Positions 1 through 64,000 of a stretch of 64,000 nucleotides of DNA are shown here, one piece after another. The stretch is from a virus (taxonomy: Duplodnaviria; Caudoviricetes): the IMG/VR virus record IMGVR_UViG_2687453145_000002, positions 32,001-96,000 of that record. One strand, 5' to 3'. Position 1 is the stretch's first letter. The number at the start of each line of letters is the position of its first letter. Position numbers and translations under genes: made by a program. Under the pieces are notes generated by a model that saw nothing but the letters and a program-made list of their open reading frames with translations, was not told where the DNA came from and did not search any database.

Positions 1-1
1 T

Positions 2-406
2 GACGAGGCCGCCCGCCTCGCTACTGCCAGGACCAAGGCCGAACAGGAAGCGCGCGAGGAAGAGCAGCGCCGGCAGGCTGAAATCGATGAGGTGAGAGAC
101 CATGCACAAGAACAGATCGCCCAAGCACAAGCTGATGCCGCTGCTGCTGGCGTTGAGTCTGGCCGGCTGCGCGAGCAAGCCCGCCGCCTGGCAGCCCGAG
201 CAAGTCAGTGCGCCAGCCATTCCAGCACTCCCCAAGGAAGCCCGGCAGCCGAACAGCCTGCCGTGGTGCTCGCCGACCTGCTCAGCCGGGCTGACGAAAG
301 AGCGGGTGAGCTGGCAGCAGCATATGACCGAGCTCGAGTATCAGGACTAGCTTGCGAGCTGGCCTATGACTCCCTGCGTACCGCAACCATGACACCCCGC
401 CCATAA
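2..406 (+). CDS. Rz-like i-spanin (DUF2514-like), 5' truncated by window edge
   Basis: Ala/Glu/Arg helical ORF open from base 2, C-terminal GLACE motif, lipoprotein ORF embedded in it. Confidence 0.7.
   Translation, partial: DEAARLATARTKAEQEAREEEQRRQAEIDEVRDHAQEQIAQAQADAAAAGVESGRLREQARRLAARASQCASHSSTPQGSPAAEQPAVVLADLLSRADERAGELAAAYDRARVSGLACELAYDSLRTATMTPRP
135..350 (+). CDS. Rz1-like o-spanin lipoprotein embedded in Rz
   Basis: MPLLLALSLAGC lipobox, Pro-rich mature part, +1 frame within Rz. Confidence 0.7.
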   Translation: MPLLLALSLAGCASKPAAWQPEQVSAPAIPALPKEARQPNSLPWCSPTCSAGLTKERVSWQQHMTELEYQD

Positions 407-424
407 CGGCGGGGTTTGTTTTTC
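395..424 (+). terminator. Intrinsic terminator-like hairpin after Rz
   Basis: CCCCGCC...GGCGGGG followed by TTTGTTTTT; equivalent hairpin at ~59676-59704. Confidence 0.6.
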
Positions 425-440
425 TGGGGAAGGGGAGGAG

Positions 441-629
441 GTGATGCAGATGAATTGGAACAGTGAAGTGGTAAGCGGTATCGATGTGACTGGGGTTATC
501 ACCCGTGTGGAGCACTACGATGGAGCCGAGGCAGTGGTTGTCCTTTCCTCTGGAGTATCTGTGGTGGTAGCTGCAGCCCACAAGCCGGTACCCGGCGATA
601 TCATCGTTGAAGGTGAGCTATCTATCTAA
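441..629 (+). CDS. Small beta-rich hypothetical protein upstream of terS
   Basis: GGAGG RBS; clear homologue at 59740..59919. Confidence 0.7.
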   Translation: MMQMNWNSEVVSGIDVTGVITRVEHYDGAEAVVVLSSGVSVVVAAAHKPVPGDIIVEGELSI

Positions 630-1505
630 ATGGCAAAGACCGACTGGGCACAGCTCAATGCAGAGTTCCTGCAGGAGCATGAAGCGACAGGCATCAGTGC
701 GAAAGACTGGTGCGACAGCCGCGGCCTGAACTACAACTCGGCGCGTCGCTATTTGAAATCTCGGGGGCAATCCGCTGCGCAACCTGACAAATCTCGCGTA
801 GCTGCGCAATCTGCGCATTCCGAAGTGCGCAAAACTGCGCAGTCTGCGCAAAGTGCGCAAGCCAAAGGGAATGAGGGCAAGGCCAAAGGGGGAGAGGGAA
901 GAGGTGGAAGGTCCTCCGCATCCCCACACACCTCGGCAGACTCAGCCCAGAACCCGAAAACAAACGGCCGGGACAGCAGCGGGCGTTTCACCGAGGGCAA
1001 CCCTGGCAACCCCAACCCGGTCACGAAGTGGAAGCCAGGCGACCGGCCGGCACTGACCCACGGTGGTTACGCCAAGTTCCTCGATGCGGAGGAGCTGTTC
1101 GACCAGGCCCGCGAGCTGCAGCTGCGTGATGAGCTGGAGTTCACTCGGGCGCGCGTTATCTCCGTCACCCAATTGCTCAAGGGGCTGCAGCAGGACCTAG
1201 TCACGGCCACCGAGATGACCGACCGGATAGCGCTCTACGACAAGATCCTGAAAGCCGAACAGGCCCTCGACCGCAACATCCAGCGGATCGAGTCTATCGA
1301 GCGCACCCTGAGCGCCCTGATGGTTGATGCCGTTAACGTTCCCAAGATAGAGGAGGACACCCGCCGCATCCGGGCGGCAACTCGCAAGCTGACTGCTGAG
1401 GCCGACCGACTCGAGAAAGATGGCGGCAGCGAGGCTACGCCGGTGAGCGAGATGGTTTCCGAGCTCCACGACATGGGTACAGGGGGACTGATGAGTGGCA
1501 GCTGA
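630..1505 (+). CDS. terS: Terminase small subunit (copy A)
   Basis: N-terminal HTH-like segment, THGGYA motif, coiled C-terminus, position before terL. Confidence 0.85.
   Translation: MAKTDWAQLNAEFLQEHEATGISAKDWCDSRGLNYNSARRYLKSRGQSAAQPDKSRVAAQSAHSEVRKTAQSAQSAQAKGNEGKAKGGEGRGGRSSASPHTSADSAQNPKTNGRDSSGRFTEGNPGNPNPVTKWKPGDRPALTHGGYAKFLDAEELFDQARELQLRDELEFTRARVISVTQLLKGLQQDLVTATEMTDRIALYDKILKAEQALDRNIQRIESIERTLSALMVDAVNVPKIEEDTRRIRAATRKLTAEADRLEKDGGSEATPVSEMVSELHDMGTGGLMSGS
776..859. repeat. Seven TGCGCA palindromic hexamers inside terS
   Basis: Copies at 776, 803, 812, 826, 836, 845, 854; retained at 60066-60149. Confidence 0.85.
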
Positions 1506-1544
1506 ATCTGGTAGCATGATGAATCCAATGCTTGGGAGCATCTT

Positions 1545-2210
1545 ATGGAAGCGGATAAAGATTTAGAGCAGCAATATCGAAAGAATCTGATGATTGTAGC
1601 TAGTGTGGTTTTTGTTTATTCCATAGCTGGCGGACAGATGGGAAATGAACTAAGTCTATTAAGCGCAAAACTTACCTTCAGTCACCCAGTATTGCTTGAA
1701 TATGCAATGGTGATAATAATGTGCTTTTTCTGGTGGCGCCATAGACAAGTTTCATACAATATTAGGCGTGATTTTGTAAAGAAAGTATATGGCAATCTTA
1801 TTATACCTAAATGGGTTTACAGGAGATTGATGCGTGAAGGGACTAAGCATATCGAACCTATATATTACGAAGGCCCTGATAGGGTGGAGATACATGCGCC
1901 TTTAAGGCCATTTTGGGATGTTCCTGAGGAGGTGGGTATCTTGTGGTTGTCAGGAGGGGTGCGTTCTGCTGATATTATTGCATATTCTTTGTATGAAAAT
2001 GAATCGACAGACAACCTGCTTAGTGATATAAAAATTAAGATGTCTTGGTTGATGAGATTCTGCTTATGTATGGCATATACACGCTCATTTATCATGATTA
2101 GTTATAAAAAGACTGAGTTTGGCGATGGCGTATTACCTACGATATTTTTTGCTATTGCCTTGGGTGGCTGGGTTATAAATCATTTTCAGCTTATTCATAT
2201 AGCTATGTAG
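1545..2210 (+). CDS. AT-rich moron membrane protein, unknown function
   Basis: Low GC, hydrophobic segments at both ends, TGnTAGCAT upstream, terminator downstream, absent from copy B. Confidence 0.8.
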   Translation: MEADKDLEQQYRKNLMIVASVVFVYSIAGGQMGNELSLLSAKLTFSHPVLLEYAMVIIMCFFWWRHRQVSYNIRRDFVKKVYGNLIIPKWVYRRLMREGTKHIEPIYYEGPDRVEIHAPLRPFWDVPEEVGILWLSGGVRSADIIAYSLYENESTDNLLSDIKIKMSWLMRFCLCMAYTRSFIMISYKKTEFGDGVLPTIFFAIALGGWVINHFQLIHIAM

Positions 2211-2231
2211 CTTGGCCATATTCATATAACT

Positions 2232-2256
2232 AACCCGCTTCGGCGGGTTTTTTATT
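2232..2256 (+). terminator. Moron terminator
   Basis: AACCCGC-TTCG-GCGGGTT plus T tract. Confidence 0.8.
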
Positions 2257-2270
2257 GCCTAAGATCCCCC

Positions 2271-3968
2271 ATGACCGAATTCGACATCTCCGCAATGACT
2301 GAGCAGGAGCAGATGGCTTACATCCGCTCGAAGCTCAGCGATAAGTGGTGGCGGATGAACAACCTCTACATGATCGAGAACGAACAGGGCCAGCTGGTGC
2401 GCTTTCGGTTGCGCCCGGCGCAGGATCTGCTGTTCAAGACCATGTGGTGGCTGAACATCATCCTCAAGGCACGACAGCTTGGGTTCTCCACCGCCATCGA
2501 CATCTATCTGCTGGACGAGGCGCTGTTCAACAAGAACATCAAGTGCGGGATCATCGCCCAGGACCTGACGGCTGCCGGCGAGATCTACCGCACCAAGATT
2601 GAAGTCCCGTTCGATAACCTGCCGGGCTGGCTCAAGGCCCAGTTCAAGGTGGTGACCCGGCGGGGCGGGGCGAATGGCGGACACATCCTGTTCCGGCATG
2701 GCTCCAGCATCCAGGTGGCTACCTCGTTCCGGTCCGGTACCGTCCAGCGCCTGCATGTCTCCGAGCACGGGAAGATCTGCGCCAAGTATCCCGAGAAGGC
2801 CAAGGAGGTGCGTACCGGTACCCTGCAGGCAATCCACCCGGGCGCCGTGGCCTTCATCGAATCAACAGCGGAAGGCGTGGGCGGCGACTTCCATGCCATG
2901 AGCATGAAGTCCCTCGAGCTGGCCCGGGCCTCCGGTGAGCTCAGCCAGCTCGACTGGAAGTTCCACTTCTTCGCCTGGTGGCAGGACCCCAAGTATCGTG
3001 CCGACGTGCCGGCATCCGGCGTGGTGATGAGCAAGACCCAGGCGGAGTATTTCGCCGCGGTCGAGAAGGCGATGGGTTGCACCATTACCGACGAGCAGCG
3101 GCAGTGGTACGTGCTGAAAGAGTCCACTCTGGGCGCCGAGATGAAGCAAGAGTTCCCCAGCACGCCGCTGGAGGCCTTCCTGACCTCTGGGCGCCGGGTG
3201 TTCGACCCCATCCATACCATGGATGCAGAGGGCGATTGCATGGCCCCGCTCATCGTCTACGACATCGACCCGGTCACTGGCAGGCGTGAGAAGGCCCGCA
3301 AGCCAGAGAAGCTGGACGAGCGTGGCCAGCGCTCCCTCGAGAACATGTTGCTGGTCTGGGAGTTGCCAGACCCCGACGAGGATTACGCCATCGGCGCCGA
3401 CGTGGCGGAAGGGCTGGAGCACGGTGACCGTTCAAGCCTCGATGTGACTGCCAAGAGCGACGGACGGCAGGTGGCCCACTGGTTCGGGCACCTCGATCCC
3501 GGGTTGTTTGCCCAGCTGCTGGCCCACGTCGGCCGCTTCTATGGTACTGCAGAGCATGGCCCGGCCTACATCGGCCCGGAGCGCAACAACCACGGTCACG
3601 CCGTGCTGCTCAAGCTCCGTGAAATCTACCCGACCCGGCGGATCTACACCCAGGAGCACCTCGACCGGGACCGCGACGACGAGACGCCACGCCTCGGCTG
3701 GCTCACCACCCGGCAGTCCAAGCCGATCTTGGTTGATGGCCTCAAGGCCCTGCTGCGTGCTGGGCAGTCCGGGATCCGCTGGATAGGCACCATTCACGAG
3801 GCAACCACCTACGTCTACGACAAGAGCGGCAGCATGAACGCCCAGGACGGCTGCTACGACGACCAGCTGATGAGCTACATGATTGCCCAAGAGATGCGCG
3901 CCCGGATGCCGGCCCGCATCGTCAAATCCGAAACCTCCCGCAAACCCAAGCACTGGATGGCCAACTGA
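2271..3968 (+). CDS. terL: Terminase large subunit (copy A)
   Basis: Walker A ILKARQLGFST, Walker B LHVSE, IESTAEG coupling motif, nuclease IGADVAEG...YDD. Confidence 0.95.
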   Translation: MTEFDISAMTEQEQMAYIRSKLSDKWWRMNNLYMIENEQGQLVRFRLRPAQDLLFKTMWWLNIILKARQLGFSTAIDIYLLDEALFNKNIKCGIIAQDLTAAGEIYRTKIEVPFDNLPGWLKAQFKVVTRRGGANGGHILFRHGSSIQVATSFRSGTVQRLHVSEHGKICAKYPEKAKEVRTGTLQAIHPGAVAFIESTAEGVGGDFHAMSMKSLELARASGELSQLDWKFHFFAWWQDPKYRADVPASGVVMSKTQAEYFAAVEKAMGCTITDEQRQWYVLKESTLGAEMKQEFPSTPLEAFLTSGRRVFDPIHTMDAEGDCMAPLIVYDIDPVTGRREKARKPEKLDERGQRSLENMLLVWELPDPDEDYAIGADVAEGLEHGDRSSLDVTAKSDGRQVAHWFGHLDPGLFAQLLAHVGRFYGTAEHGPAYIGPERNNHGHAVLLKLREIYPTRRIYTQEHLDRDRDDETPRLGWLTTRQSKPILVDGLKALLRAGQSGIRWIGTIHEATTYVYDKSGSMNAQDGCYDDQLMSYMIAQEMRARMPARIVKSETSRKPKHWMAN

Positions 3969-5157
3969 TGATCAACGCCCAACCCAAGGCCCCTGAGAAA
4001 GGTGGCCTCGATACCCCGCGCCTGCTCAAACTGATGAGCGATATCAACGGCCAGCCTGACTGGCGCTCACTTGCCAATCGCGCCTGCGCCTACTACGACA
4101 ACGATCAACTGCCACCTGAGGTGGTCAAGGTGCTCAAGGAGCGGGGCCAACCCATCACTATCCACAACCTCATTGCCCCGACTATTGATGGCGTGCTGGG
4201 GATGGAGGCCAAGAGCCGCACCGATCTGATGGTGATCGCCGATGACCATGACGATGAGCTCGAGCAGCTGGCCGAGGCCGTCAATGCCGAATACGCCGAC
4301 ATGTGCCGCCTGGGCGGACTGGACCGCGCCCGGGGCGAGGCTTACGGCGGCCAGATCAAGACCGGTGTGGGCTGGGTGGAGGTGTGCCGGCGCGATGACC
4401 CGTTCGGCCCGCGCTACAAATTCAGCAACGTCCATCGTGATGAGGTCTATTGGGACTGGCACAGCCGAGAGCCGGACCTGAGCGACTGCCGCTGGCTGAT
4501 GCGTCGCCGCTGGGTCGATCTGGATGAGGCCAAGACCATGTTCCCGAGCAAGGCTCAAGCGTTGGAGTGGGGCGTGAATGACTGGGCGGGGGTTGTCAGC
4601 TTGAGCGCCGTAGAGGGGCTCGACCCCAACCTGGTCAGCGCTTACGACGAATGGAGCCAGTTCAGTGGTAAGGAGGTGGAGTGGTGCAGCCGTGAGCGGG
4701 ATCGGGTGTTGCTGCAGGTGGTCTACTACCGCACCTATACCATGCGGCAGGTGCTGATGCTCGATTCTGGCCGGGCGCTGGAGTACGACAAGACCAATCA
4801 GTTGCACCTGGCCGCGCTCGCCATGGGCCGGGCCAGGCTGGAACGCCGCCCGGTGGCCGTGATCCGGGAGTCCTGGTTTGTCGGCCCCCATCATCTGGTT
4901 GATCGCCCCTGTACAGCTCCTCACAACATGTATCCGCTGGTGCCGTTCTGGGGATACCGGAAAGACCGCACCGGTGAGCCATACGGGCTGATTGCTCGGG
5001 CCATGCCGGCGCAAGACGAGGTGAACCTGCGGCGAATCAAGCTGACGTTCCTGCTGCAGGCCAAGCGCGTCATCATGGACAAGGACGCCACCAACATGAG
5101 CCGGGATCAGGTTCTTGAGCAGGTGGAGCGCCCGGATGGATATATCGAGCTCAACCC
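2664..5157 (+). repeat. ~2.5-kb apparently identical direct repeat, copy 1 (partner 61185..63678)
   Basis: Offset 58,521; ORF translations match in all frames; bounding mismatches at 2663/61184 and 5158/63679. Confidence 0.85.
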
Positions 5158-6094
5158 TGACCGCGCCAACAAGACCAGCGTGAGCGATGCCTTCAAGGTG
5201 GAGCAGGACTTCAACGTGGCGGCCCAGCAGTTCCAGGTGATGCAGGACTCGGTGAAGCTGATCCAGGACACCATGGGGGTTTATGCCGCCTTCCTGGGCC
5301 AGGGCTCCACCGGGCAGTCCGGCGTGGCTATCAGCAACCTGGTGGAGCAGGGGGCGACCACGCTTTCGGAGATCAACGACAACTACCGGATGGGCTGTCA
5401 GCAGGTGGGTCAGCTGGCGTTGGCCTACCTGCTGGAAGACATGGCCGGCAAGCGCAACTACAAGGTGACCGTGAACCGCGATGACCCCCGCCGCCGCAAG
5501 GCCGTGGTGATCAACGTGGAGCAGGAGGATGGCAAGCTGACCAATGATGTGACCCGGCTGCGGGCTCATATCGCCCTAGCGCCGATCCAGCAGACAGCCG
5601 CCTACAAACAGCAACTGGCCGAGCGGATGACCCAGGCCATGTCGCAACTTCCGCCAGAGGCGGCAGGTGCCTGCTTTGACCTGCTGGTCGAGCTGATGGA
5701 TGTACCGCGTAAGGCTGAGTTCGTGGAGCGGATCCGCAATGCCCTGAACATCCCGAAAGACCCGGACGAGATGAGCGACGAGGAACGCGCAGCCGCCGAG
5801 CAGCAAGCCCAGCAGGCCCAGATGCAGCAGGAGCTGGCCATGCGCGAGATGCAGGCCAAGCTGGCCGAGCTGGAGGGCAAAGCCGCCAAGTGGCAGGCAG
5901 AGGCTCAGCGCATCGCCAAGCTGACGGACTCCATCCGGTTCGAGGATGCCCTCAAGCAGGCCCAGACAGGCAAGACATTGCAGGAGATGGAGCAGTTGGC
6001 AGCCCAGCAGCAGGCGATGCAGACAGAGCAGGCAGCCCTGCAGGCGCAGCTGTTGGACACCATCCAGCAGCAGATCGACGCCATCGCGCTCTGA
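3968..6094 (+). CDS. Portal protein (P22/N4-like, with C-terminal barrel coil)
   Basis: 708 aa after terL; YYDNDQ and GVGWVEV motifs, SGVAI near C-terminus, Q-rich coiled coil. Confidence 0.9.
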   Translation: MINAQPKAPEKGGLDTPRLLKLMSDINGQPDWRSLANRACAYYDNDQLPPEVVKVLKERGQPITIHNLIAPTIDGVLGMEAKSRTDLMVIADDHDDELEQLAEAVNAEYADMCRLGGLDRARGEAYGGQIKTGVGWVEVCRRDDPFGPRYKFSNVHRDEVYWDWHSREPDLSDCRWLMRRRWVDLDEAKTMFPSKAQALEWGVNDWAGVVSLSAVEGLDPNLVSAYDEWSQFSGKEVEWCSRERDRVLLQVVYYRTYTMRQVLMLDSGRALEYDKTNQLHLAALAMGRARLERRPVAVIRESWFVGPHHLVDRPCTAPHNMYPLVPFWGYRKDRTGEPYGLIARAMPAQDEVNLRRIKLTFLLQAKRVIMDKDATNMSRDQVLEQVERPDGYIELNPDRANKTSVSDAFKVEQDFNVAAQQFQVMQDSVKLIQDTMGVYAAFLGQGSTGQSGVAISNLVEQGATTLSEINDNYRMGCQQVGQLALAYLLEDMAGKRNYKVTVNRDDPRRRKAVVINVEQEDGKLTNDVTRLRAHIALAPIQQTAAYKQQLAERMTQAMSQLPPEAAGACFDLLVELMDVPRKAEFVERIRNALNIPKDPDEMSDEERAAAEQQAQQAQMQQELAMREMQAKLAELEGKAAKWQAEAQRIAKLTDSIRFEDALKQAQTGKTLQEMEQLAAQQQAMQTEQAALQAQLLDTIQQQIDAIAL

Positions 6095-6097
6095 TAG

Positions 6098-6169
6098 TTG
6101 CTTTCCTGACCTGCCAGCGTTACGATTTCCCCAACATGGCCCAGTCTGTCGAGATTGGGCCTTTTCTTT
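6098..6169 (+). promoter_or_regulatory. Late promoter+terminator unit 1
   Basis: TTGCTT-17-TACGAT with AGCGT before -10, then GGCCC hairpin and T tract. Confidence 0.6.
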
Positions 6170-6394
6170 GGTTGAGTTGTCAATCAGTAGCGTAACTGAC
6201 TCCCTTTGAGTATGATTTGTGGTGAGTCTAATGACTCCCGAACTTGTTTTAAGCCCGCCCTCCCGCGGGCTTTTTTTATGGACCAGCCTCGAGCTGGTTT
6301 TTTTGTGCCCAGCTCCAGCCGGAGAGGGCTTTCACCGAGAGCCTTCCCCCGCTTGGGCAGCGATACCACCCACTGAAAACCCACGAGGACAACC

Positions 6395-7321
6395 ATGGAT
6401 AAGAACATCGACAACCTGAACGGCACTGAGAGCCTGGACGAACTGGAAGCCATGCTGGAAGCGATCGAGCGTGAGCCCGATAGCGAGCTGGATGATGGCA
6501 CTGGCACCGAGCAAACGGACGTACAACCCGCGCCGTCGGCGGGCGAGGTGGCAGCCGGTAACGAACAGGGCAGCACCGAGCAGGGCGGTGAAGGGGCCAC
6601 GGAACCTGAGAAGGTGATCCTGGCCAAGAGCGGTCAACACACCATCCCGTATGAAGTGCTGGAGCAGGCGCGCAATGAAGCCAAGCAACTGCGTGAGCAG
6701 CTGGCTCAGTCGCAGCAGGCCCAAGCCGAGCGGGACAAGCTGCAGGCGCTGATGGAGAAGCACGGGATCAACCCCGACGTGGACCCCGACGATATCAGCC
6801 AGGAGGAGCTCGAGCAGTTGGCGCAGGACTACCCGGATCTCGGCAAGTCCATCGCCGCCATTGCCCGCAAGCTCCAAAAGCTGGAGCCCCAGGTCGCCCC
6901 GCAGCAGGTTCAACCCACCCTCAACCCGGTACAGGCCGCACTGCAGGCGGTACCTGATCTGGTGAGCTGGCGGGAAAAGGACCAGGACCGTTTCGACTTC
7001 GCCATCATCGTCGATGAGAAGCTCCAGGCTGATCCCGCGTGGCAAGGCAAGTCGCTGGATGAGCGATTCGCAGAGGCGGCGCGCCGCACCAAGCTGGCCT
7101 TTGGTGATGAGGTCATCCCTCCCGCCAAGGTACCCGGCAAGGGTGCAGAAAAGCCCGCTGATTTCATCCCGTCCAGCCCTTCGGCACTCGGTCAGACCCA
7201 TCATGCCGCTCCCACTGGAGTGGAGCGCTTTGGCGCCATGTCTCAGACCGAGCTTATCGGCGAGATGGGCGCCATGACGGACGCCCAAATGGAGGCGCTG
7301 CTGGAGCAGGCCGGGTACTAA
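6395..7321 (+). CDS. Capsid scaffolding protein
   Basis: Acidic N-terminus, IPYEVL motif, coiled coil, between portal and capsid. Confidence 0.75.
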   Translation: MDKNIDNLNGTESLDELEAMLEAIEREPDSELDDGTGTEQTDVQPAPSAGEVAAGNEQGSTEQGGEGATEPEKVILAKSGQHTIPYEVLEQARNEAKQLREQLAQSQQAQAERDKLQALMEKHGINPDVDPDDISQEELEQLAQDYPDLGKSIAAIARKLQKLEPQVAPQQVQPTLNPVQAALQAVPDLVSWREKDQDRFDFAIIVDEKLQADPAWQGKSLDERFAEAARRTKLAFGDEVIPPAKVPGKGAEKPADFIPSSPSALGQTHHAAPTGVERFGAMSQTELIGEMGAMTDAQMEALLEQAGY

Positions 7322-7344
7322 CCCACCACCCATTTCAATAAGCC

Positions 7345-7376
7345 AACCCCGACCACTGTGTCGGGGTTTTTGTTTT
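7345..7376 (+). terminator. Terminator between scaffold and capsid
   Basis: AACCCCGAC-cactgt-GTCGGGGTT plus TTTGTTT. Confidence 0.7.
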
Positions 7377-7392
7377 CATGTAGGAGAGGACC

Positions 7393-8610
7393 ATGACCCA
7401 AGTCACCTCGGCGCAAGCCAACAAGATTTTGCAGGCCGCACTGTTTACGGCGGCCAACCGTTCTCACTCGCTGGTGAACATGCTGACCGAAGAGGCCCCC
7501 AAGGGTGCCAAGGTCAACGGCGGCAAACAGACCAGCGCCGGCGCCCCCGTGGTGCGCATCACCGACCTCGGTAAAGGCGCCGGGGATGAAGTGGACATGC
7601 AGCTGTTCCACCAACTGTCTGGCCGCCCGACCATGGGTGACAAGAAGCTGGCAGGGCGCCTCGAGAGCATGTCCTTCGCGGACTTCTCGCTGAAGATCAA
7701 CCAGACCCGCCATGGTGTGGACGCGGGCGGCAAGATGAGCCAGAAGCGCACCAAGCACGACCTGATCAAGACCGCACGTGTGCTGTTGGGTGATGGCTAC
7801 TACGGTCGCCTGGTTGACCAGCGTGGCTTCGTTCAGCTGGCCGGTGCTCGCGGGGATTACTCTGCCACCGATATCATCCTGCCGCTGGCGGATGATCCCG
7901 AGTTTGCCGACATCATGATCAACGAGCTGACCGCGCCGACCTACGAGCGCCACTTCTTCGGTGGTGATGCGACCAGCTTCGAAGCCCTCGATGCGGCGGA
8001 TCGCTTCAACCTCGGCTGTGTGGACAACATGGCGCTCTACCTGGCCGAGATGGCCAACCCCATCCAGCCGATCCGCATGGTGGCTGACCCGTCCGGTGGT
8101 GAGCCGCTCTACGTGCTCTACGTGACCCCGCGCCAGTGGCACGACTTCTACACCTCCAGCTCCGGCAAGGACTGGAACGCCATGCTGGCGGCGGTGGCGG
8201 AACGAGCCAAAGGCTGGAATCACCCCATCTTCCGCGGGGAAGGCGCCATGTGGCGCGGCATTCTGGTCAAGCCCTACAAGGGCATGCCGATCCGCTTCAA
8301 CCAGGGCAGCACCGTCAAGGTGTGTGCGGCCAACTCCGCGACCGGTGCGGAAGTGGACAAGGTTGCTGGCACTCTGATCGACCGCGCCGTGCTGCTGGGT
8401 GGCCAGGCGCTGGCCAATGCCTTTGGCTCTGGCGAGCAGGGGGGCTCCTTTGGCATGCACCAAGAGCCAACTGACCACGGCAACAGCACCGAGATCTCCA
8501 TCAGCTGGGTGTCCGGTCTGCAGAAGATCCGCTTCAAGCAGCGCAACGGCAACATTCAGGACCATGGCTGCATGGTGCTGGATACCGCGGTGAGCGCCAT
8601 CGCCCGCTAA
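7393..8610 (+). CDS. Major capsid protein (N4-gp56/DUF4043-like)
   Basis: RITDLGKGAGDEV, RAVLLGGQAL, DHG motifs; 405 aa after scaffold. Confidence 0.85.
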   Translation: MTQVTSAQANKILQAALFTAANRSHSLVNMLTEEAPKGAKVNGGKQTSAGAPVVRITDLGKGAGDEVDMQLFHQLSGRPTMGDKKLAGRLESMSFADFSLKINQTRHGVDAGGKMSQKRTKHDLIKTARVLLGDGYYGRLVDQRGFVQLAGARGDYSATDIILPLADDPEFADIMINELTAPTYERHFFGGDATSFEALDAADRFNLGCVDNMALYLAEMANPIQPIRMVADPSGGEPLYVLYVTPRQWHDFYTSSSGKDWNAMLAAVAERAKGWNHPIFRGEGAMWRGILVKPYKGMPIRFNQGSTVKVCAANSATGAEVDKVAGTLIDRAVLLGGQALANAFGSGEQGGSFGMHQEPTDHGNSTEISISWVSGLQKIRFKQRNGNIQDHGCMVLDTAVSAIAR

Positions 8611-8675
8611 GCCGCTGACCCATGGGGCTTCACGGCCCCATCACATCACTATCTGACCAGACAAGGAGCCATATC

Positions 8676-9065
8676 ATGGCCAAGACTACTCTACTCGCCC
8701 GAGCGTACCGCTGGTTTGTCGGCGCGTTCGGCAACCTCTCTATCTCCCCGACCCTGGTGGCCAAGCTGGCTGCCGTACCCGCTGGCGATGTTGTCGCATA
8801 CGGCGACAAGGTGGAGCCCAACCTGAAAGTGGTGGGTGTGACGATGTTCAGCACTGCGCTGGGCGCGAGTACCACCATCACCGCCAAGATCGGCACGACC
8901 ACCATCATCAACGCCGAGAGTACGGTGGGGGCGGTGGCAAAGTATTACCCGGTCGATGACTTGCTGACCGAGCCTGACCAGGAGCTCACCCTCACGGTTG
9001 GCGGCGGCGCTGCGACGGGCACGGTCAAGCTCAAACTGCATTACGAGGTAGTCGGCAACCTGTAA
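8676..9065 (+). CDS. Putative capsid decoration protein
   Basis: AAGGAG RBS; beta-rich 129 aa directly after capsid gene. Confidence 0.6.
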   Translation: MAKTTLLARAYRWFVGAFGNLSISPTLVAKLAAVPAGDVVAYGDKVEPNLKVVGVTMFSTALGASTTITAKIGTTTIINAESTVGAVAKYYPVDDLLTEPDQELTLTVGGGAATGTVKLKLHYEVVGNL

Positions 9066-9131
9066 GGCTGCCGATCACTGTCCGCCCGGCCCTGTGCCGG
9101 GCTTTTTCGTTTCTGAATAGGAGTCATCGCC

Positions 9132-9569
9132 ATGAGCGACAAGATTGCCGTGGTTTACATCGGCGACAAGCCGAGCAAGAAAGACACGGTCACCGGCAGC
9201 CGCCTGGTCTTCCCGCGCCATACCGCAGTGGATGTGGAGAGTCACATCGCCATGCAATTGCTGGAGTTCCCGACCGTCTGGATCCGCCATGAGGCACTGG
9301 CAGGCGAACTGGAGCGGCAGGAGACAGCTGCCCAGGCTACCGCCGACGAGCAGGCGCGCCTCGCCGCCGAGCAGGCCCGCCTGGCGGAAGAGCAGAGCAT
9401 GGTGGTCGGTGAGCGCGACCTGGCCAAGATGACCTCTGCCCAACTGGCCACCCTGGTGGAAGGGGAAGATCTGGATATCGAGCCGCAGGGCCCGCAAGAG
9501 AAGGTGCCCGAATACCGGGTGCGCGTGCGTGATGCCCTGAAGGCCAAGCTGGCAGAGCAGGGGGAATAG
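9132..9569 (+). CDS. Hypothetical morphogenesis protein
   Basis: AGGAG RBS, coding-like codon use, operon position. Confidence 0.7.
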   Translation: MSDKIAVVYIGDKPSKKDTVTGSRLVFPRHTAVDVESHIAMQLLEFPTVWIRHEALAGELERQETAAQATADEQARLAAEQARLAEEQSMVVGERDLAKMTSAQLATLVEGEDLDIEPQGPQEKVPEYRVRVRDALKAKLAEQGE

Positions 9570-9570
9570 C

Positions 9571-10152
9571 ATGCAGATGGTGTCGCGTGAGCAGTTCCTG
9601 CCCACCGTCAGGCTGCACATCACCGGCCCGCTCGAAGTCATGCTGAGTGAGGCCGTCACAGAGGCGGCCATCACCTTCTGCCGGGAGTCGGCCTTGCTGA
9701 CCCTTGACCGACTGCTGCCCAGCGCGTCAGCCGGCAGCCTGGTGGAGGTCTGCAACATCAGCGGGATGACATCGTGCAATGTGCTGCACCTGACCGGAGA
9801 AGGGGGCGCACCATTTGTCAGCGGGCGAGACTTCTTCGCCATGTCTGCCAATGAACTGAGCATCCTGACAGATCTCTGCAATGTGCGGATCTGGTATGTG
9901 GCTGCCCCGGTAAAAGGCGCCAAAGAGCTCCCCGCGCAGCTTTACCACGAGCACGCCGAGGCCATCGCTCATGGTGTTGCCGCGTTGCTCTATGCCCAGC
10001 CTGATCGCCCTTGGTCTGACCCCAAGCGCGCCAGCTACCACCGTTCCGAGTTTGTCGAGGGATGGCGTCGTGCCGGGCGGTTCCGCAAGCAGCATAGCGC
10101 CCCGACTCAAGTCGAGTTCTACAACCCGCCCCGTAAGCACTGCTTTTTCTGA
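9571..10152 (+). CDS. Putative head completion/adaptor protein
   Basis: EAAITFC and PWSDP motifs typical of podovirus adaptors; synteny. Confidence 0.55.
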   Translation: MQMVSREQFLPTVRLHITGPLEVMLSEAVTEAAITFCRESALLTLDRLLPSASAGSLVEVCNISGMTSCNVLHLTGEGGAPFVSGRDFFAMSANELSILTDLCNVRIWYVAAPVKGAKELPAQLYHEHAEAIAHGVAALLYAQPDRPWSDPKRASYHRSEFVEGWRRAGRFRKQHSAPTQVEFYNPPRKHCFF

Positions 10153-10167
10153 TCCCAAGGACACATC

Positions 10168-10845
10168 ATGGCTACCGTGACCGTTGCAACCATCCTCAAG
10201 CGGGTAAACACCTTGCTTGTCGATCCTACTTTTACCCGCTGGCCCAAGCAGGAGCTGCTGGACTACTACAACGACGCGACCAAGGCGATCGTGCTGGTGC
10301 GCCCTGACGCACACACCAAGAACACCGAGTTCACCTGTGCGGCTGGTACCAAGCAGACTCTGCCGGCCGACGCTCTTCGCCTCATTGAGGTGCTGCGGAA
10401 TGCTAACGGCAAGGTGATCCGCTACGTGGTGCGCAAGGCGCTGGATGACAGCTACCCCGACTGGCACTCCAGCAACACCGCGACCACGGTGGACAACTAC
10501 ACCTACGAGGAGCGGGATCCGAAGACCTTCTATCTGCATCCAGGCCCGGCCGCGGCGGTGAAAGTGGATGTGATCTATTCGGTTGCCCCTCAGTCCAAGG
10601 CGTTGGCCGAAGTGGAGAGTGCTCAGAGCCCGGCGCTGGCTGACCTGGATGACATCTACATCAACCCGATCATCGACTTTATGCTCTACCGCTGCTTCTC
10701 CAAGGATGCGGAGTATTCGGCCAACTCCAATCGGGCTGCTGGTCACTACAACGCCTTCTTGCAACAGCTCGGAGAGAAAACCCAAGTAGACGCGAGCATG
10801 GAAGCGCGCCAGCAGGCCAGTTTTGGCCGGGTAACCGGTCAGTAA
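10168..10845 (+). CDS. Putative head-tail adaptor (DUF6682-like)
   Basis: RWPKQELLDYYND...YRCFSKDAE...HYNAF pattern. Confidence 0.6.
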   Translation: MATVTVATILKRVNTLLVDPTFTRWPKQELLDYYNDATKAIVLVRPDAHTKNTEFTCAAGTKQTLPADALRLIEVLRNANGKVIRYVVRKALDDSYPDWHSSNTATTVDNYTYEERDPKTFYLHPGPAAAVKVDVIYSVAPQSKALAEVESAQSPALADLDDIYINPIIDFMLYRCFSKDAEYSANSNRAAGHYNAFLQQLGEKTQVDASMEARQQASFGRVTGQ

Positions 10846-10855
10846 GGGGGCGTAG

Positions 10856-12490
10856 ATGGCTGGTATTTGGTATCGAGCTGGCACCGTCGCTGTCACCGCT
10901 GGCAGCACCAAGGTTGTTGGCACAGGCACCACTTGGAGGAGTGGTGTTTACAAGCCTGACAAGGGGCACATCTTCTGGGGGCCTGATGGTCGGGCGTATG
11001 AGGTGGACTACGTGGAGAGCGATACCGTTCTCTATCTGGTTACAGCCTATGTTGGTGGGTCTGCCACTGGACAGGCATACTCGATAGTCATCTCCATCAC
11101 GGGGCAGGTTCCGGCATTTAGTCGAGAGCTATCGGCCTTTGTGGCGTACCACCAGAGTCAGATGGATGGCTGGCAGAAGCTGCTCACCGGCACCGGCGAT
11201 GTGACGCTTACCGCGCCGGATGGCACCAAGATAACCACCCCGAGTTGGGATAAGGTGATGAACGCCGGTTATGGCGTGGTGGCACAGGCGACAGCGCAGG
11301 CAGGTATTGCCACGGCAGAGGCTGCCAAGGCTGCCGCCAGCGCCGGTGTGGCGGCAAATATCGTGGCCGCTGCTGCGCTGCCCATCCCGGATTTGTGGGC
11401 GCCGCTCACAGATGATCTGCGCCTCATCACCGGCCATGGCCGTGAGGTGAAAGTGGGCGAGGATGTGGTGGCAAAGATGGTGAACTTTAGCCGGGCCACG
11501 GCAGCGACATACACAGGAAAGGATGGAAAGCTGCGTGCAGCGGCAGTTAATGAGCCGCGCTTTGAGAAGAGCGGATTGCTGATTGAGGGTGACAGCACAA
11601 ACCTAATCTTAAACTCTAACATCCCATCCCAGCTTATAGGTTTTAAATCCGCAGGCTCTACCGTAGACCCTTTTGGCCAAGCAGATGCCGTTCTGCTTGA
11701 GGTTGAGGCTGTATCTGGTGGCTTGGCGGCTGTAAAATTCAATGACGGCTCGCCGGGATCTGCAAGCGGAATAAAGACAAGCTCTGTTTTTGTTAAAAGT
11801 ATTGGTAAGCCTGCAACTGTAAAAATTGAATGTGAGGACTCGGCGCCGAAGCAGGTTGTCATTCCTTCCGATAAATGGGTGCGGATATCAACAACAAGAG
11901 AAACACCATCTCCGTCCTATCAGGGGCACTTTTATGTGACCATGATGAATCATCAGGCTGGAGATAAAATTTCGTTTTATGGTGCGCAGTTAGAGTCATT
12001 GCCATTTGCCAGCTCATATATCCCGACATCTGGCGCGGCTGTGACGAGAGCTCGTGACGTGGTGTCACTGCCCAAATCCAATATCCCAGCACGGGAGCAC
12101 ACAATTGCCGTTCAGCTATCAATCCGCGATACAAGATATCGCCATTCATGGGTTGTACAAGGTGGATATATCTGCCTGAGTATTCCTCCAGACGGGTCAG
12201 TGAGAGGGTGGGATTATGATGCTACGGTTGTTACGCCTAGCTTTGGTGATTCACTCCATAACATTGTCGTTGGATGTAGATTAAGGGCTGACGATCGATC
12301 CGTATTTGCTAACGGGGTGATAACAACAAAGCCGAATGCTGGTGTGGCTGAGCCAAGCAGAATGTTTCCGGGTGAGGATAATACTCTGTCAATAGGTTCG
12401 TATTCTGGTGCCCACTACTTATATGGACATATAAAAAATATTCGTGTTTTTAGTGTTCTTAGTGATGAGCAAATAAAGGGGCTTGGTTGA
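10856..12490 (+). CDS. Tail fibre / receptor-binding protein
   Basis: WYRAGTVAVT..V.GTGT.W fibre N-terminus; SSYIPTSGAAVTR; lower-GC beta-rich distal half. Confidence 0.8.
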   Translation: MAGIWYRAGTVAVTAGSTKVVGTGTTWRSGVYKPDKGHIFWGPDGRAYEVDYVESDTVLYLVTAYVGGSATGQAYSIVISITGQVPAFSRELSAFVAYHQSQMDGWQKLLTGTGDVTLTAPDGTKITTPSWDKVMNAGYGVVAQATAQAGIATAEAAKAAASAGVAANIVAAAALPIPDLWAPLTDDLRLITGHGREVKVGEDVVAKMVNFSRATAATYTGKDGKLRAAAVNEPRFEKSGLLIEGDSTNLILNSNIPSQLIGFKSAGSTVDPFGQADAVLLEVEAVSGGLAAVKFNDGSPGSASGIKTSSVFVKSIGKPATVKIECEDSAPKQVVIPSDKWVRISTTRETPSPSYQGHFYVTMMNHQAGDKISFYGAQLESLPFASSYIPTSGAAVTRARDVVSLPKSNIPAREHTIAVQLSIRDTRYRHSWVVQGGYICLSIPPDGSVRGWDYDATVVTPSFGDSLHNIVVGCRLRADDRSVFANGVITTKPNAGVAEPSRMFPGEDNTLSIGSYSGAHYLYGHIKNIRVFSVLSDEQIKGLG

Positions 12491-12798
12491 TGTTTATAGA
12501 CCTCAATTTGAAATCACCAGATCATGAAACAATGTTTTCCGCATTGGTTGCGGCAGGCTTTATAAACGGCGAGCCTGGGCATTTGTACCATCCAGCTGCA
12601 TCGCTTGTGCTGCTTCCTTTTGGCATGGTGACAAGAAAAACAGGAATGATGATAGATGGCCCGCTAGGAATCCAGATCGAGGAGGTGCAGCCGGTGCCAG
12701 GATATCATGCCAACGTGCGAACCACTGACGCCGCCCTTGCCGCCGCGCTGGCTCCGGTGACGGTGGTGGTCGAATCGCCCCAGTATGTCTGGGCATAG
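12490..12798 (+). CDS. Probable tail-fibre partner/chaperone
   Basis: Overlaps fibre stop; GYHANVR...VWA C-terminus. Confidence 0.6.
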   Translation: MFIDLNLKSPDHETMFSALVAAGFINGEPGHLYHPAASLVLLPFGMVTRKTGMMIDGPLGIQIEEVQPVPGYHANVRTTDAALAAALAPVTVVVESPQYVWA

Positions 12799-12818
12799 TT
12801 GTGGCTTGGTAACATCGC

Positions 12819-12893
12819 TTGCCTCCTAACGCTGCTGGCGTTAGGATTTACCCATCATGGCCCGCTCTATTCTGAGTGGGCCTTTTTGTTTTC
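12819..12893 (+). promoter_or_regulatory. Late promoter+terminator unit 2
   Basis: TTGCCT-17-TAGGAT with GGCGT before -10, then GGCCC hairpin and T tract. Confidence 0.6.
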
Positions 12894-12911
12894 TGCCTGC
12901 CGAGATCTCCC

Positions 12912-14516
12912 ATGTCAGTCATCGATATCGTCACCATGCGAGGTGTTACGCCGCGCGTGGAACCTCACCTTTTGCCTGATGAAGTAGCAGTGTTTGCCCG
13001 CGATTGTCATTTCGATCACGGCGTTATCTCACCGCTAGAGGAAGATGTCAGCGCTGGCATCACCTTGCCAATCACCCCGCAAACTCTGTTCAAGTACGGC
13101 CTGAACTGGTTTGCATGGAACAAGATCGTCGAGGCAATCAACTCCCCGATCGCCCAAGATGCCTATGGCCGCGTCTATTACACAGATGGGGAATATCCGA
13201 AGGTAACTCACTTCCAGATCGCAACTGGCGGTGTCAACAAGCCTACGGCGTGGTACCGACTTGGTGTGCCTGCTCCAGGCGTTCCAGTTGGGGTTGGCGC
13301 AGTAACTCCCCCAGCTGGCGGCAAGGATGACTTGCTGACAGACGACGAGACCCGCTTCTATGTGGATACCTATGTAACAGCCATGGGCGAGGAGGGGCCG
13401 CCTGGTCCGGTAAGTGGCAAGGTGACCATCACAATCCCCAACTCTACGGTGGCACTATCTCTCACGCCGCCACAGTCACAGGACAACAATATCACCAAGC
13501 GTCGCGTCTACCGCTCTGTTTCTGGTGGCGGCTTGGCTGATTACCTGCTGGTTGCTGAGTTGCCTATCGCGCAAGCATCGTTTGTAGACAATCGCGCTGA
13601 CGGTGAGCTGGGGCCTGTGCTGGAGACCTACGGATATACGCCACCCCCAGCCTCTATGCGAGGTCTGTGCCAGATGGCCAACGGTATGTGTGCCGGGTTC
13701 GCGGGTAACTCGCTCTATCTGTGCGAGCCGTATTTGCCATATGCATGGCCAGAAAAGTACCGGCTTACCACTGAGCACGACATCGTGGCGATCGCTGCCA
13801 TCGATACCGCGCTGGTGATTGGCACCAAGGGTTACCCCTATCTTGCCCAAGGTGTCAGCCCGGCATCAGTGACCAACCAGAAGCTGAGTCAACTGCCGCA
13901 AGCGTGCATCAGTGCCAGATCCATGGTGGCTATGGATGGTGTGGTGCTGTACGCCTCACCAGATGGTTTGGTCGGGATTGGCGCCAGCGGTGGGCAGGTG
14001 GTGACAGAGCAGATCATCACTCGCAAGCAGTGGCAGGCCATGAAGCCTGAGACCATGCGAGCCTGGCACCACGAAGGTAAGTATGTGGCGATGACCGATA
14101 CCAGCGCCTTTATCTTTGACCCAAAGAGTGGTGACCTGCGCGAGCTGACAAACCGCTGGGATGCGGCCGTTTCGGATATGGAGAGCGATCGCCTATTTGT
14201 TGCCAAGGGTGCAGATCTGCAGGTATGGCGCGGCGGATCTGCCGGCAATGGTCAGTTCATTTGGAAATCAAAGTTGTTCATGATGCCTGACGGCACGTCG
14301 CTAGGCTGCTGCCGGCTGCTGGCTGACGATATCACCAAGGTCGGCATCAAGCTGACAGTGGATGGTGAGCAGGTAATGGAGATGCCTCCGGGCAACTTGG
14401 CATCCGGCACGTTCAGGCTGCCACCGGTGCGTGGTCGGTGGTGGCAGGTTGAGGTATCCGGCACCACTGTGGTTAAGCGAATCACCCTGGCTGGCTCAAT
14501 GGCGGAGTTGATGTAA
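12912..14516 (+). CDS. Tail tubular/nozzle protein
   Basis: 534-aa beta-rich ORF in podoviral tail position; EPYLPYAWP motif. Confidence 0.6.
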   Translation: MSVIDIVTMRGVTPRVEPHLLPDEVAVFARDCHFDHGVISPLEEDVSAGITLPITPQTLFKYGLNWFAWNKIVEAINSPIAQDAYGRVYYTDGEYPKVTHFQIATGGVNKPTAWYRLGVPAPGVPVGVGAVTPPAGGKDDLLTDDETRFYVDTYVTAMGEEGPPGPVSGKVTITIPNSTVALSLTPPQSQDNNITKRRVYRSVSGGGLADYLLVAELPIAQASFVDNRADGELGPVLETYGYTPPPASMRGLCQMANGMCAGFAGNSLYLCEPYLPYAWPEKYRLTTEHDIVAIAAIDTALVIGTKGYPYLAQGVSPASVTNQKLSQLPQACISARSMVAMDGVVLYASPDGLVGIGASGGQVVTEQIITRKQWQAMKPETMRAWHHEGKYVAMTDTSAFIFDPKSGDLRELTNRWDAAVSDMESDRLFVAKGADLQVWRGGSAGNGQFIWKSKLFMMPDGTSLGCCRLLADDITKVGIKLTVDGEQVMEMPPGNLASGTFRLPPVRGRWWQVEVSGTTVVKRITLAGSMAELM

Positions 14517-17317
14517 TGGCAAAACCAGCATATCGAGCAGGGCGTGACCAGACCGCTACTTCTGAAAACGTTGAACTGCTGACCGGCCAGCGCGGCGACA
14601 AGCTGGATAAGGCAGTTACCTTTCGAGAGCTGAACGCGCTTGGTTTGGCCACGCTGCGTCAAGGCCCTGGCGGTATCTATATTCCCGGCAAAAATCCAGA
14701 CCTCGTTGAGACTGGCGTGTACGACAAGCCGCACGCGCCGGTCAACGTGCAGGCCAGCGGGGCGTTTCATACCGTGCTGGTTGATTGGGATGGGCCGACG
14801 TACCGCGGGCATTCCCATGCAGAGGTGTGGCGTGCAGAGACCGATAGCCTGCCTGCCGCAACGCTGGTTGGCACCACTATCGCCAATATGTTCTCTGACG
14901 CCATCGGCAAGGGGGCCAAGTTTTATTATTGGGTCAGGTTCGTCAATGGCAAGGATGACCGAGGCCCGTTCCATGGCGAGCGTGGCGTTGTTGCAGAGAC
15001 CAGCCGTGATGTGCAGGATATCCTTGACGAGCTGCAGGGGAAAATTGAAAGCAGCCACCTGGCGCAGGAGTTGCTCAAACCTATCCTAGATGTTCCGCAA
15101 CTGTCAGTTATTGTCAACGAGACCAAGGCCAATCTGGCCGCGCTGGATGCGCGAGAGAAGCAGATTAATGATCTGCTGAATCATGCCCAGGGTGCGCTAG
15201 GCGATAACTATATCAACGTCACGCTGATTCAGGAGCAGCTGCGCCAGCTGATCAATGGTTACCAAACTGACTTCGAGGACTTCCGCGACGCTGTGTTTGC
15301 TGTTGATCCGAGCACGGGCGAGATCAACATGGAGGCGGTTAATGCCGTCAGATCAGAGCTTGGCGCGCTGATCACTCAAGTCAGCCAGCACCTCGATGCA
15401 GTCGAGGCCATCGTCAAGACCTGTGTCACCAGAGCCGAGATCAGCGCCGACCTGGAGAAAATCACCTCCATCGAGCAGCAGATCGACGGCATTAATGGGA
15501 AGCTGACCCAGACGGCCACCAAGTCTGAGGTTACCGCCGTTGGCTCGCAGGTGACGCAAGTCGGTCAGGAGCTTGATGTTGTAAAGGGGGCGTTGACGCA
15601 GAAGGCGGCCAAGACAGAAGTGGATGCCCAAGGCCAGCGCCTTACCGTCGCCGAGCAGCAGATCAGCGCCAACACCACTGCAAATTCCGCTACCGCCCAG
15701 CGCATCGCTCAACTCAAGAGCGAGCTGCAGCTGGCAGATCAGACCATCAAGAGCTCCATCACCGAATTGGCCCAGAGCGTAGCCAGCGATACGCAAGCAC
15801 TGGCTCAGAAAATGAGTTCCATGGAAGTCGCCATGGACGGCAACACCGCGGCCATCAGCGAGCTGCAACAGGCCATCAGCGGAGACGGGCAGTCGCTGGC
15901 CAGCAAGTTTGAAAACATGAGCGCCAGCGTTGACCTGGCTGGCGACGCCGCGATCGGTGCCACCTTGGCTGGAGCTGACGAGAGTGACCGCCAGCGCAAG
16001 GCCACAGGCAAGATCCGCCGTGAGCAGAAGGTACTGAGCGACCAGCAGCAGGCGATGGCAACCACCATTGAGCAGCTGGATGCAGAGTTTCAGGCTGAGT
16101 CTGCCGTTCTGCGCGGGCAGATCATCAATGAACAGACGGTACGAGCTACAGAAACAGGCGCATTGGCGCAGCGGGTAGGCACGGTAGAAGCCGAGTTCAA
16201 AGCTGCCGACAAAGCATTGGGTGCCAGTATCTCCGAGGTGGCAAAGACTAGCGCTGATGCTGATGGTGCTCTGGCAAATCAGATCCAGCAGGTGACCGCA
16301 GAGTTCAAGGAGGGGGATACCGCTCTATCAGGGCAGATCACCAGCGAGTCAGAGGCGAGGGCTAACGCTGATGGGGCGCTTGGCAAGCGTATCGACACTG
16401 TGACCGCCAAGACTGGCGAGCTGGAGTCAGCAGTGCAGACCCAAAGCCAAGCCATCGCAGACCTGGAAAATGGTGCTCAGGCCATGTGGGCCACCAAGGT
16501 GCAGGCTGGTGACATCACAGCCGGCATTGGCTTGGTGGCAAAGGATGACGGCACCAGCCAGGTGGCAATCTCTGCCAGTCAGGTTTTTGTATTCAACCCG
16601 AACAGCTCAACACCGATGGCACCACTATTCGCTATCGACAATGGCCAGGCCGTCATTGCCGAGGCCATCATCCGCAAGGCAACCATCCAGATCATCCAGT
16701 CCGAGAAGATCACGGCGGACTACATCAAAGCAGGGGTCAGCATGTCGGCGCCTGCGATCTCGGGCGGTTCCATCGATATGGGCAATGCCTTCCTGTCTGG
16801 TGGGGCAGCAGGGTTCGGTAAAGGCGGGCCTTATGCCAGTTGGGGATTCGGCTGGTACACGATGATCTATGCGGACGGCAGCATCTATACCAACCGACTT
16901 CGTGCAGAAGGCGGTTATGTGAAGAACATGACCATGAACAACTGCACGATTGAGCAGGATTGTGAAGTGAAGGGGACTGTCTATGCACAGAAAATTGTGG
17001 GTGACATTGTCAGGACGTATGCCTTGAATCCAGCCTCCCCAGTACAGTTACCTGCGATGCCATTTGCCAGAAAATGTACTTTTATGCTGACCGTTTCAAG
17101 TGGGTCATCAACTACGACAGCGCGAGTTTACATCAATGGCGTAGAAAGGGGGTCCTTGACCGCGAGAGATTACGGTATCGGCCAGGGATCGACAATGAAC
17201 AAGAATTTTGAGTTTTTGCTGGCAGCCAACCAAGCGTACACGATCAGCTATGACCGAGATAATAAAGATTACGCCTATGCTTCGAGCTCCTGTTTATCGA
17301 TCGTGTGTTTGGCATGA
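14516..17317 (+). CDS. Host-specificity / J-like tail protein
   Basis: FN3-like YYWVRFVN domain, long coiled coil, AGIGL...F.I.NGQAVI (DUF1983-like). Confidence 0.7.
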   Translation: MAKPAYRAGRDQTATSENVELLTGQRGDKLDKAVTFRELNALGLATLRQGPGGIYIPGKNPDLVETGVYDKPHAPVNVQASGAFHTVLVDWDGPTYRGHSHAEVWRAETDSLPAATLVGTTIANMFSDAIGKGAKFYYWVRFVNGKDDRGPFHGERGVVAETSRDVQDILDELQGKIESSHLAQELLKPILDVPQLSVIVNETKANLAALDAREKQINDLLNHAQGALGDNYINVTLIQEQLRQLINGYQTDFEDFRDAVFAVDPSTGEINMEAVNAVRSELGALITQVSQHLDAVEAIVKTCVTRAEISADLEKITSIEQQIDGINGKLTQTATKSEVTAVGSQVTQVGQELDVVKGALTQKAAKTEVDAQGQRLTVAEQQISANTTANSATAQRIAQLKSELQLADQTIKSSITELAQSVASDTQALAQKMSSMEVAMDGNTAAISELQQAISGDGQSLASKFENMSASVDLAGDAAIGATLAGADESDRQRKATGKIRREQKVLSDQQQAMATTIEQLDAEFQAESAVLRGQIINEQTVRATETGALAQRVGTVEAEFKAADKALGASISEVAKTSADADGALANQIQQVTAEFKEGDTALSGQITSESEARANADGALGKRIDTVTAKTGELESAVQTQSQAIADLENGAQAMWATKVQAGDITAGIGLVAKDDGTSQVAISASQVFVFNPNSSTPMAPLFAIDNGQAVIAEAIIRKATIQIIQSEKITADYIKAGVSMSAPAISGGSIDMGNAFLSGGAAGFGKGGPYASWGFGWYTMIYADGSIYTNRLRAEGGYVKNMTMNNCTIEQDCEVKGTVYAQKIVGDIVRTYALNPASPVQLPAMPFARKCTFMLTVSSGSSTTTARVYINGVERGSLTARDYGIGQGSTMNKNFEFLLAANQAYTISYDRDNKDYAYASSSCLSIVCLA

Positions 17318-17685
17318 TGAGCATGGTTCGAAACCCTATCACCCGTATTTCAACGGACACAGGTAACCCTGGCCTATCTGTCGAACTGCAAGACGCCATC
17401 CGAAACCGGATGGCGTTTTTGTTTGTGCGTGGCGATGACGGGTTTGTGCTCAAGCCACAGGCAGAAGATGGCGTGATCGGTGTCCTGGTCTGGGTGGGGT
17501 GGGGAGATGGCAGGGCGCCTGAGCGGCACTTGCCGGAAGTGAAGCGCCTGGCGCGCCTGATAGGGGCACGCTGGCTGCGCTTCCACTCGGCGCGTAAGGG
17601 GTGGCTCAAGGTTGCGCCAAGAATGGGATGGGTCCGTCAGCCGGATGATGCTGATGGGCTCTATGTGTTTCAGATCAACCTATGA
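17314..17685 (+). CDS. Hypothetical protein (possibly acetyltransferase-like fold)
   Basis: Overlaps previous stop, precedes ejection genes. Confidence 0.55.
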   Translation: MMSMVRNPITRISTDTGNPGLSVELQDAIRNRMAFLFVRGDDGFVLKPQAEDGVIGVLVWVGWGDGRAPERHLPEVKRLARLIGARWLRFHSARKGWLKVAPRMGWVRQPDDADGLYVFQINL

Positions 17686-17695
17686 GGTGTAGGTG

Positions 17696-18373
17696 ATGGG
17701 GAAGGGTGGCTCGAACGAAATTCAGGAGACCGAGGCTCAGAAGGCTGCGGCCAGTGTGGCCATGGAGCAGTGGGATCTCTACAAGAACGACCTGCAGCAG
17801 TACGAGGACTATTTCATCGAGAAGGTGGATGACCTCAACGGTGAGGGGAAGTACGACAAACTGGCAGGCACGGCAGCGCTTGGCGCGGCAAAAACCTTTG
17901 GCGACGCCAGAAAGGGGCAGGCCGATGCCATGGCTGCCAGCGGCATCGACCCGACCAGCGGGCGGTACCAGGAGACGATGGTCGGGCTTGAGACGGATCA
18001 GGCCCTGAGCCAGACGGACACGGCCAATCGAGCGCAGTCCAGCCAGCAAGACAGGCATGTGGCTGGCCTCAAGGATGTGGTGAGCATTGGCGCCGGGCAG
18101 AAAGCGGAGTCCCTGGCGGGTATGGGGGATGTGGCCACGACCAGCCTGCGCAAGTCGGTGAGTGATGCGCAGATCTCGTTCCAGAATCGACAGGCCACGG
18201 CTGGCATGGTGGGTACCGTGCTGGGGGCGGGGGCGTCGTATGGACTGGCCAGCCTGAAAGCGCCGACGGTTACCAGCAACAGTGATGTTGCATCACATCT
18301 CGATAGCACTAAGACGCTCGCTGATAACCGCGTCTATAACCCCAACGCAAAAACGTATTTGGGAGGTAGGTAA
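17696..18373 (+). CDS. Putative ejection/internal virion protein
   Basis: MGKGG start, helical body, Gly-rich hydrophobic C-terminal segment. Confidence 0.6.
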   Translation: MGKGGSNEIQETEAQKAAASVAMEQWDLYKNDLQQYEDYFIEKVDDLNGEGKYDKLAGTAALGAAKTFGDARKGQADAMAASGIDPTSGRYQETMVGLETDQALSQTDTANRAQSSQQDRHVAGLKDVVSIGAGQKAESLAGMGDVATTSLRKSVSDAQISFQNRQATAGMVGTVLGAGASYGLASLKAPTVTSNSDVASHLDSTKTLADNRVYNPNAKTYLGGR

Positions 18374-18375
18374 CC

Positions 18376-18756
18376 ATGGGTTACGCCGCAGACACTTACG
18401 CCAAAATCACCCGCGAGCAATACCAGGACTGGAAGACTCGCTTCTATCCCAAGCAGCAGGAGCTGATGGATCTGGCCACCAACGGCGAGCTGCTCAGGGA
18501 ACAACTGGGCCGGGTGGGCGAGAACAACACCAACGCCTTGCGCTCTGCTCAGCAGGCCACGGCCAATCGCAATGCACGCATGGGGGTCAACACTGACAGC
18601 AACGCCGGCGACAACAGCCAGGGTCTGCGCATGGCCCTGATGACGGCGGGGACCGAGAACGGGCTGCGTGAGCAGGAGCAAGCTCGTCAGATGGGGATCC
18701 TGACGGGGGCTGATGCTGGACTGCGTGAAGCAATCAAGACAGGGGGTAAGGTCTGA
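18376..18756 (+). CDS. Putative internal virion protein
   Basis: GGAGG RBS, tight operon packing. Confidence 0.6.
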   Translation: MGYAADTYAKITREQYQDWKTRFYPKQQELMDLATNGELLREQLGRVGENNTNALRSAQQATANRNARMGVNTDSNAGDNSQGLRMALMTAGTENGLREQEQARQMGILTGADAGLREAIKTGGKV

Positions 18757-18995
18757 TGGGGTACGGGATTCTGGATATTGGCGCCCAAACGCGCCAGCAG
18801 GGTATGGCTGGCCTGCGTGATGCGGCTAACCGTGAAAACGAAATAGAGATGGGGAACAAGCAACTCAAGGCGCAGAAGAAGCAGGGCACCATGAGCGCAA
18901 TCGGCACCGGGGCGGCAGTCGGCTTTTCGGTCGGTGGCCCGGTCGGGGCGGCAGTGGGCGCGGGTGTGGGCTTTCTGGCAAGCAGCTTATTTTGA
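18756..18995 (+). CDS. Small glycine-zipper virion protein
   Basis: GTGAAVG..GGPVGAAVGAGVG motif. Confidence 0.65.
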   Translation: MGYGILDIGAQTRQQGMAGLRDAANRENEIEMGNKQLKAQKKQGTMSAIGTGAAVGFSVGGPVGAAVGAGVGFLASSLF

Positions 18996-19006
18996 GGAGA
19001 GTGGGG

Positions 19007-20518
19007 ATGAGCGTATCGGGATTGGCGGAAGGTTTTCTGGCTGGCTTCAACACCATGGACCGTTATCAACGTGGCCAGAAAGAAGATGAGCGGATGGATA
19101 AGGCCATGGGCCTGCGAGATGCCATGTGGCAGAACGAGCAGGAGCGGCAGAAAGTGGCAGATGAGCGCTACCAGAGCGAGCTGGCGTACCGCGAGGGGCG
19201 CGATAAGCTGGCGGATGCCAGGTATGACAAGCAGGTCACCCTCACCGAGCGGCAGATGAAGGAGTCAGAGGCGCGAGCCGGTGCTGCTGAGCGGCGAGCG
19301 GCGGCACAGGAAGCTCGGCAGCAGCAGGAGTATGAGTGGCAAAAGACACTGCGGGACAAGCAGCTTTTCCAGCAGGAGAACCTGCCGATTATCCAGTCTG
19401 GCTGGCAGGCGGTGGCCGAGGGCAAAGACCCTGGCCAGCAGTTCTGGAACGTGGTGCGGGATCCGCGGGCTGGCTCCTTTAACCCGGAGCGCTACCTGCA
19501 GCAGGATTATGCCGAGGCTGGCAAGACCTTTGTTACCCATGCTGGCAATCTGATGCGCCAGGCTCAGGAAGGAAAGCTCGACCCGACCACACCCGAGGGG
19601 CACGCTGCCGTCAATAACCCTGACTTCATCAAGGCGGCCGGCACCCTCTATCAGGATGAGGTCAACAAAGGCGTGGGCGACATCGATCCGGAAAGCGGCA
19701 AGACCATCACCGGCAAGCAGTTGAACAACATCATGATCACCCCGGACGGGCGTGGCGTGGTATTGGGAGTGGAAGTCACCTATGACGACGGCAGCAAGGC
19801 CGTGCGTCCGGTCACCAACAACCGCACTTCTGCGCCCGATGATCACCCCAAGGTCATCCCCATCAACGACTTCTTGAAGCCTGCCTACCAGCGGGCGGCC
19901 CTGGCCAAGCACATGATCGGTAACGCCGACCAGCTGCGCGCATCGCTTGGCCTGACGGCAGGCCCGGATCAGGCGGGATACAAGAAGGCTGTTGCTGACC
20001 TTGAGAAGCAGCACGGCCAGAACCGCGCCCGGATCTCCTCCAGCAATGCGGAGGATAAAGACCTGCAGCTCGATGCGCTGGATACCCAGCTTGAACAGAG
20101 CAAGGAGGCGCTGGCTGACACCTACGGCCTGACCACAAAAACGGATGAGCCAAAGCAGGAGGCGCCACTCAAGGCGTGGACCGGGGGCGATCCCAAGCGC
20201 CTGCAGTTTATCAAGGAGGCCAACCAACATGGCAAACTGAGCAGTCTGCTGGATTCCCCGGCCAAGATGAACACGGCCTTTGAGCTTTGGCGCCAAGATG
20301 TTGCGAAAGAGGAGGCAGCCAAGCAAGCGGCGGCATCTGCTGAGAAGGTGCGCAACATGGAAGGAGGTAAAGATCAGCCGCATAACTACCGCGCAGCAGA
20401 AGAGGCGGCCGTGAATGCGGTTATTGCATCATTTGCAAATGGACAGCCGACGCTCAACAAGGCACCAGATGGTGCGGCAGCCTATCAGGCGATGAGCCTG
20501 GCCCAGGCTCGCCGATAG
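19007..20518 (+). CDS. Putative DNA-ejection protein
   Basis: GLAEGFLAGF N-terminus, Q/E/R coiled coil, precedes giant gene. Confidence 0.65.
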   Translation: MSVSGLAEGFLAGFNTMDRYQRGQKEDERMDKAMGLRDAMWQNEQERQKVADERYQSELAYREGRDKLADARYDKQVTLTERQMKESEARAGAAERRAAAQEARQQQEYEWQKTLRDKQLFQQENLPIIQSGWQAVAEGKDPGQQFWNVVRDPRAGSFNPERYLQQDYAEAGKTFVTHAGNLMRQAQEGKLDPTTPEGHAAVNNPDFIKAAGTLYQDEVNKGVGDIDPESGKTITGKQLNNIMITPDGRGVVLGVEVTYDDGSKAVRPVTNNRTSAPDDHPKVIPINDFLKPAYQRAALAKHMIGNADQLRASLGLTAGPDQAGYKKAVADLEKQHGQNRARISSSNAEDKDLQLDALDTQLEQSKEALADTYGLTTKTDEPKQEAPLKAWTGGDPKRLQFIKEANQHGKLSSLLDSPAKMNTAFELWRQDVAKEEAAKQAAASAEKVRNMEGGKDQPHNYRAAEEAAVNAVIASFANGQPTLNKAPDGAAAYQAMSLAQARR

Positions 20519-20628
20519 TTGCCTTTCACCTACCCCAGCGTTAGCATCTCTCCATCGTCGATCAGTCTGCATGCTGATCGCCCCATCTCAAAAGCCCCAA
20601 ACGGTTCGCCGCTCGGGGCTTTTCTTTT
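20519..20628 (+). promoter_or_regulatory. Late promoter+terminator unit 3
   Basis: TTGCCT-17-TAGCAT with AGCGT before -10, CGATCAG hairpin, then AGCCCC...GGGGCT with T tract. Confidence 0.6.
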
Positions 20629-20648
20629 GCTCGAAATCCGAGGACACC

Positions 20649-23600
20649 ATGGACAAACTTGGACTGCGTGACGCCCTGCCACAGCCGCAACAATCTGACA
20701 CCCGCAATGACCCTTTCTGGGGCAACCTGGATAGCAGCCTGTCTGCTGCCGCGGCTGCACCGCCCCAATCAGCCCAGCCGACTGCCAAGCGCGACCTTGA
20801 TGTCGGTCTGGGTGATGTGGCGCGCGGGGTGGGTGCGGGCGCATTGGAGCTGGTCGGCGGCATTGGCGAGCTGGCAAGACAGGCCAGCAACTTCGGCAAG
20901 GAGAACGCTGGCAAGCAGGGTGGGGATTATCTGGAGCAGGCCCGGGCCAATATGGCCAACAAGCTGAGCCCTGTGCTGGATGCGGTTGCAGGCGCAGGTG
21001 ACCTGGCCCAAGGGGGAGCTGAGTCGCTGACCGAGGGAATGAGCGCGGATGCCAAGGAGGCACTGGGGCGCCGGCTGGTAGATGAAACACCGGAAGGACG
21101 TTTGACCCTGGGGGATGGTGCAGGGGATATCGATGTCTGGGCCATGAAAATGGCGCAGGGGGTTGGCTCCCTGCTGCCGACCCTGGCGGCGGGCGGCGTC
21201 ACAGGATTGGCAGCCAAAGTCTCTATTGGCCGTGCGGTCACCGCATCCATGATCAAGCGTGGCGCGACCCAGGAGGTAGCCGAAGCGGTCGCCGCCAAGG
21301 CAGTATCCAAAATTGCCACCGGCGCCTCTGTGACCACCGGGGTGACCGGATCGGTGGGCAGTGCCGGGGTGAACGCCCGCGACACTGTGCTGGGAATGAG
21401 CTTTGACGAGCTGGCGGGCAGCGACACCTTCCGCCAGGCGTTCACTCGCATCGACCAGGATCAACAGACCGCCCATCTCTCTGATGAGGAAAAGCTGGGG
21501 CTGGCCCGTGAGGAAACGGCCAACTTGGCCAGCCGAGCCACTATGAGCGACGCCAAGGTGTGGGGAGCTGCCGCCATGGGTTCCATGATGGGCGACGCCA
21601 TGCTGTTCAAGATGCTGGCTGGCAAGGCGGCCACCGGTGGAGTGCTGAAAGGTGCTGCCAAGGGGGCGGCAGGTGAGGGTATCAGCGAAACCCTGGAGGA
21701 GGGGGTGCAGCAATACGCCGTCAACGAATCTCTCAACGAGGTGGCCGCCGCTGATATCGACCCGATGAAGGGGGTCATGTCGAGCGCGATCGAGGGCGGC
21801 TTGATAGGGATGGGGGCAGGTGGTGCGGTAGGTGCTGTCGGTGGGGCGCGAGGCGGTAAGCATGCCAGCCAGGAAGATGGCGTTGGGACCGATCCGGTTT
21901 CAGAACCTTCCGCGCCGGTGACGGAGGGCGCTGCTGGTCCGGCAGTGGATCCGAACTTTGCTTCTGTTCCACTGGAAGAAGGCGAGCAGGCGCCCTCCGC
22001 CTCGCTGGCCGAGGGGGAGCTGAATCCGCTCGGCCCCAGCGCAAGCCAGTTTGACGAGCTGCGTGATGTTCCCGCCTATCTGCGTCAAGACGATACCGCC
22101 GATCGCTACAAGGGGATGGCGGCTGATAGCGAGGTGCAGCGCGCCTTGGCGGGTGAGTTCGGCCAGACCGTGCAGGAGCTGGTTGCCTCCCAGATGAAGG
22201 CTGGCGATCAGGGCAAGAGCCTTTATGAGCGAGCTCAGGCTGGCGAGCTCGGGCTTGACCCGTTCGCAGGCAACAAGAGCGCCCAGCAGGTAGCCATGGA
22301 GAACCAGCGCCTAGCCCTGCCGCTCAAGGATGTGATCTTTGCGGGCGATGCCAATGCTAAACCCAAGGGGGAGGCAGTGGCCGCACCTGGGGATCACGAT
22401 GACCAACAGGCTGGCCCCGGCCCGCAATTCCGAGGTGGTGAGCGTACCCGCTGGCAGAGCGGGCAGGAGGGGGATGTGTTGCCGCCAGAGGCATCTTCCA
22501 CCAAGCCCGCTGGCGAGCTGCCGGGCGCGGTGATTGAGGGTGAGGCCCGCGAGGTGGGTAACGAGTTGCCGCACCGCAATGTGGTCTATGGCAATGACTT
22601 GCGCGCCGAGCAGCAACGGGCCGCCGATCTGGCCCGCCGTGAGCGCGAGCTGAACAACCACCCCCTGCAGATCGGTCAGTCAGAGACCATCTTTGCCGGG
22701 GGCACACCGGGCGCTGACCCGCGCAATAGCGCCTATACCCCGCCCAGGCTGTCACGGGATCAGGTCGATACCAGCATGGGCGAGCAGTCCACCCGCGATC
22801 CGCGCAGCCCGGTGGCGCAGTCCATCGAGCAGGCAGGCAGCGCCACCGATTCGGTATTTGGCCCGCTCAAGTCGTTGCGCATCACCCGCAAAGGCAAGCC
22901 GTTCGCAACCGAGAAAGAGGCTGCCATGGCCAGCCGCAAGGGCCAGGAGATGCCGGTGCCGCTCAATGGCGGCGGCTTCGGGGTGGCCGAGATCGCCGAA
23001 GTCGAGCAGGTGAAGGCGGCTGCAACCACGCAATCAAGCGCCCCACAACTCGACGACATCAGTGTCACCAACCCGAATCAACCATCTGATCAGCCAGCTG
23101 CAAGCGTAAGCGCTGAAACAGTTCCGGCGCCGTCTGCCACCGCTGGCGAGGCCAGCCAACTAGCACCAGCCATCGATACCGGATACCGCGAGGTGATTCC
23201 CGTCAAGCAACCCAAGACAGAGGTGAGCAATGAGCCAGTTACCCCAGTACCTGCAATCAGCAGTGAAGGACAACGCGATCAGCCTGGCGCAGGCGAACCG
23301 GCTGCAGCAGGCGCTGGACCAGCCGTTGCCGGACTCACCGACCGAGCTGGATCCGGAGATCGGGCAGATCTCGCTGCGCCTGCACCTGTACCTGACGGAC
23401 AGCAGCAAAATGACCCAACACTGACAGCCCCGGCCACAGATGCCGGGGCTGCTGTTTCTGGCCGTATTGGCGAGGAAGAGTTGCGAGATCGCGACCTGCT
23501 AAAAGAGCATGGCGGGCACTGGAAGTATCGTTCTGCAGTAGGCGCAGGCTGGTTTACTGCCAACACCAAGGAGGCCGCCATTCAGCGTGCCGAGGAGGCA

Positions 23601-26600
23601 TACCGCAAGGCAGTATCCAAAGGCGAGCCTGTGCCCACCAGGGATGAGCGGTTCGCACAGGCAGACGCAGAGCTGTTTAGTGAAATGGATCGCCGCTACG
23701 GAAAGATGTCAACTCCCGAGCTTGAAGCAGAGTACCAGCGACTTGGTGGCGAGGTTGGCGATCTGCAAAAATCAGGCTCTGGCGAGTTCAACGGCAATGG
23801 CGGTCGCCGCACTGGGGCTGCTGTATCCAATGAAGGTGCTCGCCAGGTTGGTGAGGAACGCTTGCGCCTTGGCGTTTACATGAAGATGCGCCGCGACCGC
23901 GATACCGCGTGGTCGGGAGCCAAGTCGCAGCAGATCGAGCCAGCCAACGACTGGCGCGGCGCCAAGAGCGCAACGGATTACCACGCCGCGAAGCGTCGCC
24001 TGTTCTCTGGCGAGATGGAGTTTTCTGAATTTCAAGCGATGAGCCGTTCCGCTCTGGATAACGCCCCCTCCCTGCGGGCTGAGCTGGAAAAGAAAACCAA
24101 GCAGGATTTGCTTGATCAGATGAGCCGCTTCAATGCTGCCCGCTACAAAAATGACAAAAAGGCCGTCGTGGTCGAGGCCGCATACAACCAGCTGATCGGT
24201 GATCTGCGCTGGGCTGCCAATGGTGATGGCAATACCATCAGCGAGACCTATGCCATCGGCGGCGCCAGACAGAGTATCGAAGAGCGAGTCGCCAAGGCGC
24301 TGGATGGCCTCACCCCTGAGCGGTATCAGCAGTTCGTCAACAAGCAGCGGGCGGACGTGGCCAAGCGCGATGCCGAGTTGGCCGCCACCAAGGAGGCGCT
24401 GCGCGACCCGCAGACCCTTGAGCAGTTCAAGACCTTCCTGAAATACCGCTCGCTGGACAAGCTGACCCCTGAGCAGCGCGCCCGCTATGAGGATTTGATC
24501 GCCGCCAGCAATCTGGACAAGCGGGATCAGGCCAACGAGGTGAAGGCTGCCACCGCCGTGACCCCGACCGCCAGCGGCGACATTATCAAAACCAAGCACA
24601 CCAAGAGCGGGGAAGACCTCTTTGTGGTGCAAATGGGCGACCGGGTTGACCGCGACACCTATAACCAGATCAACGCGCACGCCAAAAAGCTGGGCGGCTG
24701 GTATTCCTCTTACAAGGTCGGTGGCGCCGTGCCGGGCTTTCAGTTCAAGGATGAGGCCAAGGCCACCGAGTTTCGTGGTTGGTTGACCGGTCAGGGGGCT
24801 GCCAGTGCCGCCCCGTCTGCCGAGGCAGCCCCCACCGAGGTGACTGAACCTGCCCAGACTGACAGCAAGAGCAAGCAGGTCGAGACCCTGCGCACCCGTG
24901 CCAAGACATTGCGTGACAAGGCCACCGCCGCACTCAATGCCGAGCGCAAGGAGAACACCAACAAGCGCATGACCGAGGCCGCCAACGCCCGCGCCAATGC
25001 TGAAAGTGAGTTGCACTTTGCCGGGTTGCTTGATGCCATTGCCGATGGGATTGAGTCTGGCGAGGTGACTTACCTGCGCAACCTGGCTAACGGCACCCAG
25101 TTGACCGAGCTAAACCACGCGCTAAGCCGCAGCTTGTGGAATTTGCCGCCAGCCCGCCGCGAGGCGCTGACCAGTCAGGGGATGATTGAGCGCGCTGAGG
25201 ATGACCGGGAACGTTGGTCTGCCAAGGCCACCCCGGAGATGATGGCAGAAGGGGCGCAAATGCCCGGCATGGATTACTTCGCCCGCAACCTCAAAGATGT
25301 GGCAACCAAGATGCAAGGGGCAAGCGGCTTCAAGCAGGCCGGGGCCAAGATCATGGCGCTGGTCAATGCGGCGATCAATCGTGACAGCAAGACGGTTTCC
25401 ATTACCGATCCTGAGCTTATCGCCAAACTCAAAGCCTACACCAGCGGGGTGAGCGACTACGACGCCAAGGCGGTCAAGGAGCAGATCAACGGCTACAGCC
25501 GCTTGGAGCGCATGGGCATTACCAATCATACCGAGTTGCGCGCCGCCCTGCGTGAGCTGGCTCGTCTGCAAGCCGTGTTGAAAAAGCAGGCCGTGCCGCG
25601 CGACCCGTTAGCCGAGAAGATGGTCGCGCTAAAGCGCAAGTTGGTCGGCAACCGTAATGCCTTTATCGACTTCTTCCCGACCCCTGAGAGCCACGCCGCC
25701 GATCTGGTGACGCTGGCCGGGATCGAGCCTGGCATGACGGTGCTGGAGCCATCTGCCGGGCATGGCATGTTGGCCGAGGCGGCGCGCGCTGCCGGGGCCA
25801 AGGTCGATGCGGTGGAGCTGGCTGTTGACCTGCGCGAGATATTGCAGGCGAAAGGGTTTGGTCTGGTGGGGGGCGATTTTATGGACACCACCCCGGCCCA
25901 GTCTTATGACGCCGTGGTGATGAACCCGCCGTTCTCCAATGACATGGATATTGACCATGTACGCCATGCTTATGACCACCTCAAGCCGGGCGGGCGATTG
26001 GTGGCGATTGTGTCGGCCACGGCGGGGGATCGCCAAAACAACAAGAACAAAGCCTTCCGTGAGTGGTTTGACGGGCTAGGAGGCAGTGAGCAGGCCATGC
26101 CGGATGGCGCATTCAAGACGTCGCTCAACCCTACCGATGTGCGTACCAAGATATTTGTCATCGACAAGCCCGCCAACGAGGTCAAGCCGCTGCTGTCGCC
26201 AGAGGGCAAGCGGGTGACGGTGGCCACCCCCAAGGGGCAGAGCGTCGAGGTGCAATACCGGGTGATGGAGGCTGCCGATCTGGTGGCGTCCCACGACTTT
26301 GAGGGCAATCTCAACCACGACTACCCGCAGCAATTGCAGCCGCGTGACCGTAGCAAGCAGACCTATCGGGTACAGGTGGGTCAGATTGCTGCCGCGCCGG
26401 ATGGGGCGCGCCTAGCCGCCAGCCCGGAGACCGACCGGGGCGCGCCGATTGTGCGTGACGGCATTGTCGAGAGTGGTAACGGGCGCACCATTGGCTTGAA
26501 GCAAGCCTATCAGCGCGGTGATGCCGGGGCGTATCGCGCTTACCTGCTGACCCATGCCACCGAGTTTGGCCTTGATGCTGCCGCCATTGAGGCGATGAGC

Positions 26601-29600
26601 GCGCCGGTACTGGTCCGCGAGCGGCTGACCGAGATGGACGATCAGCAACTGCGTGACTTCGTGGTGGACTCCAACACCGACGCCAAGATGGCGAACAGTG
26701 CCGCCGAGGATGCCGGCGCCGACGCGGGCAAGCTGACAGACGACATGCTGGATCTGCTCAACATCCCTGAGGGGGGCGACGTACTGGCGAGCCAGAACAA
26801 CCGATTCCTCCAGGCGTTCCTGTCTGCCATCGGCGAGAACCAGAGCAACAGCTATGTGAGCCGGGACGGGCAGTGGAATGATGCCTACCGCAAGCGGGTG
26901 ACGGCGGCCATCTTCGCCTACGGCTACGGCAACCAGCGGCTGCTGGATGCGGCCACCGGCGAAGTGGACGCGGACGGCCGTAACATCACTACCGCCCTGA
27001 TCAACAACGCCGTGGGCATGGCCAAGTTGCGCCAGCACTCGCCGGAGCGGGCCAAGGTTATCTCCAACTACCTCGCCGAGGCAGTGGAGAGCATCGCCCG
27101 CGCCAAGCGCAGCGGGCAGTCCCTGCAAGAAATGGCCGCTCAGTCTGATATGCTGGGAGGCGACACCAGCCCAGAGGGCAGCCTGCTGGCCCAGGCCATC
27201 GCGGCCAGCGCCCGCAGTGCCAAGGCGATCACCGGCATGGTTGGCGACATCCTGACTATGCTCAACAAGACCACTTCCGCCGACATGTTCGGCGCGGCGG
27301 TGGACCCTGCAACCCCGGAGACAGCGATCAATGAAACCCTCAAGGCCATCAGCGCCTACAACCAGCAAAAAGCCAGCCAACCCAAGCCCGGCGGCGATCT
27401 TTTTGGCCTCGCCGGAGCACGGAATAACCACGGCGCAGCGCCAAGCGTTCCGCGATCTGGTGACGCAAGCGCAGCAAAAGGCGCAGGAGGAGTAACCGAG
27501 GGGCGCCTCGAGCTGGACGGGGTAAGTATCCGTATTCCGGCCATCGACGAGGAGCAGCAACGCCTCTACAACCAAGCCACCCACCGGGGCCAGGGCGTGA
27601 ACTTTGCCAGCGGCATCAGCACCGGCGTGGGGCGGATCCTCAATGACCTGAAGGATGCCGGCCTACTGGACACGGTAGAGCAGAGGGCGGCCGCCGAGGC
27701 TGAGGTGCAAGCCTGGGCCAATGAGGAGGCCATCAACGCCCGCAAGCTGATGCGCGACGGCATCAAAAACCCGAGCTGGGCGATCACCGGCCGTTCTGGT
27801 CGCAAGGCCCAGAGCAGCGACGCCCAGGACGCCGAGAACCGCCGCCAAGCCGCCCACCACAAAGACCAGTCAGACCGCATCACGGCCCTGCGCGGAGAGC
27901 TGAAGAAGCTGCGCCCGAAGGAGGTGATCGGGAAAGATTCGTTCAACTACGCATGGGGCAAGGCCAAAGGCATGATCGCCGACTACGCCAGCGCCCAGAG
28001 CAACGGGCAGCCCAATCTGCTGGCCAGTCTGCGCAAGAGCATGAATGCCGAGCTGGCCCGCTACCTGCAATCCATGGGCAAGATCGACGCACCCAACTTC
28101 ATCAAGACCCTGAAGGAGCAGGATCAGCGCCTGAAGGCCGCCGGCCATGACGGCTTGGTGGCCATCGTGGGTGCGCGCTCCAACCCGGGCAAGATCATCT
28201 CCAACGCCATCGATGGCCGGATCCGCTTCTCCAAGCAAGCCATGTCACAAGGGATGCGACCTGCTAAACACCTGACTCGCAAGGAGGCTGAGCTGGTAAC
28301 CAAGGGGTGGTTCAAGCAGTACCGCGGCGCTTCCGGCATAGATGTGCAGATCCACGCAACCCAGGCTGAACTGGAGGAATCCCTCGGGCTGGATGCCAAG
28401 GACGGATTGATCCGTCGCGCGGCGTTTGACGACGATGCAGGCACTCTCCATGTGGCTGCCGACACCATCTCCGACCCCAAGCGGATGCGCGAGATCCTGC
28501 GCCATGAGGTGCTGGCCCACTACGGCCTGGCCAACGTCCTGGGTGATGGGGAATACACCAAGCTGATGAGCCGTCTCATCCAGTCGCAGAAGGACCCCAG
28601 CATGAAGCCGGTGTGGGACTGGGTAAACACCCATTACGCCGACGAGGACATCGGCACCAAGGCCGAAGAGGTGGTGGCTCACCTCGCCGAACTGGAACAG
28701 GGGGCTTGGGGCCGTGGCTGGGATCGGGTTGTTGCTTGGGTTACCCGGGCGCTGCGAGCGGTCGGTTTTGTGCCTGATGGCATTACCGCCGCGGAGACGC
28801 GTTCCCTGATCGAGGGACTGGGCAAGAAGTTGCAGCGTAGCGGCCCAGACGACAGCGGGCCGGATGGCGGCAAGAAGTTCAGCCAGGAAGCCGAGCGGCC
28901 AGCCCTGAAAGGCGGTATCAAGATGAGCCAGGCCAGTACCGCAGCTGATGCGGCCATGGAGAAGCTCAACCTGGGCCCCAAGCCCGACATCATCGACAAG
29001 ACCAAAACCAACCTGAACAAGCTCCGTCAAGTTGACCGTGGCGTGGTCAGCTCATGGGTTGATCGCGTCATCAAAAAAGCCAATACCGAGGTGCTCGACG
29101 CGCTGGCCCCCATCAAGTACGCCGAGGAGGCTGCCGGCATTACCGATGCTGCTGACTCCGGCTATGTGGCTGCACGGATGGCGACGGGGGCCGCCTCCAC
29201 CATGCAGGCGACCATGCTTTACGGTTTGCCGGAGTGGAAGGATGGGGTGATCCAGCGCAAGGCGGGCACCGGCGAGAAGGATGCGCTGCTGGGAATCTTT
29301 GCCGACCTGGGAGCTGACCTGCACAACTGGCTGGGCTGGATGGCCGGCCACCGGGCCGAGCTGTTGCTGGCCCAAGGGCGTGAGAACCTTCTCGACGCCC
29401 AGGACATCGCTGCCCTCAAGGCTCAAGGTAAAGGCAAAGAGGCCAAGTTTCTTGACGCCAAAGCGCGCTGGAATCGGCTCAATGCCGCCACCCTGGACCT
29501 GGGACAAGAAGCTGGGCTCTTCACCAAAGAGGCCCGGGCGGAGTTCGAAAGCGAGTGGTACATCCCGTTCTTCCGCGAATCCGACGACGGCGACGTGATC

Positions 29601-31502
29601 GCCCCATTCAAGACGAAGGGCATTGCCAACCAGAACGCCGGCATCAAGAAGCTCAAGGGCGGGGAGGCCAACACCAACGACCTGCTCGAGAACATCTTCA
29701 CCTCCACCTCCAAGCTGATCGACGCGTCCATGAAGAACATGGCGGCCCAGAAGACGGTTTGGAACCTGGCGGATACCGGCATCATCGAGGTCATTCCGAA
29801 GCCAAACAAGATGGATTACCAGGCCCTTGCCAATGGCAAAGACAGGATCATGGTCAAGCTGGAGGGGGAGGACTACATGATCCGGGTTGAGGATCCGGAC
29901 CTCTATCGCGCTATGACCTTCTTCGACCGCAAGCCGTTCGGCGCCATGGTCAATGTGGCGGCCAAGGCCAAGCGCCTGCTTACTGCTGGGGTCACTGCAT
30001 CTCCCGAATTCATGCTGCGCAACTTCCTGCGCGACTCACTCTCCAGCTGGGCGATCAGCAAAGACGGCTTCAGGCCGGTGATCGACTCCATCAAGGGGGT
30101 GAAAAAGACCCTGGCGATGGACGGCAGTACCATTGATGTGATGTTCAGCGGAGCCTCCTTCCTGGGCGGCTACGTGAATGGCAATGACCCAGAGGCGATG
30201 GCCGATACCGTGCGTAAGTCGCTGCGACGCAAGGGGATGACCCCGGAGCAAATCGCCCGCTACGAAAAGAGCATTATCCGCAACGCCGCTCAGGCAAAGG
30301 GCGTGGTTGCCAATGTGTGGGAGAAGTACAACCGCTATGGCGAGGCTTTCGAGAATGCCAACCGCGAGGCGGTCTATGCCGCAGCCATCAAGGCTGGCAA
30401 GAGCCACGCCCAGGCGGCGTTCGAGTCGAAGGACCTGATGGATTTCTCCATGCTGGGTGCCTCACGCACCATGCAGGTCATGACCCAACTGCTGCCGTTC
30501 TTCAATGCCAGGGTCCAGGGTCTCGGCAAGCTGAGCCGTGAGCTGCGCGACAACCCGCGCGAGATCGCCAAGCGTGCCGGCATGATCACGGCAGCAAGCC
30601 TGGCGCTGCTGGCCCTCAACTGGGATGACGAGCGCTATGAGAAGCTGCCGGACTGGGACAAGGATGCGAACTGGCACTTCTGGATTGGGGATGAGGAGTT
30701 CCGCATCCCCAAGCCGTTCGAGATTGGGGTGTTGTTCGGCACCATCCCGGAGCGCATGGTGCGCGCCATGGGCGGGAAGGACACTGGCGCGCAACTCGGC
30801 AAGGCGATAGCCAGGGCGGTCGGTGAAACGTTCGCGCTCAACCCCACGCCGCAGATCGTCAAGCCGTTGGTGGAATCCTACTTCAACTACGATGCCTTCC
30901 GTGGCATCCCCATCGAGAACGCGCAGGACCTCGCAGTGCAGGCGGAGGCTCGCTACAACGAGCAGACCAGTCTGATGATGCGTGAGCTTGGCGAAACCCT
31001 GGGTATGTCACCCAAAAAGCTGGAGCACCTGCTGATCGGCTACACGGGCACCATCGGCAGTTACGTGATGGCGGCGGCCGATGGCCTGATCCGGGCCGGC
31101 ACGCCCGGGGAGTCTGCAAGCTGGCGCGCCGACGAGATCCCGCTTGTGAAAGCGGTGTACCGCGGCACTGGCCCTGCAAAGTCCACGCAGCACATGGAGG
31201 AGTTCTACCGGATGCTGAACGAGGTGAACCAGCTCAAGCGCACCGTTGACCAGTACCGCAGTGAGGGGCTCACAGATAAGGCCCGCGAGCTGCTGGAGGA
31301 GCAGGGTGGGATCTTGAAGTCGCGCCGCAGCCTGAGCCGCACTCAGCAGCAGGTCCGGGTGGTGCGCAACAAGATCGAGCTGATCCAGCGCGACCGCACA
31401 ATGACCGCAGAAGAGAAGCGCCGGCGCATCGATGAGATGCTGGCCCGCCGTAATGACCTAGTGTATCAGGCAGTCAATAAGAACAAGGCGAACTGGGAGT
31501 AA
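20649..31502 (+). CDS. Giant (~3617 aa) polyvalent internal virion protein: N6-adenine MTase, DdrB-like ParB, zincin-like and LPD38-like domains
   Basis: DFFPTP/LEPSAGHG/NPPF (~25670-26170); QPRDR/ESGNGR (~26200-27000); HEVLAH (~28503); RIPKPFEIG (~30700); AGGA RBS at 20641. Confidence 0.85.
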   Translation: MDKLGLRDALPQPQQSDTRNDPFWGNLDSSLSAAAAAPPQSAQPTAKRDLDVGLGDVARGVGAGALELVGGIGELARQASNFGKENAGKQGGDYLEQARANMANKLSPVLDAVAGAGDLAQGGAESLTEGMSADAKEALGRRLVDETPEGRLTLGDGAGDIDVWAMKMAQGVGSLLPTLAAGGVTGLAAKVSIGRAVTASMIKRGATQEVAEAVAAKAVSKIATGASVTTGVTGSVGSAGVNARDTVLGMSFDELAGSDTFRQAFTRIDQDQQTAHLSDEEKLGLAREETANLASRATMSDAKVWGAAAMGSMMGDAMLFKMLAGKAATGGVLKGAAKGAAGEGISETLEEGVQQYAVNESLNEVAAADIDPMKGVMSSAIEGGLIGMGAGGAVGAVGGARGGKHASQEDGVGTDPVSEPSAPVTEGAAGPAVDPNFASVPLEEGEQAPSASLAEGELNPLGPSASQFDELRDVPAYLRQDDTADRYKGMAADSEVQRALAGEFGQTVQELVASQMKAGDQGKSLYERAQAGELGLDPFAGNKSAQQVAMENQRLALPLKDVIFAGDANAKPKGEAVAAPGDHDDQQAGPGPQFRGGERTRWQSGQEGDVLPPEASSTKPAGELPGAVIEGEAREVGNELPHRNVVYGNDLRAEQQRAADLARRERELNNHPLQIGQSETIFAGGTPGADPRNSAYTPPRLSRDQVDTSMGEQSTRDPRSPVAQSIEQAGSATDSVFGPLKSLRITRKGKPFATEKEAAMASRKGQEMPVPLNGGGFGVAEIAEVEQVKAAATTQSSAPQLDDISVTNPNQPSDQPAASVSAETVPAPSATAGEASQLAPAIDTGYREVIPVKQPKTEVSNEPVTPVPAISSEGQRDQPGAGEPAAAGAGPAVAGLTDRAGSGDRADLAAPAPVPDGQQQNDPTLTAPATDAGAAVSGRIGEEELRDRDLLKEHGGHWKYRSAVGAGWFTANTKEAAIQRAEEAYRKAVSKGEPVPTRDERFAQADAELFSEMDRRYGKMSTPELEAEYQRLGGEVGDLQKSGSGEFNGNGGRRTGAAVSNEGARQVGEERLRLGVYMKMRRDRDTAWSGAKSQQIEPANDWRGAKSATDYHAAKRRLFSGEMEFSEFQAMSRSALDNAPSLRAELEKKTKQDLLDQMSRFNAARYKNDKKAVVVEAAYNQLIGDLRWAANGDGNTISETYAIGGARQSIEERVAKALDGLTPERYQQFVNKQRADVAKRDAELAATKEALRDPQTLEQFKTFLKYRSLDKLTPEQRARYEDLIAASNLDKRDQANEVKAATAVTPTASGDIIKTKHTKSGEDLFVVQMGDRVDRDTYNQINAHAKKLGGWYSSYKVGGAVPGFQFKDEAKATEFRGWLTGQGAASAAPSAEAAPTEVTEPAQTDSKSKQVETLRTRAKTLRDKATAALNAERKENTNKRMTEAANARANAESELHFAGLLDAIADGIESGEVTYLRNLANGTQLTELNHALSRSLWNLPPARREALTSQGMIERAEDDRERWSAKATPEMMAEGAQMPGMDYFARNLKDVATKMQGASGFKQAGAKIMALVNAAINRDSKTVSITDPELIAKLKAYTSGVSDYDAKAVKEQINGYSRLERMGITNHTELRAALRELARLQAVLKKQAVPRDPLAEKMVALKRKLVGNRNAFIDFFPTPESHAADLVTLAGIEPGMTVLEPSAGHGMLAEAARAAGAKVDAVELAVDLREILQAKGFGLVGGDFMDTTPAQSYDAVVMNPPFSNDMDIDHVRHAYDHLKPGGRLVAIVSATAGDRQNNKNKAFREWFDGLGGSEQAMPDGAFKTSLNPTDVRTKIFVIDKPANEVKPLLSPEGKRVTVATPKGQSVEVQYRVMEAADLVASHDFEGNLNHDYPQQLQPRDRSKQTYRVQVGQIAAAPDGARLAASPETDRGAPIVRDGIVESGNGRTIGLKQAYQRGDAGAYRAYLLTHATEFGLDAAAIEAMSAPVLVRERLTEMDDQQLRDFVVDSNTDAKMANSAAEDAGADAGKLTDDMLDLLNIPEGGDVLASQNNRFLQAFLSAIGENQSNSYVSRDGQWNDAYRKRVTAAIFAYGYGNQRLLDAATGEVDADGRNITTALINNAVGMAKLRQHSPERAKVISNYLAEAVESIARAKRSGQSLQEMAAQSDMLGGDTSPEGSLLAQAIAASARSAKAITGMVGDILTMLNKTTSADMFGAAVDPATPETAINETLKAISAYNQQKASQPKPGGDLFGLAGARNNHGAAPSVPRSGDASAAKGAGGVTEGRLELDGVSIRIPAIDEEQQRLYNQATHRGQGVNFASGISTGVGRILNDLKDAGLLDTVEQRAAAEAEVQAWANEEAINARKLMRDGIKNPSWAITGRSGRKAQSSDAQDAENRRQAAHHKDQSDRITALRGELKKLRPKEVIGKDSFNYAWGKAKGMIADYASAQSNGQPNLLASLRKSMNAELARYLQSMGKIDAPNFIKTLKEQDQRLKAAGHDGLVAIVGARSNPGKIISNAIDGRIRFSKQAMSQGMRPAKHLTRKEAELVTKGWFKQYRGASGIDVQIHATQAELEESLGLDAKDGLIRRAAFDDDAGTLHVAADTISDPKRMREILRHEVLAHYGLANVLGDGEYTKLMSRLIQSQKDPSMKPVWDWVNTHYADEDIGTKAEEVVAHLAELEQGAWGRGWDRVVAWVTRALRAVGFVPDGITAAETRSLIEGLGKKLQRSGPDDSGPDGGKKFSQEAERPALKGGIKMSQASTAADAAMEKLNLGPKPDIIDKTKTNLNKLRQVDRGVVSSWVDRVIKKANTEVLDALAPIKYAEEAAGITDAADSGYVAARMATGAASTMQATMLYGLPEWKDGVIQRKAGTGEKDALLGIFADLGADLHNWLGWMAGHRAELLLAQGRENLLDAQDIAALKAQGKGKEAKFLDAKARWNRLNAATLDLGQEAGLFTKEARAEFESEWYIPFFRESDDGDVIAPFKTKGIANQNAGIKKLKGGEANTNDLLENIFTSTSKLIDASMKNMAAQKTVWNLADTGIIEVIPKPNKMDYQALANGKDRIMVKLEGEDYMIRVEDPDLYRAMTFFDRKPFGAMVNVAAKAKRLLTAGVTASPEFMLRNFLRDSLSSWAISKDGFRPVIDSIKGVKKTLAMDGSTIDVMFSGASFLGGYVNGNDPEAMADTVRKSLRRKGMTPEQIARYEKSIIRNAAQAKGVVANVWEKYNRYGEAFENANREAVYAAAIKAGKSHAQAAFESKDLMDFSMLGASRTMQVMTQLLPFFNARVQGLGKLSRELRDNPREIAKRAGMITAASLALLALNWDDERYEKLPDWDKDANWHFWIGDEEFRIPKPFEIGVLFGTIPERMVRAMGGKDTGAQLGKAIARAVGETFALNPTPQIVKPLVESYFNYDAFRGIPIENAQDLAVQAEARYNEQTSLMMRELGETLGMSPKKLEHLLIGYTGTIGSYVMAAADGLIRAGTPGESASWRADEIPLVKAVYRGTGPAKSTQHMEEFYRMLNEVNQLKRTVDQYRSEGLTDKARELLEEQGGILKSRRSLSRTQQQVRVVRNKIELIQRDRTMTAEEKRRRIDEMLARRNDLVYQAVNKNKANWE
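23230..23424 (+). CDS. Nested 64-aa ORF in +1 frame of the giant gene
   Basis: GAGGTG RBS, strongly G/C-ending codons (CTG, CAG, GCG, ATC), 10-bp hairpin right after stop. Confidence 0.6.
   Translation: MSQLPQYLQSAVKDNAISLAQANRLQQALDQPLPDSPTELDPEIGQISLRLHLYLTDSSKMTQH
27331..27495 (+). CDS. Second nested 54-aa ORF in +1 frame of the giant gene
   Basis: GGAG upstream of ATG; amphipathic AQRQAFRDLVTQAQQKAQEE end with coding-like codons. Confidence 0.4.
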   Translation: MKPSRPSAPTTSKKPANPSPAAIFLASPEHGITTAQRQAFRDLVTQAQQKAQEE

Positions 31503-31575
31503 GGGGTAATAGCGGCCCTAGCTGAGCCTCTGTGATAGGGGTAATCTGGGGCCTTTATCGCAGAGGGCCCTGACC

Positions 31576-31776
31576 ATGTGGATTCTGTTTGCTCTGATAA
31601 TGATGGTGGTGGCGCTGAAAGCATTCAGTGTTAGTTTCACCCTAGCGTTGATACCGATAGCGATAGGGGTCTGGTGTTTCAGTAAATCCAACCGTGAGAG
31701 CCTGGATAACTTCATGGCCTTCACTTTCATCATTGTACTGATTGGTTTTGCTGTGAATGTGTTGGTTTCGCCTTAG
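31576..31776 (+). CDS. Small hydrophobic membrane protein
   Basis: GAGG RBS; almost entirely hydrophobic with one polar loop. Confidence 0.65.
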   Translation: MWILFALIMMVVALKAFSVSFTLALIPIAIGVWCFSKSNRESLDNFMAFTFIIVLIGFAVNVLVSP

Positions 31777-31958
31777 TAAGGTGTAAGTTGCGCATCACTC
31801 TCACCAAGTGATGTCTTGAACATACTGGTTTCACGGATCTATGTCACATTGCCGTTGGCTAGTTTTGTTAGGCTCAACTTAACTACCGAAATGGTATTGA
31901 TCTTATTGCTTAGTCATGGGATAAGAGGCAGACCCAACTTATGCACAGGATGTGCGTA

Positions 31959-31987
31959 TTGACAATTGGGTGCGTTTTTGGTATAGT
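31959..31987 (+). promoter_or_regulatory. Near-consensus sigma70 promoter of moron
   Basis: TTGACA-17-TATAGT with extended TGn. Confidence 0.8.
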
Positions 31988-32017
31988 ATTGCGACTCGAA
32001 AATCGATAGAGACTCGT

Positions 32018-32779
32018 ATGACCACCACTGTGTGCGATTTCATTAACAGGGTTGTTGCAAGTGATTCTCGGTGGTCAACAAAGTTAGATGATTATGGTTT
32101 CTACAACCATATCGCTTTTGTCGATGACACCGGTTTTGGAAAGTTGTCGATAAGAGGCAATCACGTCTTATGCTTAGCAGGTGACGGGAAGCTTATCGAG
32201 CAGTGGAAGCAGTGGTGGAAGGCGCCGGTTTTGTATCGGGAGCATCCTCCGGTAGTTTCCGATGCTGGGGCTGTAGTGATCTATGCAATCAATAGAGCCA
32301 CTAATCAGCTCGAGTTTGGGCTTCAATTGAGTTGCGCTCACTTAGACCCAGACACTCGCCATATACAGGCTGTTTTTTCTGGTTCTGGCGAGACGGCTGC
32401 ACTGTCAAACTGGCAATCAGCCAAATGCGCTAAAACCGCAGTAGAGCAAGCAAAGCTCAGAGACGTGTTTACAGGTGGTACTGTACGTTTCGTCAATTTG
32501 AGCACCGATGAGATGGACATTGAGGATGAATTGGATTCCCTTGATGCTGTGCTTAATCAATTGCAAGAGAGAGGGTATGTTATGAGACAAGACGACCCCA
32601 TGAAAACTATGATTCCTGTTAAAGAATTTGACGCAAAAACTATATCGGCCCTTGCATCAAACGGTTCTTTGCAGCTATCCGCTCCTTGTGGCAACGAGGC
32701 TGTTGTCTGGGATGAGGCTGCCAAGCATAGACTTGGGGCCTTCATTGATAGAGTTATAGAATCGGAAAGCCGTTCTTAA
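32018..32779 (+). CDS. Ntn-hydrolase (proteasome-beta/HslV-like) moron protein
   Basis: MTTTV start, ASDSR, LAGDG, SGSG, DVFTGG motifs; low GC; own promoter and terminator. Confidence 0.7.
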   Translation: MTTTVCDFINRVVASDSRWSTKLDDYGFYNHIAFVDDTGFGKLSIRGNHVLCLAGDGKLIEQWKQWWKAPVLYREHPPVVSDAGAVVIYAINRATNQLEFGLQLSCAHLDPDTRHIQAVFSGSGETAALSNWQSAKCAKTAVEQAKLRDVFTGGTVRFVNLSTDEMDIEDELDSLDAVLNQLQERGYVMRQDDPMKTMIPVKEFDAKTISALASNGSLQLSAPCGNEAVVWDEAAKHRLGAFIDRVIESESRS

Positions 32780-32798
32780 TCTATTGATATTATTAGCT

Positions 32799-32833
32799 TA
32801 AACCCGTGCATCATGTGCGGGTTTTTGTTTTTT
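32799..32833 (+). terminator. Moron terminator
   Basis: AAACCCG...CGGGTTT plus long T tract. Confidence 0.7.
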
Positions 32834-32977
32834 GGCTAATAGCTCTAGTAAGTGATCATAAGCGGGAACCTACAGATATCCGATGTCATTCATCTTTTCG
32901 TATTGATCTAAGTCAGCAAAATAGTTCCTGCTCTTCCGTCCCTGGTTAATTTTGTTGATAACCAGTACATGGGGGCA

Positions 32978-33424
32978 TTATTGCCCCTCTTGCCCCTCTT
33001 GCCCCTCTTGCCCCTCTTGCCCCTCTTGCCCCTCTTGCCCCTCTTGCCCCTCTTGTGTTCCTGACTTTCTGTCAGTATTTCTCATAACCGCTTTCACTTT
33101 CTTTCGCACTTCGTCAGTCATTACACTCCTGATGCTGTTCAGCAGCTCTCTGACCTCTCGCAGTTCGTCATTCAGAATCTGTGAGTTGTAGATTACTTGA
33201 GGGACAAGCACAGTGTCTGGAGACAGCGGGTGCGGAATGCTCGTACTTTTGAAGATCTGCTCACCACCACTCTCAGCAAGTTCAGCGTCTTCCTCAAAAG
33301 TCCTTTGAAGCCGATAAACGATCTCTGCGTTCATCGTTCGGCCAGCTGCAGCTGCAGCTTCATGGATGGCAGTGTGTAGCTCCCTTGGTAGGCGCAACGC
33401 AGTCTTCTGTATGTCTTTGCTCAT
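32978..33424 (-). CDS. Arc/Mnt-family repressor (Mnt-like) with (QEG)8 tail
   Basis: LRLPRELH...GRTMNAEIVYRL ribbon-helix-helix. Confidence 0.85.
   Translation of the reverse strand: MSKDIQKTALRLPRELHTAIHEAAAAAGRTMNAEIVYRLQRTFEEDAELAESGGEQIFKSTSIPHPLSPDTVLVPQVIYNSQILNDELREVRELLNSIRSVMTDEVRKKVKAVMRNTDRKSGTQEGQEGQEGQEGQEGQEGQEGQEGQ
32981..33055. repeat. Perfect 9-bp tandem repeat (TTGCCCCTC)x8+TTG
   Basis: Directly visible; encodes QEG repeats. Confidence 0.95.
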
Positions 33425-33512
33425 GAGGTGTGACTTTGGTTTGTTCAGTAAGCATTAGCTTAACAAAAGCAATAGGTGAATTCATTCGGACTTTATCAAA
33501 TCGCTTGCCTTC

Positions 33513-33557
33513 ACTATGAAGTCTAACTATCATTAATTTCGACTTCACAGTAAAGTC
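33513..33557. promoter_or_regulatory. Candidate Arc/Mnt operators
   Basis: ACTATGAAGTC / GACTTCACAGT inverted pair and GACTT..AAGTC between divergent RHH genes. Confidence 0.45.
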
Positions 33558-33576
33558 TAGGTGAGAAGGAGGAGTG

Positions 33577-33747
33577 ATGATAGAAGACAAGGTACGCAAC
33601 ACATCCCTGCGCTTACCGCGTGAGATACGCGATTGGTTAACGAACCGAGCAGCAGATAACTGCCGCAGCTTCAACGGTGAGATCACTATGATCCTGAAGC
33701 AGCAGATGGAGAGGGAGCAAGATAGTGAGAAAGCAGAGTCGGTCTGA
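33577..33747 (+). CDS. Arc-like repressor (56 aa, not in ORF track)
   Basis: AGGAGG RBS; SLRLPREIRDWL..AADNCRSFNGEI. Confidence 0.85.
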   Translation: MIEDKVRNTSLRLPREIRDWLTNRAADNCRSFNGEITMILKQQMEREQDSEKAESV

Positions 33748-33831
33748 TGCCAGAAAGAGTTCGACCCCAACTGGTGGAACAGTTGAGGCCGAGAGATGTA
33801 AACCCACCACGCAAATGATTGGAGTTACTTT

Positions 33832-34632
33832 ATGATTATACAACAACAGTATCAGCAAACCAAAGTTTTGCCAGGGCCGCTGAATTCCATGCCGGTAATC
33901 GCCGGGGTGGAGATCACTACTGATGAGGCGGGGCGGTTCAACCTGAACGCCCTTCACCGGGCCAGTCAACTTGGTTCGAGCAAAGCCCCAGCTCAGTGGT
34001 TGCGCACCAAGCATGCGCAAGAGCTGGTCGCTGAGGTGGAAAAACAAACTGTGCAGATTTGCATAGTTTCCGTTGAAGGCCGTAACGGCGGTACCTTCGC
34101 CCACGAGTTGCTTGCGATCTCCTATGCTGGCTGGATCAGCCCATCATTCCAGCTTCAGGTCAATCAGGTGTTTCTGGATTACCGTATCGGCAAGCTGGGC
34201 CCAATCACCCCACAACTGACCACCATAGAGATCCTGCAGATCGCCATGCAGTCCGAGCAAGAACGGCTGCGCCTGGAGGCCGCCAACCACGAGTTGGAAC
34301 TGCAGATGGAGGCAGCCAAACCCATGGTGGAGGCGCTGGAGAGGATCGCTTTGGCCGATGGCTCGCTGAACCTGACCGAGGCCGCCAAGGCGCTGCAACA
34401 GCAGCCGAAGAAGTTCAATCAGCACCTGTGCAGCCTGCGCTGGATCTACAAGCGTGCCGGTGGCAAGCAGTGGCTTGGTTATCAGGACAAGGTGCAGCAG
34501 GGACTGGTTGAGCACAAGGTTACGATGGTGCCCTTGGCTGATGGCGGTGAGCGTCTTTGTGAACAGGTTCGCATCACACCAAAGGGGCTGACCAAGCTGG
34601 CCCAGCAATTCTGTGTCGGGGGTGTGCAATGA
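33832..34632 (+). CDS. Antirepressor, KilA-N plus KilAC/ANT domain
   Basis: GRFNLNALHRAS, GGTF..AISYAGWISPSF; C-terminal ITPKGL. Confidence 0.85.
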   Translation: MIIQQQYQQTKVLPGPLNSMPVIAGVEITTDEAGRFNLNALHRASQLGSSKAPAQWLRTKHAQELVAEVEKQTVQICIVSVEGRNGGTFAHELLAISYAGWISPSFQLQVNQVFLDYRIGKLGPITPQLTTIEILQIAMQSEQERLRLEAANHELELQMEAAKPMVEALERIALADGSLNLTEAAKALQQQPKKFNQHLCSLRWIYKRAGGKQWLGYQDKVQQGLVEHKVTMVPLADGGERLCEQVRITPKGLTKLAQQFCVGGVQ

Positions 34633-34760
34633 GCGCCGCCCAACTACAGGATGAATTGAATGCACTGCTGGGAGAGTTGGAGGTTATCGATCTCTGTCCC
34701 CAGGAGCGCAGGGCACTGGTTGACAGGATCCAGCGCATTATGCCTGACAGATCTGAATGA
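34629..34760 (+). CDS. 43-aa helical protein coupled to antirepressor
   Basis: ATGA overlap; MSAAQLQDELNALLGELEVIDLCPQERRALVDRIQRIMPDRSE. Confidence 0.6.
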   Translation: MSAAQLQDELNALLGELEVIDLCPQERRALVDRIQRIMPDRSE

Positions 34761-34829
34761 CACCGATGGGGCTGCGGCCCCATTTTTAATACCCAAATCA
34801 GTCCGAAAATGATAAATTCAAGAAATGCA

Positions 34830-34845
34830 CTGTATGGGTATACAG
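34830..34845. promoter_or_regulatory. LexA (SOS) box
   Basis: CTGTATGGGTATACAG within extended palindrome GCACTGTAT..ATACAGTGC. Confidence 0.85.
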
Positions 34846-34887
34846 TGCTTCACAGTCGAGAGACTGGGAGAGCAAGGGGGAAATCGG

Positions 34888-35010
34888 ATGGAATCACTGC
34901 TAAGCGAACTGGAAGAGTTTGTTGAGACGCTGGACCTGGCGCCTGAGGAGGAGAACAAGATCGCGCGCATTCTGGAAAAACTTCGCGATGAAGCCACCGT
35001 GTCAGCGTGA
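34888..35010 (+). CDS. 40-aa acidic SOS-regulated protein (candidate antirepressor)
   Basis: AAGGGGG RBS, LexA box upstream, terminator-like hairpin at ~35029-35052. Confidence 0.6.
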   Translation: MESLLSELEEFVETLDLAPEEENKIARILEKLRDEATVSA

Positions 35011-35083
35011 TGCGGAAGGATTCGGATTGGCCCGCCACTGCGCGGGCTTTTCTATGCCTGCGTGATACGAGATTCTTAGGTAA

Positions 35084-35320
35084 TTTCTTGGGGCATTTTT
35101 GGGGCAAAAAGAGGGGTAAAATACGGGGAAATGCGGTGTTTGATGGGATACATCCGAGGCAATAAAACTGGCCTCAAGCCTTATGCCAAGCGGCTTGGCA
35201 ATGGATCCTGATAGAAATCAATCATTCCTTTGCCGGGAATTGTGGGGGTTGACTATTTATCTAATAAATCAATCGCTTACTGTTGGATCTTTTTTTCTTG
35301 GGGCGTCATTGGGGCAAAAA
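35084..35320. other. attP-like site: paired arm-type repeats, IHF site, core between them
   Basis: TTTCTTGGGGC-N4-TTGGGGCAAAAA at 35084 and 35294; AATCAATCGCTTA (IHF consensus) at 35267-35279; abuts integrase 3' end. Confidence 0.65.
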
Positions 35321-36557
35321 GGCCTTTTGATTGCATCTGCTCCCAGATCCTGACCGCCTCAGATTTGCTCGCCGAGGCGATCCACTTTCCGTAGACGGAT
35401 TGTAACATTTCAAGGTCAGCGTGACCCATTTGCGCTGCAATATACGCGAGATTTCCATGCGACGTCAGGTTCCAACTAGCAAACGTATGCCTAAGTTGAT
35501 AGAAGCGCCGGTATCTTACTCCGGCTCTCCTCATGATGTTGCTCCAGGCATGAGACACCCCGGCGGCGGTGAAGAACTCTTTGGCGTGTGGAACATGGGG
35601 GCCCGTCACCTTAGGCGTGAATACCGGCCTGATGCTCTGGCGCTCGATACGACCGTTCATGTCCACATCTACCGACACCACAGCACGCATGAACGACAAT
35701 GCCATCTGTGACTTGAGAGCTGCGATCACGGGCGGTTGCAGATCAACCTCCCGGGGCTCGTTGGTCTTGGGCAGTTTGAAATAGTCCGATTCGTTACTGA
35801 TGTTCCTGCTGATGACCATGACCCCTTTTTCGAGGTCGATGTCCTCCCAAGCAAGAGCCCTCAACTCGCCTGTTCTAAGGCCAGTATAGATGGCAAGGGT
35901 GATCATGTTTCGTTGCTGCTCGTGGGAGCATGCTTCCAGCAGCCGGGTGTATTCATCAAATTCGAAAGGGTCTGCCGGTGAGGTTTTTCTGGTGGTGACG
36001 GGCCTCACACCTGCTGTGAGTCTTGCTGCATCCGCAAGTAAGTTGTTCTTCTCACACCAGCGAAGCAACTGCCTGAATCGCCCAAGGTAGGTGACGATGG
36101 AGCTGGGTTTGAGTGAGATGTGCAGCTCATTGCGGATCAGCTCTATGTCCTTGGGCATCAGCGTTGAGACCTGTCGGTCCTTACCCAGGACATTGATGCA
36201 CGCCTCAATGGCGAACGGGTAGCCATGACGAGAGGTAGGCTTCAGCATCGGTTTGTGAAGCCGCCAGAAATCCTGATAGGCCTCCCAGATGGTGACGTTT
36301 CGCCGGCTTCCTCCAAATCGAGTCAGTGCTGAGCTGTCAGGGAAATGATGTGCGTAGCTGAAGGTACCGACCGCAATCTCATGCTTGATGGTTGCGAGCT
36401 TGTTGGTGGCAAACTTCACGTTCGCCTTGGTGATGGGGAGGTCGAGGACCTCCCGGCAGCGCGCCCGTTTATAGGTGAAGGTAATGCGCAGCTTTTTGCC
36501 ATGAACCTCCAATCCAGTGACTCCAGCTACTAGATCATCAAGTTTGACTCGACCCAC
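35277..36557 (-). CDS. int: Tyrosine integrase with N-terminal arm-binding domain
   Basis: TGLRTGEL, YQLRHTFAS, MGH, catalytic Y in SVYGKW. Confidence 0.95.
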   Translation of the reverse strand: MGRVKLDDLVAGVTGLEVHGKKLRITFTYKRARCREVLDLPITKANVKFATNKLATIKHEIAVGTFSYAHHFPDSSALTRFGGSRRNVTIWEAYQDFWRLHKPMLKPTSRHGYPFAIEACINVLGKDRQVSTLMPKDIELIRNELHISLKPSSIVTYLGRFRQLLRWCEKNNLLADAARLTAGVRPVTTRKTSPADPFEFDEYTRLLEACSHEQQRNMITLAIYTGLRTGELRALAWEDIDLEKGVMVISRNISNESDYFKLPKTNEPREVDLQPPVIAALKSQMALSFMRAVVSVDVDMNGRIERQSIRPVFTPKVTGPHVPHAKEFFTAAGVSHAWSNIMRRAGVRYRRFYQLRHTFASWNLTSHGNLAYIAAQMGHADLEMLQSVYGKWIASASKSEAVRIWEQMQSKGLFAPMTPQEKKIQQ

Positions 36558-36736
36558 TTGTCATACTCCGCAACGTTGTAACGAATCTGGTTATCCGGGG
36601 CTCGGCACCATACCCGCCCTTCCGGCCACTCTCCTTTTAAGCGCCGTCCCTCGGCGGCTTTTTCTGTCATGCCTGTCAGTTCGGCGAATAACTTCGGCCT
36701 CACCCACCTGGCACATGGGTAGACGAATTGCTGCAT
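36530..36736 (-). CDS. xis: Excisionase-like protein
   Basis: 68 aa, FAELTG...W.EG.VW..APD...YN pattern, immediately upstream of int. Confidence 0.75.
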   Translation of the reverse strand: MQQFVYPCARWVRPKLFAELTGMTEKAAEGRRLKGEWPEGRVWCRAPDNQIRYNVAEYDKWVESNLMI

Positions 36737-37104
36737 CTGTTGGTCCTCATTAGTCTGGTTATTTCATCCCGGCCCGCTCGGTTGTAGAGGAAGCATTCCA
36801 CCTGCTTCCTGCTGCTGACCGCCTGGTCAAGGCGGTACTCCCCGAACGCCGGGCGTTTGAGTTGGTGCTGGTTGGCCAGCCGGCCAATGGCCTGGGCGCT
36901 GACCCCCAGCTCCTTGCCCAGCTCGGTGGCGCTCCAGAGCTGGCCGGCAACCCGGGGCGCTTCGATAGGCAGGTCGAAGTGCGCCAGGATGCGGCCGATC
37001 TCGGCGAGCTTGGCCGATCGGGAAAGGGTGGGGGAGCGCACGGCGCTGACCAGCTCGTTGAGAAGCTGGCTGTCCTGGTCGATGGTCAGTTGAAGTTGTT
37101 GCAT
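36700..37104 (-). CDS. HTH DNA-binding protein
   Basis: WSATELGKELGVSAQAIGRLAN. Confidence 0.7.
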   Translation of the reverse strand: MQQLQLTIDQDSQLLNELVSAVRSPTLSRSAKLAEIGRILAHFDLPIEAPRVAGQLWSATELGKELGVSAQAIGRLANQHQLKRPAFGEYRLDQAVSSRKQVECFLYNRAGRDEITRLMRTNRCSNSSTHVPGG

Positions 37105-37163
37105 GGCTTGGCCCTCCTGTCCCAGAGGATGGGGCGCCGATTGAGTTGAAGGAAGGGCCGCTA

Positions 37164-37244
37164 TTACAGCAGGGTCAGCACCATCAGTGCGGCCAGGGTG
37201 TTGAGCGCCAGGATGGTGAGCCCGGCGGCCCGCTGTCTGGTCAT
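37164..37244 (-). CDS. Possible 26-aa hydrophobic peptide
   Basis: GAGGTG RBS, ATGA overlap; MTRQRAAGLTILALNTLAALMVLTLL. Confidence 0.35.
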   Translation of the reverse strand: MTRQRAAGLTILALNTLAALMVLTLL

Positions 37245-37552
37245 GCCGCCACCTCGTCAGCCAAGTGCGGCACGGGTAGGATGATGGTCTTGCCGATCTT
37301 GATGGCCAGGGCGTGCTCTGCTCTGGCGCCGGCGCTGCGCTCCCAGCCAGGCAGCATGACCAACTGATCGGCCATCTTGACCATTTCGATGCAGATGGCC
37401 ATGTACTCGTGTTGCTCCAGCCCATCCGGCAGGATCGCCGGGTTTAGGGCCACATGGCCCAGGCCAAGCAGGCGGTGCGCCTCGGCATTGAAGGCGTCGC
37501 GGTTGAAGTTCGGCAGGCCTGAGATAGGCCCGGCTATGTAGATTTTCGCCAT
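37241..37552 (-). CDS. DUF4406 family (deoxyribosyltransferase-like)
   Basis: IYIAGPISG...LNPA...MLPGWERSAGARAEH. Confidence 0.85.
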   Translation of the reverse strand: MAKIYIAGPISGLPNFNRDAFNAEAHRLLGLGHVALNPAILPDGLEQHEYMAICIEMVKMADQLVMLPGWERSAGARAEHALAIKIGKTIILPVPHLADEVAA

Positions 37553-37596
37553 AGTGAGTCCTTGAATTGGAAGCCCCGGACTTGCCGGGGCTATGG

Positions 37597-37845
37597 TTAT
37601 GCTCGCCAGCCCCGGTACCCGATAAAGCCGGGATCCATGACTTGCCTGAACGGCAGGACGGGGAGGTGGGCTATCAGGGTCTTGAGCTGGGGGTTATCGG
37701 GTTGGCTGTCGATGGTGACCCGGGCGCCGGGATTGATGAGTAGATATCGCTCCCTCACGTTCACCGCCTCTTCTAGGGTTAACCCTGTTTGGATAATTGG
37801 TTCTCTGAAGCGCACCCATTCATTCCTCGCCGCCCAGAGCGGCAA
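37597..37845 (-). CDS. Hypothetical protein (start uncertain)
   Basis: Fills gap in leftward operon; followed by hairpin. Confidence 0.45.
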   Translation of the reverse strand: MPLWAARNEWVRFREPIIQTGLTLEEAVNVRERYLLINPGARVTIDSQPDNPQLKTLIAHLPVLPFRQVMDPGFIGYRGWRA

Positions 37846-38722
37846 GCAGGGCCGGGATGAACTGGGAGAGCTCGCCGGTCACCAGGGCGAAGTCCGCGTC
37901 CAGGCGGGCGGCCGGATCTTCACTGGTAATGTCGTCGTTCTGCTCGCGCATGTCCTCGCTGAATTTGAGGCGCTTGATGGAGAGGTCGTCGCCCAGCACA
38001 AAGCTGAGGCGCTCACCCCAGTTCAGGGCCAACTTGGTGACCAGCTTGTCGTTGGCCAGGTGATTTTTCACCTCGTCGGTCATCAGGTCTTGCTGTTTGA
38101 AGCGGGCGATCCCGCCGTGCTCCATGGCGCTGCGTAGCTCGGATTCATCCTCCAGGGTGAAAGCTGCCGGCAGGTTTCCCTCTTGCAGCCACTCGGTCAT
38201 GGTGATCTCGGGTGGGTTCTTGAGCGCCACCGGCACCACCGGCAGGCTGCCAATGGACTTGCGAAGCAGAGCCAGCACATCGTCCGCCTTCTTGGCGGAG
38301 GAGGCATCGACCATCAGCAGGCCGTCGGCCGGGTTGAGCCAGGCAAAGGTGTTGGCGGTGCGGCTGAAGGCGCGAGGCAGCAGTGTGTGCAGCAGTTCCT
38401 CTTTCAGGGCCTCCTTCTCTTTCTTCTTGAGGGCGCGACCCTGCTCGTACTCGATGGCCTCCACCTTCTCTGCCAGCGCCTCCTTGATGACGGCGGTCGG
38501 CAGGATCTTGTCCTCCTTGCGGGCGCAGATGAGGATCTGGCCGGCGGCGGCATGGGTCAGGGTGCTGCCGAACTTGCCGAGTGGGCGGGTCCAGCCGAAG
38601 CGGGAAATATCCTGGCTGCCGCAGGGGGTGAAGGCGCACGCCTCCAGTTGGGTTTCCAGTTGTTCGGTGGTCAGCTCGAACGGGCGGGTGAAGCGGTAAA
38701 CTTGAAGGTTTTTAAACCACAT
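37820..38722 (-). CDS. rdgC: Recombination-associated protein RdgC
   Basis: MWFKNLQVYR start, LLPRAF, DADFAL end. Confidence 0.95.
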   Translation of the reverse strand: MWFKNLQVYRFTRPFELTTEQLETQLEACAFTPCGSQDISRFGWTRPLGKFGSTLTHAAAGQILICARKEDKILPTAVIKEALAEKVEAIEYEQGRALKKKEKEALKEELLHTLLPRAFSRTANTFAWLNPADGLLMVDASSAKKADDVLALLRKSIGSLPVVPVALKNPPEITMTEWLQEGNLPAAFTLEDESELRSAMEHGGIARFKQQDLMTDEVKNHLANDKLVTKLALNWGERLSFVLGDDLSIKRLKFSEDMREQNDDITSEDPAARLDADFALVTGELSQFIPALLAALGGEE

Positions 38723-38741
38723 GGTCTGGGTCCTGTGTTGG

Positions 38742-38921
38742 TTAGTTGCGGGCTTTCTTGGCCTGCAGGTCGTGGATCTTCTTGGCTGCGGCCTCGGCGG
38801 TTTGCCTGTCGCAGGTGATTCCGCCTGGCAGAACGAACTTGCCGGGCTGCTTGGGATCGGGCATGACGACACCGAGCCCAATGACTACTGCACCGCAGTA
38901 GGGGCTTTCTGTCTTTTGCAT
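38742..38921 (-). CDS. Small hypothetical protein
   Basis: AGGA RBS; FVLPGG motif; 59 aa. Confidence 0.6.
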   Translation of the reverse strand: MQKTESPYCGAVVIGLGVVMPDPKQPGKFVLPGGITCDRQTAEAAAKKIHDLQAKKARN

Positions 38922-38980
38922 GGGAGTCCTATGAGTTATCCACCGTTCCTGTATGGCTGGCGGTGGATGGATTGGGGGTA

Positions 38981-39583
38981 TCAGGCCGCGCGCTTTGAGC
39001 CAATGCCGCGCACAAAGGGGATGCGAGGGGATGCACCCACCTTCATGGTGGGGAAGGCAATCAGGGCGCAACCGAAGTTGGCACCGCTCTTTCTGGTTGC
39101 GCCATCGCGCTCGTAGAACTGATAACGGCCATCCGGCTCGTAGATGATCACGTCCTCGGCCAGCAAGCGGCGCCACCATGTTGTCAGCGGCTCGTATGGC
39201 AGCAGCATCATCCCGGGCCTGCCATTGGCTTGCTGCTGGCGGGCCTGGGTGATGAACTCAGGTTTCAGGTCGAACGGCGGGTTACACCACCAGTGCTCTG
39301 GCCAGTCAAGGTTGAGGCTGTCGATGCCGATACAGACCGTGCCAGCCTGCTCGGCCTCACGAATCTGGGCTCGTACATCTTCCCGGGTGCGGTAGTCCAG
39401 CAGCTTTTCCAGCAGCAGGTGGCTGGTGAAGTAGTGGCTGCACTTGGCAGTGAGCGGCTCGGCGGCGATATCGCACTCGAAGTTGCGTCCGTAGAGCGCC
39501 TGCGCATCGGCAAAGCACTCCCAGGTGGTGGCCCAGAAGTTCTTGTCGCTGGCCGGGGTGCCGCTATCAATCAGGATTGCCAT
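38981..39583 (-). CDS. Phage DNA N6-adenine methyltransferase (Dam-like)
   Basis: WAT..F, DIAA, WWCNPPF motifs. Confidence 0.85.
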   Translation of the reverse strand: MAILIDSGTPASDKNFWATTWECFADAQALYGRNFECDIAAEPLTAKCSHYFTSHLLLEKLLDYRTREDVRAQIREAEQAGTVCIGIDSLNLDWPEHWWCNPPFDLKPEFITQARQQQANGRPGMMLLPYEPLTTWWRRLLAEDVIIYEPDGRYQFYERDGATRKSGANFGCALIAFPTMKVGASPRIPFVRGIGSKRAA

Positions 39584-39723
39584 CAGCGCACCTCCTTGGG
39601 GTCGATGCCAAGCTGGCTGGCCAGCTGGCGGCGCTCTATCTCGTCGCGTTTTCGCTGGCGTTGTTGGAGTAGCGGTTTCGTCTTGCGGTCTTGCACCATG
39701 CCGCGGTGGCGGTAGAGGCTCAT
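39583..39723 (-). CDS. Small basic hypothetical protein (46 aa)
   Basis: GGAGG RBS, overlaps both neighbours. Confidence 0.55.
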   Translation of the reverse strand: MSLYRHRGMVQDRKTKPLLQQRQRKRDEIERRQLASQLGIDPKEVR

Positions 39724-40937
39724 GCTGCCTCCTGGTGTTGCTCTTCCTGCTTGCTGGCGGCGAACTGCTCCTCCCACAGCTTCACCTTGAGCTCGCAGGC
39801 ATAGACGATCTGGCCGACCAGCTTCTGGCCGATCCCCTTCACCTTGTCCAGCTTGTTCCCCTGGTGGCTCATCACCTTGTAGAGGGTGTCGATCCCGGCC
39901 TCTTCCAGCGGCTTGATGGTGCGCGGCGGTAGGCCGCATTCATGGATGCTGACTGTCTTGGCCCATTCGGTGCGGGGTTGCAGGTGGGGGTGGCTCTGCT
40001 CCAGCGCCTCCTGCATGAAGGCGAAGATGTCCTGCGTCATGGCATCAGGGGCCCCGGAACCATAGGGCGCCGGGTAGATGGGGTTCATCCACTGGCTCAG
40101 CATGACCGAGCAGCCGGAGCCATCGGATTTCATGGCGTGCAGCTTCCAGCTGAGGTCGTTGATGAGGTAGGGGAGGTTTGATTTCAGGCCATGATCCACC
40201 ATGTATACGTCCCAGAGCGTGCCATCCTCACCCTTGTAGGTTTTGCCGAGGTGTTTGTGCCAGATCAGCTTAGCGGCTCGGGCGCTCTCCAGCTCCATGA
40301 TGACGGTGTGACGGCGCTCCAGCTCGCGATCCTGCTCGTTGATGGCGCTCAGCAGCTCACTGATACGGCGCCCCAGCTTTAACACTTCCGCACGGTAGGA
40401 GGCTTCGTTGCTCTTGTGCTTGGCGATCGCAGTGCGCTGCTCCTCCAGCAGCTCGTTCTTCTCCTTGATGCGGCGTTTCATGCCTGCCGGATCCATGGCG
40501 TTGAGGTCGGCCAGTTGACGCTCGAGCTGGCGGGTGGCGTACTGCAGGGCGCCGTACTTGGTCTGGACATCGTTCAGGATGCGCTGGGTCTTGTAGAGCT
40601 CGTCTGCCATGGCCTCCAGCTCGGCGGCGCCTTCTTGCCGTGCTGCTGCAATGCGCTGCTCGGCTTCGGCTACCTGCTGGCGCAGCTGGCTGACCAGGGC
40701 AGCCTGGGTGAGCAGCTCGCCATCCCGGCCTTCCAGCTCGCCGATCAGGGTGTTGAACTCGTCGATGTGGGCGTTGGCCGCCTCGCTGATCATGGTCAGG
40801 TTGGCGTTGAGCAGGGTTTCGAAGCTGCCGATGGCGGCCTTGGCCGGGCCGTCCGGCATCAGCAGGATGTTGCGGATCTGGCTGGTGAGGGTGTTCAGGG
40901 CGAGACTGGTCGCCTCGCTGGGGTTCAGCGTGGTCAT
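39720..40937 (-). CDS. Coiled-coil protein with C-terminal RNAP alpha-CTD-like domain
   Basis: SIHECGLPPRTIKPLEEAGIDTL...LDKVKGIGQK. Confidence 0.7.
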   Translation of the reverse strand: MTTLNPSEATSLALNTLTSQIRNILLMPDGPAKAAIGSFETLLNANLTMISEAANAHIDEFNTLIGELEGRDGELLTQAALVSQLRQQVAEAEQRIAAARQEGAAELEAMADELYKTQRILNDVQTKYGALQYATRQLERQLADLNAMDPAGMKRRIKEKNELLEEQRTAIAKHKSNEASYRAEVLKLGRRISELLSAINEQDRELERRHTVIMELESARAAKLIWHKHLGKTYKGEDGTLWDVYMVDHGLKSNLPYLINDLSWKLHAMKSDGSGCSVMLSQWMNPIYPAPYGSGAPDAMTQDIFAFMQEALEQSHPHLQPRTEWAKTVSIHECGLPPRTIKPLEEAGIDTLYKVMSHQGNKLDKVKGIGQKLVGQIVYACELKVKLWEEQFAASKQEEQHQEAA

Positions 40938-40986
40938 GGTTGGTCCTCTGGGATTGCAAAAGCCCCGTTGGCGGCGGGGCGGGTGA

Positions 40987-42075
40987 TCAGTAGTTGATGG
41001 TCAGGTGGTCGATCTTGTTGCTGGCGATGTGCTTGATGAGGTTGATGGCTTTCCCCTCATCGATCCCCAAGCCCATCAGGTCCATCAGGATGGCGTTGTT
41101 GATGGTGCGGCGGTGCTCCATGTCGGCGGAGCGCGCAGCATCCTCTGCGGCTTTCTGGCGCTGCTCGTCGGCGATGCGCTGACGTTCCTGCTCTGCTGCC
41201 CGGGCGGCGGCCTCTTCCGCCTGGCGTGCAGCGTTTGCTTCGGCCTGCTGGCGGGCCAGCTCGGCGGCTTCGGAATCACGCAGGGCCTGCTCTGCAGCCT
41301 GCTGTGCCACCTGGGCTTGGCGTTGGGCCTCCTGCTCGCGGTGCTGGGCGGCTTCACGCTCCAGGCGCTGGCGATTTTCTTCCTCCCGGCGGGCTTGCTC
41401 CGCCGCCTGCTCGACTATCAGGCGCTCGCGGTCGATGCGATCCTGTTCGGCCTGCTTCTGGCGCAGTTGCTCCAGCTCTGCCTGCTCGGATTCGTACTTC
41501 TGGCGGGCTGCCAGGGCCTCTCCGAGGCGCTTGGTTGCGAGCTCCTTGGCAACGGTCGCCTGGGGCAGCAGCTCTTGCCAGGAGTCGTCCAGGGCGTTCT
41601 GCTCGACCTCCTGCAGCATGACCTGCAAGTCGGCGGCGGCGATCTCGATGCTGGCAGAGGATCCCAGTTCATTGAGGCGGGCCAGTCGGGATTGCAGTGC
41701 TGCCACTCGGGCTTCCTCTGCCGCTTCGTACTGGGTGAGCGGGGCGCGCACCTCGTCTTTCAGGGCGTCCAGGGTGTCGCGGATCTGCTTGCGGTTGGCG
41801 TCGATGCGCTTGGGGATCTCCTTGAACTTGTCAGTTTGCTCCTTGCCGAGCCCGTCCAGGTAGGTCTTGGTGCGGGCGACAGCATGGGCGACGCTGGCGA
41901 TCTCCTTGCGGCCCTTGGCGGTGGTGATGTCGGGTACCAGGCTGGTTGCCTTCTGGCGAATGTCGGCCAGCAGTTCAGCCACGCCCTGGCCCTCGGTGAA
42001 CAGGGCGACGGCGGTAGTGGGTTCGATGACAACCAGTTGGGCCTGGGTGTTGTCGGTCTTGGCTTGTTCGGTCAT
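40987..42075 (-). CDS. Long coiled-coil phage protein
   Basis: TAKGRKEIAS..VARTKT motif, A/E/Q/R-rich; follows bet. Confidence 0.75.
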   Translation of the reverse strand: MTEQAKTDNTQAQLVVIEPTTAVALFTEGQGVAELLADIRQKATSLVPDITTAKGRKEIASVAHAVARTKTYLDGLGKEQTDKFKEIPKRIDANRKQIRDTLDALKDEVRAPLTQYEAAEEARVAALQSRLARLNELGSSASIEIAAADLQVMLQEVEQNALDDSWQELLPQATVAKELATKRLGEALAARQKYESEQAELEQLRQKQAEQDRIDRERLIVEQAAEQARREEENRQRLEREAAQHREQEAQRQAQVAQQAAEQALRDSEAAELARQQAEANAARQAEEAAARAAEQERQRIADEQRQKAAEDAARSADMEHRRTINNAILMDLMGLGIDEGKAINLIKHIASNKIDHLTINY

Positions 42076-42123
42076 GACGGGTCCTTAGGATTGAAAAGGC
42101 CAGCAGTGAGCGGGCCTGATGAG

Positions 42124-43101
42124 TTATTGCTGGGCGCCGTTCCCGGCACTGAGTTGCTTCTTGCGCTCGCCGGCGATCTGCTTGATACCTGCGATGATGT
42201 TCTGGTCGCCGGTTTCGTTGGCCCAGGTCCAGGCGGTGGTGTAGGCCTGCTGCCATTCGGTGGTATCACATGCCCCCTCGATGGCGGCGCAGTGGTCGGC
42301 GTAGGCGTTGGCGTGGTCCGCCTGGGCGGGTTCGGCCATCTGCTCATGCTCCAGGGTGACCGATTCGATGCTCTGGCCGCGGATGGCATCCAGGGTGCGG
42401 CTCTTTGCCGGTGCGCCATGCTGCGGTTGGCTACCTGGGATCTCGTTGATGATGATCTCCTTGCCCTCCATCTCCTCGGCGGTGGGCTCGCTACCGATCT
42501 CCGGCCAGGCCTTGCGTAGCGCCTGCGCCTCGGTGCATTTGGCGAGCTGGGCATAGGGCCGCTTGCGCCACATGGCGTTGGGGCACTCGGTCTTGCCGCT
42601 CTGGGTGGCGTAGTTCTCCTTCCAGCGCTCCAGGGCGTGGAAGGCAACCCGCTGGCCGTTGACCATCTTATAGACGGTGTACTTGCACCACTGCGGGTAG
42701 GTGACCTTGATCTTGGCGCTCTGGTTGTAGGGGTCTTGGAACTCTTCGGTGACATCCGGCCCGAACACGGGTTCATCGGCCCCCGCGTAGTTGCCGGAGC
42801 GATCGGCCTGGATCCGGTACATGCCGATCCCGGGCATCGGCACATCCCGCCAGACCTTCTCTTTGCTGCGGGCATCGGTTACCTGCATGGGGACGAGGTG
42901 GACCGGCTTGAGCAGAATATCCAGGCCGCGCGCCTTACAGTAGTCGATGGCCATGACCACCGAATCGGGGTTGGCTCCCGGGTAAATGGTGTTGCACAGG
43001 GCGTTCCAGGTCGGCTCGTCGATGCCTCGCTGGACAAGAATGGGGAACTGGGCGGCGAAGTTATCGGCCGCCTGCTGTTTGAGGCTGGTGATGTTGCTCA
43101 T
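42124..43101 (-). CDS. bet: Single-strand annealing protein (Bet/RecT family)
   Basis: YCKARGLD..KPVHLVP, W.KRP..QLAKCTEAQALRKAWP. Confidence 0.9.
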   Translation of the reverse strand: MSNITSLKQQAADNFAAQFPILVQRGIDEPTWNALCNTIYPGANPDSVVMAIDYCKARGLDILLKPVHLVPMQVTDARSKEKVWRDVPMPGIGMYRIQADRSGNYAGADEPVFGPDVTEEFQDPYNQSAKIKVTYPQWCKYTVYKMVNGQRVAFHALERWKENYATQSGKTECPNAMWRKRPYAQLAKCTEAQALRKAWPEIGSEPTAEEMEGKEIIINEIPGSQPQHGAPAKSRTLDAIRGQSIESVTLEHEQMAEPAQADHANAYADHCAAIEGACDTTEWQQAYTTAWTWANETGDQNIIAGIKQIAGERKKQLSAGNGAQQ

Positions 43102-43943
43102 GCTGCTTTCCTTGTCGCCCAGGCTGGGCGCTGGAGGGGTTTGAAGTCGTGCCAGTCGTTGTTGACCCGGCAGTCGTGGAAGCGCTGGAGATCGCGGCGG
43201 AACAGGTCCTTGCCCGCATCCTTCCAGTCGTCGGGGAGGGGCCGCACCCGTACTGGGTAGCGGCCACAGTTCACGCTAGTGCTTACCGCCAGAAAGACGA
43301 ATTCCGGCTCCTCGCCCATCACCCGGTGGAAGCCTTCGGAGTACATAGCGTCCTGAACGTGGTAGCGGAACTCCTCAACATGGCGCTCGAAGCGGCCCAT
43401 GTCGTCCACCGACTTCACGTCAATGATGACGGGGGGATTGCTCAGGTGGCGGTCTGGCCGTACCCGGCACAGCTCCTGGGTCTGGGGGTCAATCCAGTAG
43501 AAGGAGGCCTCGCTGTGTCCCTCCTGCTCCAGTAGCCAGCGGGCGTCCGGGTGGGCCATCACGCTGTCGCGCATCAGGTAGAGCTTGCGGCCCTCTTCGG
43601 CATCCATCACCGTCTTGCCCAGCTCGGCGCAGCCAGCCAAAAACTCGACCTCTTCGGCTTTGCCAGCGTTGGTGCGGCGGTTGAACGGCGGGGCGATGAT
43701 GAAGCGGTCTTTGAACTCGTCGGGCTCCAGCAGCAGGCAGTGGATGGCGCTGCCCATGTCGAAGGCCTTGAGCTTTTCTTCATCTACCGGGGCGTTTTTG
43801 GCCCATATGTAGGTGGCCGGGCTTTCGGCGATCTGGTCGAGCTGGCTTTTGCTGACCCCGGGGCCAGCGTGGTACTCCTCATTGGAGAGGCCGAACACCC
43901 GACCAAGCGGGTGCGCGGCGGAGGTGTCGGCAATGGCGTTCAT
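43098..43943 (-). CDS. Exonuclease VIII (RecE-like) nuclease domain
   Basis: NEEYHAGPGVSKSQLD, CRVRPD, DVKS, YHVQDAMY. Confidence 0.9.
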   Translation of the reverse strand: MNAIADTSAAHPLGRVFGLSNEEYHAGPGVSKSQLDQIAESPATYIWAKNAPVDEEKLKAFDMGSAIHCLLLEPDEFKDRFIIAPPFNRRTNAGKAEEVEFLAGCAELGKTVMDAEEGRKLYLMRDSVMAHPDARWLLEQEGHSEASFYWIDPQTQELCRVRPDRHLSNPPVIIDVKSVDDMGRFERHVEEFRYHVQDAMYSEGFHRVMGEEPEFVFLAVSTSVNCGRYPVRVRPLPDDWKDAGKDLFRRDLQRFHDCRVNNDWHDFKPLQRPAWATRKAA

Positions 43944-44455
43944 GCTGCACCAGCCTTGAGCTTGGCGATAAGCTCCACCGCATCGGTCAGACTGAGCAGC
44001 CAAGTTTCATGCCGCCCACCCACAACAAGCTCACCCCATGGCGCCGGTTCGCCATTTTGGTGCAGGCCATAGACGCCGCCGCTTTCTTTCATCAGCGCCT
44101 CTACGTCACCGGAAAGCTTTTCCAGCGCAGCCAGCAGCTCGTCGCGCTGGGATGTCAGCTCGACCTCTCGTTTGCTTACACGGCGCTCTTGGGTGGTTAG
44201 CGCGCGGTAAACGATGAGATGTTGTGGGTATCCGTACCCACCTCGGCATAGCCTTACCTCAGTGCGACGAGTTAAAAATCCAGCAACCACAAGTCGCCTG
44301 AGTGCCTTCCCGAGAAGCTTCCGATCTTTTGACCCTCTGACCGTTCTCAAGCCGCCATCAATGGCCTCACTCAGACACATTTCCCCATTTTTTTCAAAAA
44401 ATGAGACGATCGTGGCGTCATGACCTGCAGGGCAGTCGCTATTGGTAGAATTCAT
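43940..44455 (-). CDS. Hypothetical protein
   Basis: ATGA overlaps with neighbours; possible winged-helix N-half. Confidence 0.6.
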   Translation of the reverse strand: MNSTNSDCPAGHDATIVSFFEKNGEMCLSEAIDGGLRTVRGSKDRKLLGKALRRLVVAGFLTRRTEVRLCRGGYGYPQHLIVYRALTTQERRVSKREVELTSQRDELLAALEKLSGDVEALMKESGGVYGLHQNGEPAPWGELVVGGRHETWLLSLTDAVELIAKLKAGAA

Positions 44456-44817
44456 GCTGCGCTCCTGTGTTGGTACTGCTCCCATTGCTGCTCGCTCATG
44501 GCGTCGTGCAGGGCGGCGAGGTGACTGCGCCAGGCGGCCTGTGCCAGCTCTGCCAGCCCGGCATCGACCACCTGGTCAATGAACTGCATCAGCGGCGCTT
44601 GCCGGCCTTCGTGCATCAGCAGCCAGATAGCCTGGTTGTAGTGGCTATGCTGGTCCGCATTGAGTTCGCCCAGCAGGGTGGCCGGGTCGGTTTCGAGCTG
44701 GCCGGCCAGTAGCAGGGGGCGGTTGGCCGCGGTCCACTCGGCGACCCACTCGGCCTTGGCGTTGGCCTCGGCCTCGCGGCTTTCGAGCAGGGCGAGCATT
44801 TCGTTATCTCGGGTCAT
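44452..44817 (-). CDS. Hypothetical protein
   Basis: AGGAG RBS, coding-like codons. Confidence 0.7.
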   Translation of the reverse strand: MTRDNEMLALLESREAEANAKAEWVAEWTAANRPLLLAGQLETDPATLLGELNADQHSHYNQAIWLLMHEGRQAPLMQFIDQVVDAGLAELAQAAWRSHLAALHDAMSEQQWEQYQHRSAA

Positions 44818-44819
44818 GG

Positions 44820-45011
44820 CTAGAGCTCCTGGGCAAGTCGCTGAGCACGCCGTTCGTGATACTCCTCGATGGCACGGCGGGTGGCGGCCTTGGTCTTGGC
44901 CATCCGCTTTTGCTCGGCGGATGGGGCGGCGTCTACGTGGTACTTGCGGCGGGTGGGTGGCACCATTGCGCCGCGAAAGCCCATCAGCTGGGCTTCGGTC
45001 AGTGGTTTCAT
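44820..45011 (-). CDS. Small basic hypothetical protein
   Basis: Preceded by CACAGGACCCAGACC motif. Confidence 0.65.
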   Translation of the reverse strand: MKPLTEAQLMGFRGAMVPPTRRKYHVDAAPSAEQKRMAKTKAATRRAIEEYHERRAQRLAQEL

Positions 45012-45033
45012 GGTCTGGGTCCTGTGGTTGTAA

Positions 45034-45065
45034 AAACGAAAAAGCCCAGCAGTTGCTGGGCTTGG
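45034..45065 (-). terminator. Leftward terminator after Sel1 gene
   Basis: AAGCCCAGCA/TGCTGGGCTT stem with T tract on minus strand. Confidence 0.7.
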
Positions 45066-45085
45066 TCGGATGGTCTAAGTGGTGA

Positions 45086-45973
45086 CTACTTGGGTTGGTA
45101 TTTCTCGAAGTAGCTTGCCGCCAACTCTTGGCCTTTGGCTAGTTGATCTGGGGTGAGTCGCTTCGCGGCATTATCACGTGCATCGTGGGAGCTCCGCTCG
45201 CCATTTGCTGCAGCAACAGAATACCAAGCGTATGACTTCACATAATCCTGCGGTACCCCTTCACCTCGCGCATATCCTGCACCTAAGTTGTATTGCGCAT
45301 CTGGTAAACCTTGCTCTGCGGCTTTTCGATACCAAGAGAAAGCCTTTTTGAAGTCTTGCCGCACACCTCGACCTTGGTAATGTATCACCCCGAGATTGTA
45401 CTGCGCTTCGGCAACACCTTGTTCGGCGGCCTTGCTGTACCATATCAAGGCTTTGCTAAAATCCTGTTTTACTCCTTGGCCCTGATCGTACATTACGCCA
45501 ATGTTGTATTGCGCTGAAGGAAAGCCTTGCTGGGCCGCCTTGTTATACCAGTCGAACGCCAGTTTTTTATCCTGCACCACAGTAGTGCCACTGGCATACA
45601 TCCACCCAAGCTGGTTTTGTGCGGCAATCAAACCAAGGTCGGCTGCTTTTTTGAACCAGAACACGGCGGTTTTGTTATTTTGCGGAACGCCTCGGCCATC
45701 TTCATACATACCGCCTAAAAAGAACTGTGAAGTTGCATGGTTTTGTTCGGCTGCTTTTTGGTACCAAAATACTGCTTGCTTATCATCCTGAGGTACACCG
45801 TCACCAATGTCATAGCTAAACCCAAGGCGATATTGGTCGTCCCTACTGCCAGCCTCGGCTAGCTTCATAATCTTGGCGATGTCAGTATTATCTGGCTCTG
45901 CCTGCGCTACTGGCATAACCAGCAACGTCAACCCCAGCAACACCGCTCCTATCCAACCCCCTACTCGATTCAT
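45086..45973 (-). CDS. Secreted Sel1-like repeat protein
   Basis: Signal peptide ending AQA; multiple AQYNLG..Y..G.GV.QD...A..WY.KAAEQG repeats. Confidence 0.95.
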   Translation of the reverse strand: MNRVGGWIGAVLLGLTLLVMPVAQAEPDNTDIAKIMKLAEAGSRDDQYRLGFSYDIGDGVPQDDKQAVFWYQKAAEQNHATSQFFLGGMYEDGRGVPQNNKTAVFWFKKAADLGLIAAQNQLGWMYASGTTVVQDKKLAFDWYNKAAQQGFPSAQYNIGVMYDQGQGVKQDFSKALIWYSKAAEQGVAEAQYNLGVIHYQGRGVRQDFKKAFSWYRKAAEQGLPDAQYNLGAGYARGEGVPQDYVKSYAWYSVAAANGERSSHDARDNAAKRLTPDQLAKGQELAASYFEKYQPK

Positions 45974-46175
45974 AACCCCTCCTTGTTTCGGAAGGGGGCA
46001 TTATGGATCTGTTTGGGGCGGCTGTCAGCCTGCAACCCCCTGATGCAAGGGGCTCCAGGCTGGCCACTGTTGCCAGTGGCCTGCGTTCACGTTCACGCAC
46101 CGCCTTCCGGATTGAACGGGGTATCGGCGCATCCCTACCGGCATCGGGATTCGTGGTTGTGAGCCGGTTCCAGGT

Positions 46176-46187
46176 TGTTAAAGAGCA
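46176..46187 (-). promoter_or_regulatory. boxA antitermination element
   Basis: TGCTCTTTAACA on minus strand. Confidence 0.7.
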
Positions 46188-46286
46188 GGCCCAGCCGAAT
46201 TTGGCGTGAGCGAAGCCAAAGCATCCTTGCGGTGCTTGAGAAAGAGGCTTTGGCTACGGCGCTATGAGGGAAGCGCCAGACCCGGG

Positions 46287-46541
46287 TCAGATGGCGTTGC
46301 GGTGGAACTCGGCCCGCCAGTGGAGTAGGGCGCGGCATTTCATGGCGGTCATGGTGCGCACCTTGGCAGACTGGGCGGTGCGGGCTGCGACGAGCTGGTG
46401 CCGCTCGGTGGCCATCATGGCAACCGTCAAGCGTTGCTTGATGGCCCGGCGGCGGGCGGCGTTACCGTTCAGGCGGTCGGCGATGGCAGTTACAATCTGG
46501 TCTGCATGTTTCGCGGCCCTGGAAAAAATGCGCTTGGTCAT
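46287..46541 (-). CDS. First gene of leftward operon, Arg-rich (N-like position)
   Basis: CAGGAG RBS; GNAARRRAIKQR segment. Confidence 0.55.
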   Translation of the reverse strand: MTKRIFSRAAKHADQIVTAIADRLNGNAARRRAIKQRLTVAMMATERHQLVAARTAQSAKVRTMTAMKCRALLHWRAEFHRNAI

Positions 46542-46830
46542 GGTACATTCACTCCTGTTGGCGAGTTGGTCCTCGCTAATTCCCAGTTGATTCGTCATGC
46601 TGGGTCCTGATTGCTGGGGTTGGTCCCTCGGCTTTCACTGACCGGGTGGTACCCGGTCCTTCGAAGCCCGCCTTGTGCGGGCTTTGTCGTTCTTACGCGC
46701 TGGTCAGGCGCTTCACTGCTGCCCTGGTTGGGGCTGGGTCCTGTTGCTGGGTGGTACTCAATTCTTTGCTGGCTTTTTACTCCGCCAGAGCGGGAGGTTT
46801 GCCGGTATTGCCTCCGGCCTACTGATGAGT

Positions 46831-46906
46831 GATTGTTTTCTCGAACAAGATGAAGGTTAATATTCGCGAACCTGCCAGTCAATAGAAAATGTTCGAGATA
46901 ACGAAT
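46831..46906 (-). promoter_or_regulatory. pL/oL: promoter with three operator-like sites
   Basis: Minus-strand TTGACT-17-TAACCT; GTTCG-N6-CGAAC-like 16-mers at 46831, 46856, 46891. Confidence 0.65.
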
Positions 46907-46989
46907 TTTTTAGAGTGAGCGCCATTGCTGTCGATCGAGAGATGCAAAAAAGCCCGCATAAAGCGGGCTCTTAGTGAAGATTGGTGCTG

Positions 46990-47211
46990 TTATTTCAGGT
47001 AGATATTGATGGCTATCGCTACACCGAGACCAAGAAATGCTGAGGTGTAGAGGCCCGTATCAAAGATGGCGTGAAACGCAAAGGGGGAGGCGCATAAGCC
47101 AATAATCATGGCTAATGTCACGTTTTTGTTTAATCGCTCATCTTCCTTATGCCTCGCTGCCCTTGCTTCTGCCGCCATCTGTTTCATCATTTCACGTTCG
47201 CCTTTTTCCAT
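46990..47211 (-). CDS. Small two-TM membrane protein downstream of cI
   Basis: AAGGAG RBS at cI end; two hydrophobic helices; terminator at ~46946-46970. Confidence 0.7.
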   Translation of the reverse strand: MEKGEREMMKQMAAEARAARHKEDERLNKNVTLAMIIGLCASPFAFHAIFDTGLYTSAFLGLGVAIAINIYLK

Positions 47212-47216
47212 GGCGG

Positions 47217-47831
47217 TTACTCCTTCACATCTCTACGCAGTTCAACCATTCGGCCATAAATCAGCGCCTCTTTGACTGGGATGACACCAAGACGCGGATC
47301 ATCGGTGACCAATGTAATACCTGATAGGCCATCCAGAGCCTTCAGTAAGCGCTCCTGATTGTTGCTATCCAGTCGCACCAGAACGATATCGTTATGGCGT
47401 GGTTCCCGATCTGCAAGGTCAATGACGCAGATGTCACCACTCTTGATGCCAGAACCGATAAGGTTGTCATCGTTGGCAACCACGCCAATCAGATGCCCAT
47501 TGGCATCACTGAATAGGTGGCGGCCGCTATCCAAGGTTGAAAGAGCATCGGTCGGGTGTTTGCCGAGATCTGACATTTCCCAGACTGGCACCTTGCCAAG
47601 GTTAATGTCGGAGACATAGGTGCCACTTTCTTTGCCGGTGTAGAGCCAGAGAGGATCGCAACCGAGCGCTTTGGCGATAGAAAGCAGACTGCTGACTCGC
47701 AAATCCTTGAGCGGGTCAGATAAGAGAACGGAGACCACAGCTTTGCTGACCCCAGACCTGCGTACCAGGTCAGCTTGCTTCCAGCCCCGCTCTTTGAGCA
47801 TGTATTCCAGTCGGTCTCTAAAAGAGGTCAT
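47217..47831 (-). CDS. cI: CI-like repressor (HTH plus degenerate S24 domain)
   Basis: WKQADLVRRSGVSKAVVS HTH; GDICVID..P...DIVLV..LLK C-domain; divergent from cro. Confidence 0.85.
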   Translation of the reverse strand: MTSFRDRLEYMLKERGWKQADLVRRSGVSKAVVSVLLSDPLKDLRVSSLLSIAKALGCDPLWLYTGKESGTYVSDINLGKVPVWEMSDLGKHPTDALSTLDSGRHLFSDANGHLIGVVANDDNLIGSGIKSGDICVIDLADREPRHNDIVLVRLDSNNQERLLKALDGLSGITLVTDDPRLGVIPVKEALIYGRMVELRRDVKE

Positions 47832-47840
47832 GTTGATCTC

Positions 47841-47928
47841 GTTCGCATAATAAAACCATTTTCTATTTTCACCTATTGCATGTGCTAAATGGCGATCGCT
47901 TGACTTGTTCGGTTTTAAGAATAAAAAT
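47841..47928 (+). promoter_or_regulatory. oR/pR region
   Basis: Operator-like GTTCGCATAATAAAAC (47841) and GTTCGGTTTTAAGAAT (47907); TTGACT at 47900. Confidence 0.6.
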
Positions 47929-47963
47929 GCCCTTGTATTGTCAGACACCACAGGACCCGACCA

Positions 47964-48179
47964 ATGAAGAAGCAAGACGTTATCAGCCATTTCGGCAACA
48001 TGGCCCGCGCCATGAAAGCGATCGGTATCGCTCGTAGCGTGGCCGTGACGTGGGGAGATATTGTCCCGGCACAGCATGCCGTCAGCTTTGTTATCGCCAG
48101 CAACGGCGAGCTGCGGCTGGGGCTGGAGGATTACCCCCTGCTCAAGGAGCAAGACCATTCTACCCAGCAGGCCGCCTGA
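47964..48179 (+). CDS. cro: Cro-like protein
   Basis: MKKQDVISHFG...AIGI....V..WG..VP. Confidence 0.85.
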   Translation: MKKQDVISHFGNMARAMKAIGIARSVAVTWGDIVPAQHAVSFVIASNGELRLGLEDYPLLKEQDHSTQQAA

Positions 48180-48220
48180 CCACCGGCCAGCTTTTCTACC
48201 CAACATAGAGGACCAACCCC

Positions 48221-48610
48221 ATGGGAAGAGTATCGCTCCCAGATCATGAAAATATGAGCACCCGCTCCCCGCTGAAAGTGCGCGGCACCCCAGCCCAGCG
48301 CCAGGTATGGCAGGAAGTAGGCGCCGAGTGTGGCATGACCGAAACCGCATTTGCCCGCACCTCGCTGCTGATCCTGCTCCAGGCCATATCTCAGCACGAG
48401 CCCACCATATTGGCGAGGGCCGTTAAACGGGCCAATCGGAGCTTGCTGGAGCAGGGTTTTCCGCCCGTGACCGTCGAGGAGATCCTGGAGGGCTCCGGCC
48501 TGCCCGAGCGCGGCCTGCTCCAGTTCAGCCAAGAAGACGAGGCCGCCTACAACGAGGAGCGCCCGCTGCGCCCCCTGCAAAAACTCATCAACTTCGTCCT
48601 CGGGAGGTAA
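48221..48610 (+). CDS. Regulatory protein in cII position
   Basis: GAGGA RBS; possible ribbon-helix-helix N-terminus. Confidence 0.55.
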   Translation: MGRVSLPDHENMSTRSPLKVRGTPAQRQVWQEVGAECGMTETAFARTSLLILLQAISQHEPTILARAVKRANRSLLEQGFPPVTVEEILEGSGLPERGLLQFSQEDEAAYNEERPLRPLQKLINFVLGR

Positions 48611-48613
48611 CCC

Positions 48614-48832
48614 ATGACCATGCAATTACGTCCGCCGCGCCCGGCATCCCAGCACGTCAGCGATCGCGACAACATCATCCTGAAGTCGGTCATGCACGAG
48701 CTGGCCCTAGCCCTCGACGAGCCGCTGATCTCGACCGCTCACGCAGCCGGCACCGACCGCCAGGCCGTCCGCCTGGCCCGCGAGCTGGAAGCCCGCACCC
48801 TGGAGCGTGCCGAAGCACAACCCAGCGCATAA
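48614..48832 (+). CDS. Hypothetical protein
   Basis: GGAGG RBS. Confidence 0.6.
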   Translation: MTMQLRPPRPASQHVSDRDNIILKSVMHELALALDEPLISTAHAAGTDRQAVRLARELEARTLERAEAQPSA

Positions 48833-48885
48833 GCAGCACCTGCCCGCCTCACCAGCGGGCAGCTTAAACACCACAGGACCCAACA

Positions 48886-49041
48886 ATGACCAATTCAACC
48901 ATGGCCCATGGGGGCCACCCCTTGCTGAACGACCTCAACCACTGCCCACTGTGCGGCAGTGATCTGCAGTCCGGCACCAATGACCGCGCCTACGAGTGCC
49001 CCACCTGTGAGTACACCGAGCAGGAGGTGGCTCATGGTTAA
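48886..49041 (+). CDS. Small zinc-ribbon protein (51 aa, not in ORF track)
   Basis: CPLC...CPTC; CACAGGACCC motif RBS. Confidence 0.65.
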   Translation: MTNSTMAHGGHPLLNDLNHCPLCGSDLQSGTNDRAYECPTCEYTEQEVAHG

Positions 49042-49165
49042 CACCTCATCCGTTGCCACCTGGGAGCTCTATGAGCTCAAGAAGCGGGAATTGCAAGCAA
49101 TGGGGTTATCCCAGCGTGAGTACGAATTGGCTGTGCGCCGATTGGCTGATGAATTGGAGGTGTGA
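49034..49165 (+). CDS. Small hypothetical protein
   Basis: GGAGGT RBS; 43 aa before O. Confidence 0.6.
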   Translation: MVNTSSVATWELYELKKRELQAMGLSQREYELAVRRLADELEV

Positions 49166-49166
49166 G

Positions 49167-50000
49167 ATGGCGGCGCTTTTGAAGTTTCCAGATAGACGCC
49201 CACAGAGTGCCCCACAGGAGGTTCGTGTGGCAGACCTTGATGATGGCTATACCCGCATTGCCAATGAGCTCTACGAGGCGCTGATTGGCGCTGATTTGAC
49301 CAAGCACCAGTTCAAGGTCGTACTGGCGGTGATCCGCAAGACCTATGGCTTTAACCAGACCCATGATCGCATCACCAATGGGCAGATAGCCGAGATGACC
49401 GGTTTGCCGGAGACCCGAGTTTGCACCGCCAAAAACCAATTATTGGAGATGGGAATACTGGTCAACAAAGGGCGAAAAATAGGACCCAACAAGGTACTTT
49501 CTGAGTGGGACTTTGACGCTCCCCGAAACAGGGAAAAGCTACCCGAAACAGGGTATAAAAATTTCCCCGAAACAGGGAATCGAGTTTCCCCGAAACAGGG
49601 ACACACAAAAGACACTATTCAAAAGACAGTAAAGACAACTACTGATGGGGCATCAGCTTGCGCTGAACCCCCAGCAGCAACCCCCGAAAAGCGACCAGTG
49701 AAAAATACACCATACCAGGCGATCCTGGATGCCTATCACGACATCCTGCCGGAGATGCCAGCCATCCGTGAGCTGACCGATTCTCGCAAAACCAAAATCA
49801 GGAACTTCTGGACCAAGTTCAAGTTCGACGAGACCCGCTGGCGCGCCTACTTGGATTTCATCGCCAAGAACTGCCGCTGGATGTGCGAGAGCCGCCCGCG
49901 CCGCGATGGCGAGTCGGCCTGGAAGCCGAAGAACTTGGATTTTTTGGTGACCGAGAGGTGTTATCTGGGCGTGCGGGAGGGGCGGTTCAATGACGAGTGA
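49167..50000 (+). CDS. Lambda O-like replication initiator
   Basis: VADLDDGYTRIANEL...RKTYGF; internal iterons. Confidence 0.9.
   Translation: MAALLKFPDRRPQSAPQEVRVADLDDGYTRIANELYEALIGADLTKHQFKVVLAVIRKTYGFNQTHDRITNGQIAEMTGLPETRVCTAKNQLLEMGILVNKGRKIGPNKVLSEWDFDAPRNREKLPETGYKNFPETGNRVSPKQGHTKDTIQKTVKTTTDGASACAEPPAATPEKRPVKNTPYQAILDAYHDILPEMPAIRELTDSRKTKIRNFWTKFKFDETRWRAYLDFIAKNCRWMCESRPRRDGESAWKPKNLDFLVTERCYLGVREGRFNDE
49521..49600. repeat. Replication origin iterons, 4x CCCGAAACAGGG
   Basis: Four copies inside O followed by A-rich tract. Confidence 0.85.
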
Positions 50001-51402
50001 TGCAATGGGGTTTGTGCCCCCTCACAACTTCGAGGCAGAGCAGTCTGTGCTGGGCGGGCTGATGCTGCGGGCTGACTCGTTCCACGACTTGGGCCTGTCT
50101 GAACGCGATTTTTACAGTCGCCCGCACCAGATCATTTTCGGGGCGATCTCCCAACTGATCGCCGCCAAGCAGCCGGTTGACATCATGACAGTGCAGCACC
50201 GTATCGAGCAGGACGGCGAGCTCGATGTTGCCGGCGGGTTTGCCTACCTAGTCGAGATCGCCAAGAACACCCCAAGCGCGGCGAACATCGTGACCTATGG
50301 GGGGATGGTGCGTAGCGCTGCAGAGCGGCGCTTCGCTGTTGCCAAGCTGCATGACTGTATCGCGGCGATGATGGAGCCTGGATTCAGCAACACCGATGAG
50401 CGGTTCGCTGCGATGGGGTCGCTGTTGTCTGAGGTCGATGCCAAGCGCTCTGGGGGTGTGACCGGGATTGCGGTACACGCCAGCGAAATCGTGCGGGACT
50501 GGTGTGATGAGCTGGATCGCCGGGCAAGCCGCCGCCCAGGGGAGATGACCGGTTATGCCACGGGGATCGCGTCCTTGGATGAGTTGCTCTACCCAGGTGG
50601 GATCAGCCCTACGGCGCTGGTGTGTATCGGCGCTCGACCGAAGATGGGCAAGACCACGCTGATGGCGAGTCTGTGTAACCACACGTCGCTGGTCAAGAAG
50701 CTCCCTGTGGTTGGTTTTTCGCTGGAGATGACACGGGGTGAGCTGTTCGAGGTCATGGTATCGCAAGCGTCCGGTGTCTCCGGCAAGCATCTGAAATCAA
50801 TGTCTGACCAGTGCAAGATGGACAAGGCCTACGCTGTTGCCGCAGAGCTTGGTAACTCCAAACTCCATATCGCAGATCTGCCTGGGCTGACTGTGCACCA
50901 GGTGGTGCGTGAGAGTCGCCGGCTGAAGCGACAGTTCGGTCAGCTCGGGCTGATCGCTGTTGACTACCTGACGCTGATGACTGCCGACAAGGCTGAGCGT
51001 AACGATCTGGCTTACGGCGCGATAACCAAGGCGCTCAAGATGCTAGCCAAGGAGATGGGTTGCCCGGTGATCCTGCTGACTCAGCTCAATCGAGGGCTGG
51101 AGCAGCGTGCAGACAAACGCCCGGTTCCCAGCGACAGCCGTGACACCGGCCAGATCGAGCAGGATTGCGATGTGTGGATCGGCTGTTATCGCGATGAGGT
51201 CTATAACGAGGCTTCCCCGATGGCAGGAGTCATGGAGTTGCTGGTCAGGCTCAACCGAGGCGGTAAGACGGGAACCGCTTACTGCCAGTTCCATGATGGG
51301 GTGATCTCAAATATCGACCAGCAAGAGGTTGCGCGCATGGCACATGCTGCAGAAGTGGAACGCAGCAAATCCAAGCCAGCGAAAGGGGGGTGGGATGGCT
51401 GA
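49990..51402 (+). CDS. dnaB: DnaB-like replicative helicase
   Basis: PPHN.EAEQSVLG, GARPKMGKT, DYL, QLNR, IEQD. Confidence 0.95.
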   Translation: MTSDAMGFVPPHNFEAEQSVLGGLMLRADSFHDLGLSERDFYSRPHQIIFGAISQLIAAKQPVDIMTVQHRIEQDGELDVAGGFAYLVEIAKNTPSAANIVTYGGMVRSAAERRFAVAKLHDCIAAMMEPGFSNTDERFAAMGSLLSEVDAKRSGGVTGIAVHASEIVRDWCDELDRRASRRPGEMTGYATGIASLDELLYPGGISPTALVCIGARPKMGKTTLMASLCNHTSLVKKLPVVGFSLEMTRGELFEVMVSQASGVSGKHLKSMSDQCKMDKAYAVAAELGNSKLHIADLPGLTVHQVVRESRRLKRQFGQLGLIAVDYLTLMTADKAERNDLAYGAITKALKMLAKEMGCPVILLTQLNRGLEQRADKRPVPSDSRDTGQIEQDCDVWIGCYRDEVYNEASPMAGVMELLVRLNRGGKTGTAYCQFHDGVISNIDQQEVARMAHAAEVERSKSKPAKGGWDG

Positions 51403-51706
51403 TTTTTTCAATCCTGACGTGAGTGCCGCGGTCGTGGCCGCGAAATTCTGCCGGGTGGTGATCTATCCCGCCGTGCGGGGCTGGTGTGGGGAGCGGATGC
51501 AGCTCGAGGTGGCCGACGAGATCGATGCGTTGGGTCACACCGACCAGCAGCGTGGCGCAGGGCATTGGCTGGCGCAAAGCACGACGCCGGAGCGAGTGGC
51601 GGAGGAGGCTGCACGGCTGAGAGCCGCGCCAGTGCTGGTGTTGCGGTGTGATGCTTCGTTTGGGGCTGTGGATAACTTCGAAGGGGAGGGCCTTGCCAAC
51701 CAGTGA
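51395..51706 (+). CDS. Hypothetical protein
   Basis: Overlaps helicase stop. Confidence 0.55.
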   Translation: MADFFNPDVSAAVVAAKFCRVVIYPAVRGWCGERMQLEVADEIDALGHTDQQRGAGHWLAQSTTPERVAEEAARLRAAPVLVLRCDASFGAVDNFEGEGLANQ

Positions 51707-51782
51707 CACAAGGGGTACCGCGCCGTACCATTGCCAGTGCCGGACCTAGACCACCCGGCTGTTTAACCAAAGGACCTAGACC

Positions 51783-52076
51783 ATGACCAAACCGCATACC
51801 CGAGATCTATCCATCGCGACCCAGTTGGGGCGCGTGATATCCATCATGAGCGACGGCAAGGCCCGCACCCTGCGCGACATCGAGCGCGAGTGCTGGAGCC
51901 GCTACGGCCACGCTGACACCCAGGCCGCCATCAGCGCCAGACTGCGTGAAGTTTGCTGCTACGGCTGGGTGAAGCATTCCAGCAATCAGGTCATCGACGG
52001 CAAGCAGGTGTGGCATTACCGCATCGCGCTGCCTCCCACCACCGAGGCCGTAGCGGCTAAGGCGGTGGCAGCATGA
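51783..52076 (+). CDS. Winged-helix-like protein
   Basis: MSDGKARTLRDI...AAISARLRE. Confidence 0.65.
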   Translation: MTKPHTRDLSIATQLGRVISIMSDGKARTLRDIERECWSRYGHADTQAAISARLREVCCYGWVKHSSNQVIDGKQVWHYRIALPPTTEAVAAKAVAA

Positions 52077-52252
52077 GACTGACCCACGCTATCGCGGCTG
52101 TGCTGTTGGCAGCTACAGGCCAGCCCGCTCGCCTCAATCCGAACGACTTCATCCCCGGCTATGGATTCTGCATCCCCAACCCGCGCAATGACCGGGCTGC
52201 ACAGCGTCAGCGTGCAGCCGCCAAGCGCCGCAACAAGTCCAAGCGGGGGTGA
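52073..52252 (+). CDS. Small basic protein (59 aa)
   Basis: ATGA overlap; RAAAKRRNK tail. Confidence 0.55.
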   Translation: MRLTHAIAAVLLAATGQPARLNPNDFIPGYGFCIPNPRNDRAAQRQRAAAKRRNKSKRG

Positions 52253-52254
52253 GC

Positions 52255-52695
52255 ATGAGCTACCCCAAGTATTTTCTGCGCAGCCCCGATATCCGGGCCC
52301 GCGCCAGCCAGTTGGTCGCCAGCCTGCCGGTTGATCAGGACAAGCCGCTGGTTATCGAAATCAAGGAGCTGACCCGCAGCCTGGCTCAGAACGCTCTGTT
52401 CTGGGCCGTCATGACCGACATCGCCGAGCAGGTCAACTGGCACGGCCGCAAGCTCTCCAAGGAGGACTGGAAGCACGTTCTCTCCGCCGCCCTGTACCAG
52501 CAGGACGTGGTGCCGAACATCGACGGCAATGGCTTCGTGGTGCTGGGTAAGTCCACTTCCAAGATGACCGTGCGCGAGATGCGCGATCTCATTGAGCTGG
52601 CCCAATCCTTCGGCGCCCAGCAGGGCGTGAAGTTCGGGGATGAATCCCGCCGAGGTTTCGACTGGGTGGCGGCCTACGGGAGGGCTGCAGCATGA
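52255..52695 (+). CDS. ninB: NinB/Orf recombination protein
   Basis: RSLAQNALFWAVMTDIA.QV.WHG, STSKMTV.EM..LIE. Confidence 0.9.
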   Translation: MSYPKYFLRSPDIRARASQLVASLPVDQDKPLVIEIKELTRSLAQNALFWAVMTDIAEQVNWHGRKLSKEDWKHVLSAALYQQDVVPNIDGNGFVVLGKSTSKMTVREMRDLIELAQSFGAQQGVKFGDESRRGFDWVAAYGRAAA

Positions 52696-53009
52696 GCAAG
52701 ACCAAGGCTGATAAGCAGTGGTTGGACGATGTGAGCTCTCTGTGCTGCATTGCTTGCCGAAATGCTGGCCTGGGGGCGAGCCTCGCCGAAATTCACCATG
52801 TGCGCTCTGGCGCCGGGATGGCGCAGCGCTCTGCTCACACCCAGGTGCTGCCTCTTTGCCCTCGCCATCATCGCGCCTGCTACCCCACCGGCTTCCACGC
52901 CGCACCGCTCACATGGCAGCAGGAGCACGGCAGCGAGGAGGCCCTGCTGGAGCAGGTAGCCAGAGAAGTCACCGAACTGCGCAAGAACACCATCGGGAGG
53001 GCGGCGTGA
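52692..53009 (+). CDS. Ref-like HNH nuclease
   Basis: CIAC...EIHH...G..QR...LPLC..HHR...GFH. Confidence 0.75.
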   Translation: MSKTKADKQWLDDVSSLCCIACRNAGLGASLAEIHHVRSGAGMAQRSAHTQVLPLCPRHHRACYPTGFHAAPLTWQQEHGSEEALLEQVAREVTELRKNTIGRAA

Positions 53010-53428
53010 TCCATCTATCCGCCCTCGATGCGGCCCGGTTGCTGGGTAGCAGCTCGAAGGTCAGGAGCGCAGCCAACCAGGTGCGCAAGGCGCAGCAGGT
53101 CACCTCCCTGCACGACAAGGTGCTGACCAAGCTGGTCGGCCTTCCTGACCCCGCCACCGAGCTGTTGTTTCACCCCAAGCGCAAATGGCGCTTCGACTAC
53201 GCCTGGCCCACCCGCATGATCGCCATTGAGGTCCACGGCGGGATCCACTCCGGCGGCCGGCACACCCGGGGGAGGGGGTTCGTAGAGGACCGGGCCAAGA
53301 TGAACGAAGCCACCTTGCTCGGGTGGACCGTGCTGGAAGTTACCCCAGAACACATCAAATCCGGCCAGTTGCGCGCCTGGCTGCTCGCCGCCTTCAATCA
53401 GGACCCAGACCAGAGGACCAAACTATGA
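53006..53428 (+). CDS. PD-(D/E)XK (Vsr/DUF559-like) endonuclease
   Basis: FHPKRKWRFDYAWP..IAIEV.GG...GW.VL. Confidence 0.8.
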   Translation: MIHLSALDAARLLGSSSKVRSAANQVRKAQQVTSLHDKVLTKLVGLPDPATELLFHPKRKWRFDYAWPTRMIAIEVHGGIHSGGRHTRGRGFVEDRAKMNEATLLGWTVLEVTPEHIKSGQLRAWLLAAFNQDPDQRTKL

Positions 53429-54126
53429 CCCACGCTATCGAAATGGCTCTGCGCCTTTTCTCGCCGAAAGGGGCGCTCCATGAGCCCGCCGCCGGCAGGC
53501 AGTTCAATGCTCTGGGCCGGGACGAGTTTATCGGCGCCCTGCAGGTTGCCGCAAAGAGCAACCCGCAAGGGCTCCAGTTCCTCATGGCCGACCACCTGGG
53601 GGACGAGCAGGCACTGGCGTCATTGCTGGCACACTTCAGCACCACGCTGGGCAGCGAAGAGGCCGGTGGTATGGCGCTCGCTATTCTGCTGCGCCGGCCT
53701 CTGCCTGAGCAGATGGATCAGCTGGTACTGTCTCACCCGCACTATGACAAGGAGCGCCGCCGGGCCGCCGTGGTGATGGAGAAGGCCAAGCGAGCTCACC
53801 GCGGTGGCAATGACCACGAGTACCAGCGCCTTCTGGCCGAGCGTAACGAGATCCTGCAGTTGGCACGCGACCACTGTGTCGCCGAGATGCTGCGGTCTGG
53901 TCGTTGTCCTCACTGCAAGGGAACCGGGATCCGCCCTCGCAAGGGTGACGACTGCCCGAAGTGCCACGGCACCGGGCGAGTGGTGCCCCATGCCGATATG
54001 GTCGCGCGCCGCTTCGGGCAGGAGATGCGGCAGGCCGTAGAGCGTGCTGTTGATGAGGTGATCCACCAAGCGTCAGACTTGTCCAAACTCATGGACCGGC
54101 AGGTGAGGGAGATGCGAGCGGCTTAG
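53425..54126 (+). CDS. Q-like late antiterminator with zinc finger
   Basis: Last nin-region gene; CPHCKGTG...CPKCHGTG. Confidence 0.7.
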   Translation: MTHAIEMALRLFSPKGALHEPAAGRQFNALGRDEFIGALQVAAKSNPQGLQFLMADHLGDEQALASLLAHFSTTLGSEEAGGMALAILLRRPLPEQMDQLVLSHPHYDKERRRAAVVMEKAKRAHRGGNDHEYQRLLAERNEILQLARDHCVAEMLRSGRCPHCKGTGIRPRKGDDCPKCHGTGRVVPHADMVARRFGQEMRQAVERAVDEVIHQASDLSKLMDRQVREMRAA

Positions 54127-54352
54127 GAAGGAATATCACACCCCATGCTATGGGATGCTTTGATGAAGACAAAATTCAAATCTAATGGGGTGTGGTATAA
54201 CTGTATGAATATTTTGTATTTTTATGTTTTTCCTTGTTCCTGGGTAGCACTGGCAGTGCCATAATAGGGTTGACGGCTAGGTCATCATTGGCCATCATTC
54301 CGGCTACACCATTGACTTACGAATCGTGAGTCCAAGGTGTTAAAAAAGGGCC

Positions 54353-54586
54353 CTAAGGCCCTTGGATGTTGATGATTACCTCCTTAATTTGCTCTATAGC
54401 ATCTAAAACAAGCCTGCCAAGTTTGAACAGTGCGCTGGCTAGTTTGAGGAGTGATTCAAGTGATTGGGCTATTGCGAGTAGCCTATCAGTCAGTTTCGAA
54501 GACCCTGCAGTTACTAGCTGTGGGGTCTTCGCATTCTCGGCCGAAGCCGCACTTCGTCGCCCTATCGAGCGTCTTGATTTCGCCAT
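54353..54586 (-). CDS. 77-aa basic/amphipathic protein behind nrdA-like promoter
   Basis: AAGGAG RBS; basic N-terminus, Leu-rich amphipathic C-half. Confidence 0.6.
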   Translation of the reverse strand: MAKSRRSIGRRSAASAENAKTPQLVTAGSSKLTDRLLAIAQSLESLLKLASALFKLGRLVLDAIEQIKEVIINIQGP

Positions 54587-54695
54587 GACGTTTCTCCTTG
54601 CACGGCGGTGGATAAATTTTCTTGTATAGCATCATCCAATCTCTCCTTTCTGATACCTATTCAACATCGCTGAGCTTAGGTTTTTTGAGCCGCAA

Positions 54696-54799
54696 GCCCA
54701 ATATATAGTGTTGATTTGAATTCGAACTACAAGATAGTGAGGTCGTCGTGGCATTGCAATCTGTGGATAACGCATAGGCTGTGGATAAATTGTGGATTC
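54696..54799 (-). promoter_or_regulatory. nrdA-type promoter: DnaA boxes, TTGCAA-17-TATCTT, two NrdR-like boxes
   Basis: TTATCCACA (minus) at 54762 and 54780; GCCCAATATATAGTGT at 54696 and CTACAAGATAGTGAGG at 54727, 31 bp apart. Confidence 0.75.
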
Positions 54800-55079
54800 T
54801 CGGACTTGTGTTAGTGGCCGCTCACAGTGAGTGGGTTTTCATCCGTCCGATCCGGCAAATGCAAGTCCGATGATCGAAGATGGAAAATTTAGATAACTTT
54901 TTTTACTTGCGAAAACGTGGTGTTTTTCATGGTTGAGTTTATCTGTATGCCCTGTTACGCAAGGGATACAGGGAAAATGAGTCCACTGTCAGCTAGTCTG
55001 CTTTCTGTGAGCCGAGTAGTATCTCGGAGTTCAGGCCAGATTCGAGACCTTGACATTCATTTTTCATTAGGCGGGATGC

Positions 55080-55424
55080 ATGGAAAGCAAGCTGAAACCT
55101 ATCGCCCTACAAGTCGCCGGTTGGGGGCTGCTCCAGGGCGATTTCTTTGACTTTCACGAGGTGGCAGAACGGCTGGGTGTCCCTGCTGAGGTGTCCCGCG
55201 AGGCGGTCATTTATCTCCGGTCACTCCGCTATGTGGAGACGCTGGCGGAGTCGAGAAGCTGCAAGCGTGAGGTGGGCAAGAGAAGCTCAAAGCGAGTGTT
55301 TATCAAGGTCCTGGCCATCCACCCCGAACCGCCTCAAGGTTCACAATCTTTCAAGCTCAATGTCCTGCACTCAAAGTTGGCCCGCCTTTCCAAGGCTATG
55401 CCTTCACCTCGGGGAGCTCGCTGA
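55080..55424 (+). CDS. CaiF/GrlA-family transcriptional regulator
   Basis: [14 protein letters not shown]....VAERLGV.......VIYL...IKVLAI pattern. Confidence 0.6.
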
Positions 55425-56676
55425 TGCAGGTGGTGTAGCGGGGGCTGAGCTGCTCCCGTTTCATCATCCACTCCCGGGTATCCCGGCCCCGGGCCGCGAA
55501 GTAGACCTTTCCCAACCGCCCCTGATTGATCTTGTCGATGACCTGCATCAGTGCCTCACTGCGGGGCGATTGCTGCTTCGCTGCGAACAGGTCGCCCTGC
55601 TGCATGTCGGCTGGGGTAAAGTCGGCCAGCATGACGCCGCCCTTCTGATATCGCTGTTCGTCGCGCCAGATGTGGGGAAGTAGTTGGGGGATCAGGGCCA
55701 GCAGCGCCCGTGTGTCATTGGTGGGCATCGCCAACTTGGTGCTCACCTGGTTGCCGTAGTAGGGTTCGCGGTCGCTGAACGGGCTGGTGCGGATGAACAG
55801 GGTGACGTGGCGGCAGCACATCCCTTCCCCTCTGAGCTTCTCGGCCGCCCGCTCCATGTAGCCGGCCAGCGCCTGGTGCATGGGGCCGATCTGGGTGATG
55901 CGCTCGCCGAAGCTCCGGCTGCAGATGATCTGCTGCTTGGCCTGGGCCTCTTGCTCCAACTCGGCGCAGGGGATCCCTCGCAGCTCCTGCACGGTGCGCT
56001 CCACGACTACGCCATACCGGCGGCGGAGGCTCTTCGGGTCAGCGGCAACCAGGTCGGCCACGGTCTTGATGTCCTGGGCCTCCAGCTTGGCGGTGAGCCG
56101 CCGACCAATGCCCCATATCTCTTCCACCGGAGTGATCGCCATCAGCCGGGCGCGCCGCGCTTCATCCCGCAGATCCACCACGCCCCCGGTGGCCGGCCAC
56201 TTCTTGGCGGCGTAGTTCGCTAATTTCGCGAGCGTCTTGGTGGGGCCGATGCCGACCCCAACGACCAGCCCGGTCCACTGCTGCACCCGTTCGCGAATCT
56301 GGCGGCCATAGGCCACCAGGTCGCCCGCCCAGGACTCGCTCAGTTCGATGAAAGCCTCGTCGATGCTGTAGACCTCCACCGCCGGGGCCATCCCCTCCAG
56401 AATGGTCATCACCCGGTTCGACATGTCGCCATAGAGGGCATAGTTGCTGGAGAACCAGACCCCGCCCATGGCCTCGAAGAACTGGCGGATCTGGAAGTAG
56501 GGCACGCCCATCTTGATGCCGAGCGCCTTGGCCTCTGCAGAACGGGCAACGACGCAGCCGTCGTTGTTGGAGAGCACGACGATGGGCCGCCCCTTCAAAT
56601 CAGGCCGGAACAGCCGCTCGCAGGAGGCGTAGAAGTTGTTCACATCGACCAGAGCCACGGCGCAGCTCTTGTTCAT
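55396..56676 (-). CDS. umuC: DNA polymerase V catalytic subunit
   Basis: [40 protein letters not shown]. Confidence 0.95.
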
Positions 56677-57095
56677 GGCGCGGGCATCTTGTGGATGACG
56701 AAGGTAACCACACCGAAGATCTCCAAGTGCTGCCCGTCACTGAAGTGGATGGGGCGATAGGCCGGGTTCCCTGGTAAGAGGCAGACTGAGGGGCTGAGCT
56801 GGAGCTGCTTCACAGTGAACTCGCCATCTACGGCCGCAACAACCACGCTGCCATGCACTGGCTTGCTGCTGCGGTCTACGACCAGCATGTCACCATCGTG
56901 GATCCCGTGCTCTACCATGCTGTCCCCGGCAGCCCGAACGTAATAAGTCGCGGCCGGGTGCGCTATGCATAGCTGGTTCAGGTCGATGGTCTGTTCCACA
57001 TAGTCCTGGGCGGGGGACGGGAAGCCACAGGCGGCAGGAGAGAGGAACAACGGGATTTCCAACGCTGGGGCGTCGAGGTCGGGAACTGCAAACAT
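56673..57095 (-). CDS. umuD: DNA polymerase V subunit UmuD
   Basis: [10 protein letters not shown] cleavage site, GDSM, FTVK. Confidence 0.95.
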
Positions 57096-57113
57096 GGTTT
57101 TAGGCTCACAATG

Positions 57114-57129
57114 CTGTATATAAACACAG
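57114..57129. promoter_or_regulatory. LexA box of umuDC
   Basis: CTGTATATAAACACAG. Confidence 0.9.
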
Positions 57130-57218
57130 TATAACGATACCCATGGCGAAGATCACCGTGGAGCGATTGGCTCCGGATTCGGGTAATATCGGCAGGTGCC
57201 CTATGCGTGGAGTCGCCA

Positions 57219-57416
57219 ATGTCATTCAATCTGTGCTCCCTGCCGAAAGACGAGCAGGAGAAGGTCGAGGTAGAGAAGGCCGCCGCCTATGCGGTATGGA
57301 AGGAAAGGAACCCCGAGATCAAGATCCCAGCCGAGAGCGAGGCCGGGAACTACAAGGGGGAGATGCAGGCCTACTTCCTGCAGCGGGTAGAGCAGTATCG
57401 GAAAAACATACGATGA
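57219..57416 (+). CDS. DNA polymerase III theta homologue (HolE/Hot-like)
   Basis: NL..L...EQEKVEVEKAAA..VWKER...YFLQRV..YR resembles theta. Confidence 0.75.
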   Translation: MSFNLCSLPKDEQEKVEVEKAAAYAVWKERNPEIKIPAESEAGNYKGEMQAYFLQRVEQYRKNIR

Positions 57417-57545
57417 AATGGCAATATTAGTAGTGTGTGCATTGAACCTGAAATATGTTTGTAACATTAGATAAAATGCGAGCGATATGATAAAAATCAT
57501 GTCATTAAAATTATAAGTATTATCGGTAAAACTGCTAGGAGAATT

Positions 57546-58244
57546 ATGGGGTTCTTAGGTTTTATGAATTCACAAGTGGGCTTATTGGTTATTGATAAGC
57601 TATTAATTGGAGCGATACTGTTACTTGTTGGATATCAAGTCAGTAAAATGCTTGAGAGGTACAAAAGCGGACAAGCATTTTCTGATGAATTTCAAAAGCA
57701 AAAGGTTGTGAGGTTAACTGCTGTTTGTGATTCGTTGGCAGAGTTTGAGATCATGGTACTTCATTCCCCATACAGGTTTAGTGACATACTAGTAAGGGAG
57801 ATGAGGAAGCATGGCATCGAAAACGTTCCTGAGTTAGGTCAGAGTATTTCATTCGATGAGGCTAGAGATATAATTATAATGGCATTTCAAAAATTGGGAA
57901 AAGAGGCCGTAGATGCTGTTGTAAAGAAAGATTTTATGCCATATGTCGATAGCTTAAATAAAATTGTTGAGTCATCATCAGTATTGATGGGGAAGAATCG
58001 ATTTTGGATAGATGAGCAAATTTATGTTATGTTGCGGAGTTATCATGGCAAACTATCTTCGTACAATAAGGATATATATTGCCTGAAAGATGATGCAAAA
58101 GAACGTTATGAACGGGCGCGTGATGAGTTAAATTCTAACAGGGATGAAATAAAAAATGCAATCAACGCTGCAATGGATGGTGGGGTTAAAATGAAAGCTT
58201 TAGCCCGTGAGACCCTAGGTTCGAAAAGGGGCTGGAAGTGGTAG
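57546..58244 (+). CDS. AT-rich moron protein with N-terminal TM segment
   Basis: AGGAG RBS, low GC, helical body. Confidence 0.75.
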   Translation: MGFLGFMNSQVGLLVIDKLLIGAILLLVGYQVSKMLERYKSGQAFSDEFQKQKVVRLTAVCDSLAEFEIMVLHSPYRFSDILVREMRKHGIENVPELGQSISFDEARDIIIMAFQKLGKEAVDAVVKKDFMPYVDSLNKIVESSSVLMGKNRFWIDEQIYVMLRSYHGKLSSYNKDIYCLKDDAKERYERARDELNSNRDEIKNAINAAMDGGVKMKALARETLGSKRGWKW

Positions 58245-58263
58245 CCTTCATCTAAATGAAGAG

Positions 58264-58361
58264 TTGAAAGCCCAACCTCATAGCGTTAGCATCTATCAAA
58301 GATGGCCAGAGTCCCCGTGACCCTGGCCTTTTTCATTTCTGGCCCGCCTCGTGCGGGCTTT
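58264..58361 (+). promoter_or_regulatory. Late promoter+terminator unit 4 (before holin)
   Basis: TTGAAA-17-TAGCAT with AGCGT before -10, GGCCAG hairpin with T tract, second hairpin. Confidence 0.65.
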
Positions 58362-58379
58362 GTCGTTTCTGGAGGGGCG

Positions 58380-58694
58380 ATGACGCCTGACAAGGATCCA
58401 CAGAACTACAGCGTGCTCGCCTATCTGGCATTCGGCGGGCTGAGCGTATGGGGAGGGCTTGTGACCTACATACAGACGGTGAAACGCGAGGGAAGGCAGT
58501 TCCGATGGGCCGAGGCGCTGCTGCAGGTGGTGGTGTCAGGGTTCGCCGGGATGTTGACCATGCTGCTGAGCTGGTACATCGCAGCCCCGCTCCCGTTGTG
58601 CGGCTTCATGGCTGGCCTGGCAGGCTTGATGGGGTCGAAAGCACTGGAGCTGTACGAACGCCGGGCAACCGGCTGGATGGGAGGGAGGGAGTGA
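58380..58694 (+). CDS. Holin (LydA-like)
   Basis: PDKDP start, WGGLV.Y, SGFAG, G.MGS.AL; three TM segments. Confidence 0.85.
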   Translation: MTPDKDPQNYSVLAYLAFGGLSVWGGLVTYIQTVKREGRQFRWAEALLQVVVSGFAGMLTMLLSWYIAAPLPLCGFMAGLAGLMGSKALELYERRATGWMGGRE

Positions 58695-59176
58695 TGGTGA
58701 AAATGCGCTGGGTAGATGAAGCCCGTAGGCATATCGGGTTGACGGAGATTAAGGGGCCCCAACACAACCCCGAGATCGTGGCGATGTGGAAAGCAATCAA
58801 GCGGGGCGGCATCCGTGATGATGAAACCCCGTGGTGTGCTGCCTTTGTCGGGGCGTGCTTGGAGCGGGTCGGCATTCAGTCCACCCGGTTCGAGGGGGCG
58901 CGCTCCTATGCCTCCTGGGGGGAGAAGCTGGAAAAGCCGGTGGCAGGCTGCGTAGTGGTGTTCTCCCGGGATGGTGGCGGGCATGTCGGGTTCGTAGTGG
59001 GGCAGGACAAGGCTGGCAATCTGCTGGTATTGGGCGGCAACCAAGCTGACGCGGTGAACGTGAAGGCGTTCCCTCGCTCCCGGGTAACCGCATACCGCTG
59101 GCCCGCCGGTGAGCCGAAGCCTGTGGGGGAACTGCCTGTGATGGCTGCGGCAGAGTTCTCGAAGTCCGAGGCATAG
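58694..59176 (+). CDS. Endolysin, TIGR02594/CHAP-like
   Basis: DDETPWCAAFV, GGGHVGFV, LGGNQ. Confidence 0.9.
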   Translation: MVKMRWVDEARRHIGLTEIKGPQHNPEIVAMWKAIKRGGIRDDETPWCAAFVGACLERVGIQSTRFEGARSYASWGEKLEKPVAGCVVVFSRDGGGHVGFVVGQDKAGNLLVLGGNQADAVNVKAFPRSRVTAYRWPAGEPKPVGELPVMAAAEFSKSEA

Positions 59177-59229
59177 GCGCAAGCCTTGCCAATATCGCCG
59201 GGTAACCGGTAACAGCAGAGGAGAGCGCG

Positions 59230-59454
59230 ATGGAACACATCGTTGAGGTGGTCATCAACTGGATTGTCATCCTGATGGCTGTAGTGGGCGGCGCGTCCAT
59301 GGTGGTGCAGGGGCTGGCCAAGGTCGCGGCCATCACCCCGTCCACCCGGGACGATGAGGTGATCGGGAAGGTGCAGGCCTTCTTGGTTGGCCTGACCAAG
59401 GTGCTGGACAAGCTGGCTATGAACCTGCCGGCTGAGAAAGCCAGGAAGCAATAA
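59230..59454 (+). CDS. Small membrane lysis-cassette protein
   Basis: N-terminal TM, ITPSTRDD motif. Confidence 0.7.
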   Translation: MEHIVEVVINWIVILMAVVGGASMVVQGLAKVAAITPSTRDDEVIGKVQAFLVGLTKVLDKLAMNLPAEKARKQ

Positions 59455-59455
59455 C

Positions 59456-59686
59456 ATGAACAGCTTGCTCCAACTGCTCGACATTCTAACGGCCCTTCTG
59501 GGCCGTTGGCTTAAGCGGGAGAGGGCAAGGGAGGTGCAGGAAAGCCATGACAAGAATCATGCGGACCCACAGGGGCGTTTTGCTGAGCGTTTCGGTGCTG
59601 CTTCTGGCCAGTTGTCAGACAGCTCCAAGCCAAACAGCGAACTGCCCGCCACCCACACCCAGGCTGACATGGAACCCCGCCGCTAA
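59456..59686 (+). CDS. Putative i-spanin-like protein
   Basis: Hydrophobic N-terminus, overlapped by lipoprotein ORF. Confidence 0.5.
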   Translation: MNSLLQLLDILTALLGRWLKRERAREVQESHDKNHADPQGRFAERFGAASGQLSDSSKPNSELPATHTQADMEPRR

Positions 59687-59765
59687 TGGCGGGGTTTGTC
59701 TTTCTGGGGAATCCACAGCCGACCTACTGGACTATCTCGATGCACTGGAGCGATGCGGTGGTTAA
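59547..59765 (+). CDS. Putative o-spanin lipoprotein
   Basis: VLLLASC lipobox, Pro-rich, extra Cys. Confidence 0.65.
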   Translation: MTRIMRTHRGVLLSVSVLLLASCQTAPSQTANCPPPTPRLTWNPAANGGVCLSGESTADLLDYLDALERCGG

Positions 59766-59919
59766 TGGCATTACCGTGACCGGGGTGATCTCCAACGTGG
59801 TGGAGTATGACGGCATTCATGCCCTGGTCGTCCTGAATACCGGCGTCTCCGTCGTGGTACCGGCAACCCATGAGCCTGTACCTGGTGATGCCATCGTTGA
59901 AGGCGAGTTATCTCTCTAA
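59740..59919 (+). CDS. Homologue of 441..629
   Basis: W...VV.GI.VTGVI..V..YDG..A.VVL..GVSVVV.A.H.PVPGD.IVEGELS. Confidence 0.7.
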   Translation: MHWSDAVVNGITVTGVISNVVEYDGIHALVVLNTGVSVVVPATHEPVPGDAIVEGELSL

Positions 59920-60792
59920 ATGGCAAAGACCGACTGGGCACAGCTCAATGCAGAGTTCCTGCAGGAGCATGAAGCGACAGGCATCAGTGCGAAAGACTGG
60001 TGTGACAGCCGCGGCCTGAACTACAACTCGGCGCGTCGCTATTTGAAATCTCGGGGGCAATCCCCTGCGCAACCTGACAAATCTCGCGTAGCTGCGCAAT
60101 CTGCGCATTCCGAAGTGCGCAAAACTGCGCAATCTGCGCAAAGTGCGCAAACCAAGGGGAATGAGGCCAAGGCCAAAGGGGGAGAGCGAAGAGGGGAGAA
60201 GTCCTCCTCATCCACTCAATCCCAGCCCGAGCCTGAGCAGACCTCGAAAAACAAAGGGCGGGATGGTGCTGGCCGGTTCGTCCGGGGCGAGTACGAGGGC
60301 AACCCTAACCCGCCAGCCAACATCAAGCCCGGCATGCAGATTGCCAAGACCCATGGCGGTTATGCCAAGTACCTCGATGCCGAGGAGCTGTTCGACCAGG
60401 CTCGCGAGCTGCAACTGCGCGACGAGCTGGACTTCACCCGGGCTCGCGTCATTTCCGTCACCAAGCTGCTCAAGGGGCTGCAGCAGGACCTGGTCACCGC
60501 CACCGAGATGACCGACCGGATCGCGCTCTACGACAAGATCCTGAAAGCCGAGCAGGCCCTCGACCGCAACATCCAGCGGATTGAGTCTATCGAGCGGACC
60601 CTGAGCGCCCTTCGCATCGACGAGGTAAGTGTGCCGAAGATTGAGGAGGACACTCGCCGGATCCGGGCTGCTGCGCGCAAGCTGACCGCCGAAGCGGATA
60701 GGCTGGAGAAGGATGGTGGCAGCGAGGCCACCCCGGTCAGCGAGATGGTTTCCGAGCTCCACGACATGGGGACAGGGGGGCTGATGTCATGA
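59920..60792 (+). CDS. terS: Terminase small subunit (copy B)
   Basis: Homologous to 630..1505; overlaps terL start (ATGA). Confidence 0.85.
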   Translation: MAKTDWAQLNAEFLQEHEATGISAKDWCDSRGLNYNSARRYLKSRGQSPAQPDKSRVAAQSAHSEVRKTAQSAQSAQTKGNEAKAKGGERRGEKSSSSTQSQPEPEQTSKNKGRDGAGRFVRGEYEGNPNPPANIKPGMQIAKTHGGYAKYLDAEELFDQARELQLRDELDFTRARVISVTKLLKGLQQDLVTATEMTDRIALYDKILKAEQALDRNIQRIESIERTLSALRIDEVSVPKIEEDTRRIRAAARKLTAEADRLEKDGGSEATPVSEMVSELHDMGTGGLMS

Positions 60793-62489
60793 CTGTTCCC
60801 ATCGACGCATCTTCCATGACTGAGCAAGAGCAGATGGCCTACATCCGTTCGAAGCTCAGCGATAAGTGGTGGCGGATGAACAACCTCTACATGATCGAGA
60901 ACGAGCAGGGCCAGCTGGTACGATTTCGGCTGCGCCCAGCACAGGAGCTGCTGTTCCGGACCATGTGGTACCTGAACATCATCCTCAAGGCGCGCCAGCT
61001 TGGGTTTTCCACCGCCATCGACATCTATCTGCTGGACGAGGCGCTGTTCAACAAGAACCTCAAGTGCGGGATCATCGCCCAGGACCTGACGGCCGCCGGC
61101 GAGATCTACCGCACCAAGATTGAAGTCCCGTTCGATAACCTGCCGGGCTGGCTCAAGGCCCAGTTCAAGGTGGTGACCCGGCGTGGCGGGGCGAATGGCG
61201 GACACATCCTGTTCCGGCATGGCTCCAGCATCCAGGTGGCTACCTCGTTCCGGTCCGGTACCGTCCAGCGCCTGCATGTCTCCGAGCACGGGAAGATCTG
61301 CGCCAAGTATCCCGAGAAGGCCAAGGAGGTGCGTACCGGTACCCTGCAGGCAATCCACCCGGGCGCCGTGGCCTTCATCGAATCAACAGCGGAAGGCGTG
61401 GGCGGCGACTTCCATGCCATGAGCATGAAGTCCCTCGAGCTGGCCCGGGCCTCCGGTGAGCTCAGCCAGCTCGACTGGAAGTTCCACTTCTTCGCCTGGT
61501 GGCAGGACCCCAAGTATCGTGCCGACGTGCCGGCATCCGGCGTGGTGATGAGCAAGACCCAGGCGGAGTATTTCGCCGCGGTCGAGAAGGCGATGGGTTG
61601 CACCATTACCGACGAGCAGCGGCAGTGGTACGTGCTGAAAGAGTCCACTCTGGGCGCCGAGATGAAGCAAGAGTTCCCCAGCACGCCGCTGGAGGCCTTC
61701 CTGACCTCTGGGCGCCGGGTGTTCGACCCCATCCATACCATGGATGCAGAGGGCGATTGCATGGCCCCGCTCATCGTCTACGACATCGACCCGGTCACTG
61801 GCAGGCGTGAGAAGGCCCGCAAGCCAGAGAAGCTGGACGAGCGTGGCCAGCGCTCCCTCGAGAACATGTTGCTGGTCTGGGAGTTGCCAGACCCCGACGA
61901 GGATTACGCCATCGGCGCCGACGTGGCGGAAGGGCTGGAGCACGGTGACCGTTCAAGCCTCGATGTGACTGCCAAGAGCGACGGACGGCAGGTGGCCCAC
62001 TGGTTCGGGCACCTCGATCCCGGGTTGTTTGCCCAGCTGCTGGCCCACGTCGGCCGCTTCTATGGTACTGCAGAGCATGGCCCGGCCTACATCGGCCCGG
62101 AGCGCAACAACCACGGTCACGCCGTGCTGCTCAAGCTCCGTGAAATCTACCCGACCCGGCGGATCTACACCCAGGAGCACCTCGACCGGGACCGCGACGA
62201 CGAGACGCCACGCCTCGGCTGGCTCACCACCCGGCAGTCCAAGCCGATCTTGGTTGATGGCCTCAAGGCCCTGCTGCGTGCTGGGCAGTCCGGGATCCGC
62301 TGGATAGGCACCATTCACGAGGCAACCACCTACGTCTACGACAAGAGCGGCAGCATGAACGCCCAGGACGGCTGCTACGACGACCAGCTGATGAGCTACA
62401 TGATTGCCCAAGAGATGCGCGCCCGGATGCCGGCCCGCATCGTCAAATCCGAAACCTCCCGCAAACCCAAGCACTGGATGGCCAACTGA
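60789..62489 (+). CDS. terL: Terminase large subunit (copy B)
   Basis: Near-identical to 2271..3968. Confidence 0.95.
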   Translation: MTVPIDASSMTEQEQMAYIRSKLSDKWWRMNNLYMIENEQGQLVRFRLRPAQELLFRTMWYLNIILKARQLGFSTAIDIYLLDEALFNKNLKCGIIAQDLTAAGEIYRTKIEVPFDNLPGWLKAQFKVVTRRGGANGGHILFRHGSSIQVATSFRSGTVQRLHVSEHGKICAKYPEKAKEVRTGTLQAIHPGAVAFIESTAEGVGGDFHAMSMKSLELARASGELSQLDWKFHFFAWWQDPKYRADVPASGVVMSKTQAEYFAAVEKAMGCTITDEQRQWYVLKESTLGAEMKQEFPSTPLEAFLTSGRRVFDPIHTMDAEGDCMAPLIVYDIDPVTGRREKARKPEKLDERGQRSLENMLLVWELPDPDEDYAIGADVAEGLEHGDRSSLDVTAKSDGRQVAHWFGHLDPGLFAQLLAHVGRFYGTAEHGPAYIGPERNNHGHAVLLKLREIYPTRRIYTQEHLDRDRDDETPRLGWLTTRQSKPILVDGLKALLRAGQSGIRWIGTIHEATTYVYDKSGSMNAQDGCYDDQLMSYMIAQEMRARMPARIVKSETSRKPKHWMAN

Positions 62490-63678
62490 TGATCAACGCC
62501 CAACCCAAGGCCCCTGAGAAAGGTGGCCTCGATACCCCGCGCCTGCTCAAACTGATGAGCGATATCAACGGCCAGCCTGACTGGCGCTCACTTGCCAATC
62601 GCGCCTGCGCCTACTACGACAACGATCAACTGCCACCTGAGGTGGTCAAGGTGCTCAAGGAGCGGGGCCAACCCATCACTATCCACAACCTCATTGCCCC
62701 GACTATTGATGGCGTGCTGGGGATGGAGGCCAAGAGCCGCACCGATCTGATGGTGATCGCCGATGACCATGACGATGAGCTCGAGCAGCTGGCCGAGGCC
62801 GTCAATGCCGAATACGCCGACATGTGCCGCCTGGGCGGACTGGACCGCGCCCGGGGCGAGGCTTACGGCGGCCAGATCAAGACCGGTGTGGGCTGGGTGG
62901 AGGTGTGCCGGCGCGATGACCCGTTCGGCCCGCGCTACAAATTCAGCAACGTCCATCGTGATGAGGTCTATTGGGACTGGCACAGCCGAGAGCCGGACCT
63001 GAGCGACTGCCGCTGGCTGATGCGTCGCCGCTGGGTCGATCTGGATGAGGCCAAGACCATGTTCCCGAGCAAGGCTCAAGCGTTGGAGTGGGGCGTGAAT
63101 GACTGGGCGGGGGTTGTCAGCTTGAGCGCCGTAGAGGGGCTCGACCCCAACCTGGTCAGCGCTTACGACGAATGGAGCCAGTTCAGTGGTAAGGAGGTGG
63201 AGTGGTGCAGCCGTGAGCGGGATCGGGTGTTGCTGCAGGTGGTCTACTACCGCACCTATACCATGCGGCAGGTGCTGATGCTCGATTCTGGCCGGGCGCT
63301 GGAGTACGACAAGACCAATCAGTTGCACCTGGCCGCGCTCGCCATGGGCCGGGCCAGGCTGGAACGCCGCCCGGTGGCCGTGATCCGGGAGTCCTGGTTT
63401 GTCGGCCCCCATCATCTGGTTGATCGCCCCTGTACAGCTCCTCACAACATGTATCCGCTGGTGCCGTTCTGGGGATACCGGAAAGACCGCACCGGTGAGC
63501 CATACGGGCTGATTGCTCGGGCCATGCCGGCGCAAGACGAGGTGAACCTGCGGCGAATCAAGCTGACGTTCCTGCTGCAGGCCAAGCGCGTCATCATGGA
63601 CAAGGACGCCACCAACATGAGCCGGGATCAGGTTCTTGAGCAGGTGGAGCGCCCGGATGGATATATCGAGCTCAACCC
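61185..63678 (+). repeat. ~2.5-kb direct repeat, copy 2
   Basis: See 2664..5157. Confidence 0.85.
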
Positions 63679-64000
63679 GGACCGCGCCAACAAGACCAGC
63701 GTGAGCGACGCCTTCAAGGTTGAGCAGGACTTCAACGTGGCGGCCCAGCAGTTCCAGGTGATGCAAGACTCGGTGAAGCTGATCCAAGACACCATGGGGG
63801 TTTATGCGGCCTTCTTGGGGCAGGGTTCAACCGGCCAGTCAGGGGTGGCCATCAGCAACCTGGTAGAGCAGGGCGCTACGACACTCTCCGAGATCAACGA
63901 CAACTACCGGATGGGCTGCCAGCAGGTGGGGCAACTGGCTTTGGCATACCTGCTGGAGGATATGGCCAACAAGCGCAACTACAAGGTGACTGTGAACCGC
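62489..64000 (+). CDS. Portal protein (copy B), runs off window
   Basis: Homologous to 3968..6094. Confidence 0.9.
   Translation, partial: MINAQPKAPEKGGLDTPRLLKLMSDINGQPDWRSLANRACAYYDNDQLPPEVVKVLKERGQPITIHNLIAPTIDGVLGMEAKSRTDLMVIADDHDDELEQLAEAVNAEYADMCRLGGLDRARGEAYGGQIKTGVGWVEVCRRDDPFGPRYKFSNVHRDEVYWDWHSREPDLSDCRWLMRRRWVDLDEAKTMFPSKAQALEWGVNDWAGVVSLSAVEGLDPNLVSAYDEWSQFSGKEVEWCSRERDRVLLQVVYYRTYTMRQVLMLDSGRALEYDKTNQLHLAALAMGRARLERRPVAVIRESWFVGPHHLVDRPCTAPHNMYPLVPFWGYRKDRTGEPYGLIARAMPAQDEVNLRRIKLTFLLQAKRVIMDKDATNMSRDQVLEQVERPDGYIELNPDRANKTSVSDAFKVEQDFNVAAQQFQVMQDSVKLIQDTMGVYAAFLGQGSTGQSGVAISNLVEQGATTLSEINDNYRMGCQQVGQLALAYLLEDMANKRNYKVTVNR

Follow-up and report, generated by a model that had tools for sequence, protein, structure and literature searches.

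Comparative evidence for a probable small gene embedded in the +1 frame of a giant virion protein gene of a temperate Aeromonas phage

Our analysis indicates, with a probability that we put at about 0.85, that a short ORF of 195 nt (Table 1) is a genuine gene embedded in the +1 frame, and on the same strand, of the gene for a giant virion protein of a temperate Aeromonas phage. Comparison of sequences across relatives showed that selection acts on the amino acids encoded in the +1 frame, whereas in the giant frame the only constraint on these 195 nt is the absence of stops, and its reading there is that of a disordered linker joining variable modules. In the mechanism that we propose, some ribosomes would initiate within the late mRNA, at the GAGGT Shine-Dalgarno (SD) motif and ATG of the nested ORF, and release a separate acidic protein of 7.2 kDa with three helices, and ribosomes already in the giant frame would pass straight through the nested ORF. 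All coordinates refer to the window, that is, the whole stretch of 64,000 nucleotides that was analysed.

Table 1. Coordinates of the putative nested gene, its signals, and the outer gene in the window.
Feature	Coordinates	Strand	Description
Giant polyvalent virion protein gene	20571..31502	+	3643 aa; last gene of the late operon
Shine-Dalgarno GAGGTG of the putative nested gene	23220..23225	+	GAGGT core ends 5 nt 5' of the ATG
Dual-coded stretch	23229..23426	+	Giant frame reads as a G/A/P-rich, predicted disordered linker (NEPVTPVPAISSEGQ...DPTLT)
Putative nested gene	23230..23424	+	ATG, 64 aa + TGA; +1 frame of ORF 20571..31502; 7.2 kDa, pI 4.9
GC-rich hairpin	23425..23451	+	10-bp stem, 7-nt loop; begins directly 3' of the nested stop
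T-rich tail CTGTTTCTGG	23452..23461	+	3' edge of the conserved island; beyond it, sequences diverge into different modules

Genes for terminase, portal, tail, and internal virion proteins lie 5' of the giant gene, and the window also contains integrase and repressor genes, the phage being temperate. The giant ORF matched the Pfam domains LPD38 (1e-49; 169.5 bits, cut-off 27) and ddrB-ParB (3e-36; 124.6 bits, cut-off 27.6), two methyltransferase models (MTS, which passed its cut-off of 23 with 25.8 bits, and Methyltransf_23, which narrowly missed its cut-off of 27 with 26.7 bits), and phrog_15406 among the PHROGs. Several unrelated domains associated with conflict or with the virion were, thus, found in a single phage-encoded polypeptide, and both this multi-domain composition and the location among virion genes are those of the polyvalent proteins (Iyer et al. 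2017, PMC5512222). The closest GenBank phage, phiARM81mr, in which the nested ORF is not annotated, differs from the giant gene by 744 substitutions, 155, 87, and 502 of them at codon positions 1, 2, and 3, respectively. It is described, in the available part of its report, as an SOS-inducible prophage of Aeromonas sp. ARM81 (PMC10432266), which puts a tractable, inducible system at hand.

A sequence-only reading of the window had listed the ORF, its ribosome-binding site, and a hairpin; all were present, and the translation of the ORF, which continues ...LHLYLTDSSKMTQH, was as quoted. The pattern GAGGT-N3-8-ATG occurs once on the + strand of the giant gene, this single occurrence being the nested start, and the region around the start is unstructured (z = +0.59). 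The host-like, G/C-ending codons that had been claimed were also borne out, with a GC3 of 0.86 in the nested frame against 0.73 in the phage genes, and a CAI-like index of 0.70. The same index fell to 0.43 in the giant frame, whose 65-codon windows average 0.66 (sd 0.08) along the gene; the poorest codon usage within the giant gene lies over the nested ORF. AlphaFold2 models based on 26 loci pointed in the same direction: the nested frame was predicted to form three helices (6–13, 19–30, and 42–62) with a pLDDT of 84.8 and a pTM of 0.67, whereas the giant-frame reading of the same loci was essentially coil (pLDDT 61.3, pTM 0.14). With 48% G+A+P in the giant-frame peptide over the nested ORF, these values agree with the earlier description of a disordered G/A/P linker with atypical codons.

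The presence of an ORF of this length is not significant by itself, as synonymous resampling gave a probability of 0.083 for a +1 frame open this long given the giant peptide, and several further alternate-frame ORFs of 48–106 aa exist nearby. Conversely, the probability that the giant frame stays open over the nested ORF was 0.06 by the same procedure. It is the comparison with relatives, and not the ORF itself, that is decisive and raises the nested ORF far above chance.

The nested ORF was present in all 36 loci that were examined first and in 89 of 90 loci overall, which correspond to 50 distinct contexts of 800 nt, all of them from one phage lineage of one genus and not independent of one another. 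In every one of the 50 contexts the ORF is embedded in the +1 frame and same strand of the giant ORF, starts with ATG, encodes 62–64 aa, and is preceded by an SD-like motif, so that start signals of its own were found, as sequence signals, in 50/50 contexts. The motif is GAGGT everywhere except in locus L048 (AAGGGG), and the base 3' of GAGGT varies among loci (G/T/A/C), as expected at what is a wobble site of the giant frame. Stops in the +1 frame of homologues, which would have counted against the proposed gene, were not found in any context.

Substitution patterns assigned the constraint to the nested frame. Frame-specific pooled dN/dS, the check suggested by the sequence-only reading, was 0.27 for the nested frame, 1.26 for the giant frame, and 1.16 for the third one. 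Among 26 unique ORF sequences, mean diversity was 0.124, 0.127, and 0.238 at nested positions 1, 2, and 3, and 21 non-overlapping nearest-neighbour pairs showed 71, 79, and 137 differences at these positions (chi-square P = 1.3e-6), the third being strictly the largest in 15 of the 21 pairs (P = 4e-4). With respect to phiARM81mr, 16 of the 23 substitutions within the nested ORF fell at the third base of nested codons (binomial P = 4e-4), and just upstream (23144–23217) seven out of nine fell at position 3 of the giant frame. When 180-nt windows were compared along the whole 10.9-kb gene against phiARM81mr, only those in 23151–23570 did not have their maximum at giant position 3 (Fisher P = 4e-7). 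The nested region is an island of conservation between flanks of much higher diversity, which is greatest at position 3 of the giant frame. The most diverged members, L045 and L048 (62–65% nucleotide identity), still carry the nested ORF, with BLOSUM scores of 117/110 in the nested frame, 84/82 in the giant frame, and 53/46 in the third frame, and with 0 stops in the first two against 4–7 in the third; for L045 versus L048 taken alone, the position bias was not significant (7/9/11). A column-wise test for avoidance of giant-frame stops was not significant (P = 0.51), although T-ending codons numbered 0/442 among those at risk versus 47/1285 among the others. Overall, the proposal that the linker is the read-through of a real nested gene gained support from a +1 frame under purifying selection and a giant frame that is unconstrained but open.

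The perfect stem reported right after the stop was confirmed, beginning at the base that follows the TGA. Its arms, CAGCCCCGGC (23425–23434) and GCCGGGGCTG (23442–23451), form 10 perfect pairs, nine of them G-C, and are followed by CTGTTTCTG; the fold of 23405–23475 reached −30.5 kcal/mol (z = −3.2 versus shuffles). The hairpin was found in 49 of the 50 contexts, L048 being the one without it, and 96.7% of its alignment cells pair. Variation included one pair that appears as G-C (8), G-U (10), or A-U (6), and one double change from C-G to U-A; covariation was modest, as this one two-sided change was matched by 33 of 500 shuffles. Diversity along the hairpin was equal at all three codon positions, with conservation at the nucleotide level, and a search of Rfam with 22800–23800 gave no match. 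Together with its tail, the hairpin is the best terminator-like site on the + strand within 20000–32500, with a weak T-tract: CTGTTTCTGG has five T in ten bases, and L017-type loci have CTACATCT instead. Its most likely function would be to mark or stabilise the 3' end of a transcript, as a weak intrinsic terminator or a block to exonucleases, a tentative assignment to which we give somewhat less than even odds. Two recoding functions were considered and discarded. A SECIS element, or UGA recoding or read-through, was rejected despite the UGA plus hairpin in 49/50 contexts, as the +1 extension may be as short as 13 codons or exceed 102 and shows no relatedness past the hairpin, diversity is equal at the three positions, and no Rfam match was found. 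A −1 frameshift from the nested into the giant frame was rejected as well, the sole A-run lying 15 nt from the hairpin and not being conserved (AAA versus AAG).

The ORF together with its surroundings behaves, from these comparisons, as a portable cassette formed by SD and ORF, usually with the hairpin, a constant island between shuffled modules. Conservation begins around 25 nt 5' of the ATG, and farther upstream the sequence differs among loci; downstream of the ORF, at least four types of modules were found. In L048, the order is A-B-ORF-C, compared to A-ORF-B-C in the window, so the ORF is located in a different linker, and the homology between L045 and L048 has the SD and the stop codon as its limits. 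The nested ORF bears on the modular assembly of giant polyvalent proteins, and on whether disordered linkers can hide more genes.

Several other explanations have to be weighed against an embedded gene. The low-diversity island sits at a recombination junction and the hairpin is conserved at the nucleotide level, so the ORF could be fortuitous and its conservation due to an RNA or DNA element or to a recent spread by recombination. However, neither an element nor a sweep predicts a threefold periodicity with its peak at position 3 of the +1 frame, or a dN/dS as low as 0.27 for this frame and no other, and the invariant ATG and stop, the indels in threes, and a product predicted with confidence to fold would be left unexplained; in addition, the lack of an Rfam match and the unstructured start region speak against an RNA element. 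We give this explanation next to no credence. The accident could lie instead in the giant frame, if two genes with the small gene and a terminator between them had by chance remained open across. A terminator-like hairpin follows the small gene, the giant frame has here its poorest codon usage and a dN/dS above 1, and its chance probability of being open is not negligible. On the other hand, the giant frame has no stop, so that ribosomes coming from upstream must read through, and both flanks are in the same frame. Giant-frame stops were absent from all 50 contexts, including L045 and L048 in spite of their divergence, and 27 unique sequences had 0 of them, whereas their third frame had 132. 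Beyond the nested ORF, indels came in multiples of three, namely a loss of 3 nt in the loop (L002/L035) and a gain of 3 nt after the stop (L034). Two separate genes are, in our opinion, very improbable.

A programmed +1 frameshift near 23226–23232, stimulated by GAGGT as in prfB and ending at the stop at 23422, would cut the giant protein short after its N-terminal part and append a tail of 64 aa, on account of which the +1 frame would be selected; it would make use of the SD-like GAGGT just 5' of the site, the selected +1 frame, and the stable hairpin close by. Nevertheless, in most loci a +1-frame TGA lies one codon before the ATG (GAGG-TGA-GCA-ATG), so that an entry window of two codons leaves almost no room for such a shift, and the site has no slippery or hungry codon and no zero-frame stop or rare codon. 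Furthermore, a frameshift would not need the ATG kept in 50/50 contexts, and in L048 the sequence upstream is unrelated and the SD and ATG are present all the same. We find this explanation barely credible. The layout of SD, ORF, hairpin, and T-tail also resembles a gene with its terminator, and the phage is temperate, as is its inducible relative phiARM81mr, so the ORF could be an autonomous, moron-like cassette with its own promoter, expressed in lysogeny to the benefit of host or prophage (in exclusion or defence, for example) and having no connection with the giant protein. Against this, a scan for sigma-70-like consensus promoters found none on the + strand inside the giant gene, the conserved island beginning so close to the ATG would leave no room for a conserved promoter, and PADLOC gave no match. 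Such a cassette seems improbable to us, though less so than the three former explanations.

A gene embedded in the giant gene, the reading that we prefer, has its closest known counterpart in lambda Rz1, likewise a small gene with its own start that is contained entirely in a larger one of the phage and read from the same strand in the +1 frame, as described in the available part of Kongari et al. 2018 (PMC6139136), where embedded o-spanins are said to be mostly unannotated; gene callers usually miss such genes. That embedded genes are systematically missed in this way is one reason why the present case matters. As in Rz/Rz1, the overlapped part of the outer protein is a flexible linker. However, the nested product has no Cys, lipobox, signal peptide, or hydrophobic N-terminus and is encoded outside the lysis cassette, so it is not an o-spanin, and the outer gene, unlike Rz, has no part in lysis but encodes a polyvalent virion protein of 3643 aa. 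Further differences are the conserved hairpin, the different linker occupied in one relative, and the predicted polarity, with a folded inner product and a disordered outer reading, which would be unusual. We read the nested gene as a variation on the embedded-gene design of Rz/Rz1. It adds a clean case, validated by comparison, of a gene embedded elsewhere than among the lysis genes of a tailed phage. Our literature search, supplementary files aside, found no genes nested in polyvalent proteins, and the full text of Iyer et al. 2017 (PMC5512222) does not contain the words "overlapping", "frameshift", or "linker" and does not mention nested genes.

With overprinted viral genes the case shares two proteins encoded by one DNA stretch, asymmetric selection, and a lineage-restricted product without relatives, following the available parts of Pavesi 2021 (PMC8227390) and Sabath et al. 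2012 (PMC3494269). As a usual rule, it is the novel frame that is disordered and has atypical codon usage. By this rule, the newcomer here would be the giant-frame linker and the small gene the older partner, which suggests that a small gene already in place was fused or read through, and not that a gene was born inside an old one. The nested gene may, therefore, be older, with the giant ORF having later extended across it, as normal codon usage and a folded product are found in the nested frame and neither in the outer one; the same pattern would also be expected from stronger selection on the nested frame. The case, thus, bears on whether overlapping genes originate by read-through fusion or by overprinting. 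The arrangement in L048 also looks like a natural equivalent, at another linker, of overlapping, alternate-frame insertion (OAFI), as far as the available part of its description goes (Leonard et al. 2024, bioRxiv 10.1101/2024.11.07.622342). OAFI is engineered, whereas the putative nested gene is natural; it could serve as a natural precedent for synthetic insertions in alternate frames.

Regarding the role of the nested protein, our best guess, drawn by analogy with the embedded Rz1, which binds Rz, is that it may be a helper of the giant protein as a whole, acting, for example, in its folding or packaging or keeping it inactive before encapsidation; we hold this possibility with less assurance than the function proposed for the hairpin. 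The sequence-only reading had imagined that it might serve a neighbouring domain as chaperone, inhibitor, or immunity partner. With a variable downstream neighbour, and with the ORF at another linker in L048, it is unlikely to be tied to the domain next to it; its partner might still be some other part of the giant protein. The further suggestion of that reading, a design of polyvalent proteins that had been overlooked, was not shown to be general: the giant gene has a single such site and the family was found in Aeromonas prophages only. A broader picture joins these elements: linkers of giant polyvalent proteins would be landing sites for portable alternate-frame cassettes, the giant ORF would have grown by read-through of a pre-existing small gene whose −1 frame was open by chance, the small protein would be an obligate partner of the giant one (e.g., a holdase, an inhibitor, or a chaperone for packaging), the shared mRNA yielding both at a constant ratio, and the hairpin would set this ratio by ending or stabilising a sub-transcript. 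As a whole, we regard this picture as rather unlikely.

Searches for relatives outside this lineage led back to the family itself. No family match for the nested protein was found in Pfam, PHROGs, NCBIfam, or PADLOC, and a Pfam scan of all 26 alignment members gave only DUF1525 (E = 0.061) in six of them. A sequence-profile search of the PDB gave no match at E up to 10, the ESM Atlas no usable match, and Foldseek against the PDB, using the predicted fold, no match at E up to 0.001. With the same fold, the best Z in VIA-align wide was 5.0, tied among unrelated helical proteins, and BFVD offered one lead, A8HNW3 (110 aa, E = 0.084, probability 0.97, TMq 0.62, 30% identity). A search of 1.84 billion representative proteins recovered only the nested protein's own family, and the divergent L045 protein used as query added no further relatives. 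By these sequence searches, the family is restricted to one Aeromonas prophage lineage, without detectable relatives outside it. Its database relatives numbered 124, nearly all of 64 aa, and most of the 120 homologues among the matches listed sit on contigs of a few kb or less. All seven loci from species-representative genomes belonged to Aeromonas, and the 19 datasets listed as bearing the sequence, with no RNA run among them, were contig assemblies of wastewater or aquatic metagenomes.

The window contains the late region of an Aeromonas phage that is temperate and has a lambdoid organisation, and the product of its giant ORF is recognised as a polyvalent virion protein by its LPD38, ddrB-ParB and methyltransferase domains.

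Features of the window discussed in the text
Feature	Position	Strand	Description
Gene order			Small and large terminase subunits, portal, tail, internal virion proteins; then integrase, repressor, replication genes
Giant ORF	20571–31502	+	3643 aa; last late gene; domains LPD38, ddrB-ParB, methyltransferase
Shine-Dalgarno (SD) GAGGTG	23220–23225	+	Upstream of nested ATG
Nested ORF	23230–23424	+	ATG, 64 aa, TGA; +1 frame, inside giant ORF
Hairpin	23425–23434 / 23442–23451	+	Perfect 10 bp, 9 GC, 7-nt loop; starts at base after nested stop
Sigma-70-like promoter	31959–31987		11/12 match; at start of ORF 31952–32779
Integrase	35277–36557	−	Between the two late regions, early genes next

The sequence-only reading had proposed that a G/A/P linker of the giant frame hides a complete gene with its own RBS, host-like G/C-ending codons and a stem directly after the stop, and all of these elements were found. 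The nested frame has a GC3 of 0.86 and a CAI-like index of 0.70, versus 0.43 for the giant-frame reading of this stretch (~3 standard deviations below the gene mean), where the peptide is 48% G/A/P. On the single sequence alone, the nested ORF is no more than chance, since an open +1 frame of such length has an estimated chance probability of 0.083 given the giant peptide, and similar alternate-frame ORFs occur nearby. The SD–ATG pair is rarer, being the sole + strand occurrence of GAGGT-N3-8-ATG in the giant gene. The case depends on comparison with relatives.

A search of IMG/VR with the nested peptide retrieved 35 loci (100–63% identity), a search with a giant-protein motif lying upstream retrieved 47, and species-representative genomes gave 7 loci, all from Aeromonas; the nested ORF was present in 89/90 loci. 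The motif, ...SLRITRKGKPFATEKEAAMASRK...PVPLNGGGFGVAEI... (window 22839–23006, giant aa 757–812), lies upstream of the nested gene in 47/47 loci retrieved with it, and is also found in a low-GC relative, L089, from which the nested ORF is absent. Among 50 distinct 800-nt contexts, the ATG, a length of 62–64 aa, an SD-like motif and an open giant frame were each found in 50, and the hairpin in 49.

Diversity at nested codon positions 1, 2 and 3 was 0.124, 0.127 and 0.238 (26 unique ORF sequences; locus L033, with a 3-nt deletion, was excluded from ungapped counts), and pooled Nei–Gojobori dN/dS was 0.27 for the nested frame, 1.26 for the giant frame and 1.16 for the third frame. In 21 non-overlapping nearest-neighbour pairs, drawn from 42 unique 64-aa ORFs to lower phylogenetic dependence and excluding three contexts of 62–63 aa, differences were distributed 71/79/137 by nested position (P = 1.3e-6), position 3 being strictly largest in 15 pairs. 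The nested segment forms an island, with diversity two to four times higher in its flanks, where it peaks at giant position 3. Even the most diverged members, L045 and L048 (62–65% nucleotide identity), keep the ORF intact, at 63 and 62 aa, with BLOSUM scores of 117/110 in the nested frame, the best one, versus 84/82 and 53/46 in the others. These comparisons indicate that, as had been proposed, the nested ORF is a real gene embedded in the giant gene.

A comparison with Aeromonas phage phiARM81mr, the nearest phage in GenBank (~90% identity here), gave the same pattern. Inside the nested ORF, 16 of the 23 substitutions are at nested position 3, equivalent to giant position 1 (binomial P = 4e-4), and nearly all of them alter the giant-frame residue, whereas just upstream (23144–23217) 7/9 fall on giant position 3. 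Along the whole 10.9-kb giant gene, 744 substitutions are distributed 155/87/502 by codon position, and the only 180-nt windows lacking a position-3 maximum lie in 23151–23570. The giant frame of phiARM81mr runs without a stop from about record position 47650, but the annotation of CDS p69 begins only at 49636; no feature is annotated in 47778–49635 (2779–4636 of locus L091, which is KT898134.1 45000–60012), nor at its nested ORF (record 50936–51130).

Across the nested gene, the giant frame showed no stops in 27 unique sequences, with 132 in the third frame, and stayed open in only 6% of draws upon synonymous resampling of the nested protein. Nested codons before AA, AG or GA ended in T in 0/442 cases versus 47/1285 elsewhere, although a column-wise version was not significant, and indels outside the nested ORF were multiples of three. 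From these observations we conclude that the DNA is probably dual-coded, the nested frame being selected for its protein and the giant frame only to remain open. In two loci of one contig (L022 and L077), the giant frame is interrupted, being open for no more than 223 codons upstream and 520 codons downstream, with the nested ORF intact; the prophage could be decaying, or the sequence could contain an error.

Expression would proceed by ribosomes starting independently at the SD and ATG of the nested ORF. A +1 frameshift into the nested frame is less favoured, because most loci have a TGA in that frame one codon before the ATG, and the ATG itself is invariant. An autonomous promoter is also unlikely, as a consensus scan for sigma-70-like promoters found none on the + strand within the giant gene and conservation begins only ~25 nt before the ATG.

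The hairpin is conserved at all three codon positions, and is followed directly 3' by CTGTTTCTG. Pairing is kept in 96.7% of cells, with a few single mismatches and modest covariation (one pair G-C, G-U or A-U, and one C-G to U-A double change). It is the best + strand terminator-like site in the giant gene, with a weak T-tract. The role we favour is that it may mark the 3' end of a transcript, either terminating weakly or blocking an exonuclease; a SECIS or read-through role is unlikely, because conservation does not continue into the +1-frame extension past it.

Segments A, B and C of the giant gene, ordered A–ORF–B–C in the window, are arranged A–B–ORF–C in L048, where the ORF stands in place of a 16-residue linker found in the window, ends in TAA and lacks the hairpin. 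As the similarity of L045 to L048 extends from the SD as far as the stop codon and ceases outside these limits, and the order differs in L048, the unit conserved and moved is, on this evidence, the ORF plus its SD, kept in one constant phase to the giant frame. Downstream of the T-rich tail, loci split into at least four different modules, and because neighbours vary in this way, the suggested role as partner of an adjacent domain is unlikely. Our guess, by analogy with Rz/Rz1, is that the nested protein may work with the giant protein as a whole.

AlphaFold2 models, with alignments from the same 26 loci, predicted three helices for the nested product (6–13, 19–30 and 42–62; pLDDT 84.8, pTM 0.67) and a coil for the giant-frame peptide (pLDDT 61.3, pTM 0.14), in agreement with the disorder anticipated for this stretch. 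The nested protein is acidic (pI 4.9), with neither Cys nor signal peptide, and no match was obtained in family, fold and structure searches. The sole structural lead was BFVD entry A8HNW3, a 110-aa viral protein (Foldseek probability 0.97, TMq 0.62; 30% identity, E = 0.084). Only the family itself and its fragments (12 matches) came up when 1.84 billion representative proteins were searched by profile. A word-index search gave 124 members, almost all 64 aa long; those with names are "hypothetical protein" entries from Aeromonas species, a single Klebsiella record and compost metagenomes.

The embedded +1-frame architecture is shared with lambda Rz1 in Rz, often unannotated too, as described in PMC6139136; unlike Rz1, the nested product is no spanin, the outer gene is of another kind and the order/disorder polarity is reversed. 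A close synthetic analogue is "overlapping, alternate-frame insertion", in which flexible regions serve as the engineered insertion sites (bioRxiv 10.1101/2024.11.07.622342). A term search of the text of the paper defining polyvalent proteins (PMC5512222) found no mention of overlapping genes, and a literature search on both subjects jointly gave only an unrelated match.

Regarding the surroundings, two sets of small terminase, large terminase and portal genes were found (630–6094 and 59920–64000). The large terminases are identical at 555/562 residues, not 100%, and the small ones match the same PHROG. The window therefore covers one prophage's late region, then the integrase and early genes, and finally the start of the late region of a second, closely related prophage; the arrangement looks like tandem related prophages and not a wrapped circular genome. 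Right after the giant gene (31400–32800), GC drops from ~0.62 to 0.43–0.52, and ORF 31952–32779, matching a PHROG described as HslV-family peptidase (E = 1e-12), looks like cargo with a transcript of its own at the end of the prophage. Finally, the phiARM81mr gene p67 (L091 1111–1368), which closely precedes the virion protein genes, carries the annotation "bacteriocin".

Follow-up and report, generated by a model that had tools for sequence, protein, structure and literature searches.

A prophage accessory gene for a proteasome-like threonine hydrolase that fits the RPC family and may have an antiphage role

Introduction

Apart from HslV and the 20S proteasome, almost all proteasome-like enzymes are orphans. 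One of them, RPC, is related to PPH, the phage proteasome homolog, and has been described by computation only; the accessible text of that description offers no function for it, and its Table 1 lists 79 RPC sequences (nr90) with no phage flag (Fuchs, Alva and Lupas 2021; PMC8665760). A search of the literature outside subscription journals found no paper on the function of these proteins.

Here we describe a prophage gene whose product and relatives fit RPC, a likeness drawn from the published description rather than from sequence. As far as the accessible part of that description goes, the two have in common an occurrence in Proteobacteria only, a proteasome-like core, a Thr1/Asp17/Lys33/Gly47 set, the lack of both a propeptide and helix H2, and a C-terminal domain without known structure. 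Unlike the published RPC, the present family counts 595 representatives at 50% identity and lies in proviruses, often adjoining a repressor gene. The RPC representative WP_140207863 was absent among the accessions listed for 20 clusters. With PPH, as that paper presents it, the protein shares the character of a phage-borne, stand-alone, compact proteasome homolog without H2; PPH, however, has about 140 residues and no C-terminal domain, compared with 253 aa and such a domain here, and it occurs in sequenced Caudovirales, in which the present family differs (see below). BPH (PDB 5ovs, 5ovu), which is among the best structural matches, has about 185 residues and, unlike the present protein, no C-terminal domain, and it is not known to be prophage-borne. 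The fold, a Met-Thr-Thr N-terminus without a propeptide, and the G-S-G and D-x-x-T motifs are common to HslV (ClpQ), whereas an adjacent hslU, a match to PF00227 and helix H2 are all missing here, an extra domain of 84 residues is present, and the gene is prophage-borne and additional to the HslV of the host.

Results

By the window we mean the whole stretch of DNA that was analysed, 64,000 bases (64 kb) in length; its features are collected in Table 1. The original prediction had read in it a 253-aa ORF opening with M-T-T-T, flanked by a near-consensus promoter and a terminator, and all three were found. The ORF runs from an ATG at 32018 to a stop codon at 32777-32779, with the N-terminus MTTTVCDF. 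A longer frame of 275 aa, beginning at GTG 31952, opens 5′ of the -35 hexamer and, as had been pointed out, masks the N-terminal Thr. This start is disfavoured because the relatives begin with M-T-T, 170 out of 205 doing so exactly and 9 more slightly inside an over-long call.

The promoter consists of a -35 hexamer TTGACA (31959-31964) and a -10 hexamer TATAGT (31982-31987), with a 17-nt spacer and a TG directly 5′ of the -10. It is the sole site in the window, on both strands, that matches at 11 or more of 12 positions, four sites scoring 10/12. The transcript is predicted to start near 31994. At the other end, the hairpin of a strong terminator (32800-32824) has a stem of 11 pairs, 5 of them G-C, and a 3-nt loop, and is followed by TTGTTTTTTG. 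The motif ATAAGAGGCA-N7-CTTAT occurs twice without mismatch in the window, each time within the peptidase cassette. When up to three mismatches were allowed, three matches were obtained against 0.76 expected, a number reached by 6 of 100 shuffles. The position of these palindromic copies, one at the promoter and one inside the gene, suggests that expression may be regulated rather than constitutive.

Table 1 Features of the peptidase gene and its surroundings
Feature	Position	Strand	Basis
Coding sequence, proteasome/HslV-like Thr-Ntn hydrolase fitting RPC	32018..32779	+	253 aa + stop
N-terminal Ntn-hydrolase domain, residues 1-169	32018..32524	+	VIA-align match and residue conservation
C-terminal domain, residues 170-253, alpha/beta, long last helix	32525..32776	+	model, conservation
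Sigma-70-type promoter, TTGACA-17-TATAGT with TG extension	31959..31987	+	11/12 positions match
Intrinsic terminator, 11-bp stem, then T-run	32800..32834	+	sequence reading
ATAAGAGGCA-N7-CTTAT copy 1, possible operator	31921..31942	+	17 nt 5′ of -35 hexamer
ATAAGAGGCA-N7-CTTAT copy 2, within coding sequence	32150..32171	+	exact repeat
Accessory segment, 3,001 nt: peptidase, Arc-like and antirepressor genes	31758..34758	.	blastn vs phiARM81mr
Arc-like ribbon-helix-helix regulator, convergent	32978..33424	-	PF03869 Arc E 8.2e-9; PHROG Arc-like families
Antirepressor, KilA-N + ANT domains	33832..34632	+	PF04383 E 3.5e-21; PF03374 E 3.5e-24; phrog_63, phrog_129

The residues of the catalytic set are T2, D16, K42, G55, G122-S123-G124 and D149-x-x-T152-G-G. 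Four motifs that had been named as catalytic elements, ASDSR, AGDG, SGSG and DVFTGG, were placed at residues 14-18, 54-57, 121-124 and 149-154, respectively. The Lys33 equivalent, left unnamed at the time, is K42 in the motif DDTGFGK. Conservation among the 205 relatives, which share down to 26-35% identity, is near-invariant: T2 is present in 191 (12 others are N-terminally cut), D16 in 197 and K42 in 204, while G55, G122, [ST]123, G124, D149 and [TS]152 are found in every one. In a smaller alignment, T2, D16, K42 and G55 were invariant in 49 out of 49 members. Judged from these alignments, the active site of the family is under strict selection. The equivalence of these residues to Asp17/Lys33/Gly47 rests on how the model is folded and on an HMM alignment that is weak. 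Aligned to beta5 by profile, though weakly, G122-S123-G124 fell on its conserved GSG and D149-x-x-T152-G-G on the conserved D-x-x-S-G-G, which we take to be Gly128-Ser129-Gly130 and Asp166/Ser169 in standard proteasome numbering.

An AF2 model of the 253-aa protein reached a pLDDT of 93.2 and a pTM of 0.89 and has the four-layer alpha-beta-beta-alpha fold of proteasome-type Ntn hydrolases. A Foldseek comparison, proposed earlier as the check on an Ntn fold, agreed with it: all 50 PDB matches listed were chains of 20S proteasome entries (best E 2.6e-4). An exhaustive VIA-align search gave its strongest matches to the 20S beta subunit 8adn_V (Z 12.4, rmsd 3.3, 146 aligned, model 2..169) and to BPH 5ovs_A (Z 12.4, rmsd 3.1, 142 aligned, model 2..164 on chain 1..189), followed by HslV (Z 11.6, rmsd 3.4, 137 aligned, model residue 2 on chain residue 1), Anbu (Z 11.5) and a second BPH match (Z 11.3). 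Over these four kinds of protein the alignments covered 137-149 residues at rmsd 3.1-3.4, and model residue 2 superposed on Thr1 of BPH, HslV and beta5i; other Ntn hydrolases gave Z 5-8 only. The proteasome-beta/HslV-like identity originally proposed is thus borne out by an Ntn fold at Z 11.5-12.4, by residue 2 lying on Thr1 and by the conserved catalytic set. The protein is very probably a catalytically competent proteasome-type Ntn hydrolase.

Two departures from the proteasome pattern are seen in the model. Helix H2 is absent, a lone helix (57-68) lying between strands 49-56 and 85-92. In addition, an extra C-terminal domain is present, as had been foreseen, although it has about 84 residues rather than the approximately 70 proposed. 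Its conserved residues are G186, A222-P223 and W231, and when modelled alone it reached a pLDDT of 81.4. No match was found between this domain and solved folds (best VIA Z 3.9, best Foldseek E 1.9). A winged-helix or RRE-like identity was considered and rejected, the Z values of 2.4-2.8 being within noise. Outside the family, the proteins most similar to it in structure as a whole protein were viral clusters of 140-170 aa, with TM 0.70-0.79 by their length, and the BFVD structural list was headed by phage proteins.

At the sequence level, where links to HslV are weak, the protein matched phrog_1040, 'peptidase HslV family' (E 1.8e-11, residues 1-173). Searches of PDB sequences by phmmer and with the family profile gave nothing significant (best proteasome beta E 1.6), and the PF00227 Proteasome/HslV model matched 0 of 49 members at E<=1; the same model found the host HslV in all five relative-carrying genomes tested. 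The hhalign comparison of the family profile with E. coli HslV, or with a six-sequence HslV alignment, yielded only a spurious 15-residue match, which is of little weight given so thin an HslV profile (Neff 1.6). Pfam and NCBIfam scans assigned the protein to no family, a single NCBIfam row at E 0.046 being far below the cut-off, and none of the 5,027 models of PADLOC-DB 2.0 hit it at E<=1.

Provirus carriage was seen at 35 IMG/VR loci. The named organisms of the relatives are all gamma-, beta- or alphaproteobacteria, most metagenomic members having no name, and one relative (L035) is broken. Neither tblastn with three diverse members (P0001, P0013 and P0052) against 50,697 sequenced phage records nor blastn of the locus against sequenced phages gave a match, and megablast of complete E. 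coli genomes with an E. coli-type relative (from L020) also gave none. Because the 50,697 phage records hold no match, carriage by functional phages is deduced from proviruses only.

The closest sequenced phage is Aeromonas phage phiARM81mr (KT898134). By blastn, 90.5% homology extends up to 31757 and resumes from 34759, and phiARM81mr has 51 nt in place of the 3,001-nt segment; the capsid protein is 97.5% identical despite the absence of the segment. The borders of the cassette were taken from this comparison. Shared contig ends (31593/31655 and 33010) were tried as borders and set aside, the right end being better explained by a 9-nt tandem repeat at 32981-33061. G+C is 0.506 over 32001-36000 as against 0.59 for the whole window, and the peptidase gene has a G+C of 0.467 and a GC3 of 0.453, whereas the giant gene beside it reaches 0.626 and 0.755. 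Also nearby in the window are a polyvalent virion protein, an integrase and a hydrophobic ORF of 66 aa. The original prediction had noted no ATPase partner nearby, and none was found in the window or in the 116-kb provirus record (PF00227 scan), nor does one recur in 49 related loci. The gene has the marks of an accessory gene (moron): its own promoter and terminator, an atypical composition, and presence or absence between related phages. As far as sequence comparison tells, it is a horizontally acquired, low-GC accessory gene in a prophage related to phiARM81mr, and it is fairly likely to be expressed independently in the lysogenic phase. Among runs on record as RNA, none contains the gene; four wastewater 'RNA-Seq' runs with it, compared as contigs only, are probably DNA.

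The sole recurrent neighbour across the 49 loci is a CI-type repressor with an S24 autocleavage domain. Of 34 non-redundant relatives, 11 have the peptidase gene just downstream of this repressor; the peptidase gene follows immediately, on the same strand, in 13 of the 49 loci, which make up 9 of the 34 clusters formed at 90% identity, and two genes downstream in 2 further loci. The gaps between the two genes measure 101-729 nt. In two loci (L022 and L025), a gene for an N-like antiterminator follows the peptidase gene. Elsewhere, the neighbours include integrase, DinI, UmuDC-like genes, methyltransferases and a spanin, surroundings that are typical accessory slots, and CapH/CapP-like regulators lie upstream of the gene in two loci (L039 and L040). 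PADLOC placed the candidate defence genes PDC-S33 and PDC-S13 at most three genes away in 2 of 30 representative loci. Of 150 neighbour proteins that it scanned, only two matched PDC models, and a further six hit models for methyltransferases or HTH/protease regulators; the latter models are non-specific for defence.

Discussion

What is new here is the size of the family, the strict selection on its active site, and its location in prophage lysogeny slots, repeatedly right behind the repressor. Such a position has a counterpart in phage lambda, where the gene order is cI-rexAB-N and rexA-rexB are repressor-linked prophage exclusion genes. The likeness is one of position: the peptidase gene is co-oriented with and 3′ of a CI repressor and, in the two loci mentioned above, 5′ of an N-like antiterminator gene. 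Like rexAB, it is also optional and varies between related phages. Unlike rexAB, it is one gene and not two, has no kinship to them in sequence or fold, and has an exclusion role that is only hypothetical; its product would be a soluble peptidase, in contrast to the sensor and membrane protein of rexA-rexB.

A course of events can be proposed from these data. With a near-consensus sigma-70 promoter of its own in front and an intrinsic terminator behind, the gene could be transcribed independently of the upstream late operon, probably in the lysogen. Methionine aminopeptidase removes an initiator Met that precedes Thr; removal of Met would thus expose Thr as residue 1, with no propeptide involved. 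Thr1 may then act with D16 and K42 as a triad, with Gly55 at the oxyanion site and the G-S-G and D-x-x-T-G-G elements as supports, in the manner of an N-terminal-nucleophile peptidase such as HslV or the 20S beta subunits. The family-specific C-terminal domain, rather than an HslU-type ATPase, may pick the substrate or control assembly. Finally, the genomic context would be consistent with a peptidase that, while lysogeny lasts, attacks a protein of a phage entering the cell, which would amount to superinfection exclusion or abortive defence. Taken as a whole, this chain, an RPC-type, lysogen-expressed Thr peptidase directed against phages, is tentative, and we hold it somewhat short of even; the antiphage role itself, for which gene context is the basis, is possible to about the same degree. 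A more far-reaching version, which we consider rather doubtful, is that RPC proteins are widespread single-gene prophage immunity effectors made with or beside the repressor, whose C-terminal domain recognises a protein of the superinfecting phage and delivers it to the Thr1 site, or whose peptidase is unleashed on the host in abortive infection.

The main rival to an antiphage role is a protease of the prophage switch, acting on the phage's own regulators or on SOS-type proteins and thereby stabilising lysogeny or completing induction. We regard it as unlikely. Its candidate targets would be the Ant antirepressor and the fragments left by CI cleavage, along with Arc/Cro-like or UmuD-like proteins. 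The surroundings of the gene (repressors, antirepressor, DinI, UmuD-like) fit such a protease equally well as they fit defence: the one recurrent neighbour is an autocleaving repressor, Arc-like and Ant genes share the same 3-kb segment, one cluster of relatives has DinI next to the gene and three have UmuD/UmuC-like genes there, and an HTH + ImmA/CapP-like metalloprotease pair is also found beside relatives. In Staphylococcus aureus, according to the accessible text of a preprint, a host protease must clear the CI fragment to complete induction (10.1101/2022.09.18.507959). The gene is nevertheless optional, phiARM81mr lacking the whole segment and most temperate phages having no such gene. 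Moreover, the immunity systems that it accompanies are of unrelated types (CI, Arc/Ant, ImmR/ImmA-like), and it is also found at non-immunity sites, beside spanin and tail fibre genes or a methyltransferase. This variety of regulators and sites argues against a core switch role, since a core component would be expected with one regulator type.

Other explanations start from the enzyme itself. An extra HslV-like core, working alone or with an unfoldase taken over from the host, for instance HslU, could serve as a lysogenic-conversion or proteostasis factor; the HslV-type fold, the M-T-T start resembling that of the host HslV (start codon then TTIV), the presence of HslV in all five host genomes and the accessory-gene anatomy would agree with this. 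Since H2 is missing, an 84-residue C-terminal domain has been added and profile comparison detects no HslV similarity, the docking surface for HslU is unlikely to have been kept, and we consider such a factor quite improbable. We give similarly low standing to a non-protease with the same Thr1 chemistry, be it a monomeric sequence-specific ligase/transpeptidase like connectase or a small-molecule amidohydrolase. Connectase aligned at Z 7.1-7.7 with alignments extending to model residue 249-251, the C-terminal domain is packed on the core with high confidence (the pTM given above), and the accessible text on the new proteasome homologs reports ring-incompatible features in several of them and describes connectase as a ligase (PMC8665760). 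Against this, ring-forming peptidases (Z 11.5-12.4) clearly outscore all other matches, the supports of proteasome type, G-S-G and D-x-x-[ST]-G-G, are conserved in full, and the model has helix H1, whereas connectase, as described in the same source, lacks the first helix pair. Least probable by far is a silent or decaying passenger gene without current function. The broken relative and the lack of the gene in runs on record as RNA would agree with decay, but the ORF is intact between a near-consensus promoter and a terminator, and the catalytic residues have stayed near-invariant in 205 relatives of a family with 595 representatives at 50% identity. An antiphage role for the RPC-type peptidase is the reading we carry forward, at the tentative strength given above.

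In summary, analysis of this prophage locus gives an orphan family a hypothesis that can be tested on one small gene, with clear catalytic-dead controls, T2A and K42A, and routine phage plating as the read-out. Should neither phage exclusion nor action on the phage's own regulators hold, the gene would be one more uncharacterised prophage accessory gene. If its target were repressor or antirepressor proteins, it would add a new layer to the lysis-lysogeny switch. If phage exclusion is true, the peptidase would represent a new enzymatic principle in bacterial immunity: the first proteasome-family antiphage weapon, and the first function among 22 orphan proteasome homologs.

Results

The identity of the protein was settled by its structure, the family libraries being nearly silent. 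Pfam gave no family even at E 10, NCBIfam and PADLOC gave nothing usable, PDB sequence searches gave no significant match, and none of the 49 relatives matched the Proteasome model PF00227 at E ≤ 1; the exception was phrog_1040 ('peptidase HslV family'), which matched residues 1-173 (E 1.8e-11). An AlphaFold2 model built from the 49-sequence alignment reached pLDDT 93.2 and pTM 0.89. All 50 PDB matches listed by Foldseek were chains of 20S proteasome entries (best E 2.6e-4, with modest TM of 0.32-0.50). Exhaustive alignment with VIA-align placed the model with a microsporidian 20S beta subunit (Z 12.4, rmsd 3.3, 146 aligned), Thiobacillus BPH (Z 12.4, rmsd 3.1, 142 aligned), Thermotoga HslV (Z 11.6) and Anbu (Z 11.5), and other Ntn hydrolases (acid ceramidase, NAAA, penicillin acylases) followed at Z 5-8. 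Residue 1 of the BPH, HslV and beta5i chains superposes on model residue 2. The predicted model shows a proteasome-type Ntn fold, in agreement with the proteasome-beta/HslV-like fold of the original prediction.

The motifs on which that prediction was built occur in the order it gave (ASDSR at residues 14-18, AGDG at 54-57, SGSG at 121-124 and DVFTGG at 149-154). Invariant in the 49-sequence alignment were M1, T2, T3, D16, R18, W19, S20, D36, D37, F40, K42, G55, G122, G124, A128 and D149. In a set of 205 relatives, which takes in the best 150 of 595 representatives at 50% identity, T2 was found in 191 (12 of the others being N-terminally cut), D16 in 197 and K42 in 204, and every member kept G55, G122, [ST]123, G124, D149 and [TS]152. 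A weak HMM alignment to beta5 placed G-S-G onto G-S-G and D-x-x-T-G-G onto D-x-x-S-G-G. From the predicted model and this weak alignment, we take the conserved residues to occupy the topological positions of Thr1, Asp17, Lys33, Gly47, Ser129, Asp166 and Ser169. Judged by these alignments, the active site is complete and strictly conserved, with the catalytic set under strict selection. The propeptide is absent.

The extra C-terminal domain foreseen in the original prediction is present, its length being 84 residues rather than about 70. It is a small alpha/beta unit with a long final helix and conserved G186, A222-P223 and W231, gave pLDDT 81.4 when folded alone, and had no match among solved structures (best VIA Z 3.9, best Foldseek E 1.9).

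The peptidase gene has its own transcription signals (see table below). Its promoter, TTGACA-17-TATAGT, matches 11 of 12 consensus positions and was the sole site at ≥11/12 when both strands of the 64,000-base window were scanned, 10/12 being reached by four sites; the promoter, the 253-aa frame opening with M-T-T-T and the terminator were thus all recovered as originally described. A mechanical ORF list starts the gene at GTG 31952. This long frame was rejected and the short form taken as the gene, because its GTG stands 5' of the -35 hexamer and 170 of the 205 relatives open with exactly M-T-T; the earlier claim that the longer start hides the N-terminal Thr is borne out accordingly. The partly palindromic ATAAGAGGCA-N7-CTTAT occurs twice in exact form in this region, the copies being 229 nt apart, with no third exact copy in the window. 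They may be an operator pair or a recombination scar, and hint that the label 'constitutive' is perhaps too simple for this promoter.

Features of the peptidase region, in window coordinates
Feature	Position	Strand	Details
Polyvalent protein, 3,643 aa	20571-31502	+	LPD38 (E 1e-49), ddrB-ParB (E 3e-36) and methyltransferase domains
Hydrophobic ORF, 66 aa	31576-31776	+	Between giant gene and cassette; no family match
Accessory cassette	31758-34758		Peptidase, Arc-like and Ant genes
ATAAGAGGCA-N7-CTTAT, copy 1	31921-31942		17 nt 5' of -35 hexamer
Promoter TTGACA	31959-31964	+	-35 hexamer
Promoter TATAGT	31982-31987	+	Second hexamer; 17-nt spacer with TG extension
Peptidase ORF	32018-32779	+	ATG start; 253 codons; N-terminus MTTTVCDF
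ATAAGAGGCA-N7-CTTAT, copy 2	32150-32171		Within peptidase gene
Terminator	32800-32824	+	11-pair hairpin, then TTGTTTTTTG
9-nt tandem repeat TTGCCCCTC	32981-33061		About 9 copies, inside 3' end of minus-strand Arc-like gene

No run on record as RNA carries the peptidase gene. Four wastewater runs, probably of DNA, each yielded a contig of 1,356-1,418 nt spanning 31593/31655-33010 with 0-6 differences; the cassette therefore circulates in such samples, with nothing implied on transcription. Three of the four also held a contig fusing 33183 to 34166, a variant that skips 982 nt, so that the Arc-like gene and the Ant gene each lose their 5' part. The TTGCCCCTC repeat encodes a repeated tripeptide tail on the Arc-like protein; metagenome contigs break there, and it could be a length-variable tract.

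The window belongs to a 116-kb provirus record. Upstream of the peptidase gene lie, in order, genes for the small and large terminase, portal and capsid, then for the tail fibre and internal virion proteins, and finally, directly 5' of the peptidase region, the polyvalent-protein ORF, whose counterpart in Aeromonas phage phiARM81mr is annotated as a virion structural protein. Downstream, the Arc-like gene runs convergently, and genes for a KilA-N/ANT antirepressor and an integrase follow. As predicted, no ATPase was found among the neighbours on either side in the window. In its capsid protein the prophage shares 97.5% identity with phiARM81mr. DNA homology to this phage (90.5%), which takes in most of the 66-aa ORF, ends at 31757 and restarts at 34759, so that 51 nt in phiARM81mr stand against 3,001 nt in the prophage carrying the peptidase, Arc-like and Ant genes. 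G+C and GC3 are 46.7% and 45% in the peptidase gene versus 62.6% and 75.5% in the adjoining giant gene. This contrast and the phiARM81mr comparison indicate that the gene is accessory and was acquired recently; as it also brings its own transcription signals, it is, on these genomic grounds, a moron. Two related prophages stand in tandem (window 552-5479 and 59842-64000): over 3,195 nt the terminase and portal region recurs with 98.3% identity, and for the small-terminase region the figure is 85%; the record covers the accessory region of the first only, and the peptidase gene is single-copy in it.

A word-indexed search gave 68 relatives, nearly all of about 240-280 residues (one of 148), and an exhaustive profile search gave 595 representatives at E ≤ 1e-3, of which 188, almost all full length, reached E ≤ 1e-30. 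Where the source gives a name, it is 'hypothetical'. All organisms named in these records are Proteobacteria: Enterobacterales, Pseudomonas, Vibrio, Aeromonas, Pseudolysobacter, Methylococcaceae, Cupriavidus, Methylopumilus, Komagataeibacter and a Rhodospirillales MAG. Canonical HslV was present in all five host genomes tested, and the prophage gene is therefore an addition and no replacement. The Pantoea genome with a relative holds, besides HslV, a second, weaker PF00227 match (L057, G002:C1:1818147-1818692, E 3.5e-8, 271-aa frame), which could be a further proteasome homolog, for instance Anbu.

The locus set comprised 35 provirus loci, 13 full-length bacterial-genome loci and the window (49 in all, 34 clusters at 90% protein identity). 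Clustering of all neighbours within three genes brought out a single recurrent partner: a CI-type repressor that carries an S24 domain (phrog_4). In at least 13 loci (nine clusters) its gene is the next one upstream, in the same orientation, and in two more it stands two genes upstream, with gaps of 101-729 nt; as some loci end shortly beyond the peptidase gene, these counts are lower bounds. An N-like antiterminator gene comes next in two loci (L022 and L025), and another (L038) has a full divergent O-cII-cro/cI arrangement. The slot behind the repressor corresponds to the rexA-rexB position on the lambda map. Other neighbours were DinI with a methyltransferase (one cluster, six loci), UmuD/UmuC-like genes (three clusters) and, in further loci, integrase, spanin with tail fibre, and toxin-antitoxin genes. 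A provirus copy (L035:3568-4312) is broken, with a 143-aa frame left and tblastn matches to residues 1-250. In two Pseudomonas-type loci (L039:6316-7273 and L040:6352-7276), genes for an HTH regulator (capH match, E 5e-12) and an ImmA/CapP-like metalloprotease (capP match, E 4e-18) precede the relative; such DNA-damage-responsive regulator pairs occur in defence systems and in mobile-element immunity.

Of 169 neighbour proteins, 150 were scanned against PADLOC, so that 30 of the 33 representative loci were covered. There were two hits to candidate defence models, PDC-S33 (L001:7599-8819, E 3.5e-91) and PDC-S13 (L017:5651-6487, E 7.6e-125), one to three genes downstream of peptidase relatives. 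Methyltransferase models picked up one protein, the scan also recovered the CapH/CapP-like proteins from L039 and L040, and one repressor gave a weak RmrA match; the 150 proteins gave no further matches.

Discussion

The study that named the RPC family describes it as restricted to Proteobacteria, without helix H2 (like the phage proteasome homolog PPH), without a propeptide, with a C-terminal domain that has no structural match, and known from computation alone (Fuchs, Alva and Lupas, 2021; PMC8665760). HslV has H1 and H2, whereas our model has one helix there (57-68). PPH-like viral clusters of 140-170 residues are the nearest structural neighbours outside the peptidase's own family in the ESM Atlas. 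By these shared features, the peptidase probably belongs to RPC. Three diverse family members gave no match in 50,697 sequenced phage genomes, which agrees with the table of that paper, where RPC is unflagged for phages (PMC8665760); carriage by active phages therefore rests on proviruses only. The peptidase is an added member of a family already in print, probably RPC, and what is new is its prophage accessory-gene biology and the repeated repressor linkage.

The peptidase has neither a propeptide nor an unfoldase partner. Its gene comes with a promoter and terminator of its own and is foreign in composition; it is present or absent between close phages, and its relatives are placed repeatedly in lysogeny-associated slots. 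Methionine aminopeptidase takes off Met before Thr. In the peptidase, this removal would expose Thr1, and the enzyme would hydrolyse peptide bonds, with the C-terminal domain, in place of HslU, giving substrate choice or assembly control. The gene is probably transcribed in the lysogen, where the peptidase may guard the cell against other phages through proteolysis of an incoming phage protein or through abortive self-damage. Protection of the lysogen is the reading that we tentatively prefer, because prophages keep such genes in repressor-linked and att-proximal accessory slots, because the gene is optional and patchy, and because candidate defence genes are found nearby. The neighbouring CI, Arc/Ant, DinI, UmuD-like and ImmA-like genes speak for its main rival, a protease of the prophage's own switch, which we consider rather unlikely. 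We regard as improbable both a host-physiology factor that borrows a host unfoldase and a connectase-like ligase or small-molecule amidase, and a silent passenger as very improbable indeed. The structural half of the original prediction, a stand-alone proteasome-beta/HslV-like protein, is supported; its functional half, a lysogen-expressed antiphage or host-modifying system, is plausible and unproven.

As a possible first case of an orphan proteasome homolog with a known biological role, the peptidase is a clean, small and testable candidate.

Follow-up and report, generated by a model that had tools for sequence, protein, structure and literature searches.

The prophage locus examined here raises the question of what a promoter of the nrdA type does in a phage genome when no nrd gene follows it. 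The locus lies on the minus strand of a lambdoid Aeromonas prophage, between a Q-like gene (stop at 54126) and a divergent winged-helix gene, and was studied in a window of 64,000 nucleotides, which is the whole stretch of DNA that was analyzed. The locus has a GC content of 42-48%, compared with 60-67% on either side. A preliminary description had proposed that a captured nrdA-type promoter with DnaA and NrdR boxes drives a small protein at this site.

A copy of the Aeromonas nrdA upstream region

The segment 54699-54927 (minus strand) was found to be a 229-bp copy of the DNA located upstream of Aeromonas nrdA, with 83.6-90.4% identity over the full 229 bp at 17 host loci (blastn). Positions 54699-54900 of the window have matches in 43 of the 46 Aeromonas genomes, at 73-91% identity. 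The nrdA ORF of the host genome G001 begins 17 nt downstream of the fragment match, and in L009 the ORF located 3' of the match has the ATP-cone, RNR_lgN and RNR_lgC domains. The alignment to the host nrdA upstream region, suggested in the preliminary description as a check, has thus given 84-90% identity at 17 loci that adjoin nrdA. The fragment is a direct homologue of the nrdA promoter region of the host genus, which goes beyond the E. coli-like layout noticed at first; the observation of a captured promoter is real, and the core of its interpretation holds.

The junctions of the fragment are sharp. At the 3' side the junction falls after position 13 of an NrdR-type box (54711-54696), and the captured copy ends 26 nt past the predicted transcription start, the host 5' leader being absent. 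In contrast to the chromosomal nrdAB promoter, the phage copy resides in a prophage, is fused to a phage leader ORF and has no nrdA after it. As had been stated, no nrd gene follows: only a 49-codon leader ORF and a 77-aa ORF are found downstream, so that the fragment is a displaced copy and not an nrd promoter in its original place. No gene for the RNR large subunit (PF02867) was found in the whole 116-kb record, and the fragment drives no nrdA/nrdB operon. The fragment gave no match at E <= 0.01 in 5,426 E. coli genomes (blastn). Similarly, positions 54100-55100 gave no match in 50,697 GenBank phage records (blastn), and the unit is therefore absent from the sequenced isolate phages of that set.

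Promoter elements and the DnaA and NrdR boxes

The core promoter, TTGCAA-17-TATCTT (54759-54731, minus strand), is composed of a -35 element at 54759-54754, a 17-nt spacer and a -10 element at 54736-54731; both hexamers are the same as in the hosts, and the predicted start is near 54724. The promoter was not flagged by a simple sigma-70 scan, because it fits just 8 of the 12 consensus positions. Two exact DnaA boxes are located upstream on the same strand. The distal box, TTATCCACA at 54788-54780, is present in six of the seven aligned phage copies and in all 17 host copies. The proximal box, again TTATCCACA, at 54770-54762 and 2 nt upstream of the -35 element, is invariant in phage and host copies, with the restriction that it was part of the search pattern, a 17-mer spanning this box and the -35 element, by which five of the aligned phage copies were found. 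The 64 kb contain only three exact DnaA boxes, the third being at 51667-51675; when up to one mismatch was allowed, 18 were counted in the window versus 7.2 +/- 2.5 in shuffled sequences. The sequence previously called a degenerate box, GAATCCACA, has two mismatches to the DnaA box. A near DnaA box had also been pointed out at 54607. This sequence, TTATCCACC at 54615-54607 (minus strand), differs from the box at one position; as the window contains 15 such sites, this one included, it carries no significance by itself. We rejected it as a regulatory site, since it is better read as conserved codons of the leader ORF (Y-P-P-P) and as part of a stem, and it is also present in relatives that lack the nrdA fragment.

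Candidate NrdR-type 16-mers were scored on the six key positions C4 A6 A8 T9 T11 G13, following PMC13584703, in which the NrdR regulon site is described as two 16-bp boxes of this pattern with a linker of 15-16 bp. The box over the -10 element, CCTCACTATCTTGTAG (54742-54727, minus strand), fits five of the six key positions and has a C at position 6; it is the counterpart of box 0 of E. coli nrdAB. The second box, ACACTATATATTGGGC (54711-54696, minus strand), fits all six and is the counterpart of E. coli box 1. The two boxes start 31 bp apart, with a 15-bp linker, and are the sole pair in the window in which both boxes fit at least five key positions at a spacing of 31-32. The NrdR-like 16-mers reported in the preliminary description are thus present as a pair, but the box over the -10 element matches the weakly binding E. 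coli box 0 (TCACACTATCTTGCAG). According to PMC12176259 and PMC13584703, box 0 binds NrdR poorly, and the KD is ~6.9 uM for box 0 plus box 1 compared with ~0.1 uM for box 1 plus box 2, a difference ascribed there to a C that box 0 has at position 6, as does the phage box. Given that the box over the -10 element is the equivalent of this weak box, and that the captured segment ends inside the downstream box, NrdR control of the phage copy is uncertain.

The likeness to the gammaproteobacterial nrdAB promoter comprises the two DnaA boxes just before the -35 element, a -10 element lying within CACTATCTTG (likewise in the E. coli probe shown in PMC12176259), and an NrdR-type box ~31 bp downstream. 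The likeness to E. coli is partial: phage and Aeromonas host copies alike lack a further downstream box (box 2), which forms the true E. coli NrdR site. Aeromonas itself encodes NrdR, and a canonical NrdR pair is found at its second RNR locus.

A leader ORF, a 77-aa ORF and a terminator

The first cistron downstream of the promoter is a 49-codon leader ORF (54635-54486, minus strand) that had been missed in the preliminary description. It is preceded by an AGGAG Shine-Dalgarno sequence (54647-54643), contains the YPPP motif, and overlaps the 77-aa ORF in another frame. The leader ORF was kept in every relative examined, and in all six distinct relatives examined it was found at offset -49 with a Shine-Dalgarno sequence. 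For its codons 2-16, dN/dS was below 1 in 9 of 10 pairs; over the overlap with the 77-aa ORF, 7 of 10 pairs had a value above 1 (L022, which has indels, was left out of this comparison). A stem formed by CCGCC and GGCG encloses the start codon of the 77-aa ORF; as this start is paired with leader codons, its translation is probably coupled to that of the leader.

The 77-aa ORF (54586-54353, minus strand) has its own Shine-Dalgarno sequence, AAGGAG (54599-54594), and encodes a protein with a basic, disordered N-terminus followed by one long heptad-repeat helix (residues 29-75, pLDDT 72 in the AF2 model). Hydrophobic residues occupy 11 of the 14 a/d positions of the helix, a heptad pattern on the basis of which the helix may self-associate. 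With a best 19-residue hydropathy of 1.46 the protein is amphipathic and not membrane-spanning, and the product is a small basic one with a helix of the coiled-coil type. There are 11 homologues (54-99% identity), and the family has 10 representative proteins among 1.84 billion. In the C-terminal half of the ORF dN/dS is ~0.5-1. No family match was found in Pfam, PHROGs or PADLOC, and no fold match indicating a function; feature matches in the Atlas (0.82-0.86) are under the level at which they would count as more than leads. Our best guess is that the product is an oligomeric effector, expressed in the lysogen, whose target is the envelope or nucleic acid.

The unit is closed by an intrinsic terminator at 54363-54342 (minus strand), with a 7-bp GC-rich stem, a 4-nt loop that contains the stop codon, and a T-tract (MFE fold). 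All six consensus pairs are kept in all nine sequences, with compensatory changes at two of the pairs. Contigs from metatranscriptome or transcriptome libraries, which are strandless and carry no 5'-end information, cover 54615-54821 (X15), 54922-55126 (X16) and 54325-54488 (X19, depth 2); no reads of the raw-read run X21 mapped to the locus. These contigs are uninformative as to expression; against the predicted start at 54724, X15 extends 97 nt upstream of it. The claim that the promoter drives the small protein is upheld as regards orientation, the conserved ORF family, the ribosome-binding sites and the covarying terminator, whereas the small protein is not the first cistron and the start site is a predicted one. 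The explanation that we consider the most probable, with reasonable though not high confidence, is that the captured nrdA promoter transcribes the phage leader ORF, the 77-aa ORF and the terminator as a unit in an accessory-gene slot.

Genomic setting and the opposite strand

The neighbourhood agrees with the preliminary description in that umuDC and theta were confirmed as neighbours. The adjacent GrlA-like regulator corresponds to a 114-aa winged-helix protein (55080-55424, plus strand; AF2 pLDDT 79), whose top PDB fold match is indeed GrlA (4kt5_C, E 9.8e-3, TM 0.67 on the target). Nevertheless, it matched no Pfam family at E <= 10, and the CaiF/GrlA family PF07180 was detected in 2 of 28 relatives at E <= 0.1, with precomputed matches in 38 of 63 homologues, so that we retain the name only as a weak resemblance. 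PADLOC assigned no family to the 77-aa, 114-aa, 232-aa, Q-like or theta-like proteins.

On the plus strand, a candidate promoter TTGACG-17-CATCAT (54270-54298), which fits 9 of 12 positions in the scan, is located downstream of the Q-like gene and faces the small gene. Relatives retain it in part, along with a GCAC-N6-GTGC + CATAAT element upstream of it, and judging from its sequence and position it may be the late promoter of the phage. The small gene is antisense to the presumed late leader. Inside its coding sequence there is a plus-strand hairpin (54498-54530) whose arms are invariant in five of five sequences, and which is terminator-like on the late strand; its counterpart in L002 was flagged by the scan as terminator-like on the antisense strand, with a T-tail that is weaker in the window.

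These features bear on the possibility that the captured promoter serves mainly for antisense or convergent transcription into the presumed late promoter and leader, damping or timing the late (lysis, structural) genes according to the replication state of the host, the small ORF being secondary. The small gene lies wholly between the Q-like stop and the plus-strand hairpin, and the protein motif conserved best, AEKTKTPQL, is encoded by the complement of the hairpin and its T-tract and has invariant wobble positions. A second small-protein family found in the same slot (aligned without L030, the main ORF of which is broken) likewise shows a hairpin and T-run on the opposite strand, within its 5' third. 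It should be mentioned that homology of the two small-protein families was considered and rejected: hhalign gave a probability of 7.9%, over the first 19-20 residues only, and the opposite-strand hairpin with its T-tract accounts better for the EKT motif common to both. A regulated promoter running antisense to the Q and late-leader region, and a terminator-bounded leader downstream of Q, are familiar from lambda, in which the CII-dependent anti-Q promoter PaQ is directed into the Q region and PR'-tR' constitutes the late leader. In contrast to PaQ, the promoter of the present unit stems from the host and has boxes for DnaA and NrdR in place of CII dependence, and the unit stops short of the Q-like gene and encodes proteins; its late promoter and terminator are predicted. 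Moreover, a pure antisense role would not require that the ORFs, their ribosome-binding sites and the leader ORF stay open, as they do in all lineages but one, and the T-tail of the plus-strand hairpin is weak in the window. We consider a mainly antisense function unlikely and continue to favour the reading of the unit as a promoter-driven pair of cistrons.

Recurrence in related prophages

Nine distinct phage copies of the fragment were found in one slot with shared junctions (window/L003, L043, L020, L056, L030, L034, L053/L070, L071 and L073). Near-identical sequences were counted once each, namely L003 and L046 with the window, L070 with the L053 type, and L004 and L005 with L002, to which they are identical over the part used. 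The mean pairwise identity is 76% among the seven aligned phage copies versus 89% among the hosts. In the seven-copy alignment, which omits L071 and L073, 30 of the 38 box columns are invariant, whereas outside the boxes the figure is 68 of 178 (p = 4.7e-6 by Fisher test, once the 15 columns of the search pattern had been removed). If the copies are refreshed from the host by gene conversion, this footprint need not mean selection in the phage. The boxes are conserved in the host sequence as well. In both of the two genomes that hold both copies, the phage copy is nearest to the nrdA promoter of its own host among 19 host loci. The tree, with 14 of 19 inner branches left open, and the AU test (p = 0.19) neither establish nor reject a single origin.

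Relatives that lack the nrdA fragment carry a 48-70-nt copy of another host region, the ptsP-lgt intergenic region upstream of lgt-thyA, at the identical spot and in the same orientation, and L073 carries both types of segment in tandem. The lgt-type segment has no DnaA or NrdR boxes. The second small-protein family of this slot (76-80 aa) is unrelated to the 77-aa family and has a clear membrane helix.

The fragment could also be a neutral remnant of recombination between prophage and chromosome, functionless in the phage. It is short, its 3' end cuts an NrdR-type box, homology between prophage and chromosome invites exchange, and the phage branches are long, at 0.16-0.46 changes per site versus at most 0.09 in the hosts. 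Such a remnant would nevertheless not be expected as nine diverged copies with a common position, orientation and junctions and with promoter and box columns preferentially invariant, nor would the alternative segment in relatives again be a conserved host intergenic element at the same spot and in the same orientation. We therefore regard a functionless remnant as improbable.

Comparison with known accessory modules

The overlap of the two ORFs recalls the mok/hok type I toxin-antitoxin systems, in which an upstream ORF overlaps a small toxin ORF. The resemblance comprises an upstream ORF with a strong ribosome-binding site that overlaps the start of the small ORF, and a start codon paired in a stem. 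On this ground the unit might be a stress-triggered toxin or abortive-infection module, its toxic small protein being released when NrdR/DnaA control gives way under dNTP depletion or invasion by another phage; the membrane helix of the sister family in the slot and the broken main ORF of L030 would suit such a role, as would the reaction of the E. coli nrdA promoter to replication stress noted in PMC11853086. The 77-aa product, however, has no match to the Hok family or to any other family of Pfam, PHROGs or PADLOC, and is an amphipathic protein and not a short membrane peptide. A Sok-like RNA, or any other antitoxin or antisense RNA family, was not found in 53900-55300 with Rfam (evalue mode), where the only match was a sub-threshold naRNA4 at 53914-54020 (22.5 bits versus a gathering score of 59.5), judged to be due to chance. 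Only the overlapping leader ORF is thus mok-like, while a Hok-family membrane toxin and a cis antisense RNA were not found. The toxin, defence or lysis-lysogeny role envisaged in the preliminary description is unsupported by these searches, and for the toxin module we see little prospect. That the boxes act as decoys, with phage replication multiplying the DnaA boxes and the NrdR site so as to sequester the regulators of the host and free its dNTP synthesis from repression, is hardly credible: no part of the fragment is better kept than the boxes, and their copies would multiply, but a decoy needs neither an intact -35/-10 pair nor a fixed orientation and position before a conserved translated unit, and the lgt-type replacement in relatives is devoid of such boxes.

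A close parallel is found in the phage morons, prophage units in which a gene has an independent promoter and terminator (PMC3594210). Like these, the unit is self-contained, has its own predicted promoter and terminator, and is lower in GC than its surroundings. Its place is between the modules for late regulation and lysis, and it runs opposite to the phage genes on its flanks. All the hallmarks of a moron (own promoter, own terminator, atypical composition, location between phage modules) were therefore found, the activity of the promoter being a predicted one. The unit differs from morons in that its promoter can be traced to a specific host regulatory region, and in that one slot holds alternative host segments, of the nrdA type, of the ptsP-lgt intergenic type, or both.

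Proposed mechanism

In the reading that we favour, the 229-bp fragment would act as the promoter of the unit in lysogens, and the unit would consequently follow the nrdA programme of the host. This programme would include DnaA-ATP-dependent control through the two DnaA boxes, possibly repression by NrdR (ATP/dATP) through the box pair, and induction upon replication stalling; according to PMC11853086, the E. coli nrdA promoter reacts to replication stress. The prophage thus probably borrows the replication-linked gene control of its host by means of the captured promoter.

A broader scheme, which we put forward as speculative and rather unlikely, is that the slot between the Q-like and winged-helix genes is a docking site for host promoters that belong to operons for DNA precursors (nrdAB and, from upstream of lgt-thyA, the ptsP-lgt region), with recombination keeping the copies matched to the chromosome and with DnaA-ATP and NrdR-dATP gating both a small effector and a late-leader antisense transcript. 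Were it true, the prophage would sense replication stress through the docking slot, with an input into lysis timing or abortive defence.

Significance

Morons carry their own promoters, the origins of which are rarely traceable. The unit described here is a moron with a promoter traceable to the host, and no report of NrdR or nrdA-promoter elements in prophage accessory genes was found in the open-access literature. The source of the promoter can be read directly, as a 229-bp piece of the nrdA control region of the host; at least nine diverged prophages have kept it, and the boxes for the binding factors are preserved. The nrdA circuit of E. coli follows the initiation of replication and the supply of dNTPs. 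The 5' leader being absent from the phage copy, nature has set up an experiment here that can tell which parts of the nrdA promoter suffice for DnaA/NrdR control. The locus provides a concrete, testable case in which a phage has copied cis-regulatory DNA and so wires a gene of its own into a regulatory circuit of the host.

Genomic setting of the small unit

The window belongs to an IMG/VR provirus record of 116 kb, and the gene order around the small unit is lambdoid. A replication protein and a DnaB-type helicase (49053-51402) are followed by NinB (52249-52695), a RecA-dependent nuclease-like protein and a Q-like protein of 267 aa (53323-54126, plus strand; phrog_17382) that has a DnaJ-type zinc finger. 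A low-GC accessory region lies 3' of the Q-like gene, before umuC (55396-56676, minus strand) and umuD (56673-57095, minus strand), which are followed by a theta-subunit homologue (57207-57416), a low-GC ORF of 232 aa (57546-58244, plus strand) and a LydA-type holin (58302). The presumed antiterminator differs from classical Q; its PHROG is one of unknown function, and its CXXCXGXG zinc-finger match is below the Pfam cut-off. The 232-aa ORF (GC 35-39% vs ~62% in its surroundings) is another moron; it had no match in PHROG or PADLOC, and in Pfam only a sub-threshold PCI-domain match. A consensus LexA (SOS) box, CTGT-N8-ACAG, is located at 57114-57129, and umuD of the prophage starts ~19 nt downstream of it; this pattern has three matches in the window vs ~1 expected. 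The sole CaiF_GrlA (PF07180) match of the provirus record (19.8 bits, below cut-off) is upstream of the window, at G000:C1:25949-26236 (L029); it contains one in-frame TAA and is distinct from the ORF adjoining the small unit.

Relatives of the window genes were found in Aeromonas, and the host is therefore an Aeromonas. The stretch or part of it was found in 20 sequencing runs from 15 studies (14 with half or more of the sampled words), so it is no assembly artefact. One of the RNA-library contigs, which carry neither strand nor 5' end information, reaches upstream of the predicted transcription start.

Homology to the host nrdA promoter

The proposal of the preliminary description, that an nrdA-type promoter had been captured, was borne out by host homology. 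The upstream 202 nt were matched in 43 of the 46 genomes of the genus with 73-91% identity, nearly always once per genome. In A. popoffii, 17 nt separate the match from the earliest start available to a 784-codon ORF with an RNR barrel domain, and in another host ATP-cone, RNR all-alpha and RNR barrel domains were identified in the ORF 3' of the match. Alignment with the host nrdA upstream region (blastn) gave a homologous block of 229 bp (54699-54927, minus strand) with 83.6-90.4% identity to 17 host loci. Its ends are sharp on both sides; at the 3' side the copy stops past position 13 of the downstream NrdR-type box, at a point 26 nt beyond the predicted start. Neither the host leader (~110 nt) nor the nrdA coding sequence is present in the phage copy when aligned with the hosts; moreover, the reported absence of a downstream nrd gene extends to the whole 116-kb provirus record, which has no RNR gene. 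As for the suggested likeness to E. coli nrdAB, blastn of the fragment against E. coli genomes gave no match; the nrdAB probes in PMC12176259, however, share with the window the CACTATCTTG core across the -10 element and have a TATATA-centred box downstream.

DnaA boxes and NrdR-type boxes

The promoter elements listed previously were all found at their places on the minus strand. Two exact TTATCCACA DnaA boxes (54788-54780 and 54770-54762) are followed by the hexamers TTGCAA-17-TATCTT (54759-54731). The promoter was not flagged by a simple sigma-70 scan, because it matches the consensus at only 8 of 12 positions. The exact DnaA box has only three copies in the 64 kb, the third (51667-51675, minus strand) being in the replication module, where it closely follows the DnaB-type helicase gene. 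Two NrdR-type 16-mers with starts 31 nt apart were scored on the six positions (C4 A6 A8 T9 T11 G13) that are highly conserved in NrdR boxes according to the mutational data in PMC13584703; they scored 5/6 and 6/6, the sole pair in the window with these scores and this spacing.

The Aeromonas hosts encode NrdR and have a canonical NrdR box pair at a second RNR locus. In the E. coli binding data of PMC12176259 and PMC13584703, the box over the -10 element ("box 0") was unrecognised by NrdR, boxes 0 and 1 together were bound at ~6.9 uM vs ~0.1 uM for box 1 with the downstream box 2, and a C6 to A change in box 0 made binding ten-fold better. The upstream NrdR-type box of the window has C6, like this box 0, and no further box of at least 5/6 was found within ~160 nt downstream of the pair in the phage or six host loci. 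In the host promoter and in that of the phage alike, control by NrdR is thus possible but uncertain. The two consensus DnaA boxes are the firmer lead. In E. coli, as covered in a review (PMC11853086), transcription of nrdAB is governed by the DnaA-ATP level and is induced under replication stress. The small unit is a candidate for regulation by DnaA and NrdR.

The 77-aa protein and its sister family

The 77-aa ORF (54586-54353, minus strand) has an AAGGAG ribosome-binding site, and at its end the stop codon sits in the loop of a hairpin that is followed by a T-tract (54363-54342). Its family is small; it comprises 11 clusters in a set of 5.8 billion and 10 representatives in 1.84 billion, one of which is a 629-aa repeat protein, and is present in 2 of 103 Aeromonadaceae genomes. 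The dN/dS ratio is ~0.3-0.5 in the N-terminal third and ~0.5-1 in the remainder. AlphaFold predicts a disordered basic tail (residues 1-28 include 6 K/R and 1 D/E) and a single helix at 29-75 (mean pLDDT 72), in which 11 of 14 a/d positions are hydrophobic. Given a 19-residue hydropathy maximum of 1.46, the protein looks amphipathic, not membrane-spanning. Any role for it would be putative, and the earlier idea of a toxin or defence function was unsupported.

At five other loci, the same slot is occupied by a different protein, 76-80 aa long, in which a membrane helix is clear. These sister-family ORFs (L056:806-1033, minus strand; L034:1380-1607; L053:1387-1626; L071; L070) lie behind the same nrdA-type promoter and their own leader ORF, and the protein combines a basic N-terminus with a single membrane helix and a QYY tail that is conserved. 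At one of the five loci, L030, the reading frame breaks off after 24 codons. The two families are apparently unrelated, their profiles being linked over the first 20 residues only (probability 7.9%). They have the terminator hairpin in common, with six pairs, none broken in nine sequences and two with compensatory changes.

The first cistron is a 49-codon leader ORF (54635-54486, minus strand) with an AGGAG ribosome-binding site; its start precedes the main ATG by 49 nt in each of the six distinct relatives of the 77-aa family. The sister family, too, is preceded by leader ORFs that have ribosome-binding sites. Codons 1-16 encode the motif K-[KR]-[LIF]-Y-[PQ]-P-P. Polyproline is missing from L006, L034 and L071 and so is no universal feature. 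The dN/dS ratio is below 1 in 9 of 10 pairs for these 16 codons and above 1 in 7 of 10 pairs where the leader overlaps the main ORF, so that constraint is apparent only in the short upstream stretch. In a consensus fold the proline codons (CCGCC) are paired with AUGGCG of the main start; this stem is invariant and hence has no covariation support. What had been described as a near DnaA box is this proline-codon stretch. We infer that translation of the 77-aa ORF is coupled to that of the leader.

The most conserved ORF stretch, AEKTKTPQL..., has invariant wobble positions, and its DNA (54498-54530) forms an 8+3-bp hairpin inside the 77-aa coding sequence, followed on the plus strand by a T-rich run. 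This hairpin is terminator-like by scan in L002, a related locus; the tail in the window is weaker. Promoter-like elements can be read on the plus strand (54200-54300 region), past the end of the Q-like gene and before the small gene: TTGACG-17-CATCAT (54270-54298) and a GCAC-N6-GTGC plus CATAAT element, both partly conserved. The late leader of lambda has a PR'-tR' arrangement. By analogy, the small gene probably lies antisense within the phage late leader, in which case the nrdA-type promoter would also give convergent antisense transcription there, as predicted from the geometry only.

A second host segment at the same position

Four relatives of the 77-aa gene without the nrdA fragment (L002/L004/L005, L006, L019 and L022) have a common block just upstream of the leader ORF (L002:2857-2904), matched in 34 of 46 Aeromonas genomes with 81-98% identity over ~48 nt. 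In the host (for example L062:1501-1551) it is the intergenic region from a ptsP-type gene to lgt, as identified by Pfam and alignment with seven host loci, and the host thyA starts at the lgt stop. The copied segment is 48-70 nt long across relatives and occupies the same spot as the nrdA fragment; in L019 and L073 it extends to ~22 nt of the ptsP 3' end, and in L073 an nrdA-type fragment lies in tandem ~190 nt upstream of it. The 48-nt block may represent the lgt-thyA promoter; TTGTCC-17-GAAAAT is readable in it, and a promoter scan of the block flagged nothing. Both source operons make DNA precursors, but since both are also essential housekeeping operons, we do not rely on the dNTP theme.

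Recurrence in a phage lineage

A protein search, together with a scan of viral contigs for a 17-mer made up of the proximal DnaA box and the -35, yielded 29 loci, 6 of them with the fragment. Additional copies were found in a metagenome contig (L020) and as second copies in the species-representative genomes G012, G014 and G044, giving nine distinct phage copies (window/L003, L043, L020, L056, L030, L034, L053/L070, L071 and L073). Where flanks are available, the order is constant: winged-helix gene, fragment, leader ORF, small ORF, terminator and Q-like gene. The nrdA-type fragment is thus a standing feature of a phage lineage, no one-off.

Mean identity is 76% among seven aligned phage copies vs 89% among the 17 hosts. 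Invariance across these seven copies extends to 45 of the 53 columns in boxes and hexamers vs 68 of 178 others; with the 15 search-pattern columns removed, the count is 30 of 38 vs 68 of 178 (p = 4.7e-6). The box columns are also the most conserved among the hosts; the footprint therefore suggests, and does not prove, selection in the phage. A tree of the copies has mostly low resolution, with the phage copies on long branches; forcing these together cost 12.4 log-likelihood units and was not rejected (AU test, p = 0.19). In both comparable genomes, G012 (L069/L070) and G014 (L071/L072), a comparison with 19 host loci gave the highest identity of the phage copy (88.9% and 82.2%) with the nrdA promoter of the very host that carries it. 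This similarity points to long association with the host or to conversion by the resident copy, and hints that gene conversion may occur between prophage and chromosome.
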